A stretch of DNA of 64,000 nt from Penicillus capitatus (lineage: Eukaryota; Plantae; Chlorophyta): NCBI GenBank assembly GCA_965649825.1, contig OZ287696.1, positions 1,035,101-1,099,100 of the forward strand, written 5' to 3'. Under the pieces are notes generated by a model. The model ran no database searches and was not told where the DNA came from. It saw only the letters and a program-made list of their open reading frames with translations. A program made the position numbers and the translations under genes. Shown one piece after another: positions 1 through 64,000 of this stretch (position 1 is its first letter; each line of letters begins with the position of its first letter).

Positions 1-446
1 GACGACAGCCCCTCAAGTGAAAAAAGCAGATCCCGTTGCTGATATGGATCTCCTTGATCTTTCGGATCCTCACGATGCGGCTGCACCATCCAACCAACCA
101 CCATCAGGTCTATTTTTTCTGACTGTTGGAGATGGTGACGGATCTGTTTGTAGATCCCTTTGAACATGTAGATTTGTTGAGTGGCGGAACAAACGGCGTT
201 GCACAAATGGCCACTGTTCCGCCGCCAGCTGCCCAGGCGGCGGCTCCCAATATGCTCGATTTGGATGCTCTGTACGGGAGTTCCTCTACAAATGTCATGC
301 ACAAGGCCCCTCCTCCTGTCCACCATGCTCCGCACATGGGTGCTCCCAGTTTAGGCATCAAGACAGGAATGGCCCCTGCTATGCCCGCCCTCAAAAAACC
401 TGCCACAGCGACAAAGGACGATCCATTTAAGGACTTGCTAGGCTAA
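1..446 (+). CDS. 3' end of a gene (partial); Pro/Ala-rich tail with DPF/DLL motifs, possibly an ANTH/ENTH-type clathrin adaptor
   Basis: Frame open from base 1 (DDSPSSEKADPVADMDLLDLS), GT-AG intron 108-153, then DPFEHVDLL...DDPFKDLLG-TAA. DPF/DLL motifs are typical of endocytic adaptors; no folded domain lies in the window. Confidence 0.4.
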
Positions 447-645
447 GAAAATGATCCTGCACTCAGAGACTCGTTGTTTCGGAACCTGTCTTTGACGGAT
501 ATTTATGCACGAGCGACATGGCAGGTTTGTACGCTCTCAACTACAATTGCATGGCATTATTGTCAAATGTAATGTCCAGCAGATCGCTTCAGATGAGGTC
601 ATCGTCGTTGCATTCGCCTGCTCTGGATCACACCCATCGCGCACA

Positions 646-1305
646 ATGTTGCCTTCGTCTCTGAGCCAAATCTCACGCCCCTCTCTCCTGTGCCCAATGG
701 GTGGCGCCAAACCTTCTGCTGCGACGCGGCGTTCTTCCTACGCGTTGCGACACGCACACGGAACACCTATCTTGGTGACAGAGAGGCCGTGGCAGAGACA
801 CGTAGCAGTGTATGCACGACCAGATGACAGTGGAGCCGGCGTCGCCGATAAGACCGTTCCTACGGCACGTACGCTGTGCCATGCCATTGTGGAGATTCTC
901 GGAGGGTATGGTCTGTCACAGCATTTAAGGCGAAGGATGTGACGGATGCTAATTGGGAGGATGAAGTGCTAAAGAGCCCTGTACCTGTATTCGTTGATTT
1001 TTGGGCTCCTTGGTGTGGCCCTTGTCGAATGATCGGCCCAACGATCGATGAACTCATCGACGAACTGGGAGACAAATTCAAAGCGGTCTCTCTCATTCCT
1101 GCCTTCTTCCCATCTCACTCTTCTCACACATGATCACTTCTAGGTGAAACTGAATACAGACAAGAGCCCAGGGATTGCAACGGAGTACGGCATTCGCAGT
1201 ATTCCGACGTGCATGATATTCAAGGATGGCCAAAAAGTGGACACCATTATTGGCGCCGTTAAGAAACCCATTCTAAAAAGCAGCATCGAGAAATTCTTGA
1301 CATAA
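646..1305 (+). CDS. Plastid thioredoxin, m-type-like
   Basis: [16 protein letters not shown] active site. After an intron (~1086-1143) comes [39 protein letters not shown]...EKFLT-TAA. Ser/Arg-rich N-terminus from ATG 646 resembles a transit peptide. Confidence 0.9.
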
Positions 1306-1603
1306 GGGCGAAGAATGGCAGGACGCTGTGTTTGACTGCATACACCCTTTCGTTTTCACGGGTGTGAATGGAGCTTTTAATAACATTGTTTTTGACAGGC
1401 ATCATTCTCATGGCTTTACCATTTAGCGCATCAATTCCAGATGCGTCATCGGTCTATTGTTTCTGTCGGATAGCTGGAATTGACCCTTTCGCGCAACGAA
1501 GATATTGGCGAACGACTTCTGTTGCCGTCATTCTTGATTCTTCATTCATTTCGCATGCAATCGTCGCCGCGAAGCGTCACGACGACATCCACGTCGTCCT
1601 CGA

Positions 1604-2746
1604 ATGACAGTTCCAGGTGCGTCTCTTCATGCACTCCGTGTACCAGTACGCCCTCCTGCTGTTAGTCCACTGGACGATCGATTGCATGCACTGACCCAGT
1701 CGCCCTCGGACGACGAACTGCCGCAGATTTATGGCGTCCGCGTCCTTGGCGATGGCCCCGACGCTGGACTCTACCAAATTTCTGTTACTGGCTGCGACGG
1801 GGTATCTATTTGTTTGGGATGCTCAAATGGCATCGAAAAGGCGTCCGAAATCTATGACATGGTCACACTCGGACTGCACGGAGGAGACACCGGTCTTAAT
1901 TTCTCACCAAGGCGTTATCACATTGAAGTGTACCTCAACGTTTTGCTCACGTTTCAGAAGCTCTTTCCCGGGAACCTCTTCTGGATGGCCGTCAAGCGCG
2001 GAATCGATGCTGGTGTACGCGTCGACCGACGTAGTCTTCGAACCAATCCAGTACTTAACACATTCTTCAGCTTTGCGACATCTCGACCCAAAGCGACACC
2101 GGAAGCGACATGGATTCCGCGACCCGTGGCCCGATGGCCGCCCTTCTGTCCTCCCTGGCTCCTACCACAAGACGACGGAGAGAGCGAAGCGTCGCCCGTT
2201 TTCGACGCGACGGCGACGGTCGGAGGATTCAGTGGGTCCGACTCGAAGGGCGATGTTTCTGTTGAAGAAAAGGATCAACGCCAGCAAGAGCGCCGAGTCT
2301 ATCGCATCCCACGCAACGGCATTGTCCAGCACCGCGTTCTGAGGCCTTTCGTACCGCCAGGTCTGATCTTTCATGAGAGATCTCGAGCCGAGATCGATGC
2401 GTCGCGCCGAACGCGACGCGGACGATCCGTCAAGCAGCCCGTGCGCTATCGTGAAGACACGCATCTCTACTTCTCCGACTCCGACTCAGTCGACGCAAGG
2501 GCTCTCGCATCCAAAGCGCCGAAACAGGAGACGAGACATATGTTATCGGCAGCAGATCGACGGTCGCCCGTTCCTCAGAGTGGACGGGAGAAGACGACGA
2601 AGATTGCCTCGATTCCTGTCGTCAGAGCTGGAGCGCGTCATCGTCCCGCCGATAGGAGCTCGGATTCTTATGTCGCCCCCGTTTTCCATTCTCTCCCATT
2701 GCGTTGCTACACCCCTCTCAGGAGCAATGCGCCGCATTTCTGTTGA
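1604..2746 (+). CDS. Protein with a divergent AP2/ERF-like DNA-binding domain
   Basis: 380-aa ORF. IYGVRVLG...ICLGCSNGIEKASEIYDMVTLGLHGGDTGLNFSPRRY parallels the AP2 consensus YRGVR...WLGTF.TAEEAARAYD.AA..L.G..A.LNF. The rest is low complexity. Confidence 0.6.
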   Translation: MTVPGASLHALRVPVRPPAVSPLDDRLHALTQSPSDDELPQIYGVRVLGDGPDAGLYQISVTGCDGVSICLGCSNGIEKASEIYDMVTLGLHGGDTGLNFSPRRYHIEVYLNVLLTFQKLFPGNLFWMAVKRGIDAGVRVDRRSLRTNPVLNTFFSFATSRPKATPEATWIPRPVARWPPFCPPWLLPQDDGESEASPVFDATATVGGFSGSDSKGDVSVEEKDQRQQERRVYRIPRNGIVQHRVLRPFVPPGLIFHERSRAEIDASRRTRRGRSVKQPVRYREDTHLYFSDSDSVDARALASKAPKQETRHMLSAADRRSPVPQSGREKTTKIASIPVVRAGARHRPADRSSDSYVAPVFHSLPLRCYTPLRSNAPHFC

Positions 2747-2802
2747 TATTGATTCCGAACGAATGTTTGAATGGGTTTCGTTATCGACGCTTTCTCCGCG
2801 AG

Positions 2803-4513
2803 ATGCTTGACAGCGACGACGACGCAACGTCTCTGGAAGTGTTCTACGTCGGGGCGGTCATTTCGATGACCCCTGCACTGTGTAAGAACAGCGCTAAGTG
2901 GAGACGCTATGATAAAGGCCATACGCAGTGCGAAAGGGTATGAGAAGGTTGACGCCTCGCCACGACGATAGTCGGTATCTCCCTCCCTATGGACGTCACT
3001 CTTCGTGAGGTCGTCGCTCTTCAGCCTTGTCAATTTCTGCATCGAGTTTGCGGCACTGATCGTTCCCATTCTGGGTCTTATGGGAGATCTCGTTCGGCCT
3101 CTTCACGCCTTTCTCATTGTTTTCCCGTGTTTCTCACTCTTCTTCCTGCAATCCGTCTTGCGACTTTCGCCCGAAGCTGCTGCCGATCGACTGCTGAACA
3201 TGACGCAGCGCCGATGGAGGTTGGCATCGTGCACGACGAGGCATAGCGGTCATTGCGATCGGCTGAAGGTATCTGGATGAGTTTCGTGGAGATTTCATGA
3301 TGTCCACCTGCATGGCCATTCTCTCCGTGGATTTCCCACTGTTTCCGGATCGATTTATGAAGTCTGCAGAATACGGAACGTCTGTCATGGACGTCGGCCC
3401 AGGAGGCATCGTTTTCGCCGGAGGACTTGTGTTTTCTCTCGGCCATCCTTCACGGTACGTCACATCTCACACACGACTTTCTCTCAATGCGCAACACAGC
3501 ACAGCGAAATGGAGACAGTCTCGCTGCCTGTTCCTCTTTGGTCTCATAAGACTGGTGGCTACGACCATCACGGGATACCAAGTACCTTCATCCTTCTTCC
3601 GATCATCATCGGAGGAACGCGTCATGCTCAGGTCGAAGTCAGCGAGTACGGTAGAGACTGGAATTTTTTCTTTACATTGTCTGGTGTTGCCCTTTGTGCT
3701 GGGTGTTTTCCAGCGACGTTCAGTCAGAGAGCGCTCGTGATGGTACCTATGCTCTTGGCCTACCAAACGCTTCTCAGTCTCGGTGATTTCCAACGCTTCG
3801 CCGTCTGTGATTGTTTCACCTTGATGGATGTGACAGGACTAACGGCCACGATTCACGATGACGATCACGAAAGCAGTATTCTGCGACGGGACAAAGAGGG
3901 TATCTGTTCCTTGATTGGCTATTGTGGACTCTTCTGTATGGGAAGCATTATCTCCCAATTTCTGAAGCAGTCTGCACAGTATCGCCATACTCGAAGCCAG
4001 AAGTCTGAAAAGATGTCCAAGAGATGGGGACCGAAAGAACAGCTCGTCCTCTGGTGGCTCTCTGTCGCTGCATTTGTGACAGTGCTCTTTGCTGCCATGC
4101 ATCTCTGCTGTACCTGGATCGAACCCGTTTCCAGGCGAGCCTGCAATTTGAGTTACGTTCTGTGGATGGTGGCCTACCATACCTGTCAGTGTTTCTGGAA
4201 AATCTCGCTACAGGTTCGCTCGAATCTACGAGGTTTTCACCAAAGCCCGTTTTCCTGTCCAGATCAGCGACGGCATGGATGCCGTGCAGTTGTCCAGATC
4301 CATCAATCGGAATCTCTTCGGCGTCTTTCTTTTGGCAAATCTGTGCACCGGCGCCGTCAATTTCGCCATACCGACGGCAAAGCAGAGCACTTCCACGGCA
4401 TTCCTGATTTTGAGTACATAATCGTCGAATCCTTCCCCTACAGTCGTCACGTTCGCCTGATCTGCAGGTCTCTATGCGTTGCTTATCTGTTTGTGCGCCT
4501 CCGAAGCGGATAG
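2803..4513 (+). CDS. PIGW: GPI inositol acyltransferase PIG-W/GWT1 (multi-exon; start approximate)
   Basis: Family motifs across exons: MMSTCMAILSVDFPLFPDRFMKSAEYGTSVMDVGPGG, VSEYGRDWNFFFTL, EPVSRRACNLSYVLWMVAY; many hydrophobic helices. Confidence 0.9.
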
Positions 4514-4818
4514 AAAACAAGTCTACTACAGGTGGTAATTTCGATGGCGCTGGTCGACAGCTTCCACATGTAACGCGCTTCCCCGACGAGACACGCTTTC
4601 TCGCTTCGTAGACGGTTAGTTGGTTGGCCAGCCGACTCATAATTCAGATTCGAGTTTCGTGTCTGCTCGTGTCCGTCCGTCCATCAGTTTAAAGAATTTA
4701 ACCTTTCTCTGTCGCCGCTTTTTAGGAATTCTTGGGCGGTGGTTTCTTTATCTGACCGGTAGGCACACATTTCGTGCCATCCACCTCAACATAGCTTCGA
4801 TTCTGCTGCGTTCTCAAC

Positions 4819-7800
4819 ATGGCTGACGTCAGACACAACTCTGGCTCCGCCGTGTCGTCGAATGCTACGGTTTTAGGACATCCCGAGCCCAAGCCCGTTC
4901 TCTTCGGACGGCGCTCCGCCAAGATGGATCCAAGATATCTACAACGATCATTCGCAGGAAGACCAGACAACCTCTGCGTCTGCTTCAGCGTATTGTCCTC
5001 GAGACGAGACCAAGTCTTTCAGAGGTGAAGGATGGATGTACTTAAGACCAACCACACAAACCGTTTGCTCAGGGGCAGAAGCCGAAGTGACGATTGAGCG
5101 GATGAGGACATTGGAAAGCGGCGAGGCGTTGAGAGGAACTGCTTTAGATATGGCTATGTCTGTCGTCCGAGGAGAACTGACCCTTCAACCACCGACGGCA
5201 ACGCATCGTTCCACGCATTCCTCACAGATGGAGCCAGAAAGGACAGCGGGGCCTTCCGGTGCAACACCGACAGCTACGGATGTCTACCGTCTCCCGACAG
5301 ACGAAAGGGAACTGAGCGCATCGATCGGACTGGATGCTCCAGACATGGAAGGAAAGACCGCTCTGTTTACGGCTGTCGTCAATGAAAACGTAGAAATGGC
5401 ACGGACATTGGTCGAGCGAGGTGCCAGCGTCGACGCCCGTGCAGGCCGAGAGGTCGGTACTCCATTCCCTCATCATGATCCGCTCTGCATTGCTGTGTAG
5501 CATGCCTATCGCCCATTACATGCTGCAGCTGCCCTGGGTAGCATCCCAATGATGCGACTGTTGTTAGATCATGGCGCATCGATCGACGCAGGAGACAGCA
5601 CAGGATGGCCGCCGATTTTCTTCGCCTGTCAGAACGGAAGCAGAGAGGCTGTCGAATTGCTGATTGCATACAGAGCAAATCTGGCTGTATGCGCACACAC
5701 CCAAGTGACATGTCTCATGGTCGCCGTACGTGCCGATGATCCAAGCCTCATCTATCTGCTGGTACGCAAAGGCGCATCACTCAATGCTCAGGATGATCAT
5801 GGATTTACTGCATTGCACTTCTGTGCACAAGAAGGATTCGAAAGAGCAGCGATGGCACTTCTTCAATGCGATGCAGATGTCAATAAACCGGCTTGGGGCG
5901 GCAGAACGCCATTGCATATCGCAGCCGAGCGCGGATACACACACATTGCACAGAGATATATCGATGCAGGGGCGGCTGTCACCGCCAGAGATGACAGTGG
6001 GTTTCCTCCCGTTATCAATGCCCTTGTCGAATGTGATAGTACGATGATCAAGCTCTTAGTGGATAGTGGAGCAGATTTGGATGTCCGTAACGAAGAGAAC
6101 GGAATCACGTCTTTGATGGCGGCGGCTATGAAAGGATCCGAATCTGTCGTGCGTTTGTGCCTCGAAGCAGGATGCAGTGTCGCAGCACGGGATAAAGATA
6201 ACTGGACGGCTCTGCATTTCGCCGTCAAGGGCAACAGCTTTGAGACGGTTAAGATGCTGCTCAATAAGGGATCCGAAGTGGATGCCAAAGCGCACGATGA
6301 CATGACGCCCCTGCTTATGGCTATATGGAATGGAAATCTGCCCATTGTGCAGCTCCTGGTGAAGCATGGGGCAGATATCTTTGCCAGAGGACGCAATAGA
6401 CTGTCGGCATGTCACTTGGCTGTCCTGGGACCATCACAGACGTCACCCGTCAACGAAGATCTCATTCGATTTCTCCTCTCCAAGGGAGCAGACATTCATG
6501 CCATCGACCGCCATACTAACACACCACTTCATGCAGCATCCATCAGCGGAAAAGTCGACGCTGTGGAGCTTCTGTTAGCTCTCAACGCAAACGTCGAAAT
6601 GGAAAACGAACATGGGGGCACACCATTGAACAGCATCTGCTCAGAAGGCAACATCGATGTTGCCCGTGTCCTGGTGGAAAAAGGAAATGCAAACGTTGGA
6701 TCGCGAAACGTGACTGGAGGACATCCACTGCACATCTGTGCGGAAAAGGGGCATTATGATCTCGCTGCTTATTTGATTTCCAAAGGCGCACCTGTCAATT
6801 CAGCAGATCGAGAAGGCCGTTCATCTCTGTCCGTGGCCGTCGCACAGAAACACACACGCATTGTACAGCTGCTCTTAGAACACGAGGCCGAACTGACAGC
6901 AGAGAGGGCAGATGGAAGGAGTCTGCTTTTCCTGGCAACAGTCGATGCCAGTCTAGATATCATGGAGCTGTTGCTGAAGTATGGAGCCGATGTCAACCAA
7001 GCCGGAGAACGTGGAATCACTCCTCTTTTCGTTGCCTGTAACAATCACCAACCAGAAGTGGCCCGTTTGCTTCTGGTCCATCACGCAGATCCCAATGCCG
7101 CGACAGATGACTACTACACACCTTTGCTCTTAGCCGTTGTTCACAATGACGAGCGATTGGTTAAAGATCTACTGGACGCTGGTGCCCATCCCGATCCAGT
7201 ACCATCAACCGTCGTTCGACACAGTCCACTGCACTTGGCTGTAAATCACAAGAACATTGCCATCGTCGGTTTGCTGCTCTCAAAGGGAGCCGATGTAAAT
7301 GTGAGGGGCAGCAACGGAACGCCGCTCTTCTGTGCCGTCGTCGATGGACATGCAGAGATGACAAATCGCCTATTGGGCGCTGGAGCCAATCCCTGTTATC
7401 GAATGGCTGATGGGACAACACCTCTGTACATTGCAGCCAAGCATGGGCATCACCACATTGTAAAGATGCTCATTGAGCACGGTGCCGATGTCAATGTTCG
7501 GACATCCGAAGGCATCACAGCTCTGCACTCTGCCTTGCACATTTGTGATTCGCAAACGGTCGATGTTCTCATTCAAAGTAGAGCAGACGTCAATGAGAAA
7601 CTGAAAGTACAGAGAATCTCACTCTCTTGTCCATCCATCCGTGATATGGGTTCGGATGCGATTCAGGGATCGATGCCTCCGATCTGCATCGGAGCTATGG
7701 GCAATGCTCCGGGATGTGTGAAGCTGCTGATCGATGCCGGAGCAGATGTTGATGCTGTCGACACTGTAAGAATCCTCCACGCTCTATGCGAGGCAAACGC

Positions 7801-8719
7801 TCGACTGTCGTTTTCATCTAGGATGGTGAGACAGCGCTTTACACAGCATCCCTTAGGGGATACGTTGAGGTGGTTCGCATTTTGCTCATGGCGAATGCCG
7901 ATCCCAATATCTTCAGCAAAGTCCAGACGCGTGTCGACCTCCACCCACACGACTGAGATATTCTGTTTTGCATGGCAGAGAGGGGCAACGGCGTTGCATG
8001 TCAGCGCCCAAGAAAATCACGAAGAGGTTGTCAAGCTGCTTCTAGCGAATGGCGCCAAACCCTTCCTTCGCACCAGTGTAAGGAGCTGCATTTTTGATGC
8101 TGCTTGATCTCTATGTCCAGGATGGCAGATTGGCACTGAACATTGCCTCGGGCAGGGGATCTGTCGGAGTTGCGACAGCTCTGGCCGATCGAATGCAACA
8201 ACTAAGAGTTAGAACAGATTCGTTGCATGATGTCGTCGATGACGTGGAAGGTGATCCGCCTGTAGGAGAACAGGAGGAGAGAGAAAGCCGCAGCACAGTC
8301 CGCGTCAGAGGCCTCGGTTCGAACAGTACGGACACAGCAAGATACCATCATAACTGGATCCCAAGCGGTAAGTCCTTCTCGAGGGTACATCCATAAGGCC
8401 ATTGGGATGATAGGGGAGCCTGACCACATCGGACTACCGTCAAATGGAAGTAGCGATTCCGGACACCTACCGGTGTCCCATCACCATGAGCCTCATGTCC
8501 GACCCTGTCGTTGCTGCGGATGGCCATTCCTACGAAAGAGAAGCCATCACTAAATGGATCAGAAGTCGCGGATGTTCGCCGCTGACCAAAGCGCCTCTGT
8601 CTCTCGACATGTTGGTACCCAATCTGAATCTGAAACAGCAGATCGAAGAATTTCGCATGAGAACACAGTCCGTACTCTCACCCCTCAGCACGACTCAAAC
8701 GACGTCGCCATCTCAGTGA
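4819..8719 (+). CDS. Ankyrin-repeat protein with C-terminal U-box (E3 ubiquitin ligase); multi-exon, start approximate
   Basis: About 20 GxTPLHxAA-type ankyrin repeats in 5360-8150. U-box IPDTYRCPITMSLMSDPVVAADGHSYEREAITKWI...SPLT...LVPNLNLKQQIEEF at 8444-8719. GT-AG introns, e.g. ~5453-5500 and ~8077-8120. Confidence 0.85.
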
Positions 8720-8885
8720 TCTCTGCTGCCTTTTTTCGACATCATCCTTCGGTCGTCGGGAGGTCGGGATCGTTTTATCTTCCGTCATTGTTGTCTGAAG
8801 TGATTCCTCCATCTGAATGGCCTGACAGCTGGGCTCGTCATTGTTCGCAAGCATGAGCGCGAGCGTTTAATACAAATGCGCATCT

Positions 8886-11228
8886 TTACATTCCACGTTT
8901 CTTCGCGTTTCGTTCTTTACGGTGGTGATGCTGATCGCCTCTGCCTCTTCCGCGACGTCCACGACCTCGTGAAGCGGGTTGTGATGATGAAGATGCAGGA
9001 GGGTTTGTGGCAAAGGTCTCCGATCGGTTGCCTCCACGGCCCAGACCATGAATGACTTCTTCTCTATTGCTGGCGGCCAACTTGGCGCTGCTGAGATTGG
9101 AAACGGCAATGGCGCCTTCCTTAGGTGCATGATAGATCTTGTTATCTTTGACGTAGTATGGTTTGTTGCTTTTTGACGAGGCATCGCGACTGTCATCTCC
9201 CTCGACATCTGCCTGACCGTCGGCGCCGCCAATTGCTCCAAGATCGTCATAGGAATCGTCGTATTCGTCGTCGTAAAAATCCGTCAGCAGTTCATTGGCC
9301 TGACGGATGACGATTTGGCGAATCTCAAATCCAGGTTGATCCAGGACCTTGGCCGTTTCTCTGTCCACCTTGGCACGACTGTTGCCAACTTTGACCTACA
9401 CCGCAAAAACGTCAGGCGCCGCCCAGAGTTACAAGCACGGGCACTGCGTCCGACCTTGGCCCAGTCTTTGATATCACTCGTCTGCGGCGGCTTCTCATTA
9501 TACCGTGCGTACCAACCAGGTCCAATCTGATCTGGAAATAGAAACTGCTTGAAGTACGTCTGTCGAGATGTCGTGTTGTCGACTGCATTGGAGGACGACG
9601 GTTTATCCGGCCGTTGCTCGCCACTATCCAGAGCCATGTACGGATCCAGACTCGATAGACTGGACGGCAGCTCACCATCCAGCAGACACGCAATCACCTG
9701 ACATCACTCCCGAATCCCTCAATGATGTGACGTACAGGGGCTACCTACCTGCTCAGTGTCTAGGTTGAATTCGAGAAGACACCGCTCGAGAAAGCCATCG
9801 CCGTGGTCAGGAAGGACATCTTTTATCTCCTGGATCTTGGAAAGCAGAGTGGCTCGTTGGATGTCATCTGGATGGTCTTGAGAATTGGACGGTTCTGTCA
9901 CAAAGGGGAGCTTCTCTGGAGGCGTCGTCGTTTTCGGCAACCGAGGTCGGGCATTCGTCTGAACCAGCATACTGAGATAATCGAACTGGGCGTCATCCAG
10001 CAAAAGGTACCCCTACACTTCACTGTCGTCAGTGTGCACACGGGCGGGCACATCACCTCTTCAATGGCTTCGATGATTCGGTTGCCGAACTGAAAACGTT
10101 CAGCAATTCTGTGTAGAAGAGAGCACGATGCATCCGTTTCTTCCAGATCAGCGATGGACATAATAATCTTCATGAATTCATGTCCACGTTCCGCTGAGGC
10201 CTATTCCACAACCCAAATGCCACACGAAGACACGGCCGAGAACGGCGACCTCTCTTCGGTCATGTACCGTGGCATGCACGGGATCGTCGAGGAAGGATGA
10301 CTTCAGCAAGAGAAAGGTCGTCTTCTCGAGGGCCAACATAACGACATGCAGCTGTCTCAGCATCTCGTCCATGTCCTTCTTCACAAAGCCAGCCGTCCGG
10401 AGTGCCCGATCGAATTGCGGCAGAAGAATATCGTGCAGATGTGCCATACGCTCAAGCAGTTGAGCCCCGTTCTTGAAAAACATCCGACTTGCCGGCGGGA
10501 AGATCTCCATCAGTCGTACAAAGTTGAGACAGATGTCGAGATGATAATGCAGCACGTCCGTCCATCCGACCATTCCCGTTTCATTCCCCAGTCGAATCTG
10601 CGCAAGCGCTTCGTGGCATCTCTCCTGCAGGATAAAGAGATTGTCCAGCGTGATGGACATCATCTCCGACAAATCCTCCGCCCTTTTCGGCTGTCGCTCA
10701 AAGAGCATATTGACGACGTGCTGCACCAGATCCCGATTGTCTTCTCCATAAAGCGTACAGAAATCGAAGATCTGAGGCACATCCAGGACACGTTGATCAT
10801 GAAGCCATCTGGTTCGTCTCTGCAACTCGACAGTCGAGATCTTCTCCGGCACCATCACGCTGCACCATAACGTTGTTAGCAGCCAGCCAGACATACCTCG
10901 CAAGATACAGGCGTAGGACGAAGAAGAAGTACTGTTGTGTGAGGCGTTTCAGGGTCGTCGAGTCAAGGTGTGTGGTGTCGTGGCTGTCGCAAGGACGTTG
11001 CCGATAGTGCAGAAAAGCGTCGAGTGAGAGACAGAGGGAGGGATTGTCCACCACTGCCTTCCAGAAATCGGCGTCGTCCAGGCGTAGCAACCAAGCGAGG
11101 TCTTGCGTCATCATTCGCAACACCGTCTCGCTTTCGGGCAACGTCACGGCGTTATCCCCGGGCAAGAAACGCAGAAAGGCTCTTTCCCCCGCCCGTGGCC
11201 TTTGTTCAAATGCACCGCGTCGCGACAT
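8886..11228 (-). CDS. ASCC2: Activating signal cointegrator 1 complex subunit 2 (CUE-domain protein)
   Basis: N-terminal DLAWLLRLDDADFWKAVVDNPSLCLSLDAFL, CUE-like SKIQEIKDVLPDHGDGFLERCLLEFNLDTEQV, acidic YDDEYDDSYDD and terminal HHRKERNAKKRGM match the ASCC2 architecture. Confidence 0.85.
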
Positions 11229-11261
11229 GATGATGCCGTTCTTCACGGGTAATCCGTACGA
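11229..11261. promoter_or_regulatory. 33-nt spacer between divergent ASCC2 and COA5 start codons (inferred bidirectional promoter region)
   Basis: CAT at 11226-11228 and ATG at 11262-11264. Promoter function is inferred from geometry only. Confidence 0.5.
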
Positions 11262-11512
11262 ATGTCGAAGTCGTGTGTGGGTCTGCTGCGCGAATTAGTT
11301 GCCTGTGCGATCGAGAGCCCCTGCTACAAAGTGCGACCTTCTGCAGACCATGGACACGGTATCATACGTGTGATGGACGTGTGCAGGAGACCCAAGACGT
11401 GAAACAGTGCTTGAAGGAAGAACAGTGCCGCAAATTTCGCGACGCTTACTTTCAGTGCAAAAGGGGTCAACTGGACATGCGCACGCGCATTCGTGGCAAC
11501 AAAGGTTATTGA
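11262..11512 (+). CDS. COA5: Cytochrome c oxidase assembly factor 5 (PET191 family)
   Basis: Spliced: MSKSCVGLLRELVACAIESPCYK / ETQDVKQCLKEEQCRKFRDAYFQCKRGQLDMRTRIRGNKGY-TGA. Paired Cys and the CKRGQ.DMR.RIRGNKGY C-terminus are characteristic of plant PET191. Confidence 0.9.
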
Positions 11513-11520
11513 CTGAGACG

Positions 11521-14500
11521 ATGCGATCGATCTCTGTTGTCGATCATGACGGTCTGCGATGCCCTAAGGCAATTCTGCGCTACACCCGAGTGCCTATGCC
11601 TCGCAGCCAAAGACGACAGGAACTCTCCTCGATTGTACTGGCTCGGAAGACAAACAGACGAAGCAGAGATGACAAACGCGCTCAAAAGGCGATTCCTGAC
11701 AGAACGGCATTGGAGACAATGAAGAGGACAGCAGGGATGATAGACAGTGGCGTGTTAGGGATGGACACTGAGATGGAGGTCGCCATCCAGACGATCGATT
11801 CAGAATCCGATGGTGAAATGATTGAGTAGATCTCGTTGAATTCGCTCAGACGGGTTGCGGATAGAGAGGTGTGCTTTTCAGATTGGGACAAAATGGAGTG
11901 CTGGAGGAGTCTGCATTGTTTGCAGAAGTGGCTCAGAGTTTTCCATTCGAATTGGACAAGTTTCAGAGAGCAGCGATCAAGGAGCTGTTGACTGGCAGAT
12001 CTGTGGTCGTCTGTGCGCCAACAGGTGTGAGAACAGATTGCTTGAGAGAGATACGAGCGTGTGACATAGGAGCTGGCAAAACAGCGATTGCAGATGGCGC
12101 CGCTTCTGCGTGTCTCTCCAAAGACAAGTCCGTGATCTATACGACGCCTTTGAAAGCGCTGTCGAATCAGAAACTCTACGAATTCCGTCAACGGTTTGGC
12201 GAGGATCAGGTTGGATTGGTGACGGGCGACGTCAACTTTCAGACCTATGCTCCAGTGATCGTCATGACCACAGAGATCTTTCGCAACATGATCTACGACG
12301 TCAGTTTCAATCCAGGCATGGGCAGAAGACTGGAAGAGGTTGGATTGGTCGTTCTGGATGAAGTGCATTACTTGGGCGATCCTGGAAGAGGCAGCGTGTG
12401 GGAAGAGCTCATTGTGGGATGCCCAAAGCATATTCAGATGCTCTGTATGTCGGCCACCGTTGCCAATCCACAAGACCTGGGCGAATGGATTTCGCAGATC
12501 CATGGTCCCTGTTCGACAGTGAGAACAGGGAAACGACCGGTGCCTCTGTCATGGTTCTTTGCCTTTTCTCTCCCCGGCAGTAGCCGAACGGCCATACACC
12601 CGCTCTTCAATTCTGACAAGACAGATGCGAATCCTGCCTGTCTTTACGAAGAGGACAATGGGTTTAGCCTCGATGCGCCTCGCAAGATGAATCCGTCAAA
12701 GTGCATTCCGGAATCGTATAAGCTGATTTTGGAAATGGAGAGTAAGGAGTTCCTTCCTGCCATCTTCTTCATCTTCAGTCGTGCCGACTGCGATGCCCAA
12801 GCAATGAAGATGCATGACTTTGGCGTATCCCTGACCACGTCTGAGGAGCAACATATCATCCGCCAAGCACTCAGAGATGTCGAAAACGATCAGCCGGAGG
12901 CCATTAAATCTAACTGCGTGGATGCTTTGGTCTCCGGAATCGCCACACATCATGCTGGATGTCTTCCTGCTTGGAAGCAGCTTGTGGAGTCTCTGTTTCA
13001 GGACGGCCATTTGAAGGTTGTTTTTGCAACAGGCACATTGGCTGCCGGAATCAACATGCCAGCGCGAACCACAGTGATCACGAAGTTGTCCAAGAGGATA
13101 GATGGCAGTTTTGCTTTGATGGGACATAATGAACTGCTGCAGATGGCAGGGAGAGCAGGTCGAAGGGGTTTCGACACTGAAGGCAACTGTGTCATCCTCC
13201 AGAGTCAGTTCGAAGGCGCAGCAGAAGCCGTTGCTATTCTGAAGAAAGGGACAGAGCCTCTCACATCGCAGTTCACGACGGGTTACTCCTTCGTGCTTAA
13301 CCTCTTGGCCAAGTTCACACTGGATGAGGCCAAGGAGTTCCTCGAAAAGAGTTTCCGAAACTACTTGACAGGAATTGGCGTGGTTCGACGTGCTGAAGAG
13401 ATAAAGACCTTAAAGAAAAAGGTGAAGCTGCTGCAGGCTGAAGTGATGAAGGAGGCGTCGGATGACGCGGACGACTCAGAGGGCCGGGCGCTGGCAGAGG
13501 CGAAGGAAGCCCTTGAGAAATCGCAGCATGTATTGGGCGAAACGATCCGAGACGCCCGAGAAGAACGCACGAACATAGCTATGGAGAGTCTGAGGGATCT
13601 GACCTTTCCTTTTCCCGTGCTGATCGATGTGACCAAGAACACATTGGGTTTCGATGTTCTACCGGCCATGGCACTGGATGGGAGAGTAGAAATGGTGGAT
13701 AAGAAGACCGGCGGCGGCGGCGATCTGCGTGAAAAGAAGATCTACTGCCTGGCTGCCGACAATGTCCTCTACAAACTGACGTACCGAGGGATTGTCGGGG
13801 CTGTGTTACAAACAGAGAATATCTGGGGAGCGCTACGTGAGACGATAAAGTATGCCTTTTCACCAAAGACGAGATGGAGAGACGCCGGAGCATCTCACGT
13901 GCAATCGTTCCCTGGAGACCGAACAACCGCCAAAGTGGCCTTCTCGATTCCACCCATTGCAAACTTCGAGCGGTTCACTTGGAGCAAGGCAAAGCAGAAG
14001 ACCATCGTTGAACGGACAGATGCGCACAGACAGGTAAACACATGATGCGCTTCGTCTCAGCTGGCAATGCCGATACCATGCAGCTGAAGAAGGCGTGGAG
14101 AGCGTGCAGCAAGGCTCAGAAAGGACAAGAACCGTCTTCCAGCAGAATCAAACTGAGACTCGCTCGGGCGGAGAAACGACTGCGATCGGCGAAGAGGATC
14201 AAGAGGGAGTTGGAGAGCCAAAAGGAAAAGGGATGGAAAGGATTCACGGCGACCTTGGACATTCTCATTACGGCAGGTGCCGTGGAGGGCGAAACGCTCA
14301 AGATCCTGCCCCTGGGACATGTGACACGGGAGTTCTTTGGAGAGAACGAGTTATGGATGGCCACCGTGTTCACGCATCCGACTGTCCAACTGCTGAAACC
14401 GTCTTTAGTGGCAGCCCTCTCCTCCACCTTCGTCGCTCCAAACGTCTGCTCCAAGCCCTCGCTGAGCTTCGCTGTAGAGCCACCCATGGAGATCGGACAG

Positions 14501-14925
14501 GTTCGCTAATGTCACTTTGCTGTCGCCCTCTGAGATCCTGTCGCAGTTGTTGATGGCGTTGGAGGAGTCGAGGGAGCGGCTGTATGAGTATGAAGTGACC
14601 TCTGGTGCTGTTAATGCACAGTCTCTTTTCGGGCTGCAGATGGATTCAAGACCAGCAGGTCTGTTCAATGCAAGAGGTGGCTGTCTATGAGCGTCAAGCA
14701 TTTTTTGCAGGATTGGTGGAGCTATGGGCAGCGGGTGGTACCTGGGGACAGATCACGGCATCGACCAACATGGACGACGGAGATATCGCCCTTCTCTTGT
14801 CTCGTACTCAGGACGTTCTGCGTCAGATCTATCTGTCAAGCTATCTCCTCGATCCGCTTAAGGACGCAGCCCGATCAGCATATCGATCCATGAACCGCAA
14901 ACCGATTCGAATTGACAGCGTGTAA
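11521..14925 (+). CDS. ISE2: Ski2-like DExH RNA helicase, plastid ISE2-like
   Basis: Motifs APTG/AGKT (split by intron), YTTPLKALSNQK, LVTGD, VMTTEIFRNM, DEVH, MSAT, HHAG, FATGTLAAGINMPART, QMAGRAGRRGFD. DSHCT-like C-terminus GLVELWAAGGTW...MDDGDIALLLSRTQDVLRQI. Arg/Ser-rich N-terminus. Confidence 0.85.
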
Positions 14926-14977
14926 TCGAACATTACAAAAAAAACACGTTCGGGTGAACTGTATTACGTCCCACGCA

Positions 14978-17900
14978 TCATGCGTTTTTCTTCGACTGGC
15001 TCAGCTGCCTGAGATCTCGACGCGCAGAGCTGCGCTTTCCTCGTCTCTTGTTGAGAAGACGGCGATCCAGTTTCCAGTAAGCGTATGGCTCATGCTTGGA
15101 GGCGCCTTTGACATCTCCTCCGGCTCCTTTCTTCGATTTGAATCGCTTCCCCGAGTGGTGGGAATGGACAGCGGAAGGCTTCGTCGTGCGACTCTTTGTG
15201 CTTCTGCCGGGACCGAAAGCAGAGCTCTTCTTCGACGGTGTTCCGGACTTGAGAGTCATGGCGTCGTCGCCTGCTGCGACGTCCAGGGCCTCCCGTCTTC
15301 TCTTCCTCCACTGCTTCTCGGCCTTCTTTAAGCTTTGATCCTGATCCGAGAATGCGTGATAAGGCGAGTGGTATTGGAGAGGAGACGCACATCGATGACG
15401 AGTTTTCCGTCGGAGTTGACCGGCAATTCGAAGGGGCTTTCCTCCAACAGCTCAGAGACAGCGGCATCCGTTTCCTGTCCCGCGGCCGCTCTTGCAAGCT
15501 TCCTGGATTGCGCAGGATCCAACAGGTCCACTGCCTCTTCCATCGCATCATCTACAAACAAACACGTGCACCGTGAGGCTCCACCACGAGAGCCAAAAAT
15601 CGATGTGTGCACGACGAAGACCCGGTCGACCGAAAACGAACAGTCGATCGGAAATCCTTCCCGACACTTTGATCTCGCACAGCAATGACTCGAACAACTT
15701 CCAAGCGAAGGAGGGAAGCCGATCTTAAGACTGTGCTGGCAAAACACCTATTCTGCGTTTCGTACCGGCATCAGTCTGGGCAACAGCTCTGCCGGTATGG
15801 AGCACGGATCTCTTGCTCGTCAGCGATCTTCCGATCGTGGTGCTGGGCTTCAACAGAGAAGCGTTCGTCTGTGACTTGGTTCTTTCTGTCCTCGTCTTTG
15901 CCGTCCCTGATGCGCCCCCTCCCGCTCGTGTCCCTTCCTCTGTCTGCCCCATCTGAGAGGCACTGCGTCGATGGAGCTTTCTCAGGTTCCGCATGACTCG
16001 ACTGTACGCCTCGGGAACGAATCTCTGAACGTCCTCGAACCCGACAAGCTCGCACAGCTGCATCAGCAACGCCTTCGTCTTCTCTCTGGCTCTCCTCATC
16101 GGAGCATCCCATTCCAGAGCAACGCGCACGATGGGCTCGACGTAGGAATTCAGCAGCATTCTGGGTACGTTCTGCAGCGCCGTCTTGATCAGGTCCAGCA
16201 GAGCGACGAGGGTGGGTGCTGCGCTCATCTGTTGCTCTCTCTGTTCGATCAGCCGCAGGAGACTGTCCAGGATCTCGGAGAGCCTCTCGGAGAACAGCAC
16301 CCCGAAGCGCTCCATGAGGCACTGCATCGCCTTGATGGTGCCCTTCGTCAGCGAGTCCTCTTCGCCGCTTAGCATCCCTTGCAGCAGGACAACGAGTGTG
16401 TCGAACCGTCCACCTGTCGAGCAGCGCGTGACTGCAATCAAAGGAAGAAGATTCGACGGACTGTCTGAGTAGTGTTGGCCCACGCAAAGGAGCGTCTGTT
16501 CCGCCCTTTCCTTGACTTTGACTCCAGAATCGACGAATCCCAACACAATCTCCGGAAGAAAGGCCACAGTCAGCTGCACGGCAGAGCATCAAGGCACCTC
16601 AGCTGCACAGAATCCTCCATCCGTACTTCGTCGGCATCGAGTGGCGGCGTGTGTTGGTCGAACTGCGCGGAAAGGAACTCCTTGATGCACCGCAGGCGGA
16701 ACTGCAGCGATGGGGATTGACAGCAGCCACACGTAGATTCCAGCAGCTTTGCCATTTCCTGATGGACACAGTCGAGACGTTTGTCCACCAGGCTCTCCGA
16801 GAGTACCTGCGATTTGTGGATCCACGCGGATCTCCGATGCTCCAAGATATATGCAAGGATCTTGTATCCCTTCTTCTGAACGTGGTAGCTCACATTCGAC
16901 TAAAGAGTGTCGGCATAAGCGACGACGGTCGGTTGCGGTCGTCACCTGAATCACGAGCTCCGCGATCTTGATCGCTTCCTCGAGTCCGTGACTGTCCAGG
17001 CTGGAGACCACAGCAAACAGGAGATCAAAGGAGACCATCTGCTGCTGTACGCTGTCTGTCGCGGCTTCTTGGAAGGACTGCATACTCGAGCATTAGCAGA
17101 ACGATCCGGCATCGAGCGGCCTGTCACCTGGAAGAGCCGATTCTTCGCGTCCGTGAAGAGTGCGTTCAGGACTGTCGGCGTTGAAGTGGACGCCAACTCC
17201 GAGAGAGTGCAGAGCAGATTGGGTCCTCTGGTGGCGTCCGTCGCGACTAGCACGGACGCCATGACTTCAAACCACTTCTCGGAATGCGCTCTCAAGACCT
17301 CCATAGATCTGCGTTGCACACGGAAGTCGTGTCGAAGTCATTCCGATGTGCATCGAACGCACTGCTCTGCGAGTTCGGGAGTAAAATGCGAAGGAACATC
17401 CGCTGCTGCGGAGGTGATGTCGTCGGATGAACATCGGCGTCCGTCGTCGGTGTCCATGGAAGCACCTCGTGCTCGATGTGCCTGGCTCGATTCATCGTAT
17501 CCGACCCTGTCCATCCAAAGAGAGATTGGTTTGTACCTTCAGAGCCTTGAGCGGAAAGTGGTAGAGGCGATAGATGGCCAAGGAGATCGTCTCTTGCAGC
17601 TCGCTTCGCTCGACAAATACTTGCCCGACGATGCGCGACAGGGACCTGCGCGCAGATCACCACTGCCTTGGTGACTCGCAGATCGGAAGTCGGCGAGCGG
17701 GTACTCGAAACCAGACGGGATGTCTCGTGCCCACAGACAGAAGGACGGTAGTGTCTGCCAGATCTGTCTCTCTAACGTCGCGCACTTGAACTCCGATTCG
17801 GGATCGGAGGTGCTGAGTTGCTGCGCCCTCTGCCTCGCAAGCACCGCAATCGGAAGCAGCCTTTCCATCCAGTCGGTCAGGTTGTCGCATCGCGCGTATC

Positions 17901-19805
17901 TCTTGATCATGGGCAGGAGCCAAGTGCGCGACTCTCCATCCGCTCTCCGCTCCGAGGCCTGTCGAACAGTCGTCTCACTTCTCGACGGCGAAAGTGATCG
18001 GACGACCTCCTGGATCTGAAGCGGCAGGACGTCCAACACGGCAACCACTCCGAGGTGCGACATCGCCGATCCGATGGTCTCTTCTAGATGCTTCAAGAGG
18101 GCAGGCTTCTCCTGGACAGCAAGAGTCGTTTGCTTCTCGATATTGTAGAGAAGCGGACGCGGACGGAGGGGTCACTTTGTTCGAGGATCGGCAACCCGTG
18201 GCTGCAGTGGCGTGTCGCCTTGGAGTCGAACGCCTCGTACAGTGCTCCTAGTCTTGCCATCACCCGGCTTAGACTATCTGCCTGTGGACGCCTGGCAGAC
18301 GCAAAGAGTGTTCGAACAACTGTGTCCACAGCAACCGGTCGCCACTCGTGTCGTCCATTTCTCGCACGTGTAATCACTCACCTGGTAGCAAAGTGATGAG
18401 ATCGTCTTCCTGGTCCGTGTCCAGCGCGGACTCCATGCTCTGGCAGATCTTCGAGAACGGCGAATCCTCTTCCATGCGTCCTTCCCCGGAATCCCGTTCT
18501 TCTTCGGATGCTCTTCGTTTGGCCATCGCCGAGAACAAAAATATCAGATGCTGTTTCGAACGTTCTCGCACCTCTTCGAACTCGGAAAGCAGCTAAACAC
18601 AACAGGCACGCATTTTCTTCCCTCTAGGCCCTTGTCGAATCCTACCTGCTTCAAGAGGGACGGCAAGATGCACGACAAGGTCTCCATGGATAGAGAAGGG
18701 TCTTGGTCGTGAAAGCGAGCGAATCCTGCGTAGACAGTTTCGACGAAGGCCAGAGAGAGCTCGTGGTTTTCCGTCGGAGTCCCCTCAATGTGCTGCACCA
18801 AGGAGAGGAGAATCTCCTCCACTGTTTCCCTTTCCAGTTGGACGGCGCTGTTCGGATCAAGGACAGCTCTGAGGACGTCGCACGCCATGGCCGATGTTTG
18901 GGGAAGCCTGATCGTCATGACCCGCCAAAGCTGTGGCAACATGGACTGCACGAAGCAGATATCCGTCAGCGGGATGAGCGTCTTCAGCGCAGAGAGAAAC
19001 CGTATCAGAGACATAACGGCTGCATCCAGGGCGTCTTGCATTCTGGAACGGATCTTCGAATTCGTCACCCCCGATGCCGTGGCTGCCTCATTGAGCGGCT
19101 CCTCCACAGCCCTCCGCCCTATCTCCTCGACCCGACGACATATCTCGCTCTTGAGTTCGCACAGGGATTCCATTTTCAGAACGGCGGCGACGATGCGCGC
19201 CGCCATACGCGAAACGCCCTTTCCTTCCGCGCAGACCACGGCCGGGATCAAAACGTCCAGCAGCGCCCTCACGCCGTTCGCACTGGAACGGTCCAGACAG
19301 GGCACGACCTTGGAGAGATTCGACATGACGCTCTTCTGGATGGAGAGATTCCTGGAGTGTCTCTCGAGAACAGTGTGATGCATCGACATCAGCCTAGATG
19401 CCCGCAGAGAGAGCACTGCCCTCGGGACGCGCGATGCCACGATGACCAGACAGTCGCACACGGCCTCACAGACCTGCAACAGCTCCCGTCGTCTGCGATC
19501 CCATGCACGTGGTCATTGTGGATTATTACCTGCGCCTTGTCGATCGCGTCTTTTGCCTCGAGCGTCGCGATCAAGCCGCTCAGGAGAGTTGGATAGGTCA
19601 CCGTTTCGCCGCGGGAGACGATGACTTCCGTCACTGCCGTGAGAACTCGGGCAACGACGGGTTTCTCCGCCGCCGCTCTCTCGCCCACGGCGGCCAAGAC
19701 ATCGTCGGCTACGCCGTTCAAGCTGAAACGATTCTCTAGAGATTTCGTCAGACTCTTCACGGCAATGTCCTGCGACGTTGGTGCCGTCGACGCCGCCGAA
19801 GTCAT
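14978..19805 (-). CDS. RRP12: Ribosome biogenesis HEAT-repeat protein RRP12 (NUC173 domain), intact copy
   Basis: NUC173-like IGSAMSHLGVVAVLDVLPL...TWLLPMIK...LERQIWQTLPSFC. C-terminal HSGKRFKSKKGAGGDVKG...EPYAYWKLDRRLLNKR. Many short introns. Confidence 0.9.
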
Positions 19806-19885
19806 GTTTCAGCCGAAGGTCCGTTTTCACTCGCCGTATTCGCTGCCGTATCTGACCTGACCCACAGCCATGGCGGATTCCTCCG
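19806..19885. promoter_or_regulatory. 80-nt head-to-head spacer between RRP12 and the dioxygenase-like gene (duplicated at 40585-40665)
   Basis: Divergent ATGs at 19805 (-) and 19886 (+). The same spacer is conserved in the inverted copy. Confidence 0.55.
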
Positions 19886-20162
19886 ATGGTGTCACCAGAA
19901 TTCCCGCGTCAGAGCGTCTGGGTGTACAAGGAATGCGTTCCCGAGCACTGTCTGGCGTTAATGCGCGATGCGGCGATGCTCTACGCCCATGCTCCGAACT
20001 ACTGGCTGCTGAAAGTCCTCCTCGCTGGATGATGATCCTTCATGGGCAAGTTCATGTCCAATGCACAGGAAGCCCTGGAAAACGACCTCGACCGTCGGAT
20101 GCTAACGCCTGCCAAATTTGGCATCTGGCACTTGTGTCATGCGGTCGCAAAGCGCCGACTGC
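19886..20162 (+). pseudogene. Truncated 5' copy of the 2OG-Fe(II) dioxygenase-like gene
   Basis: MVSPEFPRQSVWVYKECVPEH...NYWLLK/EALENDLDRRMLTP matches 40584-40308. Homology stops at ~20162, before GAEWWVQ and the HFD motif. Confidence 0.85.
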
Positions 20163-20939
20163 TACTTTCGCCCTTCTCCGAGATCTATCAGAGCTCAGTC
20201 CGAGAGAGATTCGCACGTCTGACACAGATAGCTACCATTTTGTGCTTCACGACGCGTCCCAGAAGGACGGGGACGGGGAAGACTCAGCAAAGGTCGGTCA
20301 CATCCTCCATGCTCTTTGCCTCCATCCGTCGCTCGGGAGCAAAGGGGTGTGGTGAGCAGATTCGTTTGCCCATGCAGTACGAGAAGACAAGGGATCTGGT
20401 CTTCCTGGAAGAGGCCATGCCGACCATCACCGTCTCGATGTCTCTCCACTGTGAGATCAGTTCACTGGCGATGTGGTAGGTTGCCTGCCGAGCGAAGTGA
20501 CGTTCGACCCATTTTCGTCCGACGTCAGACTGCCGCGGAGAAAATCGCGCATTCTGATTGGCTAGCCGCGGTCGAATTTGTTGCAGCTGTCACATCCTCG
20601 ACCATAAAACGCGAGGCGCCATACCTGTTTTCGCATTTCCGCTTTTCTGAACTGTGCGCCACTGCTCGCGGTGGACTACGGCTTCACCACTCGGCAGCTC
20701 CGGGACTCCTTCCTAGCCGAGTCCAAGACCTGACACGCAACCGTCGCCTCCAGCGCAAAGAATTCCACTTCGTCGCCAAGGTACGTACTCCCTCTCTCTG
20801 GATCCGTTTCACTTGGGGGTGTGTCTGGCAGAACTGAAAGGCCGGCGGCTTTGCGGCGGCGGAGGGAAGCACCTGCGCCGCCGAGTCGTGCCTCCCAGCG
20901 TCCAGAGAAGAAGCTCGAGACCCGGCAGCTTCAGAGACT

Positions 20940-21610
20940 CCTTCCAGGCCGATCTCTACCTCCAGGTGGTGGGGACGAGCTAGGAGTCGGAAGGGATCGA
21001 GTCCATCGCCCACCGCGATCGGCGCATGGACCAGGTGCCGCCTGAGGAGCTCGAGCTCCTCGTCGACCGGCTGTCCCGTAACCGGCTGGCGGATCTGCTC
21101 GACCTCCTCTGCCGTCTGAAGCTGATCGAGGGCAGCGTCGCCGCGAACGCGAGCGGGGCGGGGCTGCTGGAATCCTCGAGGTTCGTCGCACAAGACACAG
21201 GTCTCGCCACCTCCGCAGACGAAAGACAAGTCTGCTGAACACCGCGTTTCTAGGAATCATCGAGGAGCCCGAAGCATTTGACGGAACGAATCCGACCCAA
21301 CGGCGGACGTTCGATGCGCCCTCGACACGGCGGAGTGCCTCGAAGCGTACTAGATGCGACTGGAGTCCGTTTTCTCACAGCACCGCCGTCAGCTGATGAG
21401 GTCCTTCTTTCCGGCTGCCGTGGCGTCGGAGGTGTGCGTCATCGGCAACTTGTTCAACCCGAAGACGATGACGAACGTCCAAGTGGATGACGCTCCACGA
21501 GCTGATGGAGGACATGGATCCGCTCGATTGGGAGAGAGAGGACATCGCCAAGAAGATGAATGTCGCCTACCAGCAGGTGGTACGACTGAACCGCAATCGA
21601 TGCCGCAAGA
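20940..21610 (+). pseudogene. Internal fragment resembling TFIIIC B-box-binding subunit (GTF3C1/Tfc3)
   Basis: FQADLYLQVVG...MDQVPPEELELLVDRLSRNRLADLLDLLCRLKLI and REDIAKKMNVAYQQVV recall plant TFIIIC motifs (ELFLQVVGS...LMD..ATGRLS.LIDILRRLKLI; KIAKDLNLTLEQV; recalled from memory). In-frame TAG at ~20979; no N- or C-terminus. Confidence 0.6.
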
Positions 21611-21895
21611 GATCGTTGAAGGCTGCCAGAGAGCCGAAAGGAGACGAAGAAGACAAGAAGCCGCGCAGAGTCATACCTCGAGCTGCCAGGAAGCCAAACC
21701 ACATAAGACCGAAGAGGTTTGCCAAAAGGTGCCCATCCTTTCTGCCAGGGATCCCTCTCCTCACTCTGCGCGCAGGACGGAGGATGCAGTCTCCGGAGTG
21801 GAGAGCGAGTCGAGCGTACGACGCGGGACGAATCTGGAGTGGCTGAGGAGGTCGGAGGAGACGCGTGTGAATCATGCAGACATCAGCCCATGGAC

Positions 21896-22200
21896 AGCAA
21901 GGGGCATGTACATGAGTCTGCCGTCGATCTGCCTCGATGCAGATCGACGCAGACCTTGTACGTAGCTACCTCCGTGTGCATGAGTCTGCCGATGATCTGC
22001 CTCGATGCAGATCGACGCAGTCCTGCACATGGAGGCGGCTCAGAATGACGTAGCTACAGCCCATAGCTACTGCCATGTGCACGAGTCTGCCGTCGATCTG
22101 CCTCGATGCAGATCGGCGCAGTCCTGCACATGGCAAAAACTATCCAAGCCTGGAACAACGCGTCTACCGAGTCGTCCTCCGTGAAGGCGAAGCCGCTGGT
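21896..22200 (+). repeat. Hairpin array 1: three tandem ~55-63-nt imperfect palindromes plus a conserved tail
   Basis: Core GTCGATCTGC-CTCGAT-GCAGATCG(A/G)C, extended by CTGC/GCAG and (GC)CATGTGCA/TGCACATG(GC) arms. Confidence 0.9.
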
Positions 22201-22642
22201 GCCACTGCAAAATACCCCATTCCATTACCTCCTCGACTCGCAATTGAATCAAGAACTCCCATGACGTCGGATTTTAGAATGGCCGAAAGCCCAGAGAGCA
22301 AAGATTTCGAGTATCATTTTCTTCTACATCACTCCCACTGAGTCCAACCGCCTCTGTCATAAACTACTGAGCCATCTGAAGGAACGCGAAGCTGCTGGTG
22401 TTCTGCATCTCCGAGAATTCAACACCACTCCCTATCTCATTCCCGCTTCAGAATCGAGTTTAACAGAATTGCCTGCCACAGACGATCCAATGAACGCCCT
22501 CATCTGTTTCCAGATTGTGATGTGATGTGCGAGACTTTGCTGATATCTGTGTGTCAAACATGTTTGTTTTTGATGTGACATTTGTTCGGACGCATCATCC
22601 ATTGTTAATCAATTTTCAACTCAGCACGTGCGTTACGCAACC

Positions 22643-22817
22643 ATGTTAAGCGACAGCGTTGCAGCGAAAGTCATCGCCGCACTCTTCTCTTGCGTCTCTG
22701 TCGGGATTTCTCTCAATCAGGTGTGTCTCTATCTGCGTCTATCGCGCCCATTTGACCTTCTGTCGTGTCCCACAGATTATCATGCACTTGAAATTCTATA
22801 CCGAGCCTGTCTTTCAA
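22643..22817 (+). pseudogene. First two exons of a TMEM184/OST-alpha (LAZ1-like) transporter gene
   Basis: Spliced (intron 22721-22775): MLSDSVAAKVIAALFSCVSVGISLNQ-IIMHLKFYTEPVFQ. The TM helix followed by HL..YTEP..Q is characteristic of the family; the rest of the gene is absent. Confidence 0.7.
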
Positions 22818-22851
22818 GTAATCTACTGCTCGGCTGACAGGACAACCGACA

Positions 22852-24734
22852 GAGCTGGCGAGAGGATCTTGTAAAATACTGCTTGATGAGCTAGGTCGTG
22901 ATGGAGACTGCGGCATGGAAGCTGTATGACACGGCTCTCCGTATCCCGCTGGAAGTCACGATCGACATTCCTCCAGATGTCAGGATGCCTACCTTGCCTC
23001 CGTGCGCACCTCTTTCGGCGGCGTCTTCAGATTCGTTTGCCGCTGGACCCAGTGCGCCTCTGGCCATTCCGACCAAGTTGTCGTCTCGCGCAAAAAGGAT
23101 TCCCGATAGAAAGGTGATAGAGGTGTCCGACGCAAACTCGGTCGATGGAGGACGCGTTCGAAACACCGAGATCGGGGAGACGCAAGGTGTGGACATGGCA
23201 GAGGTGCGGCTCCATCCGCCGCTTCCGGCGAGTGGAGAGATGTGGCTGTCCGTTCCTCGGTGTTTCGGCTGGCGAGTCGAGACGAGGCAGCAGCGGGAGA
23301 TGATGTTAGGCGCGGATTCAGTTTCTGTCCTTCCAATGCGTCTACGCGATCACCCCGTTTGGAGAACTGATGGACGCGGATTCGACGAGCGAGATGCAGC
23401 TGACCTACTCTGCTTTGCCTCAGTGCGTTGTTCTAGCCTGTAGCGGATACTCCGCCTTCATTTTCATCGTCTTTCATACTATTTTCAGTGATCGATTCTG
23501 CTTCTCCATATACTCATCTATTTACTGCGCTACACGCTTAAACACTCCCTTTGCATTGCATTTGTGCTTTTCAATTTCATGCAAACTGTGGTCTCGTGGC
23601 TTTCATCTGTGGTCATTGCTCAGAAGGCAGCGGCCTACCAGAACAATTGCAAAGCAATGATGCAAGTTCAATAATTGTCGAACAGCTGGTCGACGAGGAA
23701 AGACTCTTTGCGGCCACATTTCTTTCGAATATCCATTTTCCAAAGATTTTGGAGTTGGTTAGTCCGTAGGACAGATGCGTCATACAGGACACACTATTCC
23801 GTATCGAGCACTTTGATTGTCGAATTGCATAGCCCGTCATCATTGTTTCTAGGCGTTAAGTTTTCGCACTTCAGGAATCACCTGCTGACGCCAATCGCAT
23901 CAGCAAACATACGAGAGCAAACTTGTCTTCGTGTATGTAATACACGTGACTCCAATCGTCTTGCCATGTCAGTGACATCAACGTTCATGCGTCGCCATCA
24001 GACGAGCGTTCAAATGTCGTTCCGACGATCTCAAATCCAACGAGCGGTACGCGGAGACGCATCGACCTCTTTGTCGTTGTCGGAGCGAACGACAAGCGAT
24101 TGTACAGGCCTCGTTAGAGAAATCTGTCAAGAACGAGCAACGAGGACTGGAGAAAGGCGGATCGCCCAAACAAGATGACGCCCTGAAAGTGGGGCGGCAG
24201 AGTTGTCGCTCGATGCGTTGAATGGCGCAGCAGCAGTCAGTTGACGCCATCTGAGCTATCGAACAAGGGTTCCTCGAGGTGCGCTCTACGGTCTCCTGTG
24301 ACTGTGGTTCTCTGGAGTTCACGCTGTTCCTGTATGATTTGTTCGTTTCTGTAAATGTCTGCCGTTGTATCTCCTTTGCTGCTATTTGCTCGAACTGCGA
24401 AGTCGCCAAGGCGATAGAACGAAAACGACGCGTTCGTCATTCCAGTGCGCGCTCTCTTCTTTGCCTTAAAAAGCTGCGCGGGCTGTTATGCACTTCTCAG
24501 ACAGCGGATAGAGTCCACGTCAAATCCTGTGCGCTCACTGTGCAGACAACTTCGAAATGGCGATTGTTCGTCGTGTGCTGTTCTTCTCAGAGTGCATCGT
24601 CTGCTGTGGATGACAAGCAGCGACGTCTTCATGTTTTACCATTGCCGACGTGCCGTCGCCCGTTCTGAGAGACATTCGACCTTTTGCTGGTTCGAATCGA
24701 CTTGCAGTTGAAAGAGCGAGCTATAACTGCCTAA
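22852..24734 (+). repeat. Unknown dispersed family R, copy 1
   Basis: SWREDLVKYCL...WKLYDTALRIPLEVTIDIPP and YSALPQCVVLAC blocks are shared with 34582-37268, 43730-45850 and (distal part) 52168-53045. Confidence 0.8.
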
Positions 24735-25074
24735 TACATATTTCACTACAGAAATGTCGCTTGAATCCCATGGAGATTGTTGTCGACTCCGATCACAACG
24801 CAGTTCGTAAATGTGTACAACGTTGGGCTCATCGGCAATCCACACTATCATTGGGGGGTTCTCAGTGCATGGATAGATTCTTTCCACGAACGGCGACAAG
24901 ATCGAATACTTCGCACAGCCTGGCGTCTTTTCGCAGCCGAAGACTCTGCGATGACCGATGACGCGTGCGAAAGCAGTCATCTGCATTCCCCAATTGACAT
25001 ATCCACTGGGCGAGTGTTCTCAGGGGAGGCCTATCGATTCGTGAGATCCCGGATCAGATCGCGGTCGATTGAAG

Positions 25075-25865
25075 ATGGACGGTGTAACACTGAAAACGGC
25101 GAGCGGCGTCGAACTGCCTCCCCAACATCGCCGATCGCGCCTTCGTTCTCGATTGTTTATTCCTCGATTTAGTCCGCGTTTCGATCGACAACAGATGGAC
25201 GATCGTCTCGCTTCTGAAAGCGGCTGGCCGATGGGCTCCCCCGCGAGGGATTATAGTGTCGACCCGGCTGCCGAGTCCAGGCGGCAGACTGAACTTCGAG
25301 AATTGCCGCAGGGGGCGAGGCTGAGCGGTTGTCGGATGCCAGTCGATCTCCTCGAAGCCGTCATCGAGTCGTTGATCGAGGGAGACCAAGTGAGCGGCCG
25401 ACGACCCTCCGGACAACACAGACGACTCGCTTTCAGTTTTCGACGGCCTTGGAGGTTTTCGATTCCGCGATGCGGAGAATCGAACTCGGCGTATCGTCGG
25501 AGACCAGACCGAACAGCGAGACGTTCGAACTGCTCCTGAAGAGCTGTCACGTCAAAGCATTGCCAGAGAAGGCAGTGGAGATCCTATTGAGGATGCTGGA
25601 CCTCGGAATGGACCCCAGCACAACGTCGATTCGCCACATCCAGGATGCCATCTCCATCGGACAGGTTTGGGACAGGAAGCTGAGAAGGAAGAGAGACGGT
25701 GGCGTGCATGGGGGAAGGCGTCCAGACGGTTCAGGCGGTGTTCGTTCGGGCGATGAGCGCTTGTCGGCACTGAGCTCGCGGATCTGCGACCAACCGATCC
25801 TGTGCCCTAGACGATGGGACGTCGTACCTAACAAGCAATCGCCTTGTCCTTCTGCGGAATGTGAT
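25075..25865 (+). CDS. Small pentatricopeptide-repeat-like protein (boundaries approximate)
   Basis: After an intron (~25390-25436): FSTALEVFDSAM...RPNSETFELLLKSCHVKALPEKAVEILLRMLDLGMDPSTTS, a recognisable PPR motif. 3' end unresolved. Confidence 0.6.
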
Positions 25866-25875
25866 TGGCAGTGCC

Positions 25876-28800
25876 ATGTACGCCCCCTTTTCGCCGTTGA
25901 CGTTACTGCGCCGCGATTTCCGTCTGCGTTTCTTCAAAGCGTCCCTCGCACTCGGCGCAGCGCCGAACATGTCTAACAGCAGCGCAGAGAAAGTGCGTTC
26001 GAGGAGTGTCCGGTCCTTCGCTCACGCGTGTCTGCGACCAGGCCGTCGTGCGCATTCCCGACGCCGAAGAGAACTTGACAATCACCCTCACCATCCGCGA
26101 CAGAGTGCGGACGCTCAACCGGTCCCCCTCGATCGCACGGAGTCCATGGCAGAAGAGATGTGTGTTGGCAGACCCAAGGGAGAGGAGCTGAGCCGATCCT
26201 TGCATCGTCTTCGACTGAGCATCCGCTCCGACAAGAGTAAGACGCCGCCGCCAAGCCAACTGCAGAGAACGAGCCAGTTGGATCCTAGAGAAGGGAAGGA
26301 ACAAACGAGCCGGTCAGGAAGAGTGTGACAGCGTCGAAGAACAACCGGTCACCGTGGCTCTCTATGCGTCCGACTCCGAAGCGACGTGCGTTGCTCCCTG
26401 TCCGATCCACCCGTCTCGCAGAGGGTGGCGATTCTTGCAGTCTGGTCGACGAAGCAGTGACGAACGAGCGTGCGTGGCGAAGAGCGAGGTGGCTGATCGC
26501 AGGCGACAAGCGCTACGAGGTCGTGACGAATCCGCCCACCGTCATGAACGTGAGCCAGGCCTGTCCGCGTTTCGTCTCCCATTTCTCCATTCCAGCTGTG
26601 CCTGAACGAGAGGCCGATCGCCGGACACCCTGTCTTCCCGCTCTGTGAAGTGCGCCCGCGTTAGTTTCCGGACTGCTGCCGACCCGGGTCTTGTGCAGCT
26701 CGAATTCGCCGAAGAATCCGCCTGCCTGTGGCAGTGGTTCACCAGGACATCGAAAAGTTGCCCACTTTAGCCGCGCAGTCGGGAGGAGATCGCGTTCTGT
26801 TGATAGGCACGTCGTGGACGAAGTTGGAAGCCGCCACAGAGAGGGTCTACACTCCGGCACCGCCAGACGTGGGTCGTTTACTGGGAGTCGAGTGCACGCC
26901 GGTGGCCCGAGACGTCGAAGGAGCAGAAGAAGGAGCGTCTGTCTACGGCGAGTCGCGTTTCGCCGAACAGGGTTTGTTTCCTCCTTGCTCGGCACCGATG
27001 CACGTGCCGTTCGCCGACAGGTCCCGTGGCTCCCGGAAGGGAGAAGGCGTCCGGAGACGGCCGACACGAGCTGACGCCTCGGACACTAGAGTCCCCGTCC
27101 TTCCGCGTGGTCACCTACAACGTCCTCGCCGACTCCTACGTTTCGAGGCCGAACGCGAAGAGCGTTTTCGGATACTGCAGCCCCAGGCGCGCCCTCGTCC
27201 CCTGTCTTTTGAGACTGACGCTGAGTTCTGTCAGCGATCTCGACATCGACGTGCGGAAGCAGCTTGTGCTCAAGGAACTGCTCGGCTACCACGCAGACAT
27301 TGTCTGCTTGCAGGAGTGCGACCAGAAAGTCTTCGACACCTACTACCGTCCCCATCTCCAGGCCGAAGGTCACGTCAACGGAAGGGTACCTCTCCTCCAT
27401 CTGTCGTGTCTGTAGGATTCGCCGGCGTCTTTGCTCAGAAGAGTGGCAGCACGAGAGAGGGAGAGGCCCTCTTCGCCCGCCGATCGCGATTCGAGGTGCG
27501 TCCGTCCGCGATTGCGCCGCCGCAGACCTTGCATCGCGTGCACTCAGATTGCTGCGCATGTCCGCCTGAACATGAACGAAGTCCTGAACGGCGAGCTTCC
27601 CGCACACCTCCTGCCCTTTCGCGAGATGATCGCCGAGTGCAAGAACATGAGCACGGCGCTCAAGAACGTTGTGACGATTGGCCAGGCGGTCCTCCTGAAG
27701 CCGATCGGAGAAGGCGAGAAGCCGCTCTGCGTGGTGAACACGCACCTCATATCTCATTCGCACGGAGAGCACATACGTGTCTTCCACGTCCTCGACATGC
27801 TCCACCGGGCGAGCGTCTGGGCGCGATCCGTCGAAGAGAGTGCGCAGCTGGTGCTGGTCGGCGATCTGAATAGCAGCGTCGATCTGGCCACCGGGAAAGT
27901 CGACGGTATGCTGTCTGGCTCTCGGCGATGCAGAAGCCGCAACGCTCTTTGTGGACGCAGCCGCACTGACGCTGCTGCGCGACGGCCGCCTTGGGAAGGA
28001 CCACTGGGAGTGGAGCGAGTGCCGGAAGTTCCGCTGGACCAAGGTGATCCGCCCCTGCTCGGCTCGACACCGACTCCGTCTGTTTCTCCGCCCAGATGAC
28101 ACCAGAAGACGATGTGTCGCGGCTGTACGAGAGCGCAGACGAGGGCGAAGGGGATCCAGTCGAAGGCATCGACGTCGAGGCGCCGTTCGAGCTTCGAAGC
28201 GCGATGAGTAGGAAACGAACGATCGAAAGCTGTTCGTTCGATCACGTCTAACGGACGTTCGACTGTGTGTCAGGTCTCGAAACGCCCTACTCGAACTTCA
28301 CTGAAGGCTTCAAAGGACTGCTGGACTACGTTTGGTACGAGCCGCGCTTCGTAGACGTCGAACGAGACATTCCCATACCCTCTCCCAAGAGGATAGGGAA
28401 GCCATGTCCCTCCGAGGTGTACCCGTCCGATCATCTGGCGGTGAGTGGCTATCTCTGTACCGAGTGTCGTAGCTAAGAAACCACTGTCGGCACCGCAGGT
28501 CGTCGTGGATATGCGTTTCAAAGACGAGAGGAAGGGCTCTCCGGGTGGCGGAGACAACGCCGAGGGACGAATCCTTCCAGCCGTCGTTGAACACGTCGAC
28601 AGAGGCGTCGAGGAACTCGAGAGAGGCAGACTCGTCGGTCCGGATCTCGCTTCTCGTTCTCCACTCTCATCCTCTGCGACGCCTAGGCCTGCCCACGGAC
28701 ACGATCTACGGATTGGCGGCGGACGCAGGGAACGGAAACGCCGTCAACGCACTGTATGCGGCAAAGGGTCGTTCGACGGATGTGCCGCTGGCCGTGTGCG

Positions 28801-29311
28801 TGGCCGAGGTTCAAGATGTCGCCAAACTGTGCGAGGTGCATCACCTGCCCGACGGGTTGCTGGATGCCCTGCTTCCCGGACCCGTTACGGCAGTCCTCCG
28901 ACGGAAGGAGACGTCTCTCCTCGCGCCGGAGCTCAATCCAGGTCTCCCTTCGATCGGTAGGTTCAGATGGAACCCACGGTGCCATCTCGCGTTTCGGCTG
29001 CATCTCTAGGCGTGCGGGTACCGGATGCCGAGTTCGCTCGCCTTCTGTGCAGTCGGCTGCACAAACCGATCGCGCTGACGAGCGCCAACAGGAGCGGAGA
29101 TCCGTCAAGTGTGTGCGTTTCTGAGTTTCAAGAGCTCTGGCCGGACTGTGCCATCGTCTTCGACGGTGGCCGAAGCTCAGGATCGAAACTGGGATCGACC
29201 GTGGTGGACCTGTCGTCATCGGGCCAGTACAAAATTCTGCGCACAGGGGACGGTCTCCAGTCCGTTCTGGAAGCTCTAGAACGTTTTGGCGTGCGAGAAG
29301 TTTCCGAGTGA
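25876..29311 (+). CDS. Fusion protein: PDE12-type EEP deadenylase (2',5'-phosphodiesterase 12) + YrdC/Sua5 threonylcarbamoyl-AMP synthase
   Basis: EEP motifs FRVVTYNVLAD, DIVCLQE, CVVNTHL, VGDLNS, FTEGFKGLLDYVWY, YPSDHLA. Via intron 28441-28498 the frame continues with no stop into VVVDMRFK...GRLV/GLPTDTIYGL, YAAKGR, LLPGPVT, IGVRVP, TSANRSG, STVVDLS. Confidence 0.88.
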
Positions 29312-31324
29312 AATTGCATTTGTCTGTTGCTCACGCTGACGCGTTTCTTTGGCGGAGCTTTCGTCAGATGAACAGAGGGAACGCTTGTTGCTCGACGAAA
29401 CTGTTCTTGGAATGAATTCACAACGATCGTCTTCTACGCGCCCGATCGTACGAAGAACCTCCTTTGCGAGCTGCGCAGTGGTTTCTTGCTCTGCATTCCT
29501 TGAACCACGGTGACCAATTAGACGACGCCTCTTTTGTGCAGCCATCTTTTCTCGCGAAAGAAAAGCAACTGTCAAAGCGAAATCTCGACTCGCTTGATCG
29601 CCGTCTCTCGTGTCTGTCACTGACGACATACTGTCAAGAGAAGATCCATTGAAAATCTCCGGCCCGAGCAAAGCAAGAATCTTTAAAAGAGACCATCTTA
29701 CGGATTTTGGAAGTTAGGTCGGCGCCCAAGTAGGTAGAGAGTTCGCCACATCGTTTCAGAGAGCTACGCGCCAATATTTCGACATGCACACCAGGTGATC
29801 ACCATCAAACCAATAACCAATTCATACCATCCTAAATCAATCTATGTTGGCCATTGTCGTATCATCAGAAGAGTGCTCAAATGAGAAATCGACAACTCGT
29901 GCTGTCAAGTGATTGATCGCGATTCTAATGAAGACATCCTTGAGAGGGTCTTACCTCGCCCTTCAACCACTCGAATGTAAAAAGCACAAATGGTTACATT
30001 TCTTTAATACTTGTACGACAGTGTGTTTCAAGCCAGTACTGAGATGCAATAGGTATAAGTCCACAGGGTGATTTCTAGAACATGATTTGCTAAACGCCAG
30101 AAATGGGTATCCGGTTCGGTTTTACATGCAGCCTCTCATGTACCAGTCATAACCACCACTTTTGCATGAACCTCAAGAAATAACATTCCTCGACATGTGA
30201 CTGGATAACGGCACAGTCCGTTCCACAGCAGGAGATTTGGATGCTGGAAGCGTTTCAGTCGAGTCTAGCGCTTGCTTATTGCTCGGCGGCTTCGTCGTTG
30301 GTGATTACGTCGCCATCACTAACTGCCTCACACGGTTGCGACTGTCATTTGCGGTCAAAAACCCTGGGCGTTTCTGAATCGTATTGCTTCTTTCGTTTCT
30401 TCGAGTTTTGGACGTTTCTCGCTGCGTTTATCTTTTCCAGCAGAAACGCTTCCCGGTCGCCGCTCTCTTGACAATTTTCGTCTATCGCCGTCCAAGCCGC
30501 TGCCTTTCGACGCACTCGCCCTCCAAGAAGGATCTGCTGGATAGAGATCGGAAGCCGACTCCAGCCATTCGGCACTCCGTCCGCGTGCGCCTTCGATAGT
30601 GAGTCGAATCTCTCCTCCTGCCCTCGTGGGAAATTCCTTCACAATACCCAACGTCCATTTGCGTCCTGCAGGTCGCCAGTCGACGAAAACTCGCCCTCCG
30701 CGACCGGAAGGATCGACTCGGAACTGTCCAGAACGCGGGTCATGGGTGTGGTGGACTCGACAATGGAGTCCGGTGCGGCTGTTCTCTGGACTGCCGGGGG
30801 GCTCGGAGACGCGTGGCATGGGACGGTTGACGTCTGAATCGACAGAGGTAGCTAAGGATGGAGCTTCTAAGAGAATCCAGTGTGAGCCATGCAGGTACCA
30901 AACTGTCTCCGGCGCAATGGACAAGGGACATTTCAGAAGACGACAGTAGAATGGGCACCGCATCGTGATATGGCGCCTGATGGTGGTCTGACAGTCGACG
31001 GACAACCATGGTAAGTGCAGAGGGACGCCGTTCATTTTTCAGAACCCTGTGTTTCGATGTAGCTATGGACGAGATTATTGGTCGTCCGTCCTGATCAGGA
31101 CTACAGCAACAGTGGACGGATATTGACGGGTTGGAAGCTCTCGATGGTTTGATGAAAAGATCGCCGTCGCCGAGCGACATGCCATCGTCAATAGCGACGC
31201 GACGCCTGTGACAGGAGACGGTGGACATGATGACAACATAAACACGACGCTGCTGGAAACCGGCGACTTGGCCAGTCGAAGAGGAGACGCATGAAGCATG
31301 CAGACGTCAGTCAACACATGGTAA

Positions 31325-31606
31325 CAAGGGGCGTGTACATGAGTCTGCCGTCGATCTGCCTCGATGCAGATCGACGCAGACCTTGTACGTAGCTACTGCC
31401 ATGTGCATGAGACTGCCGTCGATCTGCCTCGATGCAGATCGGCGCAGTCCTGCACATGGAGGCGGCTCAAGAGGCCATAGCTACTGCCATGTGCATGAGA
31501 CTGCCGTCGATCTGCCTTGATGCAGATCGGCGCAGTCCTGCACATGGCATAACTATCCAAGCCTGGAGCACGCGCCTACCCGAGTCGTCTTCCGTAAATG
31601 CGAAGC
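31325..31606 (+). repeat. Hairpin array 2 (three units plus tail), outside the large duplications
   Basis: Same palindromic unit and the same downstream aactatccaagcctgga...gagtcgtc tail as 21896-22200. Confidence 0.9.
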
Positions 31607-32129
31607 AGCTGTTCTTCCCCTGATATATAATGCCAAAGGTATGGAACCTTAGAATGCAAATAAGCTGAATGCGATGTTCCAGACAGGCCAGAAGATTCGG
31701 ATCCTTGTGGAGGACACTGGAGAATTGATGTGTGAAGTCTTGTCGTGGAAGATCGATATATTACCGTTTGAGAGGATTTGGCTGGTCACCGAGATTTGAT
31801 ACGGACAGAAGGCAACACAGATGTTTGCCTCGACCAGCATCAATGCATCGCCTGTAGAGATCAGTTCATCGATTGATCTCTCCTCAACATAATCCAACCC
31901 AGCCGATGCAAAGGGCTTCACTTTCGTTAACAGTTGGTCTATTGGCACAAGTGTTGCCCATCAAGAAGAGATGTCTTGCAAGGTCAGAGTGTTAGTTCAT
32001 CAGCCAGTGAATTCTGTGAAGCTCTGAGAGACCTGGAGAAATGTGCCGAGAAAGCAATCTTATTATGCTGGTCAAAAGGGCGTCGTTGAAGAGAATTACT
32101 GTAGGTTCTCTCATGATCAGCTGTGTTGA

Positions 32130-32977
32130 CAAGAGACGACACGTGACGAAGCCGACATCCGACAACCTACGATGAAGCATCTGGCAGAATGACATCCTAC
32201 GATCCGACATCCGAGAGCCCATTGATGAAGACGACGACCAACGATGAAGCATCTGGCAGCAGACATCCTACGATCCGACATCCGAGAGCCCATTGATGAA
32301 GACGACGACCGATGATGAAGCTCCCAGCAGCCGGCAATCTATGATCCGGAATCGGACAAACGATGATGAAGACTATAGCCTAGATCCGAAGTTCGACAAC
32401 CCATCGATGAAGACGACGATTGATGATGAACCACCTGGCTGCCGATAATCTATGATCCGAAGTTCGACAGCGGACAACCGATCAGATCTGACATCCGACG
32501 GCAAACAACCTATGATCTGACATACAACAGCCTACGATGAAGCCTCAGGCAGTCTATGATCTGAACTCCAGCAGCAGACAGTCTGTGATCTGACATTCGA
32601 CGGTGTACGATGAAGACGACAGCCTGCTACAAAGACACTGCCCATCAGATCGAACATCTAAGAGCTTGTGAAGAAGACCAGGACATCGATGAAGACGATC
32701 AACCATTCGATCGGACATCCGAAGGCTATGATGAAGACGACTACCTATCAGATCGAACATCTGAGAGCCATCGATGAAGACCAGGACCTGCGATGAGGAC
32801 GATCAACTATTCGATCGGGCATCCAATTGATATAATGATGACGACTACCTATCAGACCGAACATCCGAGAGTGTGCGATGAAGACCAGGACCTGCGATCG
32901 AGCGTCCAATATCTAATGACGAAGCCAGCAGCAGCCTCCAGCAGCAGACAACCTATTCGATCCGATATCCAACAGCT
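32130..32977 (+). repeat. Degenerate GATGAAGACGAC/GATCTGACATCC-rich tandem repeats
   Basis: Recurrent motifs gatgaagacgacgac, ctatgatccga, gatctgacatcc with irregular period, grading into the 81-bp array. Confidence 0.75.
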
Positions 32978-33375
32978 ATGATGAAGATGACTTACCTGCA
33001 ATGAAGCCTCCAGCAGCCTCCAGCAGCATACAACATTTCTGATCTGACATTCGACCGTTTGTGACGAAGATGACTTGCCTGAGATGAAGCCTCCAGCAGC
33101 ATACAAGATTTCTGATCTGACATCCAACAGCATGTGATGAAGATGACTTACTTGATGAAGCCTCCAGCAGCCTCCAACAGCATACAACATTTCTGATCTG
33201 ACATCCAACAGCATGTGATGAAGATGACTTACTTGATGAAGCCTCCAGCAGCCTCCAGCAGCATACAACATTTCTGATCTGACATCCAACAGCATGTGAT
33301 GAAGATGACTTACTTGATGAAGCCTCCAGCAGCCTCCAGCAGCCTCCAGCAGCACATAATTTTCGATCTGACATC
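32978..33375 (+). repeat. 81-bp minisatellite, ~5 units
   Basis: catccaacagcatgtgatgaag recurs at 33121, 33202 and 33283 (period 81). Confidence 0.9.
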
Positions 33376-33587
33376 AGCAGACAGCCTTTTATCAAGCCGA
33401 TCCCGTGCATTTCAGTTGTTGGGCGATATTATCAATTACCTCTGGACGAATAATTATATGGTGTTTTTGCATATCTTTTGGGCATTTAAGAACTCTGGAC
33501 TTGAACAAACTAGATTTTATAACCTTGATGATGTAGTGCTGATTCGATCACATTTTTTCCGATTTGTTTAATAAAAGAGGGATTCTG

Positions 33588-33718
33588 TGTTTAGGCCATC
33601 TCATTCGTGGCAATTGTACAGACACCTGCTAAGCTGTTTAGGCCATCTCATTTATGGCAATTGTACAGACACCTGTTAAGCTGTTTAGCCATCTCATTTG
33701 TGGCGACTGTACAGACAC
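33588..33718 (+). repeat. 47-bp tandem repeat, 3 units
   Basis: tgtttag(g)ccatctcatt..tggc.a.tgtacagacac at 33588, 33635 and 33682. Confidence 0.9.
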
Positions 33719-33933
33719 AGTAGACGATGTAGCTCGCGATAACGAACGCGTCGAAAACGCAGTATAAGACGTCCCTTATGCATCCCAGCCCAGGCTGCTA
33801 GAGGTGTGTTCGATCGATTCGGTTTAAACATGCAGCACTGAGAGAACCACAAAGAAGTTTCATTGTATACTACTGCCACCTCAATGGCATCTCTTGCCGA
33901 GTGTCATTCAAATCGAAGAAAGAATATCCAAGA

Positions 33934-34590
33934 CTACAGAAAATTCATGAACGAGTATGCAGGATCGGCGCCAACCCAGTGTGGGGGAGAGGTCTTCGTC
34001 ACAGATGGATAGTCCTGAACACACACAGCTCAGGGACGAACAAGCGAGATCCGTGCTTGCCCGTATCATCTCGCAGTACTTTTTTACGTTAGGATAGTCT
34101 TTGAATGTCATTCCAAACCTTGCTAGAATCAAGAGCATCGGCGCCAACATCGCATCTGGTGAAACATGGCACTTGCAGACAGAACCAGTTGCCGAGGAGC
34201 AGTACCTGCGAGAGTGAATGCGTCTGTTGCTGCGTATCTCTGCGCACCTAGATATGCATCCCACAGGGCCATCTCTGCCTGGAGGCACGCAGTGCTGATC
34301 TGATACTCCAGTCGGTCGACCATACCTTGATTTCTTCGATCTGCTGCTGAGCATGTTGATTCTCCAGTTCCTTCCTCTGTGACACGATTCGGATGCTTCC
34401 TGCTGGTTAACAGATCGATACCCTACCATAGAATAAGTGTAGTTTCGTTGCTTCATGTCTGTTACGATGGCTTCGAAGTATCGCTGTAACACCTGGGCCG
34501 AGCATCCGTCGAAGGATAGGGGATGTGCGTGCAACAACGACTTTTGCTTTTTCGACCGGAGTCGACGGGAGAAGCGGTTTTTCAGGTAAC
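33934..34590 (-). pseudogene. Glutathione S-transferase C-terminal portion; N-terminal thioredoxin-fold domain not found
   Basis: Spliced: PEKPLLPSTPVEKAK/VLQRYFEA...YSM/RKELENQ...EIK/AEMALWDAYLGAQRYAATDAFTLA/DAMLAPMLLILARFGMTFKDYPNVKKYCEMIR/DYPSVTKTSPPHW...FL-TAG. Upstream sequence is repeat family R, with no frame giving VP.L.DG...ES.AI. Confidence 0.7.
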
Positions 34591-37268
34591 CGCCTGCGCC
34601 GCACTGCGAGGCGTCGCTCGCCGACCGTAAAAGTCATTCTTCTGCAAACTCACAGTCTCTCACACTTTCTTTGCAGACTCTGTGGCGGGGTGGGCATCTC
34701 TTCTTCTTTTAACCACTATTCTAACATTTTTCTGTGAGACATCACACTTTTCGATAGAGTGACATTCACAAGCTTTTTTACGCAGATTGTAACACCTTCA
34801 CTGGATATTACACGTTTCGAAAGAGTGACATTTACGACCTTTCTTGAGCTAGAATTATAACGTTTTTCATTGAATGTCAATCACACTTTTCATATTTCAC
34901 ATCGTTTAAGCATTGACTCCATTCTCGTTATGACGTGTGCGACTTATGATCTGATGACAAAGCGCTAAAATGTCGACGCCTTCCTGACTGTTGTGAGGGG
35001 TGTTTTAGGATGCAGTGCATCGTCAAGCTCGAAGATGTCTGGAATCTACAGATCTCTTCGCTGCCTCTTCTTTCGCAGACAGCCAATGACGGCGCCGACT
35101 CCGTGCGGGCACCGCGACTAAGTTTTCGAAACTCGCCAAACACGTCGCTTCTTATGACTGCAGACAACTGCTCAGCTCGCTACGTGGCGCACTCTTGCCT
35201 GTCTGCCAACACCGCCGTGCCACGCTTCTGTCCGAGAGGCTTGCACTCAGGAGTCCAATGTACTTGCAGTGCTCGAGATCTCGGAATCGTGCCTATAAAT
35301 GATAATAAACCTGTGGCGGCTGTGGCGACGAGGTGGCGAGAGAAGAGCGATAGACGAGAACCGCGTCGATGTGCTTGCCGAACTCTCAGGCAGTCGCAGT
35401 TCGCCTTTTCAGACTCAAGTCGATTCGAAACGGCACAGGTCTGGCGTCGTTCAGTACGGGCGACGGCACGGTCACCCGAAACAAACATAAAGTCACTGCT
35501 CGTCGTTGACAGCAGGCGACGTGCTTCGAAGAAAAGAGCGCGAGGTGAACGATCGACTCGGCGAAACTGTCTACAGATTGCGCCTCCTAAGATTCGTCGT
35601 GGACTCTTTCCCTCGTCTAAAGAGTGCATTACAGTCCATACAGTTGGTCAGCGCAAAGAACAGTACACGCATTGAAACGACTAACTGTGCTTTTTCGTGT
35701 CATCGCCTTGGCGACTTCGCAGCTCGAGCAAAGGCAACAGAGGAGGAACACGGAGGAGTTTGACGAAAGACGAACAGGTGCAAGAACAGTGAAGAAGTCT
35801 GTGCTGAGGCCACAGTCGAAAGAGGCCGTCGAGCACCGAACCTCCAGGAAAGCTTGTTCGACAGCTCGGATGGCGTCAGCTGACTGTCTTTGTGCCATTC
35901 CATGCATCGAGCCATATCTCTACTGCTTACACTTAAGGCGTCTTCTGATCTGGGCGATTCCGCTTGCGACAATTCGAGTTGCACATGTTCGACGGATCTA
36001 TTTGACTCGGCAGGCCTGCACAATCACTCTCTTTTAAGTTTTTCTTGACAAAGACGACGAGGTCTACGCGTCTCCGCTTATCGTTCGTTCGGCTTTGAGG
36101 AGATTACCGGGACGACGTTTAAACGCTCGCTGAACTGAGATGTCGTGACATGGCAAGAAGAACAAAGTTACATAGATTGCATACATGCATACAGATCTCT
36201 TCGTGTGTTTCTGCTACGACTGACGTTAGCAGGAGATTCCCCACAGTTCGAAAAGTCGACTTAAAGAGACAACGAATGGCGGTCTCATGCAGTACAACGA
36301 TCAACGTCCTCAATACAGAAATGTTTTCTTGCATCAGTCATCTATCCCACGAACCCATTTACTCAAACATCTCCATAAAATGGAGATTCGAAAGAAATGC
36401 GACTGTGACGATCTTTCCTCATCGACCAGCTATTGTACAATGATAGTTTACACATATTTTGATTTGAACACGATACTGCCTTCCAGGCAGTTAGACAAGA
36501 ATAGAGCCAGGAAAGCACAATTGCTAGACATTGAAAGGTTCGAAGACGCTTAAAATGATAAAGTGCACAGCAGCGCACTGTGTGGGTGCATGTGTCGAAA
36601 ACATAGTCGATCACTGAAAACAGGGTGAAAGACGACGAAACTGATGGTGGGGCAACTGCCACAGGCTAGAATAACACACTGCGGCAAAGCAGAATATACG
36701 ACACGCATTTCGCGTATCGAATCCACATCCATCAGTCTTCTGAGTTAGGTGATGGTGTAGATGCATTGAAAGGGCAGAAACCGAATCCACGACTGGCATC
36801 ATCCCCCTCTGTTGCCTCGTCTTGACTTGCTAGTCGAAACATCGAGAAATGAATAGTCGCACAGCTGCACTCGCCGGAAGCAGCGGATGACGCCACACCT
36901 CTGCCCATGTCCGCACCTTGCATCTCCCCGATCTCGGCGTTGACAACACATACTCCATCGGCCTTCGAGTTGGCTTCGGACATCTCTATCGCCATTCTGT
37001 CAGGAGTCCTTGTTCCGAGAGACGGCGACTTGGTCGGAATGGCTAGAGGCGTACTGGGTCCAGCGGCAAACGGATCTGAAGACGCCGCCGGAAGAGGTAC
37101 GCATGGAGGCGAGGCAGACATCCCGACATCCGGAGGGACTTCCGGAGGAATGTCGATCGTGATGTCCAGCGGAATACTGGGAGCCGTCTCATACAACTTC
37201 CATGCCGAAGTCTGCATCACGACTTGGCTCCTCAAGCAGTACTTCACAAGGTCCTCTCGCCAGCTCTG
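34582..37268 (-). repeat. Unknown dispersed family R, copy 2 (longest, more diverged)
   Basis: Homologous to 22852-24734, 43730-45850 and 52168-53045. Its first ~530 nt are the C-terminus of the kinase ORF. Confidence 0.8.
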
Positions 37269-39307
37269 TTGAGTAACCTGTCCAGAGACGAGATGTTGCA
37301 AACAGAATTCGCGAACAGCCTGCACGTTCTGGCAGGTCGAGGAAGCAGGCAGTTCATCCACAAGCCTACTGCATATCTCCATCCAGTTTTCCGGGAGCTC
37401 GTTCTTTTCGGAGGCCATCGGGCAGAAAGGACGCGACTGACAAGCTGCAAAGAAGAAGGGACTAGGTGACGGGTTCCTCGTTTTCGCCACATGGATTTTT
37501 TGTTTTCCATTCCCTCGCTTCGCCTGTTTACGCACCCCTCCTTCCGAAAGGGGCTGGCGCATGGCCATTTTCTTCTTCTTCTGAGCTCGCTTATACCATT
37601 CTCGACATCTATAGACTAAGGCTGTCGAGAGGATGGCAAAAATGATGCCCGCAACGATACAAGCCCCTGTACTCTCCGGCGAGAAACGTCCGCCAGATCT
37701 GATCATATCTTTGCTGGCATAGCATGCAAGTAATGCGATGGCCAAGACAAGAATGCAGCCCGCCGCGGTGACGATCACAGACATCTGTGTGCATTTCTGG
37801 TAAATTTCCCTGGACTGCATTTCTTTTCTGAGTTCTTCGCGAATTCCGCTGATCCGCTTGTGGACCGTCTTGAAATCTGGTCGTCTTCTCGGATCCCTTC
37901 CGCAGCAATCATGCATGAGAGTGACGAGCGGTTCCAAACAAGGCAAGAACTCTCCAGGTAGCTTCGAGCGGTCTTCTGGAACTTCGGGGCGCATCTTTCC
38001 ATCCCTGACCGCTATCATGACTCCCAAAAGCCGCACTTCCACGTGCGGACCTCCTTCCTCTATTCCAAAATGGGTTGTCAACGTTAGAAGGTCTCGGATG
38101 AGCACCCCATAGGAATAGACATCCGACTTCGTTGAGTAGTTCATCTTCCTTGGTTTGGCCATGCTCCCCGCGATGACTTCAGGAGGTTGGTAGACCATCA
38201 TCAGGTTGCTCTCCATGGACCTCGGCCAGAACGTCTCGAAATCGTCCAGAACATCCACGACGCTCGCCAGACCAAAGTCTCCAACCTTGACATTGAAGTA
38301 AGAATCGCAGAATAGGTTTGACGGCTTCAAGTCTCGGTGCATCGTGGTTGGGGGTTCGTGGTGCAAACAGATCATCGCCGCAGCAATCTGCTCGAGCCAC
38401 TTCACTCTGTGAGTAAAGTCCTCGAAGAGGTACTGGTACTCTTCGCCCCGCATGACGTCGTAAAGCGATCTATTGGAACAGTACTCGGTGACGATGCATC
38501 CCAGCTGATTGGAGATGCCCTTGAATGCGACGATATTCTCGTGGCGCTTCTGTCCGAGGCGGTGTGCTTCGGCATGGAGCTTGTCTTTCGTTCTCTGGTC
38601 GAGCTCTTCTCCTGTTTTCGCCGCGTGCAGAAATTTTACCGCCACGTCGCAGCCGTGGAGTTTCGCGACATGCACCCGGCCGTATGCTCCCTCGCCGATG
38701 TTCTCCCTCACGATTATGTCATCTCGCGGAATCGAGAACCTCGACAACTGCGGGGCACATAATTGTTGCGGGGATGTTGATAGCGTATTCAAGCTGTGTC
38801 GACGCGTGGGAAACATGAGATGGAGATGCACTGTCACAGCTCTTCAGCCAACTGATGCCCAGCGACGAGGAGAAAACTACCGCGTGTCCGCGCGGACAAA
38901 GACGGGGAATGTTCTTTCGAGTGGTCCGAAAAAGTCGACGCAGTAGTTGGTCCAACTAACGACGGTGCGAAGAGAGCGAGCAAGTTTCGAATTATCCTTT
39001 TGCGTTTGGCAGACGAATAATAAGAACGAAACCATTAAATGCGCGCAAGGGTTCTCTTTCTTCACAGGTGTGAATTGAGGATCTCACACTTCAAAAGAGT
39101 GTCCTCATATCGACCACGTTGCCCGATGTCGCATCGATGCGCTTGTTCGCTGAGCCCTGCAACGTTCACGCAGCATTGTGACGCCGCAAGTTCTGGTCCC
39201 GTGGCGAGAGGGATATCGGCGTTGCGGAAATCGCGGCGTGCGAGACGCTCTTTCTGTGACTTTACACTAAAGCTATTGGAAGAAGAATCTACTTTACTAT
39301 AGGACAC
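36732..39307 (-). CDS. TKL-type Ser/Thr protein kinase with two C-terminal TM helices, fused to the family-R domain
   Basis: IGEGAYGRV, VAVK, HRDLKPSN, VGDFGLA, PPE, SDVYSYG, RRPDF are all present. Two hydrophobic helices follow. Upstream exons from ATG 39307 splice in frame by hand (last intron 38794-38837). Confidence 0.85.
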
Positions 39308-39344
39308 ATCTCCGTCACGCCCGCTGTGTTAAAGAGCGTCATCG

Positions 39345-40584
39345 TTACGGACCCACTTCGATGTTCTCGGGTACAAAAGCGGCAGGTATGATGAGCTTCT
39401 TGCTGATGTCCTGTTTCGTCTTCGAGGGGTCGATGGGGTAGAGAACATGGCCTTCGTACCTCACACTCACAGCCTGGACGGCATTCTCGCCAAAGGCATC
39501 CAGAAGATACTCGTCCAACAAGTCATCCACCTACACCGCGGCCTCTGCCGAGTACGTACATCTCTGGAGTGACCGACCAAAATGCCGCACTCCTTGACGT
39601 CCTCGTCCTCGCTGGGGATGCGGATGGAGGGGTACTGGCTGGCTTCTACCTCTGACGTAGCAGCCACTCGGCACGAGGCGTCCATGCGACGAAAGGGAGT
39701 GGCATGTCCTGCGCTTCTGCCCTCGTTTTTGTAATCCCCTTCCAGTTCTCCTTCCGATTGTCGGTGAACGGCCTAAGTGAAAAAGGGCGTCGTCTTGGCA
39801 CAACCGAAGAGGAGACGATTGACGGAGGGCTTCTCTTTCCACCAGTTCACGAGCAAGGTCATTCTGCGCTCGGTGTTGGAGGAGTCTAGGACGCCGTGGC
39901 CCAGGGCTCCGTCGAAGACACAGTACTTGCCGGCGGACGGCGGAACGAAGACGCAGTTCGCAGGCGATTCTGGATAGGTTGCGCCCTTCTCCGCATCGAA
40001 TCTCTGGTCCAGGATGACGGTGCACGCTGCGCCCATAACCATCCGTTTTCTAGATTCAATGCGAGTGTGCCTTGCCTTGTCGCAGTCGATCCTCGTCCGA
40101 GCCCGTCAGGTAGAGGATGGAAGACAGATAGGGGTGCCTCATGTCCTGATGGGACTTGTACGCGTCCTCGTCCTTGTCGAAGTGAAACGCCAACCCCGCG
40201 CCTTCCTCGTAGACCTAGAAACGCAGTGCAGTCCTGAGCCTCCTTCTTCTCGCGAGTGGCGTCCGTTCTCACTTGGACCCACCATTCGGCACCGGTGCAG
40301 TCCGAAGGCAGTCGGTGTTTTGCGACCGCATGATACAGGTGCCAAATGGCAGATTCGGCAGGCGTCAGCATCCGACGGTCGAGGTCGTTTTCCATGGCTT
40401 CCTGTGCATCGGACATGAATTTGCTCATGAAGGATCATCATCCAGTGAGGAGGACCTTTGGCAGCCAGTAGTTCGGAGCCTGGGCGTAGAGCATCGCCGC
40501 ATCGCGCATTTCCGCCAGACTGTGCTCAGGGACGCATTCTCTGTACACCCAGACGCTCTGACGCGGGAATTCCGGTGACTCCAT
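39345..40584 (-). CDS. 2OG-Fe(II) dioxygenase-like hypothetical protein, intact copy
   Basis: Spliced: MESPEFPRQSVWVY...GAEWWVQ/VYEEGAGLAFHFDKDE...HPYLSSILYLT...PTVILDQ...GKYCVFDGALGHGV...RMTLLVNWW. HxD...H...R arrangement typical of the 2OG-Fe(II) fold. Confidence 0.65.
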
Positions 40585-40665
40585 CGAAGGAATCGCACGA
40601 CAATTGTGGGTCAGGTCAGATACGGCAGCGGATACGGTGAGTGAAAACGGACCTTTGGCTGAAAC

Positions 40666-42244
40666 ATGACTTCGGAGGCGTCGACGACAACAACGTCGCA
40701 GGGCATCGCCGTGAAGAGCCTGACGAAATCTCTAGAGAATCGTTTCAGCTTGAACGGCGTAGCCGACGATGTCTTGGCCGCCGTGGGCGAGAGAGCGACA
40801 GCGGAGAAATCCGTCGTCGCCCGAGTTCTCACGGCAGTGAAGGAAGTCATCGCCTCCCGCGGAGAAACGGTGACCTATCCAACTCTCCTGAGCGGCTTGA
40901 TCGCGACTCTCGAGGCAAAAGACGCGATCGATAAGGCGCAGGTAATAATCCACAGTGACCACGTGCATGGGATCGCAGACGACGGGAGCTGTTGCAGGTC
41001 TGTGAGGCCGTGTGCGACTGTCTGGTCATCGTGGCATCGCGCGTCCCGAGGGCAGTGCTCGCTCTGCAGGCATCTAGGCTGATGTCGATGCATCACACTG
41101 TTCTCGAGAGACACTCCAGGAATCTCTCCATCCAGAAGAGCGTCATGTCGAATCTCTCCAAGGTCGTGCTCTGTCTGGACCGTTCGAGTGCGAACGGCGT
41201 GAGGGCGCTGCTGGACGTTTTGGTCCCGGCCGTGGTCTGCGCGGAAGGAAAGGGCGTTTCGCGTACGGCGGTGCGCATCGTCGCCGCCGTTCTGAAAATG
41301 GAATCCCTGTGCGAACTCAAGAGCGAGATATGTCGTCGGGTCGAGGAGATAGGGCGGAGGGCTGTGGATGAGCCGCTCAAGGAGGCAGCCACGGCTTCGG
41401 GGTGACGATTTCGAAGATCCGTTCCAGAATGCAAGACGCCCTGGATGCGCCGTTATGTCTCTGACGCGGTTTCTCTCTGCGCTGAAGACGCTCATCCCGC
41501 TGACGGATGGCTGCTTCGTGCAGTCCATGTTGCCACAGCTTTAGAGGGAGGGTCCTGTCGATCAGTCTTCCCCGAACATCGGCCATGGCATGCGACGTCC
41601 CCAGAGCTGTCCTTCATCCAAACAGCGCCGTCCAGCTAGAAAGGGAAACAGTGGAGGAGATTCTCCTCGCCTTGGTGCAGCACATTGAGGGGACTCCGAC
41701 GGAAAACCACGAGCTCTCTCTGGCCTTCGTCGAAACTGTCTACGCAGGATTCGCTCGCTTTCACGATCAAGACCCTTCTCTGTCTATGGAGACCTTGTCG
41801 TGCTCTTGCCGTCCCTCTTGAAGCAGGTAGAATTCGACATGGGCCGAGAGGGAAGAGAATGCGTGCCTGTTGTGTTTAGCTGCTTTCCGAGTTCGAAGAG
41901 GTGCGAGAAGCAGTGGAGAAAGAGAAGACGAGAGTCCCTGGACGGCGACAGGCGACAACGCCATGACACTCAAGTCCGGAACACCGTCGAAGAAGGACTC
42001 TGTCTTCGGTCCCGGCAGGAGCAAAAAGAGTCGCACGACGAAGCCTTCCGCAGTCCATTCCCACCACTCGGGGAAGCGATTCAAATCGAAGAAGGGAGCC
42101 GGAGGAGATGTCAAAGGTGCCCCCAAGTTTGATCCCTATGCTTACTGGAAGTTGGATCGCCGCCTTCTCAACAAGAGACGAAAAAAGCTCTGCGCTGCGC
42201 GTCGAGATCTCAGGCATCTGAGCCAGTCGAAGAAGAGTGCATGA
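40666..42244 (+). pseudogene. RRP12 pseudogene
   Basis: Matches the RRP12 N- and C-terminal exons. One-G deletion at ~41400 (cggggtgac vs cgggggtgac) and loss of the NUC173 core at junction 41904-41909. Confidence 0.9.
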
Positions 42245-42289
42245 TGTGTTGAACACGATACAGTTCACCCGAACGTGTTTTTTTGTAAT

Positions 42290-42606
42290 GTTCGATTACA
42301 CGCTGTCAATTCGAATCGGTTTGCGGTTCATGGATCGATATGCCGATCAGGCTGCGATTTTAAGCGGCTCGAGCAGATAGGCAGCTTGACAGATAGATCT
42401 GACGCAGAACGTCTTGAGTCCGGGAAGAAGCAGATCGATATCTCTGTCGTCCATGTTGTTCGATGCCGTGATCTGTCCCAAGGTACCACCAGCTGCCCAT
42501 AGCTCCACCAATCCTGCGACATACCGAATGCACGACATCTTAGATAGCTATCTCTTACATCGAAGGAACTTGCTGGTCTTGAATCCATCTGCAGCTTGAA
42601 AAGAGG
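42290..42606 (-). pseudogene. 3'-terminal fragment of the ISE2-like helicase
   Basis: AGLVELWAAGGTLGQITASNNMDDRDIDLLL matches 14700-14925, with a frameshift. Confidence 0.85.
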
Positions 42607-43729
42607 TCCAGATCTCTCTGGACGCCGCTTCTCTACTGTCTTAGACGAATGCAAGTTCTCCATTGCTAGCAGAGAAGAGTTTTGTTGCTGATGTGAAAAA
42701 AGCGACCGGACTCATTGACAGCGGCTATGTCGACTTCTAAAAAACTCGACACCCGGCCAGCGAACGCGAACTGCAACCACAGCTCCGTGACCGACTGGTT
42801 GTCGCAGGAGGCCGGCCGTTCTGTGCTGCCCTCCACGTTCGAGGGAGTTAGGGACATCGACAGTTCCAGAACCGAGTCGCGTTACACTGTCGCAAGCGCC
42901 CCCTCGACGGCGTTCGCGACGGAAACGTCCGGGACAGACGGCCGCCGCGGCAAAGAGTCCTTGCGCTTCCGCCAAGAAGAACGCCTGCCTCGTCTTTCTG
43001 CCCAGGCGACGTCGAGCTGACTCGAGCGGTTCGCCGTTCTCAGAGTTGCGTTGAAACGGCCGCGAAAAACGCATGCGAGTTACATCCAGTGTTACACCTA
43101 GCGGAGAACATTCCGACAAACTGTGGACAGCTTTACTTGTGAAATGCTTTGCAAAGTTTCCGAAAACGCTCTCCCGTTCGCGTCGCGCGTTCTTGCGACA
43201 GGATTCTGCGTATTCAACACCCTGGCGGCCGGTCCTCCGTCCGGCGGCGCATGCAGCCGCCGCCAAACGGCCACAGTTCCGATCCTCCGCTCGCCGGCCG
43301 CGGGGCAGCAACCGAGGCGGCCCATAAAGGTCCTGTCGCAGACCCTTCCGCGCTCGAATTTCCGAGTTCCTGTTTCCTGCGAGCAGTTGCGACAAAATGG
43401 CCGACGCGCACATGACGACAGAGGACGATTATGGCTACCCAGGAAAGCCGTAAGTCCTGCAGCCATGCTATGACCTGCTGCGCGCCACGGAGTCCTGTTC
43501 GCTGCCCGGACGCTTCCATGCACGTGCAAGCGTCGAGCAACCACTCATGCGTTCGGGATAACGTGCTTCCGGGAACGCGGCAGCCATCCTGCTCTCAGAA
43601 AGACTTCTAACTTCTGTGTGTTCTTCTAGCTTCTCCCAGGTGATGCTGCAGGAGGTCCTCGGCAACCGGCCGCCAAGGGCTTTCCGGGGAATGGACAGTG
43701 CCGAGCGTGAGCAGTTGTTTTGGACTTTG

Positions 43730-45850
43730 AAAGCCCAGACAACTGCTCATCTTGTTACGTGCCGCACTCTGATTGTCTGCTAACATCACTGTGCCAGGCT
43801 TCTGTCCGAGTGGCTTGCACTCGAGTTCCAGAGATCCGTGCCGTGCCTGAGATGTTAGAGACGTGCCTGCACATGAAGATAGACTTGAGGAGGCTGCGTC
43901 GAAGAAGTGGCGATAGGAGAGTGAGAGACAAGAGCCCCGTCGATGCGACAGACGGACTCTTAGGCAGTTACAGCTCGCTCTTTCAACTGCAAGTCGATTC
44001 GAACCAGCAAAAGGTCGAATGTCTCTCAGAACGGGCGACGGCACGTCGGCCATGGTAAAACATGAAGACGTCGCTGCTTGTCATCCACAGCAGACGATGC
44101 ACCCTGAGAAGAGCAGCACGCGACGAACAATCGCCATTTCGAAGTTGTCTACACAGTGAGCGCACAGGATTTGACGTGGACTCTATCCACTGTCTGAGAA
44201 GTGCATAACAGTCCGCGCAGCTTTTCGAGGCAAAGAAGAGCGTGCGCACATTGGCATGTCGAATCCGTCGTTTTCGTTCTATCGTCTTAACGACTTCGCA
44301 GTTCGAGCAAATAGCAGCAAAGGAGATACAACGGCAGACATTTACAGAGACGAACAGATCATACAAGAACAGCGTGAACTCCAGAGAACCACAGTCACAG
44401 GAGACCGTAGAGCGCACCTCGAGGAACCCTTGTTCGATAGCTCAGATGGCGTCAACTGACTGCTGCTGCGCCATTCAACGCATCGAGCGACATCTCTGCC
44501 GCCCCACTTTCTGGGTGTCCTCTTGTTTGGGCGATCCGCCTTTCTCCAGTCCTCGTTGCTCGTTCTTGTCAGATTTCTCTGACGAGGCCTGTACAATCGC
44601 TTGTCGTTCGCTCCTACAACGACAAAGAGGTCGATGCGTCTCCGCGTACCGCTCGTTGGATTTGAGATCGTCGGAACGACATTTGAACGCTCGTCTGATG
44701 GCGACGCATGAACGTTGATGTCACTGACATGGCAAGACGATTGGAGTCACGTGTATTACATACACGAAGACAAGTTTGCTCTCGTGTGTCGGCTGATGCG
44801 ATTGGCGTCAGCAGGTGATTCCTGAAGTGCGAAAACTTAACGCCTAGAAACAACGATGACGGCTATGCAATTCGACAATCCAAGTGTTCGATACGGAATA
44901 GTGTGTCCTGTATGACGCATTTGTCCTACGGACTAACCAACTCCAAAATCTTTGGAAAATGGATATTCGAAAGAAATGTGGCCGCAAAGAGTCTTTCCTC
45001 GTCGACCAGCTATTCGACAATTATTGAACTTGCATCATTGCTTTGCAATTGTTCTGGTAGGCTGCTGCCTTCTGAGCAATAGCCGCAGATGAAAGCCACG
45101 AGACCACAGTTTGCATGAAATTGAAAAGTGCAAATGCAATGCGAAGAGAGTGTGTTTAAGCGCGTGGCGCACTGAATGGATGAGTGTATGGAGAAGCTGA
45201 ATCGATCACTGAAAATAGCATGAAAGACGATGAAAATGAAGGCGGAGTATCCGCTACAGGCTAGAACAACGCACTGAGGCAAAGCAGAGTAGGTCAGCTG
45301 TATCTCGCTCGTCGAATCCGCATCCATCAGTTCTCCGAGCGGGGTGATCGCGTAGACGCATTCGATGAACAGAAACTGAATCCGCGGCTGTCATCATCTC
45401 CCTCTGCTGCCTCGTCTCGACTCGCCAGCCGAAACACCGAGGAACGGACAGCCACATCGCTCCACTCGCCGGAAGCGGCGGATGGCGCCGCACCTCTGCC
45501 ATGTCCACACCTTGCGTCTCCCCGATCTCGGTGTTTCGAACGCGTCCTCCATCGACCGAGTTTGCGTCGGACACCTCTATCGCCTTTCTATCGGGAATCC
45601 TTTTTGCGAGAGACGGCAACTTGATCGGAATGGCCAGAGCGCACTGGGTCCAGCGGCAAACGAATCTGAACACTCTGCCGAAAGAGGTGCGCACTGAGGC
45701 GAGGCAGGCATCCTGACATCTGGAGGAATGTCGATCGTGACGTCCAGCGGGATACGGAGAGCCGTGTCGTACAGCTTCCATGCCGCAGTCTCCATTACGA
45801 CCTGGCTCATCAAGCAGTTCTTTACAAGATCCTCTCGCCAGCCCTGTTTG
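43730..45850 (-). repeat. Unknown dispersed family R, copy 3
   Basis: Close match to copy 1, and extends ~230 nt further with similarity to 35160-35390 and 52760-52980. Confidence 0.8.
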
Positions 45851-45878
45851 GTGTCCTGTCAGCCGAGCAGTAGATTAC

Positions 45879-46053
45879 TTGAAAGACAGGCTCGGTATAG
45901 AATTTCAAGTGCATGATAATCTGTGGGACACGACAGAAGGTCAAATGGGCGCGATAGACGCAGATAGAGACACACCTGATTGCGAGAAATCCCGACAGAG
46001 ACGCAAGAGAAGAGTGCGGCGATGACTTTCGCTGCAACGCTGTCGCTTAACAT
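45879..46053 (-). pseudogene. TMEM184/OST-alpha first two exons, second copy
   Basis: MLSDSVAAKVIAALFSCVSVGISRNQ / IIMHLKFYTEPVFQ with conserved splice sites. Confidence 0.7.
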
Positions 46054-46494
46054 GGTTGCGTAACGTACGTGCTGAGTTGAAAATCGATTAACAATGGATG
46101 ATGCGTCCGAACAAATGTCACATCAAAAACAAACATGTGTGACACACAGATATCAGCAAAATCTCGCACATCACATCACAATCAGGAAACAGATGAGGGC
46201 GTTCATTGGATCGTCTGTGGCAGGCAATTCTGTTAAACTCGATTCTGAAGCGGGAATGAGATAGGGAGTGGTGTTGAATTCTCGGAGATGCAGAACACCA
46301 GCGGCTTCGCGTTCCTTCAGATGGCTCAGTAGTTTATGACAGAGGCGGTTGGACTCAGTGGGAGTGATGTAAAAGAAAATGATACTCGAAATCTTTGATC
46401 TCTGGGCTTTCGGCCATTCTAAAATCCGACGTCATGGGAGTTCTTGATTCAATTGCGAGTCGAGGAGGTAATGGAATGGGGTATTTTGCAGTGG

Positions 46495-46800
46495 CACCAG
46501 CGGCTTCGCCTTCAGGGAGGACGACTCGGTAGACGCGTTGTTTCAGGCTTGGATAGTTTTTGCCATGTGCAGGACTGCGCCGATCTGCATCGAGGCAGAT
46601 CGACGGCAGTCTCATGCACATGGCAGTAGCTATGGGCTGTAGCTACGTCATTCTGAGCCGCCTCCATGTGCAGGACTGCGCCGATCTGCATCGAGGCAGA
46701 TCGGCGGCAGACTCATGCACATGGAGTAGCTACGTACAAGGTCTGCGCCGATCTGCATCGAGGCAGATCGACGGCAGACTCATGTACACGCCCCTTGCTG
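46495..46800 (-). repeat. Hairpin array 3 (three units plus tail)
   Basis: Units at 46562-46624, 46663-46723 and 46733-46786. Confidence 0.9.
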
Positions 46801-47079
46801 TCCATGGGCTGATGTCTGCATGATTCACACGCGTCTCCTCCGACCTCCTCAGCCACTCCAGATTCGTCCCGCGTCGTACGCTCGACTCGCTCTCCACTAC
46901 GGAGACTGCATCCTCCGTCCTGCGCGCAGAGTGAGGAAAGGGATCCCTGGCAGAGAGGATGGGCACCTTTTAACAAACCTCTTCGGTCTTATGTGGTTTG
47001 GCTTCCTGGCATCTCGAGGTATGACTCTTCGCGCCTTCTTGTCTTCTTCGTCTCCTTTCGGCTCTCTGGCAGCCTTCAG

Positions 47080-47755
47080 CGATCTCTTGGGGCGTCGATC
47101 GCGGCTCAGTCGCACCACCTGCTGGTAGGCGACATTCGTCTTCTGGGCGATGTCCTCTCTCTCCCAATCGAGCGGATCCATGTCCTCCATCAGCTCGTGG
47201 AGCGTCATCCACTTGGACGTTCGTCATCGTCTTCGGGCTGAACAAGTTGCCGATGACGCACACCTCCGACGCCACGGCAGCCGGAAAGAAGGACCTCATC
47301 AGCTGACGGCGGTGCTGTGAGAAAACGGACTCCAGTCGCAGCCAGTACGCTTCGAGGCACTCCGCCGTGTCGAGGGCGCATCGAACGTCCGCCGTTGGGT
47401 CGGATTCGTTCCGTCAAATGCTTCGGGCTCCTCGATGATTCCTAGAAACGCGGTGTTCAGCAGACTTGTCTTTCGTCTGCGGAGATGGCGAGACCTGTGT
47501 CGTGTGCGATGAACTTCGAGGATTCCAGCAGCCGCGCCCCGCTCGTGTTCGCGGAACGCTGCCCTCGATCAGCTGCAGCCGGCAGAGGAGGCCGAGCAGA
47601 TCTGCCAGCCGGTTACGGGACAGCCGATCGACGAGGAGCTCGGGCTCCTCAGGCGGCACCTGGTCCATGCGCCGATCGCGGTGGGCGATGGACTCGATCC
47701 CTTCCGACTCCTTGCTCTTCCCCACCACCTGGAGGTAGAGATCGGCCTGGAAGGA
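47080..47755 (-). pseudogene. TFIIIC (GTF3C1)-like fragment, second copy
   Basis: SFQADLYLQVVGKSKESEG...DRLSRNRLADLLGLLCRLQLIEG; REDIAQKTNVAYQQVV. Confidence 0.6.
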
Positions 47756-48379
47756 GTCTCTGAAGCTGCCGGGTCTCGAGCTTCTTCTCTGGACGCTGGG
47801 AGGCACGACTCGGCGGCGCAGGTGCTTCCCTCCGCCGCCGCAAAGCCGCCGGCCTTTCAGTTCTGCCAGACACACCCCCAAGTGAAACGGATCCAGAGAG
47901 AGAGGGAGTACGTACCTTGGCGACGAAGGGGAATTCTTTGCGCTGGAGGCGACGGTTGCGTGTCAGGTCTTGGACTCGGCTGGGAAGGAGTCCCGGAGCT
48001 GCCGAGGGGTGAAGCCGTAGTCCACCGCGAGCAGTGGCGCACAGTTCAGAAAAGCGGAAATGCGAAAACTGGTATGGCGCCTCGCGTTTTATGGTCGAGG
48101 ATGTGACAGCTGCAACAAATTCGACCGCGGTTAGCCAATCAGAATGCGCGATTTTCTCCGCGGCAGTCTGACGTCGGACGAAAATGGGTCGAACGTCACT
48201 TCGCTCGGCAGGCAACCTACCACATCGCCAGTGAACTGATCTCACAGTGGAGAGACATCGAGACGATGATGGTCGGCATGGTCTCTTCCAGGAAGACCAG
48301 ATCCCTCGTCTTCTCGTGCTGCATGGGCAAGCGAATCTGCTCACCACACCCCTTTGCTCCCGAGCGACGGATGGAGGCT

Positions 48380-48950
48380 GAGTCTATCGTCTGATTTGCT
48401 GTCATTTGCTGCATGGAGCTGTCACAGTCTTTCTTCTGTCTTGCTGTTTGAGGCTGTCGCTGTCCTATTTCCTGTTTTGCTGAGTAGAGGCTATCAGGGT
48501 CCTTTTTGTTATCTTGCTGTGAATGGAGGCCGTTCTCGTCTGATTTGCTGTTTTTGATGCACGGAGGCTGCTGCAATCCTATTTGCTATGCCGCACTTTA
48601 TGGCCGTCATCGTTCTGTTTGCTGTCTGCCATGGCTGGAGGCTTTGTGGTCTTACCTGCTGCTTGTCCGTTTTATGATGCCTCAAGGCTCTCACGGTCCA
48701 ATTTGCCGTTGTTTGCTAATGGAGGCTCTCGTGGTCTTTCTGTTTTGCTGTTTTCTGATGTATGAAGACTGTCGCGGTCCTTTTTTGCTGCTGTACTTTG
48801 AGGCTGTCTTCGTCCTACTTGACGTCTGCCGTTGCTGGAGGCTGAGTGTTGTCGTCTCATCTGCAGTCATCTGCTGCATGGAGCTGTCACGGCCTTATCT
48901 GCCGTCTTGCACTTTGAGGTTGTCTTCGTCATATTTATTGTTTTCCTGAG
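48380..48950 (-). repeat. Degenerate GACAGCCTC/CAGCA-rich tandem repeats abutting duplication 2
   Basis: Recurrent gaggctgtc, atttgctg and ctgcatggagctgtcac blocks on the + strand. Confidence 0.65.
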
Positions 48951-48999
48951 TGGGCGAAGGATACACGTCACTTTGCACATGCTACTGCGAGAAATCCTA

Positions 49000-51400
49000 C
49001 CCTTCGACCAAATGTTCCGTCCCAATTATTACCTGTTGTAATACAAGACCCATGTGGTTACACCACAACTGCTGCATCGAGGAAATGCCATTTGAATCGT
49101 TAAGTGAGATAAAGAAAGTAAGTCACTCCTGTACGTCGCCCAGATTCCTGACTTTTCTGTCGTCCTAGAGTACTCATGATAAGCAACCAGTTTGCATACT
49201 GGATCGGAGGCTATTGATTCATTCTTGAGTGTTTTGTGCGAGTCTGGATCTCTTGGAGTGGATGGACGAATGTACACATGCTGAAGAAAACAGGAGTGAG
49301 AAGGCTCCTGTTCTGATGGCAACGACGAGATATGGTTGTTCGAGCACAGACACTGTGTTGGAGCACCTTTTGCTGCCAGATGACCGACATAGACTGCCAT
49401 TTGTCAAATCCTTTACGGTAAGACCTGTTGTGTTTTCAGAATATATCGTGATCCAGTCCATGCAGAAAATGTCTGGAGGAAAGATCCAGTCAGTGAGTGT
49501 ACCTGCAAGAGACGAAGAAAGAACATGTCAAAGCGGATCCAGTCAAGGGAGCATCGGAGACACATCGGCACAGAACAACAAGATACCCGACCATAACTTG
49601 CGATCTTTCAGAGAAACTGAATCTGTCACCCTTCCGTGAGGCTGAAGACGACGTCGTTGGCTCTAAGAAGACACATCTGTCCAGAATCCGTTATCTTGTC
49701 TGGAATGAAAGCTTTGTTCAAAAGATCCTGGAAAGCACGTTCAGAGAAGCTGGATGGATCATCCTTTCCCTCTCAGGAGACACGAAACAAAGTCAGTTCG
49801 ATCCAGATGCACCAAGATGCAGACGATATCGCGAAATCTTCGGGATCTAGCTGATACAAGGAAGGATCTGCCGAAGGAAATCAAGCCGTTCTTTACAACA
49901 ACAAAGAGAACGTTCAGCACCTAAGAGATGAAGTGGATTGTCATTGAGAGTGATCTTCACAGGAGAACCTTTTCACAGTTCGAAGATATCACAGTTCGAA
50001 GATATCACATTTCTTCAGAACCCTTCGTGCTGTTGGCGTGAACGTCCATCTGGGAGGATTCTGGAAAACACATCTGGAGAAGTCACTCTGAGTCACTCCT
50101 GATCTAGGAAAACAAAACAACAACCAGTCTGTACGAAATACGCCAAGATGAAGAACCTGATCTTGACACAGACCATTTGGAATCCAGCTGATGTACATAC
50201 CATAGACCAAGTGTCATGCATCCAGTAGAATCAATCACAGTTTCTTCTGCACAGTCGTTTAGCAGCCAGTGGAGGAGTGGATCGCCTTTTGTGAGTTATC
50301 TCTTGCAACTGGAGAAAGCTTATCGTTCAGTCCAGAGATGCCACACTTGCTTGCCCAAATCTCAATCTATTGGCTGGTATATAGTTCTTGTCAATTGTGC
50401 CAGGGTAGCATATCTCAAGAAGTCTGCGTAGGATAACAACAGTGCTGTACCTCACAGGTGAGGTCATCTAATGGAGTCCCATGGTTAGATGATATTCCCC
50501 AGGCCCTTTCGAAGATAGGGATGCTGTTGAGGAGATGGCCAGATCTCTGTCAGGACAAGACAAGGGGTCCACGATCATCAAAGAAAAGAGATTGATCATG
50601 TGACATTTTGAGATCGTGGAACTTCGCATTGACATGATCATCAAGACACACCGACAGATCCATAGCTGCTGTCCATCCATGCCTGTTCTCCCATAAAAAA
50701 CTTACACTTCATTAAGTTAGTCACACTTAAAACCATAGTGCTCTTTTGACCATTTTTGCCATGCAGTGAACAGATTTCTCTCTAAGAGCAACGAAGGCGT
50801 AATAATAGATTGGAGGGAAGTGATGCGTCCTAAATCAGTCAGGGTTCCTCATCCAGGCATCAATGAATTGTCCGCTGAACTACAGTCTCAACGGAAAGGA
50901 ACCCCAAACTACTAATACCGCCGGAGCAGAGATGTCAGTCTTGAACGCGACCCATCAATAGAAGCACTTCTGGACTGAAGCTGATGCAGGCTATCAGATT
51001 TGAGTCTGCTCAAACAGCGCCTACTCGAAGGATGCAATCTAAAGGTTAGACCATTCTTTACACAGACTCTTCTCTAAACGATAAAATAGTTCACAGAGAT
51101 GAGACAAGCCATTCTGCTGGAGAGATGCGGTTCGACAGACATGACCGAAGGAAGAGCCCTCTCTCAGAAATTCGGTCATCCACAGATCCAAACATTCCTC
51201 CTTTGGACGAACGGGGAGTGGAAACGTCGAAGCCGCAGTCAGTCTAGACACGAAGACAGAATCTAGAAGCTTGCTTAAGTTCATCACCAGACGAAGATCA
51301 CTGTCAGCTGCTTTGTCGATGCTGCCATCGACTCTTGGCCAATCAGGATGGTCCCATACTCCACTTCTGTGTTCAACACAGCAAGAGACATATCACCGAA
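49000..51400 (-). pseudogene. Long decayed, apparently intronless reading frame of unknown origin
   Basis: Protein-like stretches in the same or adjacent minus frames broken by sparse stops (GVWDHPDWPRVDG...CKEWSNL*, FIDAWMRNPD*FRTHHFPP, FLWENRHGW..., YISWIPNGLCQDQ). Family not recognised. Confidence 0.35.
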
Positions 51401-51779
51401 TCATTTAATCAAGAGTAAGACAGCTACCCATCTCTTTTCTTGTTTAGACATCCGATTGAATGATAGACCCGGACAGCAAACCGACTGAGCGCACGAAGAG
51501 TCCAAGATTTGTGGCTGACAAAACAGGCTGCATGAACTAGGGAGCATGCATGAAGCTGAAGCATAGCCATCGCAAGATCCAGAGGACATGAAGACCGCAT
51601 CCACATGCTAGCTGTGTGCTGCCTCTTCTCCACCCCGAGGCAGCAGCGTCGCACACCCCTCGCGGCACCAGCGGGTAGGGCCTTGGCGACCTGCCCGCCT
51701 TTCGGGGTCGCGCACATGGGGCAGGAGTGTGCATACTGCCGATGAACGGCGGTAGTGTGCTGCTCTCGGACACCCGGGA

Positions 51780-52030
51780 CCGTGTTTTACCTCCCTCCCT
51801 CTCGGGTGTCTCTTGTGTCTCTCACTGTTTTTCTTTCTCCTTTTCCATTCTCGTGTTCTCTTCATCCCTCCCTGCTTACCTGTTTCATTTGTCTTCCTTT
51901 TCCTTGCATGTTTATCTTTCCTTTTCCTTTTCTTGCCTGTATGCTCACCTACCTGCATGTGTCTGCCCTGCTGTGTTTGCTGTTTTTCTTTCTTGTCTGT
52001 GTGTTATCGGGTCCCTTTTCCTTCTTTGAT
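51780..52030 (+). repeat. Polypyrimidine/polypurine low-complexity tract
   Basis: About 250 nt dominated by C and T on the + strand. Confidence 0.8.
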
Positions 52031-52167
52031 GTCATTGACCCCTTACCTTCATGTCCGCGCTGCGCGCCGTTGCATGGAGAGCGGTACACCTACCTCCCAG
52101 TAGTCGACCACATCAGTTGCATTTCGTTCTCCTCGCGCACCCTGACTGGAATCGGTGCCAGTGTTCG

Positions 52168-53045
52168 TTCAGGGTGACCTCCCGCGCCGCACTGTGAGGC
52201 GTCGCTCGCCGACCGTAAGTCTTTCCTCTGCAAACACACAGTCTCTGACACTTTCTTTGCAGACTTTGTGGCGAGGTGGGCATCTCTTCGTCCTTTAACC
52301 ACCATTCTGAGATTTTTTTGTTACACATCACACCTTGATGAAGAGTGATATTCACAGACTACCTTGAACCCCCATCGAGATGCTTTTCACTCGAGATCAC
52401 ATTTGCCAAGAGAATGAGACTAACGAGACTTGCTTAAACCGCCATTGCAACACTTTCAATGAATGGACATCACACTTTTTCAAGAAGTGATTTTTACAAA
52501 CATTGTTCAAGAATTCAATCTCCATTCCTCCAACGTTGTTTACGCTACGAGCGAACGCTAAAATCGTCGTCTTTCTGACTATAGTCGAGGGTGTTTTTGG
52601 ACGCATTGCATCGTCAAGCTCGAAGATGTCTGGAATTTACAGATCTTTTCGGTGCAGCCGCTTTCACCGACACATAGAGACGACGCTACTCCGAGCAGGC
52701 CCATCGACCTACGTACCGAATCTCACAAACTTCGTCGCCCTATTCGACCGAGGACAATTGTTAGCTCATCGTGTGGCGCAATCTGAATGTCTGCTAACAC
52801 CACAGCGCCACGCTTCTCCGAGAGGCTTGCATATGAGCGCCGGGTGTCCGAATAGTGCCCGAGATGTCGGAAGCGTGCCCGTAGATGAGACGAGACTTGT
52901 GGCGGCTGTGTCGAAGAAGTGGCGACAGGAGAGTGGCAGACGAGAACCCCATCGCTATGCCGGACTCTGAGCAGTCACAACTCGCCCTTTCAGCTTGCAG
53001 GTCAAATCCAAACGTCATGAATCACGTTTCGCTCGGTACTGGCGC
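52168..53045 (-). repeat. Unknown dispersed family R, copy 4 (distal part only)
   Basis: Direct repeat of ~34582-35470, e.g. gcgccgcactg.gaggcgtcgctcgccgaccgtaa and gcatcgtcaagctcgaagatgtctggaat.tacagatct. Confidence 0.8.
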
Positions 53046-54946
53046 CTGTAAGACCACTCGTGGCAAAACAGAAAGCCGCTGCTTGTCGGCGACAGGAAGC
53101 GGTGATTCCTCGAAGAGGGAGAGAGCTTTGCAAATCGCACGATGTGTTTCTGCTCGAGTGATTTGTCCGAGATGTGTCTGACGAGCTCCTCACTGTGAAT
53201 ATCTCAGCAGATCGGCGTACGATCATGAAAAGCTCCATGTATATCGACATCATTGTCGACGACAACTTCGACGGCCGGTTCACGGCGTCTTGCGACAGGT
53301 GCCATTAAGGAAGGCAGTGTTCAGTCGGTGTCCTGGTCTCAAAGGATGTTTGTTTTGTGTGCACGTATCCCAACGCGGTGCTGCTGGCGCAGGGGCAGAT
53401 CAATCGACTACACGACTAAAGGAAGCACCGGCTCGCTCAGAGGCCGTGTCGGTTCTAGCGCCGTGTTCTATCTTCTCGCGCACATCAGTCTGTAGTACTA
53501 TCGTGCCGGAAAGCTGTGGTAGACCGGAACACTCCTTTCCCTGGTGATCTCAGCTACACCGACCGTGATTATAGCTTTGCATTACCAAGGAAGGGAGAAG
53601 GTGTTTCCTGCTTGGGTGTTCGCAATCCTCCGCGGAGCGATGTCGCTGATCTATGTCGGATCCCTTTTCCTGGACCCCGGCTAAAGAAGAAGACGAGTGA
53701 GCAGTGTTCGCTTCGTGACATGACGTGGTGTGGGTGTAGTTACATGACATGTAAGGAACGCATTGAAAACGCTGCCGATGTCGCAGATGTATACTCATAT
53801 ACTGCAACGCTCACTGTAACAGAGTATTCGTCGTTTTAAGATCGCCATGGATCATGCAGGAGTGGAGGCTTGAGACAACGTGCGGTACATCCCAGGTGAA
53901 GAAGCAGCGATGAATGGTCACTGGCAGATAGATGTGCGACCTCCGTTAAACCGTTAGTTATCGACACCTGTTCACTTTACCAAACTAAAGGCTGAGATAA
54001 AGCGCTCTGCAAGAGTCCTGCTTGAACGAATCTGTTGCCGTTGCCGATCGTCTCGCACTCTTCGTGCGATCTTTGCTTGCGGCGCCGAGATTGGGAACGT
54101 CGATGGCAGCCTTAGTTACAACACGATTAAATGATCCGTGATTCAATGCCGCTTCTCCACGCCTAAGCGTTACAACCGAGGAGTCGTCGTCGAGCTACAG
54201 TTTACATGTGAGATCAGATGGCACGTGGCAGCGAGATTTCTCGGGTGACGGCCTGTGTTCACGAAGAGGCCAAGACGTACTGCCAAGGATCGAGAAACAA
54301 TGGACTGACGTCCATAATCGAGGTGGTTGGGGCTGGGTTCTGGTCCAGGAGCAGAGATCTAATCGTAGACATCGCGATGTAAACTTGAAGCGAGACGTAC
54401 TAATGAATACTAATCTGCCTCGTACAATAGGTAATACGGCACAAACGCATCATCTGAATGACGCCGCATTTGTTTGTTCGTTCGCCTGCCGCTGACCGGT
54501 CGTGTCACTCTGGATTGCCTGCCATCTCACCTACGAGGGTCTCGTCTCTTCCTCTCAGAAAAGGAGAGTGAAGTTCGCACACCATTTCCGTCTCTGCGCG
54601 TAGCGTAATAGAAATCCGCATAGATAATAATGACAGTGCGTTTTCGCGGAACGTTGTGAGATCTCGACGACGAACTTTGCAGACAATGCCGTCGACACAC
54701 AAGCTCGTGAGAGAAGTAAACCACCATAAATGCGAGATCTCGAACCCAAAGCGTTCTCCGCTCGACGATATCACACAGCACGACGTCAGAGAATCGGCAA
54801 TGGCGTGATGTAGGCACGCATTGCAGTCACGAACAGGTAAAATCGAGAGAGTTCGGACATTTCGCGGCGAGCGTTTTGTCTTGTCTAGACATCTAACATC
54901 GCCATCGACTACTTAATGAAACCATAACAAGCTATGCAGTCTGCAT

Positions 54947-56431
54947 TTATAGCCCGTGCGCTCTGTCTCTTCTGGCAGCTGTCGATCGAGACAGAGTGGA
55001 AAAGCGTGTCGCAGGACTTACGTCCCGTTCGGCATCGAATGGAGAACACAAGCGATCGTCGTCGCCGGCTTTCTTTCTTCTTTTGGCAAGGAGCGTCAAA
55101 GAACCGGATCGTCTTCCACCGAGAGAGAACAGTTGAGAATGACGAACAAACGGCGTTTGGGTCGGTCGTCGATCCGCACTCTCCATTGGCTGGAGGTCGA
55201 TCTGAGGCAAGCGGGATCCGTCTGCGAGGTCGCCCATCTGTCCTCCATGCATCCAGACAACCGATTCAGCTCTTCCTGAGCCCACGCGCTCATCGTGCAT
55301 GCGATGCTGTTGTCGGCTCAGATCGCATTCTGCCACGTCGCATATCAAACTCTGCTTGTGCTTTCTCTTCGTCACGTTTCCGCAGAGCAGCTTCTCTGCC
55401 AAGACCAACTCGGCCTGCTCCACCAGATCCGACGCTTCGCTGTGGACAGATCTCCTCGCCGCGACAGGGAACGGCGTTTCCCCGCTTTCCCTCTGCCTTC
55501 GAACTCGGGACGCGAATTCCTCTTCCGTGTAGGTTTCATTCGCGTCACCGATGTCCCACTGATCCAGACAGCGCATCCAGGTTGGCTGTCTCGCCTTTCT
55601 CTTGACCCTCTTCTCTGGCACCGCCGCGTCGCCGAACGTCGTCGAAACGATGGCATCCCTCTCTGCTGTCTCCACTGGACGCGATTTCGCATGGGCGCTG
55701 TCGGTGAAGTCTGCATCCTCGAAGAATCGACTCGCTTCCGCCAGCTCCATCAGCGATGTCACCATCTCCTTCTCTTCATCAGTGATGAGCAGCGACGGGA
55801 ATCGGATGGCGCGACGAATTCCTCCTTCCAATGCTCCTCTCCTGAGCAGTCGGACGTAGACGGCGTAGCAGTCCCGGATCCTCTGGTCCACCTTGAAATC
55901 GAAGGAATCCGCCGTCAAGTTTTTCCATTCGGCGTTGTGGTTCTGGTGCTTTTCGAGCCATCTCTGCATGTAATCCCTTCTGTCAATTCCCTTCGAAGCC
56001 TCTCCGCAAACACCGCACCGGGAACGGTAAGAGAGCCACGGCGTACCGAGTTCTCGACCCGCGGCGTGACGAAAACGAATCACGACCGAGAACCCTCGTG
56101 GCAGGCTGTAGCCTCCCGTCGAGTATCCGCTGTAAGACTGAGACATCGTGCAGCTGCAGTCTTCGCTCAGACAGTGGTCGCATGTCTCCTGACAACGTCT
56201 CCCGGAATCCGGACACGTCCAGCGACGACAGACATCTCCGTCAGTAGGCAGAGGGATGCCTCGACGCCAGCGAAAACAGGCATCGCACTGGAGCCACGAA
56301 TCCGATGCCTCGCTTCTCTTGGATGGAGCGCAGTAATAGGCCACACGTGCCAAAAAGAGCAGCGCTTGGGTACTGCCGCCACGGCAGGGATGATGCGTCG
56401 ACATGAGATATGAGGAGACAACGCAAGACAC
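54947..56431 (-). CDS. CW-type zinc finger protein
   Basis: 494-aa ORF with SDSWLQCDACFRWRRGIP...WTCPDSGRRC, the WVQCD.C.KWR...W.C pattern of zf-CW, plus extra Cys clusters. Confidence 0.7.
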   Translation of the reverse strand: MSCVVSSYLMSTHHPCRGGSTQALLFLARVAYYCAPSKRSEASDSWLQCDACFRWRRGIPLPTDGDVCRRWTCPDSGRRCQETCDHCLSEDCSCTMSQSYSGYSTGGYSLPRGFSVVIRFRHAAGRELGTPWLSYRSRCGVCGEASKGIDRRDYMQRWLEKHQNHNAEWKNLTADSFDFKVDQRIRDCYAVYVRLLRRGALEGGIRRAIRFPSLLITDEEKEMVTSLMELAEASRFFEDADFTDSAHAKSRPVETAERDAIVSTTFGDAAVPEKRVKRKARQPTWMRCLDQWDIGDANETYTEEEFASRVRRQRESGETPFPVAARRSVHSEASDLVEQAELVLAEKLLCGNVTKRKHKQSLICDVAECDLSRQQHRMHDERVGSGRAESVVWMHGGQMGDLADGSRLPQIDLQPMESADRRPTQTPFVRHSQLFSLGGRRSGSLTLLAKRRKKAGDDDRLCSPFDAERDVSPATRFSTLSRSTAARRDRAHGL

Positions 56432-57030
56432 GGAGATTTGACGTTGCTAAGTAGGCGGAATGATAAGATCGAGAATGGCACCGACCCGATCGCGACATCT
56501 CGTTTTCCGATCTGTCTAGCTAAGGCGGCGCTGCTTTCCGCGTCAGCAAGCAAACGGATTTCGCTTTCTGGATTTTCCACGTGCGCGACAGACGGAGATA
56601 GGAGTGCTATGTCGCGATCCAAGAGGGAGCAGAGAAAACAGTCAGCGAAGGAATCGACACCAGGCACCCAACCGGCAAACCTTGCGTGCACGCTCATCGC
56701 GGTCGATCTGTCGCAGATGTGTCGACGATCGAGACGGACACTCCCGTATCGCGTCCTCCGGAGGCAACAGGCGAAGTGCGGTGCGAGAAGAACGATTGCG
56801 TCCCGTCTGCAACCACACTGTGTAGAGTAGAGACGCGATGGAAGGAGAGCGGGCTGGAGTTTCTTTCTAGGAGATGAAGACGAGTCAGGCCACGATTGGC
56901 CAGAGGAGACGCCCGAGGGAAGAGGTTCCCGTCGTCGACCTCACCAATCCCGGACGAGTTCAGGAGGAAACGTCACTGCCCACCGAGTTAAGGGATCAAG
57001 AAGTCTACCTCCCTTCAGTGCGACTTCCCC

Positions 57031-57483
57031 TTGATGAACTGCGTCAGAATCTGTACGCTTGTCTCTCTGTCAGCAGCGGCGTATTCAATCGCGTCCTTCT
57101 TGCCGAGACACGTTTGCAGAACGAGGGGCAGAAATAATGGAGAGATTTTGCCTTCTCGATGGACGGCTCCAACAAAGAGGCGAATGGCGGCGCTGTGCGC
57201 GAATGCGGAAAACAACGTGCGTTCGTACGTGCTCTTGTCTCCAAACTGTGGCGACATCCTCTTCGTATCTTTCATTCGCGGAATCTCCGAAGAGATGCTG
57301 TTTCGAGGGGGACTGATCCCTGCTGTGTTTCCAGACTGGAGGGGCGCCGTCATTGTGGGCGTCGTCATTGGTGTTCTGCACGAAGTGGCTGGCCAGAATA
57401 ATGCTTTTGTCATCTGGGAGTCGTTCGTCTACAGCGAAGACACAGATGATCAATCTTGCGACACAGACATCGGAATCTGTTGA
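57031..57483 (+). pseudogene. CPBP/Abi (CAAX type II) intramembrane protease, partial or degenerate
   Basis: GISEEMLFRGGLIPAVFPDWRGAVIVGVVIGVLHEVAGQNNAFVIW carries motifs EE..FRG and ..LH. The later TM/His motif is not found. Confidence 0.55.
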
Positions 57484-58288
57484 CAACGACTCTCTTTTCT
57501 TGTCGGCTGGCGCTTTTCTTTACACAAGTGACGACACCTTGATTCCGTATTCAGTATCGGACACAAAAATGCGAAAAGTGTTTCCCAAAATGAAAATCAA
57601 AAGAGGTCGAGAATCAAATAAAGTCTCAATTAGCCTCTTGTCGAAGAAAGCATCCGCAGTGTGGAAGAGCATTCCGGATACTTCTGTGTGGTTCGTCCAG
57701 AACCAGTCACTCATCTCGTCGTTTCCTGCTTGTGCTTTCCTCCCTGTATCCTTGAAGAAGAAAAGAAGAGATCTTGCGAACAGGACGTGTGCATCCTTCT
57801 ATGATTTACAGGATGTCTTAAATCCCACGCCACACTTAGAGGTGTTCTGTCCCGTCCGAACGAAGCAAAATGGACTTGTCGTTGTTATGAACTTCTTGCG
57901 ATGTATGAGCTGACCTCGAAAAGACGTATCTGCCTTCGAACATTAGCAACTCGCTAAAGACTATGCATTCTCAAAACCTCTCGAAACATGCACATCATCG
58001 TCGATAAAGCAATCAGTTTCGTATTGGATCCGACAGACAGACGGTTTAGAAATCCATCACCTCTTTGAGGAACAGACGCTTGATACATTAAACAATATTC
58101 TGCACGAAATTGGAGAATTGACATGTGTAGATTTTCGCTGAAAGTTATTGCGCTCTCGACCACGAGCGACGATCGGATCCAAACGGATAGTGTGCTGGAT
58201 AGTTCATCTCATCCGCCGACTCGATCTCCGATTTGATCGGTTTTCTCGGGATAGAATAAAATGTGACAGCATCTGTTGATGATCGTCT

Positions 58289-58830
58289 TTGATCGTTTAC
58301 GCTTTTCTCAGTGTGCTAAGCATGCTTTCGATGACTTCGACTGTTGTTTACGATCAAGTTCGTCAGAATCGTCTTCCGATGAGCAGATGGCTCCAAGAAA
58401 TGCGGGAAGTGGAACTGCGTGAACAAACTCACTTTTCTCCTCCACCTCTGACGCTTCCAATTCTTGACTTGTACAAGGCATAAGGCATAGAGATTTCTAG
58501 ATCCTTCCTTTCCTTTAGAACTAACGAAACAGCATCAATAGTTCGAGGATATCGTCGGTAGACGCCTCGTGCACCGCTCAGTAAACAAAGTCGATCATCC
58601 ACATGCAAGTTGTGCGCCTTACAGGCAGACTCGCCTGAGGAGCGTTACAGAAAAGTCGCAATAGATTTCACAACGGATGTAGTGATGCAACCGTTCACGG
58701 TGACGGCCGAATCGAAGTTGATCTCTTTTTGCATCGCGTTCCAATTCAAAGCATCTGGATCTCGATCAAACAGTTGCCTGCAGAGAGAAAGGCTGTTACA
58801 TGATTGGACGTCTTCTTTCTGCCTTTAAGA
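58289..58830 (+). pseudogene. Possible decayed fragment of a TRP-like/ion-channel C-terminal region
   Basis: LSMLSMTSTVVYDQVRQNRLPMSRWLQEMREVE loosely resembles post-S6 IAMM..TY..V....W..Q. Weak similarity only. Confidence 0.25.
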
Positions 58831-59150
58831 GCGACTGTTAGACTTAAATCGTCGAATGATCGTAGAAAAGAACAGTATCTGACTCAACGACTAGCTTCCT
58901 TCAAGGGGAAAGCCATACCTCTCCTTTGCCAACGAGATTTTTCGCCATGCCTGGATGCCGAAATTGAAAGTCGGTGCTTCTTAATGAATTCATTAACGGG
59001 GCCTTGGAATGAGAAATTGGCAGAGGCAGACCACATACTGCTTTAATCTTCCTTATGTATGCCTTGAAGCTTCAGTTCATCAGACACCCATCTCAGCGAG
59101 AAAGAGTTACCGACCACCGAACTCGCAGCCGTCCCTTGAGTTCGTCTGAG

Positions 59151-60405
59151 ATGCCGTCGTACTGGGAAGGGAAGACCTGTTTGGTCACGGGAGGTACCAG
59201 GGGCATTGGCAAGGCGATTGTCGAAGCCTTCGCTGCCGAAGGAGCGCGGGTGTGTCTCGCGATCACGTCGAGATCGTCTTCCATGCGACTATCAGGTCTT
59301 CACCTGTTCACGAAAGGAGCACCAACTCCACGAGACCCTGGCGATATGGAAGGAGAGTGGATACGACGTTCAGGTTGACCCAAAAAGGAATCTGTGGCGT
59401 CTCTCTGCATCTGTCTCTACCCCTGAAGGGATGTGTCTGCGACGTCGGCAACAAGGAAGATCTACAGACAATGGTCCAGAAGGTGCGCTTAGTCGAGGCG
59501 GATGCATTCCTTCGACAAACGCTCCCTTTTCTGATGATGCTTAGGTCGAGAAGTGCTTCGACGGACAGCTGAATGCTCTCGGTGAGTAAGATGCGTCTAC
59601 CTCTGCCGCTGCACATGACATTGTTTCAGTGAACAACGCCGGGCTGAATGTACCACGTAACAGAGCAATAGAGCACGAAGAAACAGTGAGAGACGGCTTC
59701 AATTGGCCGATTTCCATAGGACAGCGTGCATGCATTTCAGGACTACGACTACGTTATGAACATTAACCTCCGTTCCTGTTACGATATATCTCGAGTTTCT
59801 TGATCGACGCAGTGGCACGTCAGACACTGACGGAGCGCGTGTGTAGATGTGCCATTCTATGTTGTGTGCGGGTCGACCTTCGAGCGTGGTGTTGATTGGA
59901 TCTGTCGCCTCATCAAGAGCTTTGTATTCTGGTACACGCTTTGTTCGTGGCATCTGCCAAAGCCATCTTTTGGCCGAGGTTGCATCTATGCCATGGCCAA
60001 AGCATCTTTGAAGCAGCTGGCAATGAACCTGGCATGCGAGTGGGCATTGGACGGCATTCGAGTGAACTGCATCGCTCCCGGCTACATCGATACATCTCTT
60101 CTAACTTCAGTACCTTCATTTTTGGCTCTGCTCGTTCTTCCCCCTGATCCGCATGCATTCGTGACGATAGCTCAAGAAGAAAGAGGGTTTCGTGGACGAT
60201 TTGTTGCGGGAGACGCCGATGAAGCGGATGGGAAAACCGGAAGAGATCGCAAGTCACACTTCAGCTTACAGGGTGTTTCTCAGCGGAAGCGTCGTCTATG
60301 CCCTTAGGCCCTGTGTTGTTCGTCAGCGGACCCGGAGCTTCTTTCATGACAGGACAGACCCTGTACATCGATGGCGGTTTCTCCGTGCGTGGACTCAGAA
60401 TGTGA
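59151..60405 (+). CDS. Short-chain dehydrogenase/reductase, tropinone reductase-like
   Basis: GKTCLVTGGTRGIG, CVCDV, VNNAG, IYAMAKAS (YxxxK), IRVNCIAPGYIDT, TPMKRMGKPEEIA, TGQTLYIDGGFS across about nine short exons. Confidence 0.9.
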
Positions 60406-63400
60406 GACGAACTGGACTTTTTTGAGAAAGGTTTTGTTTTGTTCTGTTCTCCCGAAGCACGTTCGTCGATTGGAGGGTTACCAACTGCAATCAGAGTTCT
60501 AGGTTCTTTCTCCTAAGGATGGATAGGCAAACATACATGCATGTTCACGAATCAGATAGAACTGATTGGCCATCGTCGGTCCGATCAGGCTTCGATTGAT
60601 GAACAATCGATAATAAAAACGTCGATGAGAGATTCGCCGATTAGCGCCTTACGATCGTACGTCTATCGAAGACATCGATGCGATGTAATCATCAAAATGC
60701 AGATAACTCTTGTGCAATTCGCCTGATTCGTGCTTACCAAATCTGATGTCCAGCAATGGCGATCGGTCGACGAGAAAACTTCACAGATCTCTTTTGGTCG
60801 ATCAATAAAGCAATCGCAGTTTATGGTAACGACTTCTTGTACATCGATCAGTGACTGGCTATTCACATCGCGTCGATCATTTGGAATTCGCTATATCCGA
60901 TTGAGTCGACTTTGATTATCGGGAATCGATTCGCTCGGACCGTGGGCGCCGTCGTCAGTTATGAGCGCGTCGAGGCCAGATTCTGAGAGTCGAGACGATA
61001 TCCTTACAGCTCTTAACTCAGAGAATGCGTCGTTTTTAGGCCATGATCAGTTCAATTGATACCGACGTCCTGTGATCTAACAGATACTTCGATTTTCGAT
61101 AAATCGACGATGACGTTCGTCGTCTTGATGGTCTTCGCGTCGATGACGCGACTGATCAACTAACCGCATGGACGAGACAGTGCCGGTCACATCGATCATC
61201 GTCGAGATGTATTCGGCAGAGTTTACATCAAAAAGGGGACATTAAAGTTGGAAGCAGCACAACAGAACAATGTGCAGATCTCAATCAATGACAATGTATC
61301 ATGCATAGCGAGTATGATTGAATTCATAAAGCATTGTTGCTTTGGATAGGATAGGTCCGCACAATCGAAGAAATGGTTGCTTAGGAGTAAGTGAACCATT
61401 GAATTTCTGCATCAGGGAGAAGTCAGAATAGGCAAACATACATTTCATGAAGGAATCGAATTCAATTTCATTGAAGAATGAACGGCAGATGTTAGCATAC
61501 CACATTCGATTCGATTTGGAAATTGGAAATTGGCACTGTCTCTTACTGAAAGCAAGGCTTAGCATTCGACAAATTAAATCTAAAAACGTAAGGCCTCATG
61601 GCCTTTACTTGTTCGTCGTCCTGTAGAAAACAGAGCTGGCTGGATATCGGCGTCGCGTTAAGCAGATTTGGACATGACGTTACCGGGGCCGCTGTTCGGC
61701 AAATCAACCTTTGCGAGCTTGCGTCCTCCTCCTCCTCCTCCTCCTTGGAACGGAGGTCCTGTGAGCCTGCGTCCGTAGATCGGAGGGCGGCGGGCGAGCT
61801 TGCGTCCTCCGGTAGGCATTTCCCAGCCTGCGTCCCAAACTGCGACGACTGTTTTTCGTCCGCAGTCTGATGCATCTAGAGAGTCCGTGTTGTCCTTAGA
61901 GAGCTTCGTTTCACCTGGGTCTCCTTCGCGAAAAACACCCTACCCTAGCAACGTTAGATGATGCGAAAAGCTGCTCACCGTGACCAGCAGCGCACAAAAC
62001 GAGAGCCACTGAGACAAGAACGAAGACACACAAACGCTTGCCGCTTGCCATAGTGCTCGGTCAACACTGCCTCGAGAACTCGAGAAAAAATCAGAGAAAC
62101 AAAGAAACACGCAAAGCGACAAATGGCCTTTGATTTATAAGGTCGCCTAGACAAGAATAGCACAATTCTCTGCGTGTTGTGCTGCTAGGCACTGGGGCGT
62201 TTTCGTCCATAAGCCATGTGCGTACTGTGCTTAGTGTAGACGAATGTCCTTTGGATGCCACGTGTTTTGCACGGCAGTACAGTCCGAGGCAAACGATGCA
62301 ATACTGCATCTCCTTCGACGCGCGAAGAGGTGTGTTAACAGAGCCTTCATGAAAAGCGAGTGACGTCTTCGCTCTGCGGATACCGTATTCCGCGCTTAGC
62401 GGGCAACAGACCTTGCAAAGAATTCACTCTGTCACTCGGTATGGGTATCATCAAACATTCTTCGGATCGAGAGAGAGATATCTGTTTCAAGTTTTCTGCG
62501 TTCGGAACACAGGACAATCCGTGAACCACCTCGCTCTGACATTCATATGTTGCCATGGAGGGAGGTATATTGCAGCAGCTGTTGATGCGATGTAACGATG
62601 CAGAATAGCATTTTCTGCGTATCATGCCACCATCTTGCTAGGTCGATTCTACCGTGAATTTTTTTCTGTTCGTTTTGTGATTGTTCGTTTCTTACCGCCG
62701 ATTTCTGTTGTCACTCACAACTTGCGTCTCCGCACCGAGTCTTGGCATCTATCGATTGCTTGATTTGGAATCTTCGAACTCTTTATCGTAACTTACGTCG
62801 AACTGTGAGATTTATAACGGGTCGGAGGAGAAATCCTGGAACGTCGCTGTCTTTTCCATTGCCAAGACAAGCGGCTCCCTTTGCGAGGAATGTGTGATTG
62901 TGCAGAAGACATCTTCCTGACATCACTGTGTCTATTTATCAATCTGTCAAATCGCGACGCATCTAACACGCCCGGCCCGATTACGCACATGACAGAAAAT
63001 GCATAAGCTCGGCACAGATCACCCAGAAAACACTTTCGACAAGAGTTGTCCAGTGAACGCTAAATTCTGGGACAATTCTTCCTGTGTCGACACACACTAA
63101 ACACTGCGTTCTCCAAAGTTGTACCTTGATATCATGTCATCGATGCGTACAAAAGCCGTATAAGCAATAACGAATCGAAAGCAACAATGAAAGCGACTTC
63201 GATCGATCGCACTTTAGATCTGTCCGATTGTTGTCGAGAGCACTTTTATTCAATCGGGCTTCCTCGATTGTTTTGGTAGTCTGTCGGATTTCGAGTACGC
63301 GCAATCAGATGTTCTTCTCTCTAGTTGATTCGCAGCGAGATCCGATGCGCATCTCTCTTGCTATGCCCAATGAGCGCCGAGAAGTCGTTTTTCCGATCCC

Positions 63401-63650
63401 ATTACAACATGTCAACGTACAAGCAAGACTCGGATGCTCATCTCTGCGCATAGAAGGAAAAACATGTCTTTCGAATCAAGCCATCGCTTCAAGGGATTGA
63501 GAGCATCTGCGAACCGTTTGTACACATGCCCACCAGACGCGGGCGGTTTAGAGGACGCGTTATCGCATCAGCGTCCTCTTGTCGTATTTATGACACGCGT
63601 CTCCGATATTGCATTGTCCCTTTGTCTTTTTTGCTGTCTCCGAGAAAACG

Positions 63651-64000
63651 ATGGCGTGCATGGCATGCAAAGCGTGTGTCTGGCTCTACTGGTTTATCCT
63701 TACAGTGCTCACTGGAACCTATGCTGCGTTGAGCCTTGTCACCTTCTTCAACATCTATCGCGCCTATGATGACGAAAACAACGACAGCAACGAGGAACTC
63801 CGTGCCATTCTCGCAGCCACCATCTTCGGCTGCGTCCTCGTCGCCGCATTCGCCGTCTTCAGTTTTCTCATCCTCGTCGGGAAGACTTTGATGGCAACCG
63901 GCGCCGGTTTTGGCTATGGTCTCCTCCTCTCATCTTCCCTCCACATGGCAGTGACCTCCCTACTCTGCGCGCTCGTGATGCACGGATTCGAAGACGCTGT
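63651..64000 (+). CDS. Multi-pass membrane protein, 5' part (runs off the window; absent from the ORF track)
   Basis: Open frame from ATG 63651: MACMACKACVWLYWFILTVLTGTYAALSLVTFFNIY...ILAATIFGCVLVAAFAVFSFLILVGK...GYGLLLSSSLHMAVTSLLCALVMHGF; three hydrophobic helices. Confidence 0.75.
   Translation, partial: MACMACKACVWLYWFILTVLTGTYAALSLVTFFNIYRAYDDENNDSNEELRAILAATIFGCVLVAAFAVFSFLILVGKTLMATGAGFGYGLLLSSSLHMAVTSLLCALVMHGFEDA

What the first reader, a model, noticed from the sequence alone, without database searches (positions are those of the whole stretch)
25876..29311. In-frame fusion of a PDE12-type deadenylase with the t6A enzyme YrdC/Sua5
Seen: the last EEP motif YPSDHLA is followed by GT-AG intron 28441-28498, then VVVDMRFKDERKGSPGGGDNAEG, a Gly-rich linker with no stop, directly into YrdC (ELERGRLV/GLPTDTIYGL...KGR...PGP...GVRVP...TSANRSG...STVVDL). 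Both catalytic motif sets look intact. Knowledge: PDE12 trims spurious oligo(A) from mitochondrial tRNA/rRNA ends; YrdC makes threonylcarbamoyl-AMP for t6A37, which needs mature tRNA substrates. I know these as separate genes in animals, fungi and land plants but cannot check novelty. Inference: a Rosetta-stone link coupling tRNA 3'-end quality control to anticodon-loop modification.
Basis: partly seen in the sequence, partly recalled or inferred. Interest (0 to 1): 0.85.

Follow-up and report, generated by a model that had tools for sequence, protein, structure and literature searches.

The report
PDE12–YrdC fusion gene: real, widespread
This is a genuine single gene that joins an RNA tail-trimming nuclease (PDE12 type) to the enzyme that starts the universal tRNA modification t6A (YrdC); the same fusion is common in green algae and already sits unremarked in databases, so it is a good functional lead but not a one-off oddity.

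Summary
Window 25876-29311 (+) is one 18-exon gene with 17 introns of 46-66 nt (16 GT-AG, one GC-AG). It encodes 851 aa: a basic presequence, the PDE12-specific N domain, an EEP nuclease domain, a linker of about 17 residues, and a TsaC/YrdC-type TC-AMP synthase domain. Intron 28441-28498 is real. Two intron-bearing relatives keep its position and phase while its length changes. The exon after it encodes both the last EEP beta-strand and the first YrdC helix. The closest relative has Leu where the window has the 'internal Met'.

The fusion is an uninterrupted ORF in intron-poor algae and a single spliced transcript in Auxenochlorella. It occurs in at least 48 clusters at 50% identity. Named members come from Ulvophyceae, Trebouxiophyceae, Raphidocelis and the haptophyte Diacronema. 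Both catalytic residue sets are invariant across 28 fusions, and dN/dS is about 0.13 in both domains.

Volvocales lack the YrdC domain, and Chlorophyceae, the class that includes them, are the one chlorophyte group reported to use Sua5. This suggests the fused domain is the working t6A enzyme.

Functional coupling of tRNA 3'-end repair to t6A is plausible but untested. Novelty is reduced because the fusion is auto-annotated in public databases, although I found no paper describing it.

The parts
25876..29311 (+). Whole coding span of the fusion gene, 851 aa. Exons: 25876-25992, 26042-26121, 26172-26236, 26289-26385, 26441-26549, 26596-26649, 26699-26756, 26807-26971, 27021-27186, 27235-27368, 27416-27495, 27548-27905, 27961-28043, 28096-28207, 28274-28440, 28499-28637, 28687-28956, 29010-29311 (TGA at 29309-29311).
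   Evidence: Model built by hand from reading frames and homologs. All junctions and exon lengths are conserved in L001. Pfam on the final protein: PF21171 39.7 bits (cut-off 27), PF03372 48.1 (cut-off 24.5), PF01300 154.5 (cut-off 25.1).
25876..25968 (+). N-terminal basic, hydrophobic presequence (aa 1-31, MYAPFSPLTLLRRDFRLRFFKASLALGAAPN). Probably an organelle-targeting peptide.
   Evidence: Read directly from the sequence. Comparable presequences of 25-66 aa occur in most full-length fusions. Targeting was not tested.
25969..25971 (+). Second in-frame ATG (Met32), 8 codons before the conserved mature N-terminus. A possible alternative start giving a cytosolic isoform.
   Evidence: Conserved in L001. 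A second Met lies upstream of the conserved start in most full-length fusions: 1-30 residues in the 13 models where the distance was computed, and seen by eye in the others. The analogy with the two AUGs of yeast Sua5 comes from PMC4615747. This is an inference.
26532..26922 (+). PDE12-like N-terminal domain (aa 151-232). The span includes introns 26550-26595, 26650-26698 and 26757-26806.
   Evidence: PF21171 scores 39.7 bits against a cut-off of 27. It aligns to residues 1-90 of the human PDE12 crystal chain 4Z0V.
27110..28522 (+). EEP (endonuclease/exonuclease/phosphatase) nuclease domain, aa 279-623. The span includes six introns. Catalytic motifs: TYNVLAD 27113-27133, CLQECD 27305-27322, VNTHL 27734-27748, VGDLNS 27857-27874, LLDYVW 28318-28335, PSDHLA 28423-28440.
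   Evidence: PF03372. PDE12 is the best PDB match at E 1e-58, against 1e-20 for CNOT6L. The residues are invariant or nearly so in 28 fusions.
27187..27234 (+). GC-AG intron of 48 nt (50 nt in L001).
   Evidence: A 2-nt indel between the window and L001 sits inside it. Only this splice gives the homolog-length sequence FGYCSPSDLDIDV and keeps the frame in both species.
28441..28498 (+). The junction intron, GT-AG, 58 nt, phase 0, directly after SDHLA.
   Evidence: L001 has 56 nt at the same position and phase. L005 has 48 nt at the same position and phase. Retaining it gives an in-frame stop at 28474-28476 and removes the last EEP strand.
28499..28637 (+). Bridging exon. It encodes the last EEP beta-strand VVVDMRFK (28499-28522), the linker KDERKGSPGGGDNAEGR (about 28520-28573) and the first YrdC helix up to the Gly codon of G-LPTDT.
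   Evidence: VVVDMRFK aligns with the C-terminal strand ALVCDLKWK of PDE12 4Z0V. The linker keeps its length but evolves fast against L001. The linker of the Ostreobium AlphaFold model has pLDDT below 50.
28574..29308 (+). TsaC/YrdC-type threonylcarbamoyl-AMP synthase domain (aa 641-851). The span includes introns 28638-28686 and 28957-29009. Motifs: PTDTIYG 28692-28712, KGR within 28761-28775, LPGPVT 28872-28889, TSANRSG 29078-29098, GSTVVDL 29192-29212.
   Evidence: PF01300 at E 3e-45. TIGR00057 equivalog scores 137.2 against a cut-off of 123.2. PDB matches are TC-AMP synthases. It is 46-52% identical to land-plant At5g60590-type YrdC.

Best explanation
Window 25876-29311 is one gene that makes one polypeptide. 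Its parts, in order, are an organelle-type presequence, the PDE12-specific N domain, an EEP 3'-exoribonuclease domain, a short flexible linker, and a TsaC/YrdC (Tcs1-type) threonylcarbamoyl-AMP synthase domain. It belongs to an old, conserved fusion family found in chlorophyte algae and at least one haptophyte. In that family the PDE12 ortholog is joined to the ortholog of plant YrdC (At5g60590).

Shown here: the gene structure, the continuity of the reading frame, purifying selection on both halves, invariance of both catalytic residue sets, and expression as a single spliced mRNA in a relative.

Inferred:
1. Both domains are active and work on the same substrate pool, namely organellar (mitochondrial and perhaps plastid) tRNAs. 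The EEP domain removes non-templated 3' adenylates, as human PDE12 does. The YrdC domain makes the short-lived TC-AMP next to the tRNA, for a Qri7/OSGEPL1-type transferase to use.
2. The two conserved in-frame AUGs give one isoform with the presequence and one without it. A single gene could then supply TC-AMP to both organelle and cytosol, as yeast Sua5 does.
3. In many chlorophytes this protein is the main or only TC-AMP synthase.
For: Gene model and junction:
- Exons and splice sites are conserved against L001, and intron lengths change by non-multiples of 3.
- L005 has the same intron position and phase.
- L001 has Leu instead of the internal Met, and its bridging exon has no Met at all.
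- The last EEP strand and the first YrdC helix share one exon.

Fusion is real elsewhere:
- P0002, P0003 and P0004 are single uninterrupted ORFs on metagenome contigs.
- The Auxenochlorella transcript contig L006 aligns to genome locus L007 in 9 blocks separated by 8 gaps with splice-like (mostly GT...AG) boundaries. One 704-nt exon runs from the EEP SDH motif to the YrdC SxN motif.
- 48 of the 171 fetched proteins (cluster representatives and their members) carry both domains.
- Named species are listed.

Both halves are functional-looking:
- dN/dS is 0.12 for EEP and 0.14 for YrdC.
- Catalytic residues are invariant across 28 fusions.
- The YrdC half passes the TIGR00057 equivalog cut-off.
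- Human PDE12 is matched at E 1e-58 with its N domain.
- The AlphaFold model has pLDDT 87.8 and a disordered linker.

Link to t6A:
- The PDE12-like proteins of Volvocales end right after the EEP domain.
- Chlorophyceae are reported as the only chlorophytes that use Sua5, probably gained by horizontal transfer (PMC10321239).
- Plants have a single YrdC (PMC3223725, PMC4615747).

Shared substrates in humans:
- t6A is carried by mt-tRNA Asn, Ile, Lys, Ser(AGY) and Thr (PMC7102964).

Two-AUG pattern.
Against: - There is no RNA or protein evidence from the window's own organism. The splice model rests on comparative evidence.
- No activity, localisation or interaction was tested.
- Targeting is judged by eye from the presequence.
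- I could not check whether fusion-bearing genomes also encode a stand-alone YrdC or Sua5. 'Sole TC-AMP synthase' is therefore unproven. Raphidocelis, a chlorophycean, still has the fusion, which blurs the complementary pattern.
- The overlap between PDE12-dependent and t6A-bearing human mt-tRNAs (2 of 3 against 5 of 22) is not significant (about P = 0.12 by my hypergeometric estimate).
- A pTM of 0.69 does not establish a fixed interface between the domains.
- Several fusion gene models start at the second Met, so the two-AUG pattern could partly reflect annotation choices.
Confidence: 0.8

Rival explanations
1. The fusion is real and both enzymes are active, but they are not functionally coupled. 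The two genes merged because both products need the same targeting and expression pattern (a shared presequence and promoter). Each domain works independently on its own substrates.
For: The linker is short, fast-evolving and predicted to be disordered. pTM is only 0.69. Linker length varies greatly between species, from about 15 to more than 70 residues. Land plants, animals and Volvocales manage with separate proteins.
Against: The fusion has persisted across very deep divergences (31-42% identity) and into a haptophyte, which is hard to explain without some benefit. In humans both enzymes act in mitochondrial tRNA maturation and share at least two substrate tRNAs. TC-AMP is labile (my own knowledge), which makes production close to the tRNA useful.
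Confidence: 0.25
2. The fusion is real, but one half is a non-catalytic passenger. Either the YrdC domain serves only as an RNA- or tRNA-binding module that steers the nuclease, or the EEP domain is a dead scaffold.
For: E. coli YrdC was first described as a dsRNA-binding protein and binds tRNA lacking t6A (PMC3223725). The window's EEP domain scores modestly on the generic Pfam model (48 bits).
Against: KxR...SxN and the other YrdC motifs are invariant in 28 fusions, as are the EEP catalytic residues: Glu, Asp, Asn, His, Asp/Asn and Asp-His. The YrdC half passes an equivalog-level cut-off. The lineage where the domain is absent belongs to the one chlorophyte class reported to have a replacement TC-AMP synthase.
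Confidence: 0.08
3. The locus yields two separate proteins. Either the intron at 28441-28498 is usually retained, giving a PDE12-only product that stops at 28476, or YrdC is translated on its own from the Met of VVVDMRFK.
For: The intron contains an in-frame stop, and an ATG lies at 28511-28513. There are no transcript data for this organism.
Against: The retained-intron product would lack the final EEP beta-strand. In L001 that Met is Leu, and its bridging exon contains no Met. The intron differs in length by 2 nt between the window and L001 while both flanking exons have no indels. Intron-poor relatives have a continuous ORF, and Auxenochlorella has a single spliced transcript.
Confidence: 0.04
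4. The fusion is an assembly or gene-model artefact that joins two unrelated neighbouring genes.
For: None, beyond the fact that the window comes from an unidentified assembly.
Against: The same arrangement appears in independent assemblies from many sources: ENA, JGI, Logan, NCBI genomes and EukProt.
Confidence: 0.01

Closest known systems
Human PDE12 (2',5'-phosphodiesterase 12, the mitochondrial deadenylase; PDB 4Z0V, 4ZKF, 4Z2B)
   Same: It shares the PDE12-specific N domain followed by the EEP domain. All catalytic motifs are present, and the last strand aligns to the end of the crystal chain (E 1e-58). An N-terminal presequence is also present. Its known role is removing spurious 3' oligo(A) from mt-tRNAs and 16S rRNA (PMC5544427).
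   Different: Human PDE12 ends right after the last EEP strand and has no YrdC domain. Identity is only about 30%. Activity and localisation of the algal protein are untested.
Eukaryotic YRDC / Tcs1 (human YRDC; Arabidopsis At5g60590)
   Same: It is a single-domain TsaC-type TC-AMP synthase without a SUA5 domain. It has KxR...SxN with Thr before SxN. It is 46-52% identical to land-plant orthologs, which database sources name 'yrdC domain-containing protein, mitochondrial'.
   Different: Plant and animal YRDC are stand-alone proteins of about 280 aa with their own presequence. Here the domain is the C-terminal module of an 851-aa protein.
Yeast Sua5 (Tcs2)
   Same: It makes the same product, TC-AMP. 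One gene serves both cytosol and mitochondria through two in-frame AUGs (PMC4615747). That is the arrangement I infer from Met1 and Met32.
   Different: Sua5 carries a C-terminal SUA5 domain and has Pro rather than Thr at the signature position (PMC10321239). It has no nuclease domain.
Other YrdC-domain fusions: HypF, TobZ (YrdC-like plus Kae1-like), Mycoplasma TsaC-HemK, and the 1008-aa multi-domain t6A synthase in PDB 8IDE
   Same: They set the precedent that the YrdC fold is fused to partners from the same pathway (PMC4615747, PMC9654439).
   Different: Those partners are the transferase, or another translation-factor modifier. None is a 3'-exoribonuclease.
Database members of the same fusion family
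   Same: These have the same architecture and are 35-42% identical over the full length: Ostreobium quekettii CAD7697151.1 / A0A8S1J0W7, Bryopsis sp. GMH35852.1, Ulva mutabilis UM024_0071.1, Auxenochlorella KAL6780190.1 ('TPD1'), Helicosporidium KDD73263.1, [Myrmecia] bisecta KAK9819723.1, Raphidocelis GBF89998.1 and Diacronema lutheri EP00963_P004313.
   Different: They are only auto-annotated, as 'Threonylcarbamoyl-AMP synthase', '2',5'-phosphodiesterase', 'telomere recombination protein' or 'hypothetical'. I found no functional study and no discussion of them. The window's protein itself is not in the collection.

Membership tests
PDE12 family (EEP deadenylase with the PDE12 N domain) | EEP fold with the full catalytic set: Asn in YN.LA, Glu in LQE, His in NTHL, Asp/Asn in GD.N, Asp in LDY, and Asp-His in SDH | tested here: met
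   All motifs are present in the window protein. They align to human PDE12 and are invariant or nearly so in 28 fusions.
PDE12 family (EEP deadenylase with the PDE12 N domain) | PDE12-specific N-terminal domain (PF21171) upstream of the EEP domain | tested here: met
   PF21171 scores 39.7 bits against a cut-off of 27 at aa 151-232. The region aligns to the N domain of 4Z0V.
PDE12 family (EEP deadenylase with the PDE12 N domain) | Closer to PDE12 than to CCR4/CNOT6L, Nocturnin or ANGEL | tested here: met
   PDB search E-values: PDE12 1e-58, CNOT6L 9e-21, Nocturnin 2e-17, ANGEL2 1e-8.
PDE12 family (EEP deadenylase with the PDE12 N domain) | Poly(A)-specific 3'-5' exoribonuclease activity and mitochondrial location | not testable with these tools
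   The only evidence is a basic, hydrophobic presequence.
TsaC/YrdC (Tcs1) threonylcarbamoyl-AMP synthase | YrdC-fold domain (PF01300) that reaches the equivalog-level model TIGR00057 | tested here: met
   PF01300 scores 154.5 bits. TIGR00057 scores 137.2 against a cut-off of 123.2.
TsaC/YrdC (Tcs1) threonylcarbamoyl-AMP synthase | The KxR...SxN catalytic tetrad, which separates YrdC from YciO (PMC3223725) | tested here: met
   K688-G-R690 and S776-A-N778 are present in the window protein. They are invariant in A3 and A4.
TsaC/YrdC (Tcs1) threonylcarbamoyl-AMP synthase | TsaC signature Thr (not the Sua5 Pro) directly before SxN, and no SUA5 domain (PMC10321239) | tested here: met
   The sequence reads L-T-S-A-N. 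The protein ends about 20 residues after the YrdC domain.
TsaC/YrdC (Tcs1) threonylcarbamoyl-AMP synthase | TC-AMP synthesis, or complementation of sua5 or tsaC mutants | not testable with these tools
   This needs bench work.
PDE12-YrdC fusion family (algal; defined here from database members) | One ORF or mRNA carrying PF21171, PF03372 and PF01300 in that order, with the last EEP strand followed by a linker and the YrdC domain | tested here: met
   The window model aligns over 95-97% of its length to fusions from Ostreobium, Bryopsis, Ulva and P0002.
YciO (non-t6A paralog of YrdC) | Lacks the KxR...SxN signature and does not reach the TsaC equivalog score | tested here: not met
   The signature is present and the equivalog cut-off is passed. 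It is therefore not a YciO.

The most novel reading that the evidence does not exclude
In most chlorophytes, and in some haptophytes, this fusion is the only TC-AMP synthase in the cell. It physically couples two steps of tRNA maturation. The PDE12 module docks on and repairs the tRNA 3' end, removing destabilising oligo(A). Only then does the tethered YrdC module supply TC-AMP for t6A37 on the same molecule. This would be a built-in quality checkpoint for ANN-decoding organellar tRNAs. By this reading, the unfused human PDE12 and YRDC would also cooperate on mt-tRNA Lys and Ser(AGY).
Probability: 0.2. Interest if true: 0.7.

Novelty: new variant of a known kind. Interest (0 to 1): 0.55.

Why it matters
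Both halves are disease-relevant human mitochondrial enzymes. PDE12 variants cause neonatal mitochondrial disease (PMC11729904, seen). YRDC variants cause Galloway-Mowat syndrome, according to text quoted. No link between the two enzymes is discussed in the literature I could search.

An ancient fusion that selection has maintained is a classic predictor of functional interaction. It gives a concrete, testable hypothesis: that deadenylation and t6A formation are coordinated on the same tRNAs. It also offers tractable algal systems in which to test this.

The fusion explains a gap in t6A censuses of green algae, where the 'TsaC' is in fact an 850-1100 aa multidomain protein. It also gives a rationale for the Sua5 replacement reported in Chlorophyceae and seen here as YrdC-less PDE12 proteins in Volvocales.

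The value is tempered because the architecture is already visible in public databases and domain fusions among RNA-processing enzymes are not rare.

Tried and rejected
1. A longer gene that includes the upstream PPR-like block (25336-25688). I rejected this as part of the CDS. The connecting stretch 25813-25875 evolves neutrally (dN/dS 1.08). L001 has a TGA after WDRKL, and the gap between the block and the gene differs by a non-multiple of 3. Pfam PPR hits are sub-threshold at E 0.1-0.2.
2. An unspliced reading of exon 9 (SPRRALVPCLLRLTLSSVSDLDIDV). I rejected it in favour of a GC-AG intron because of a 2-nt indel against L001 and the sequence length in homologs.
3. An acceptor at 26745 that skips LEFAEESACLWQWF. 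I rejected it because WQW is conserved in P0002 and in human PDE12.
4. Handing the spliced window protein to the representative search.
5. Synteny. The window and L001 share only the gene block 25284-29466. The kinase-fusion-peroxidase synteny of Auxenochlorella, L004, L002 and L003 is absent from the window.
6. A neighbour-joining tree of YrdC domains. It was too star-like to decide between one and several origins of the fusion.
7. Identifying the organism. There was no Rfam hit and no tRNA in the window. The best protein matches are bryopsidalean ulvophytes, at only 39-42% identity.
8. Searching the supplement of PMC10321239 for the fusion accessions. None was found.
9. The third homolog search, using YrdC domains. 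It returned only land-plant YrdC in its top 120, so it did not show whether fusion-bearing species also have a stand-alone copy.


Full report
**1. The observation**

I read 25000-30500 on the + strand and translated the three forward frames.
- The motif YPSDHLA ends at 28440.
- GT is at 28441-28442 and AG at 28497-28498.
- The next exon reads VVVDMRFKDERKGSPGGGDNAEGRILPAVVEHVDRGVEELERGRLVG without a stop.
- Two more short introns, 28638-28686 and 28957-29009, lead through the YrdC motifs to TGA at 29309-29311.

Working upstream with homologs as a guide, I built an 18-exon model that starts at ATG 25876 and encodes 851 aa. The 17 introns are 46-66 nt long. Sixteen are GT-AG and one, 27187-27234, is GC-AG.

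**2. Is the splice model real?**

The protein search found P0001, an intron-blind ORF call on an ENA metagenome contig. I fetched that contig as L001. It matches the window only over 25284-29466, at 78% DNA identity.
- Seventeen of the 18 exons have the same length in both sequences, and one differs by 3 nt.
- Every splice dinucleotide is conserved.
- Exon identity is 78-89% with no indels. Intron identity is 59-76% with indels.
- Intron lengths differ in 12 of 17 cases, 10 of them by non-multiples of 3. The junction intron is 58 nt in the window and 56 nt in L001.
- The spliced L001 ORF is open throughout and 84% identical in protein.
- dN/dS is 0.13 overall, 0.12 for the EEP domain and 0.14 for the YrdC domain.

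A third, more distant intron-bearing relative, L005, has introns at the same two positions and phases on either side of the bridging exon.

Three facts dispose of the 'two proteins' alternative.
- VVVDMRFK aligns with the final beta-strand of human PDE12. The bridging exon therefore encodes the end of one domain and the start of the next.
- The Met in that strand is Leu in L001, and the L001 bridging exon contains no Met.
- Retaining the intron truncates the EEP fold in both species.

**3. Is the fusion real elsewhere?**

P0002, P0003 and P0004 share 31-37% identity with the query. Each is a single uninterrupted ORF carrying both domains on a metagenome contig from an intron-poor alga.

I ran an exhaustive profile search of 1.84 billion cluster representatives and then did a local domain check. 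Forty-eight of the 171 fetched proteins carry both domains.

Named members are:
- Ulva mutabilis, Ostreobium quekettii and Bryopsis sp. (Ulvophyceae)
- Auxenochlorella protothecoides, Helicosporidium sp. and [Myrmecia] bisecta (Trebouxiophyceae)
- Raphidocelis subcapitata (Chlorophyceae, Sphaeropleales, by my own taxonomic placement)
- the haptophyte Diacronema lutheri

For Auxenochlorella there is RNA-level evidence. Logan contig L006 carries an uninterrupted 879-aa ORF. It aligns at 96.8-100% identity (eight of nine blocks at 99.5% or more) to genome locus L007 in nine blocks. The blocks are separated by eight gaps of 128-204 nt with splice-like (mostly GT...AG) boundaries, so L006 is a spliced transcript. 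One 704-nt exon runs from the EEP SDH motif to the YrdC SxN motif.

**4. What the parts are**

Pfam on the final protein gives PDE12-like_N at 39.7 bits (cut-off 27), Exo_endo_phos at 48.1 (cut-off 24.5) and Sua5_yciO_yrdC at 154.5 (cut-off 25.1).

The N-terminal 638 residues match human PDE12 crystal chains at E 1e-58. The match covers the PDE12 N domain and the whole EEP domain. CNOT6L scores 9e-21 and Nocturnin 2e-17.

The C-terminal 213 residues pass the NCBIfam equivalog TIGR00057 (137.2 bits against 123.2). They match solved TC-AMP synthases.

The KxR...SxN tetrad separates YrdC from YciO (PMC3223725), and it is present. So is the TsaC-type Thr before SxN (PMC10321239). There is no SUA5 domain.

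The domain is 46-52% identical to land-plant At5g60590-type YrdC.

In an alignment of 28 fusions, the EEP catalytic residues and the YrdC residues K, R, S and N are invariant.

An AlphaFold model of the Ostreobium member, built with that alignment, has mean pLDDT 87.8 and pTM 0.69. Its linker (residues 619-629) has pLDDT below 50. The picture is of well-folded modules on a short flexible tether.

**5. How it probably works (inference)**

Human PDE12 removes spurious 3' oligo(A) from mt-tRNAs. The tRNAs most affected by its loss are Lys, Ser(AGY) and His (PMC5544427).

Human YRDC, working with OSGEPL1, installs t6A on mt-tRNA Asn, Ile, Lys, Ser(AGY) and Thr (PMC5951830 and PMC7102964). The two unfused human enzymes thus share a compartment and at least two substrates. 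That overlap is not statistically significant.

Plants are reported to have one YrdC (PMC4615747 and PMC3223725).

Within Chlorophyta only Chlorophyceae use Sua5, apparently through transfer from fungi (PMC10321239). Correspondingly, the PDE12-like proteins of Volvox and Edaphochlamys stop right after the EEP domain. This complementary pattern suggests that the fused YrdC is the working t6A enzyme elsewhere. Raphidocelis, a chlorophycean that keeps the fusion, shows the pattern is not clean.

Most full-length fusions have a basic presequence of 25-66 residues. A second in-frame Met follows it, upstream of the conserved N-terminus: 1-30 residues away in the 13 models where I computed the distance, and seen by eye in the others. 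In the window these are Met1 and Met32, both conserved in L001. This resembles the two-AUG dual targeting of yeast Sua5. It could let one gene serve both organelle and cytosol.

I therefore favour a bifunctional tRNA-maturation enzyme whose coupling is at least by proximity. The main rival is convenience co-targeting without substrate hand-off.

**6. Comparison with what is known, and novelty**

The components are textbook enzymes. The fusion exists in NCBI and UniProt under automatic names: 'Threonylcarbamoyl-AMP synthase', '2',5'-phosphodiesterase', 'TPD1' and 'telomere recombination protein'.

Seven full-text searches and readings of the main t6A reviews and censuses found no description of it. 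Known YrdC fusions (HypF, TobZ, TsaC-HemK, the 8IDE protein) involve other partners.

I rate it a new variant of known kinds. It is real and conserved and it generates a testable hypothesis. It is neither unique to this genome nor invisible in databases.

The window's organism is unidentified. The best full-length matches are Ostreobium at 42% and Bryopsis at 39%. It is probably a chlorophyte with very short introns.

**7. Limits**

- There are no transcript or protein data for this organism.
- No test of activity or localisation was possible.
- I could not establish whether fusion-bearing species also have a stand-alone YrdC.
- The origin of the fusion, single or multiple, is unresolved.

Noticed in passing
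window 14623-24734 versus 48378-40308: There is a large inverted segmental duplication. Segment 20318-24734 matches 48378-43960 at 96.4% over 4.4 kb. Segment 18563-20162 matches 41909-40308 at 94%. Segment 14623-15328 matches 42605-41896 at 87%. The fusion gene lies in the unique stretch of about 15.6 kb between the two arms. Older copies at about 71-72% identity lie at 22836-24732 / 37282-35388, 35161-37282 / 43736-45860 and 34581-35532 / 52168-53116.
   Followed up: partly
window 25336-25389 and 25437-25688 (+), with a 47-nt GT-AG intron at 25390-25436: A small conserved ORF ends less than 200 nt upstream of the fusion ATG. It has a PPR-like helical hairpin, but Pfam PPR hits are only E 0.1-0.2. 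Against L001, dN/dS is 0.30 in this frame and 0.84 and 1.4 in the other two. L001 has a 1-nt deletion and a TGA after WDRKL, whereas in the window the frame runs on to 25976 and overlaps the fusion's first exon. It could be a tiny separate gene, or an upstream cistron or uORF of the same transcript.
   Followed up: partly
window 27187-27234: This is a GC-AG intron in a gene whose other 16 introns are GT-AG. It is conserved as GC-AG in L001.
   Followed up: yes
window 32160-33718: A cluster of tandem repeats with periods of 71, 104, 81 and 47 nt. The 81-nt array is 98% identical between copies.
   Followed up: no
L007 1-7099; L004; L002; L003: Gene order is conserved around the fusion in Auxenochlorella and in intron-poor metagenomic algae. 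A protein kinase with an OSR1_C domain lies upstream, and a peroxidase lies downstream on the opposite strand. Neither neighbour is near the fusion in the window or in L001.
   Followed up: partly
L001 9310-17438: The window's closest relative shares only the fusion gene block with it. Downstream in L001 lie an ML-domain gene, a TRM13 tRNA methyltransferase and CEP104. None of them has a counterpart in the window.
   Followed up: partly
proteins P0130, P0139, P0148: The representative search turned up other, different fusions of the same eukaryotic YrdC subfamily. P0130 has an N-terminal extension of about 250 aa. In P0139 the YrdC domain is followed by about 260 further residues. P0148 is an 860-aa protein with YrdC at its N-terminus and a long Cys-rich C-terminal region. 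I did not identify any of these extra regions.
   Followed up: no
proteins P0006-P0009 (Volvox, Edaphochlamys): The PDE12-like proteins of Volvocales end directly after the EEP domain. This matches a published report that Chlorophyceae are the only chlorophytes that use Sua5 instead of TsaC.
   Followed up: partly
window 5549-8107 (+), 11871-14045 (+), 36732-38837 (-): These are long uninterrupted ORFs, in contrast to the 18-exon fusion gene. By eye, the first looks like an ankyrin-repeat protein of 852 aa, the second a Ski2-like DExH helicase of 724 aa, and the third a protein kinase of 701 aa. No domain search was run on them.
   Followed up: no
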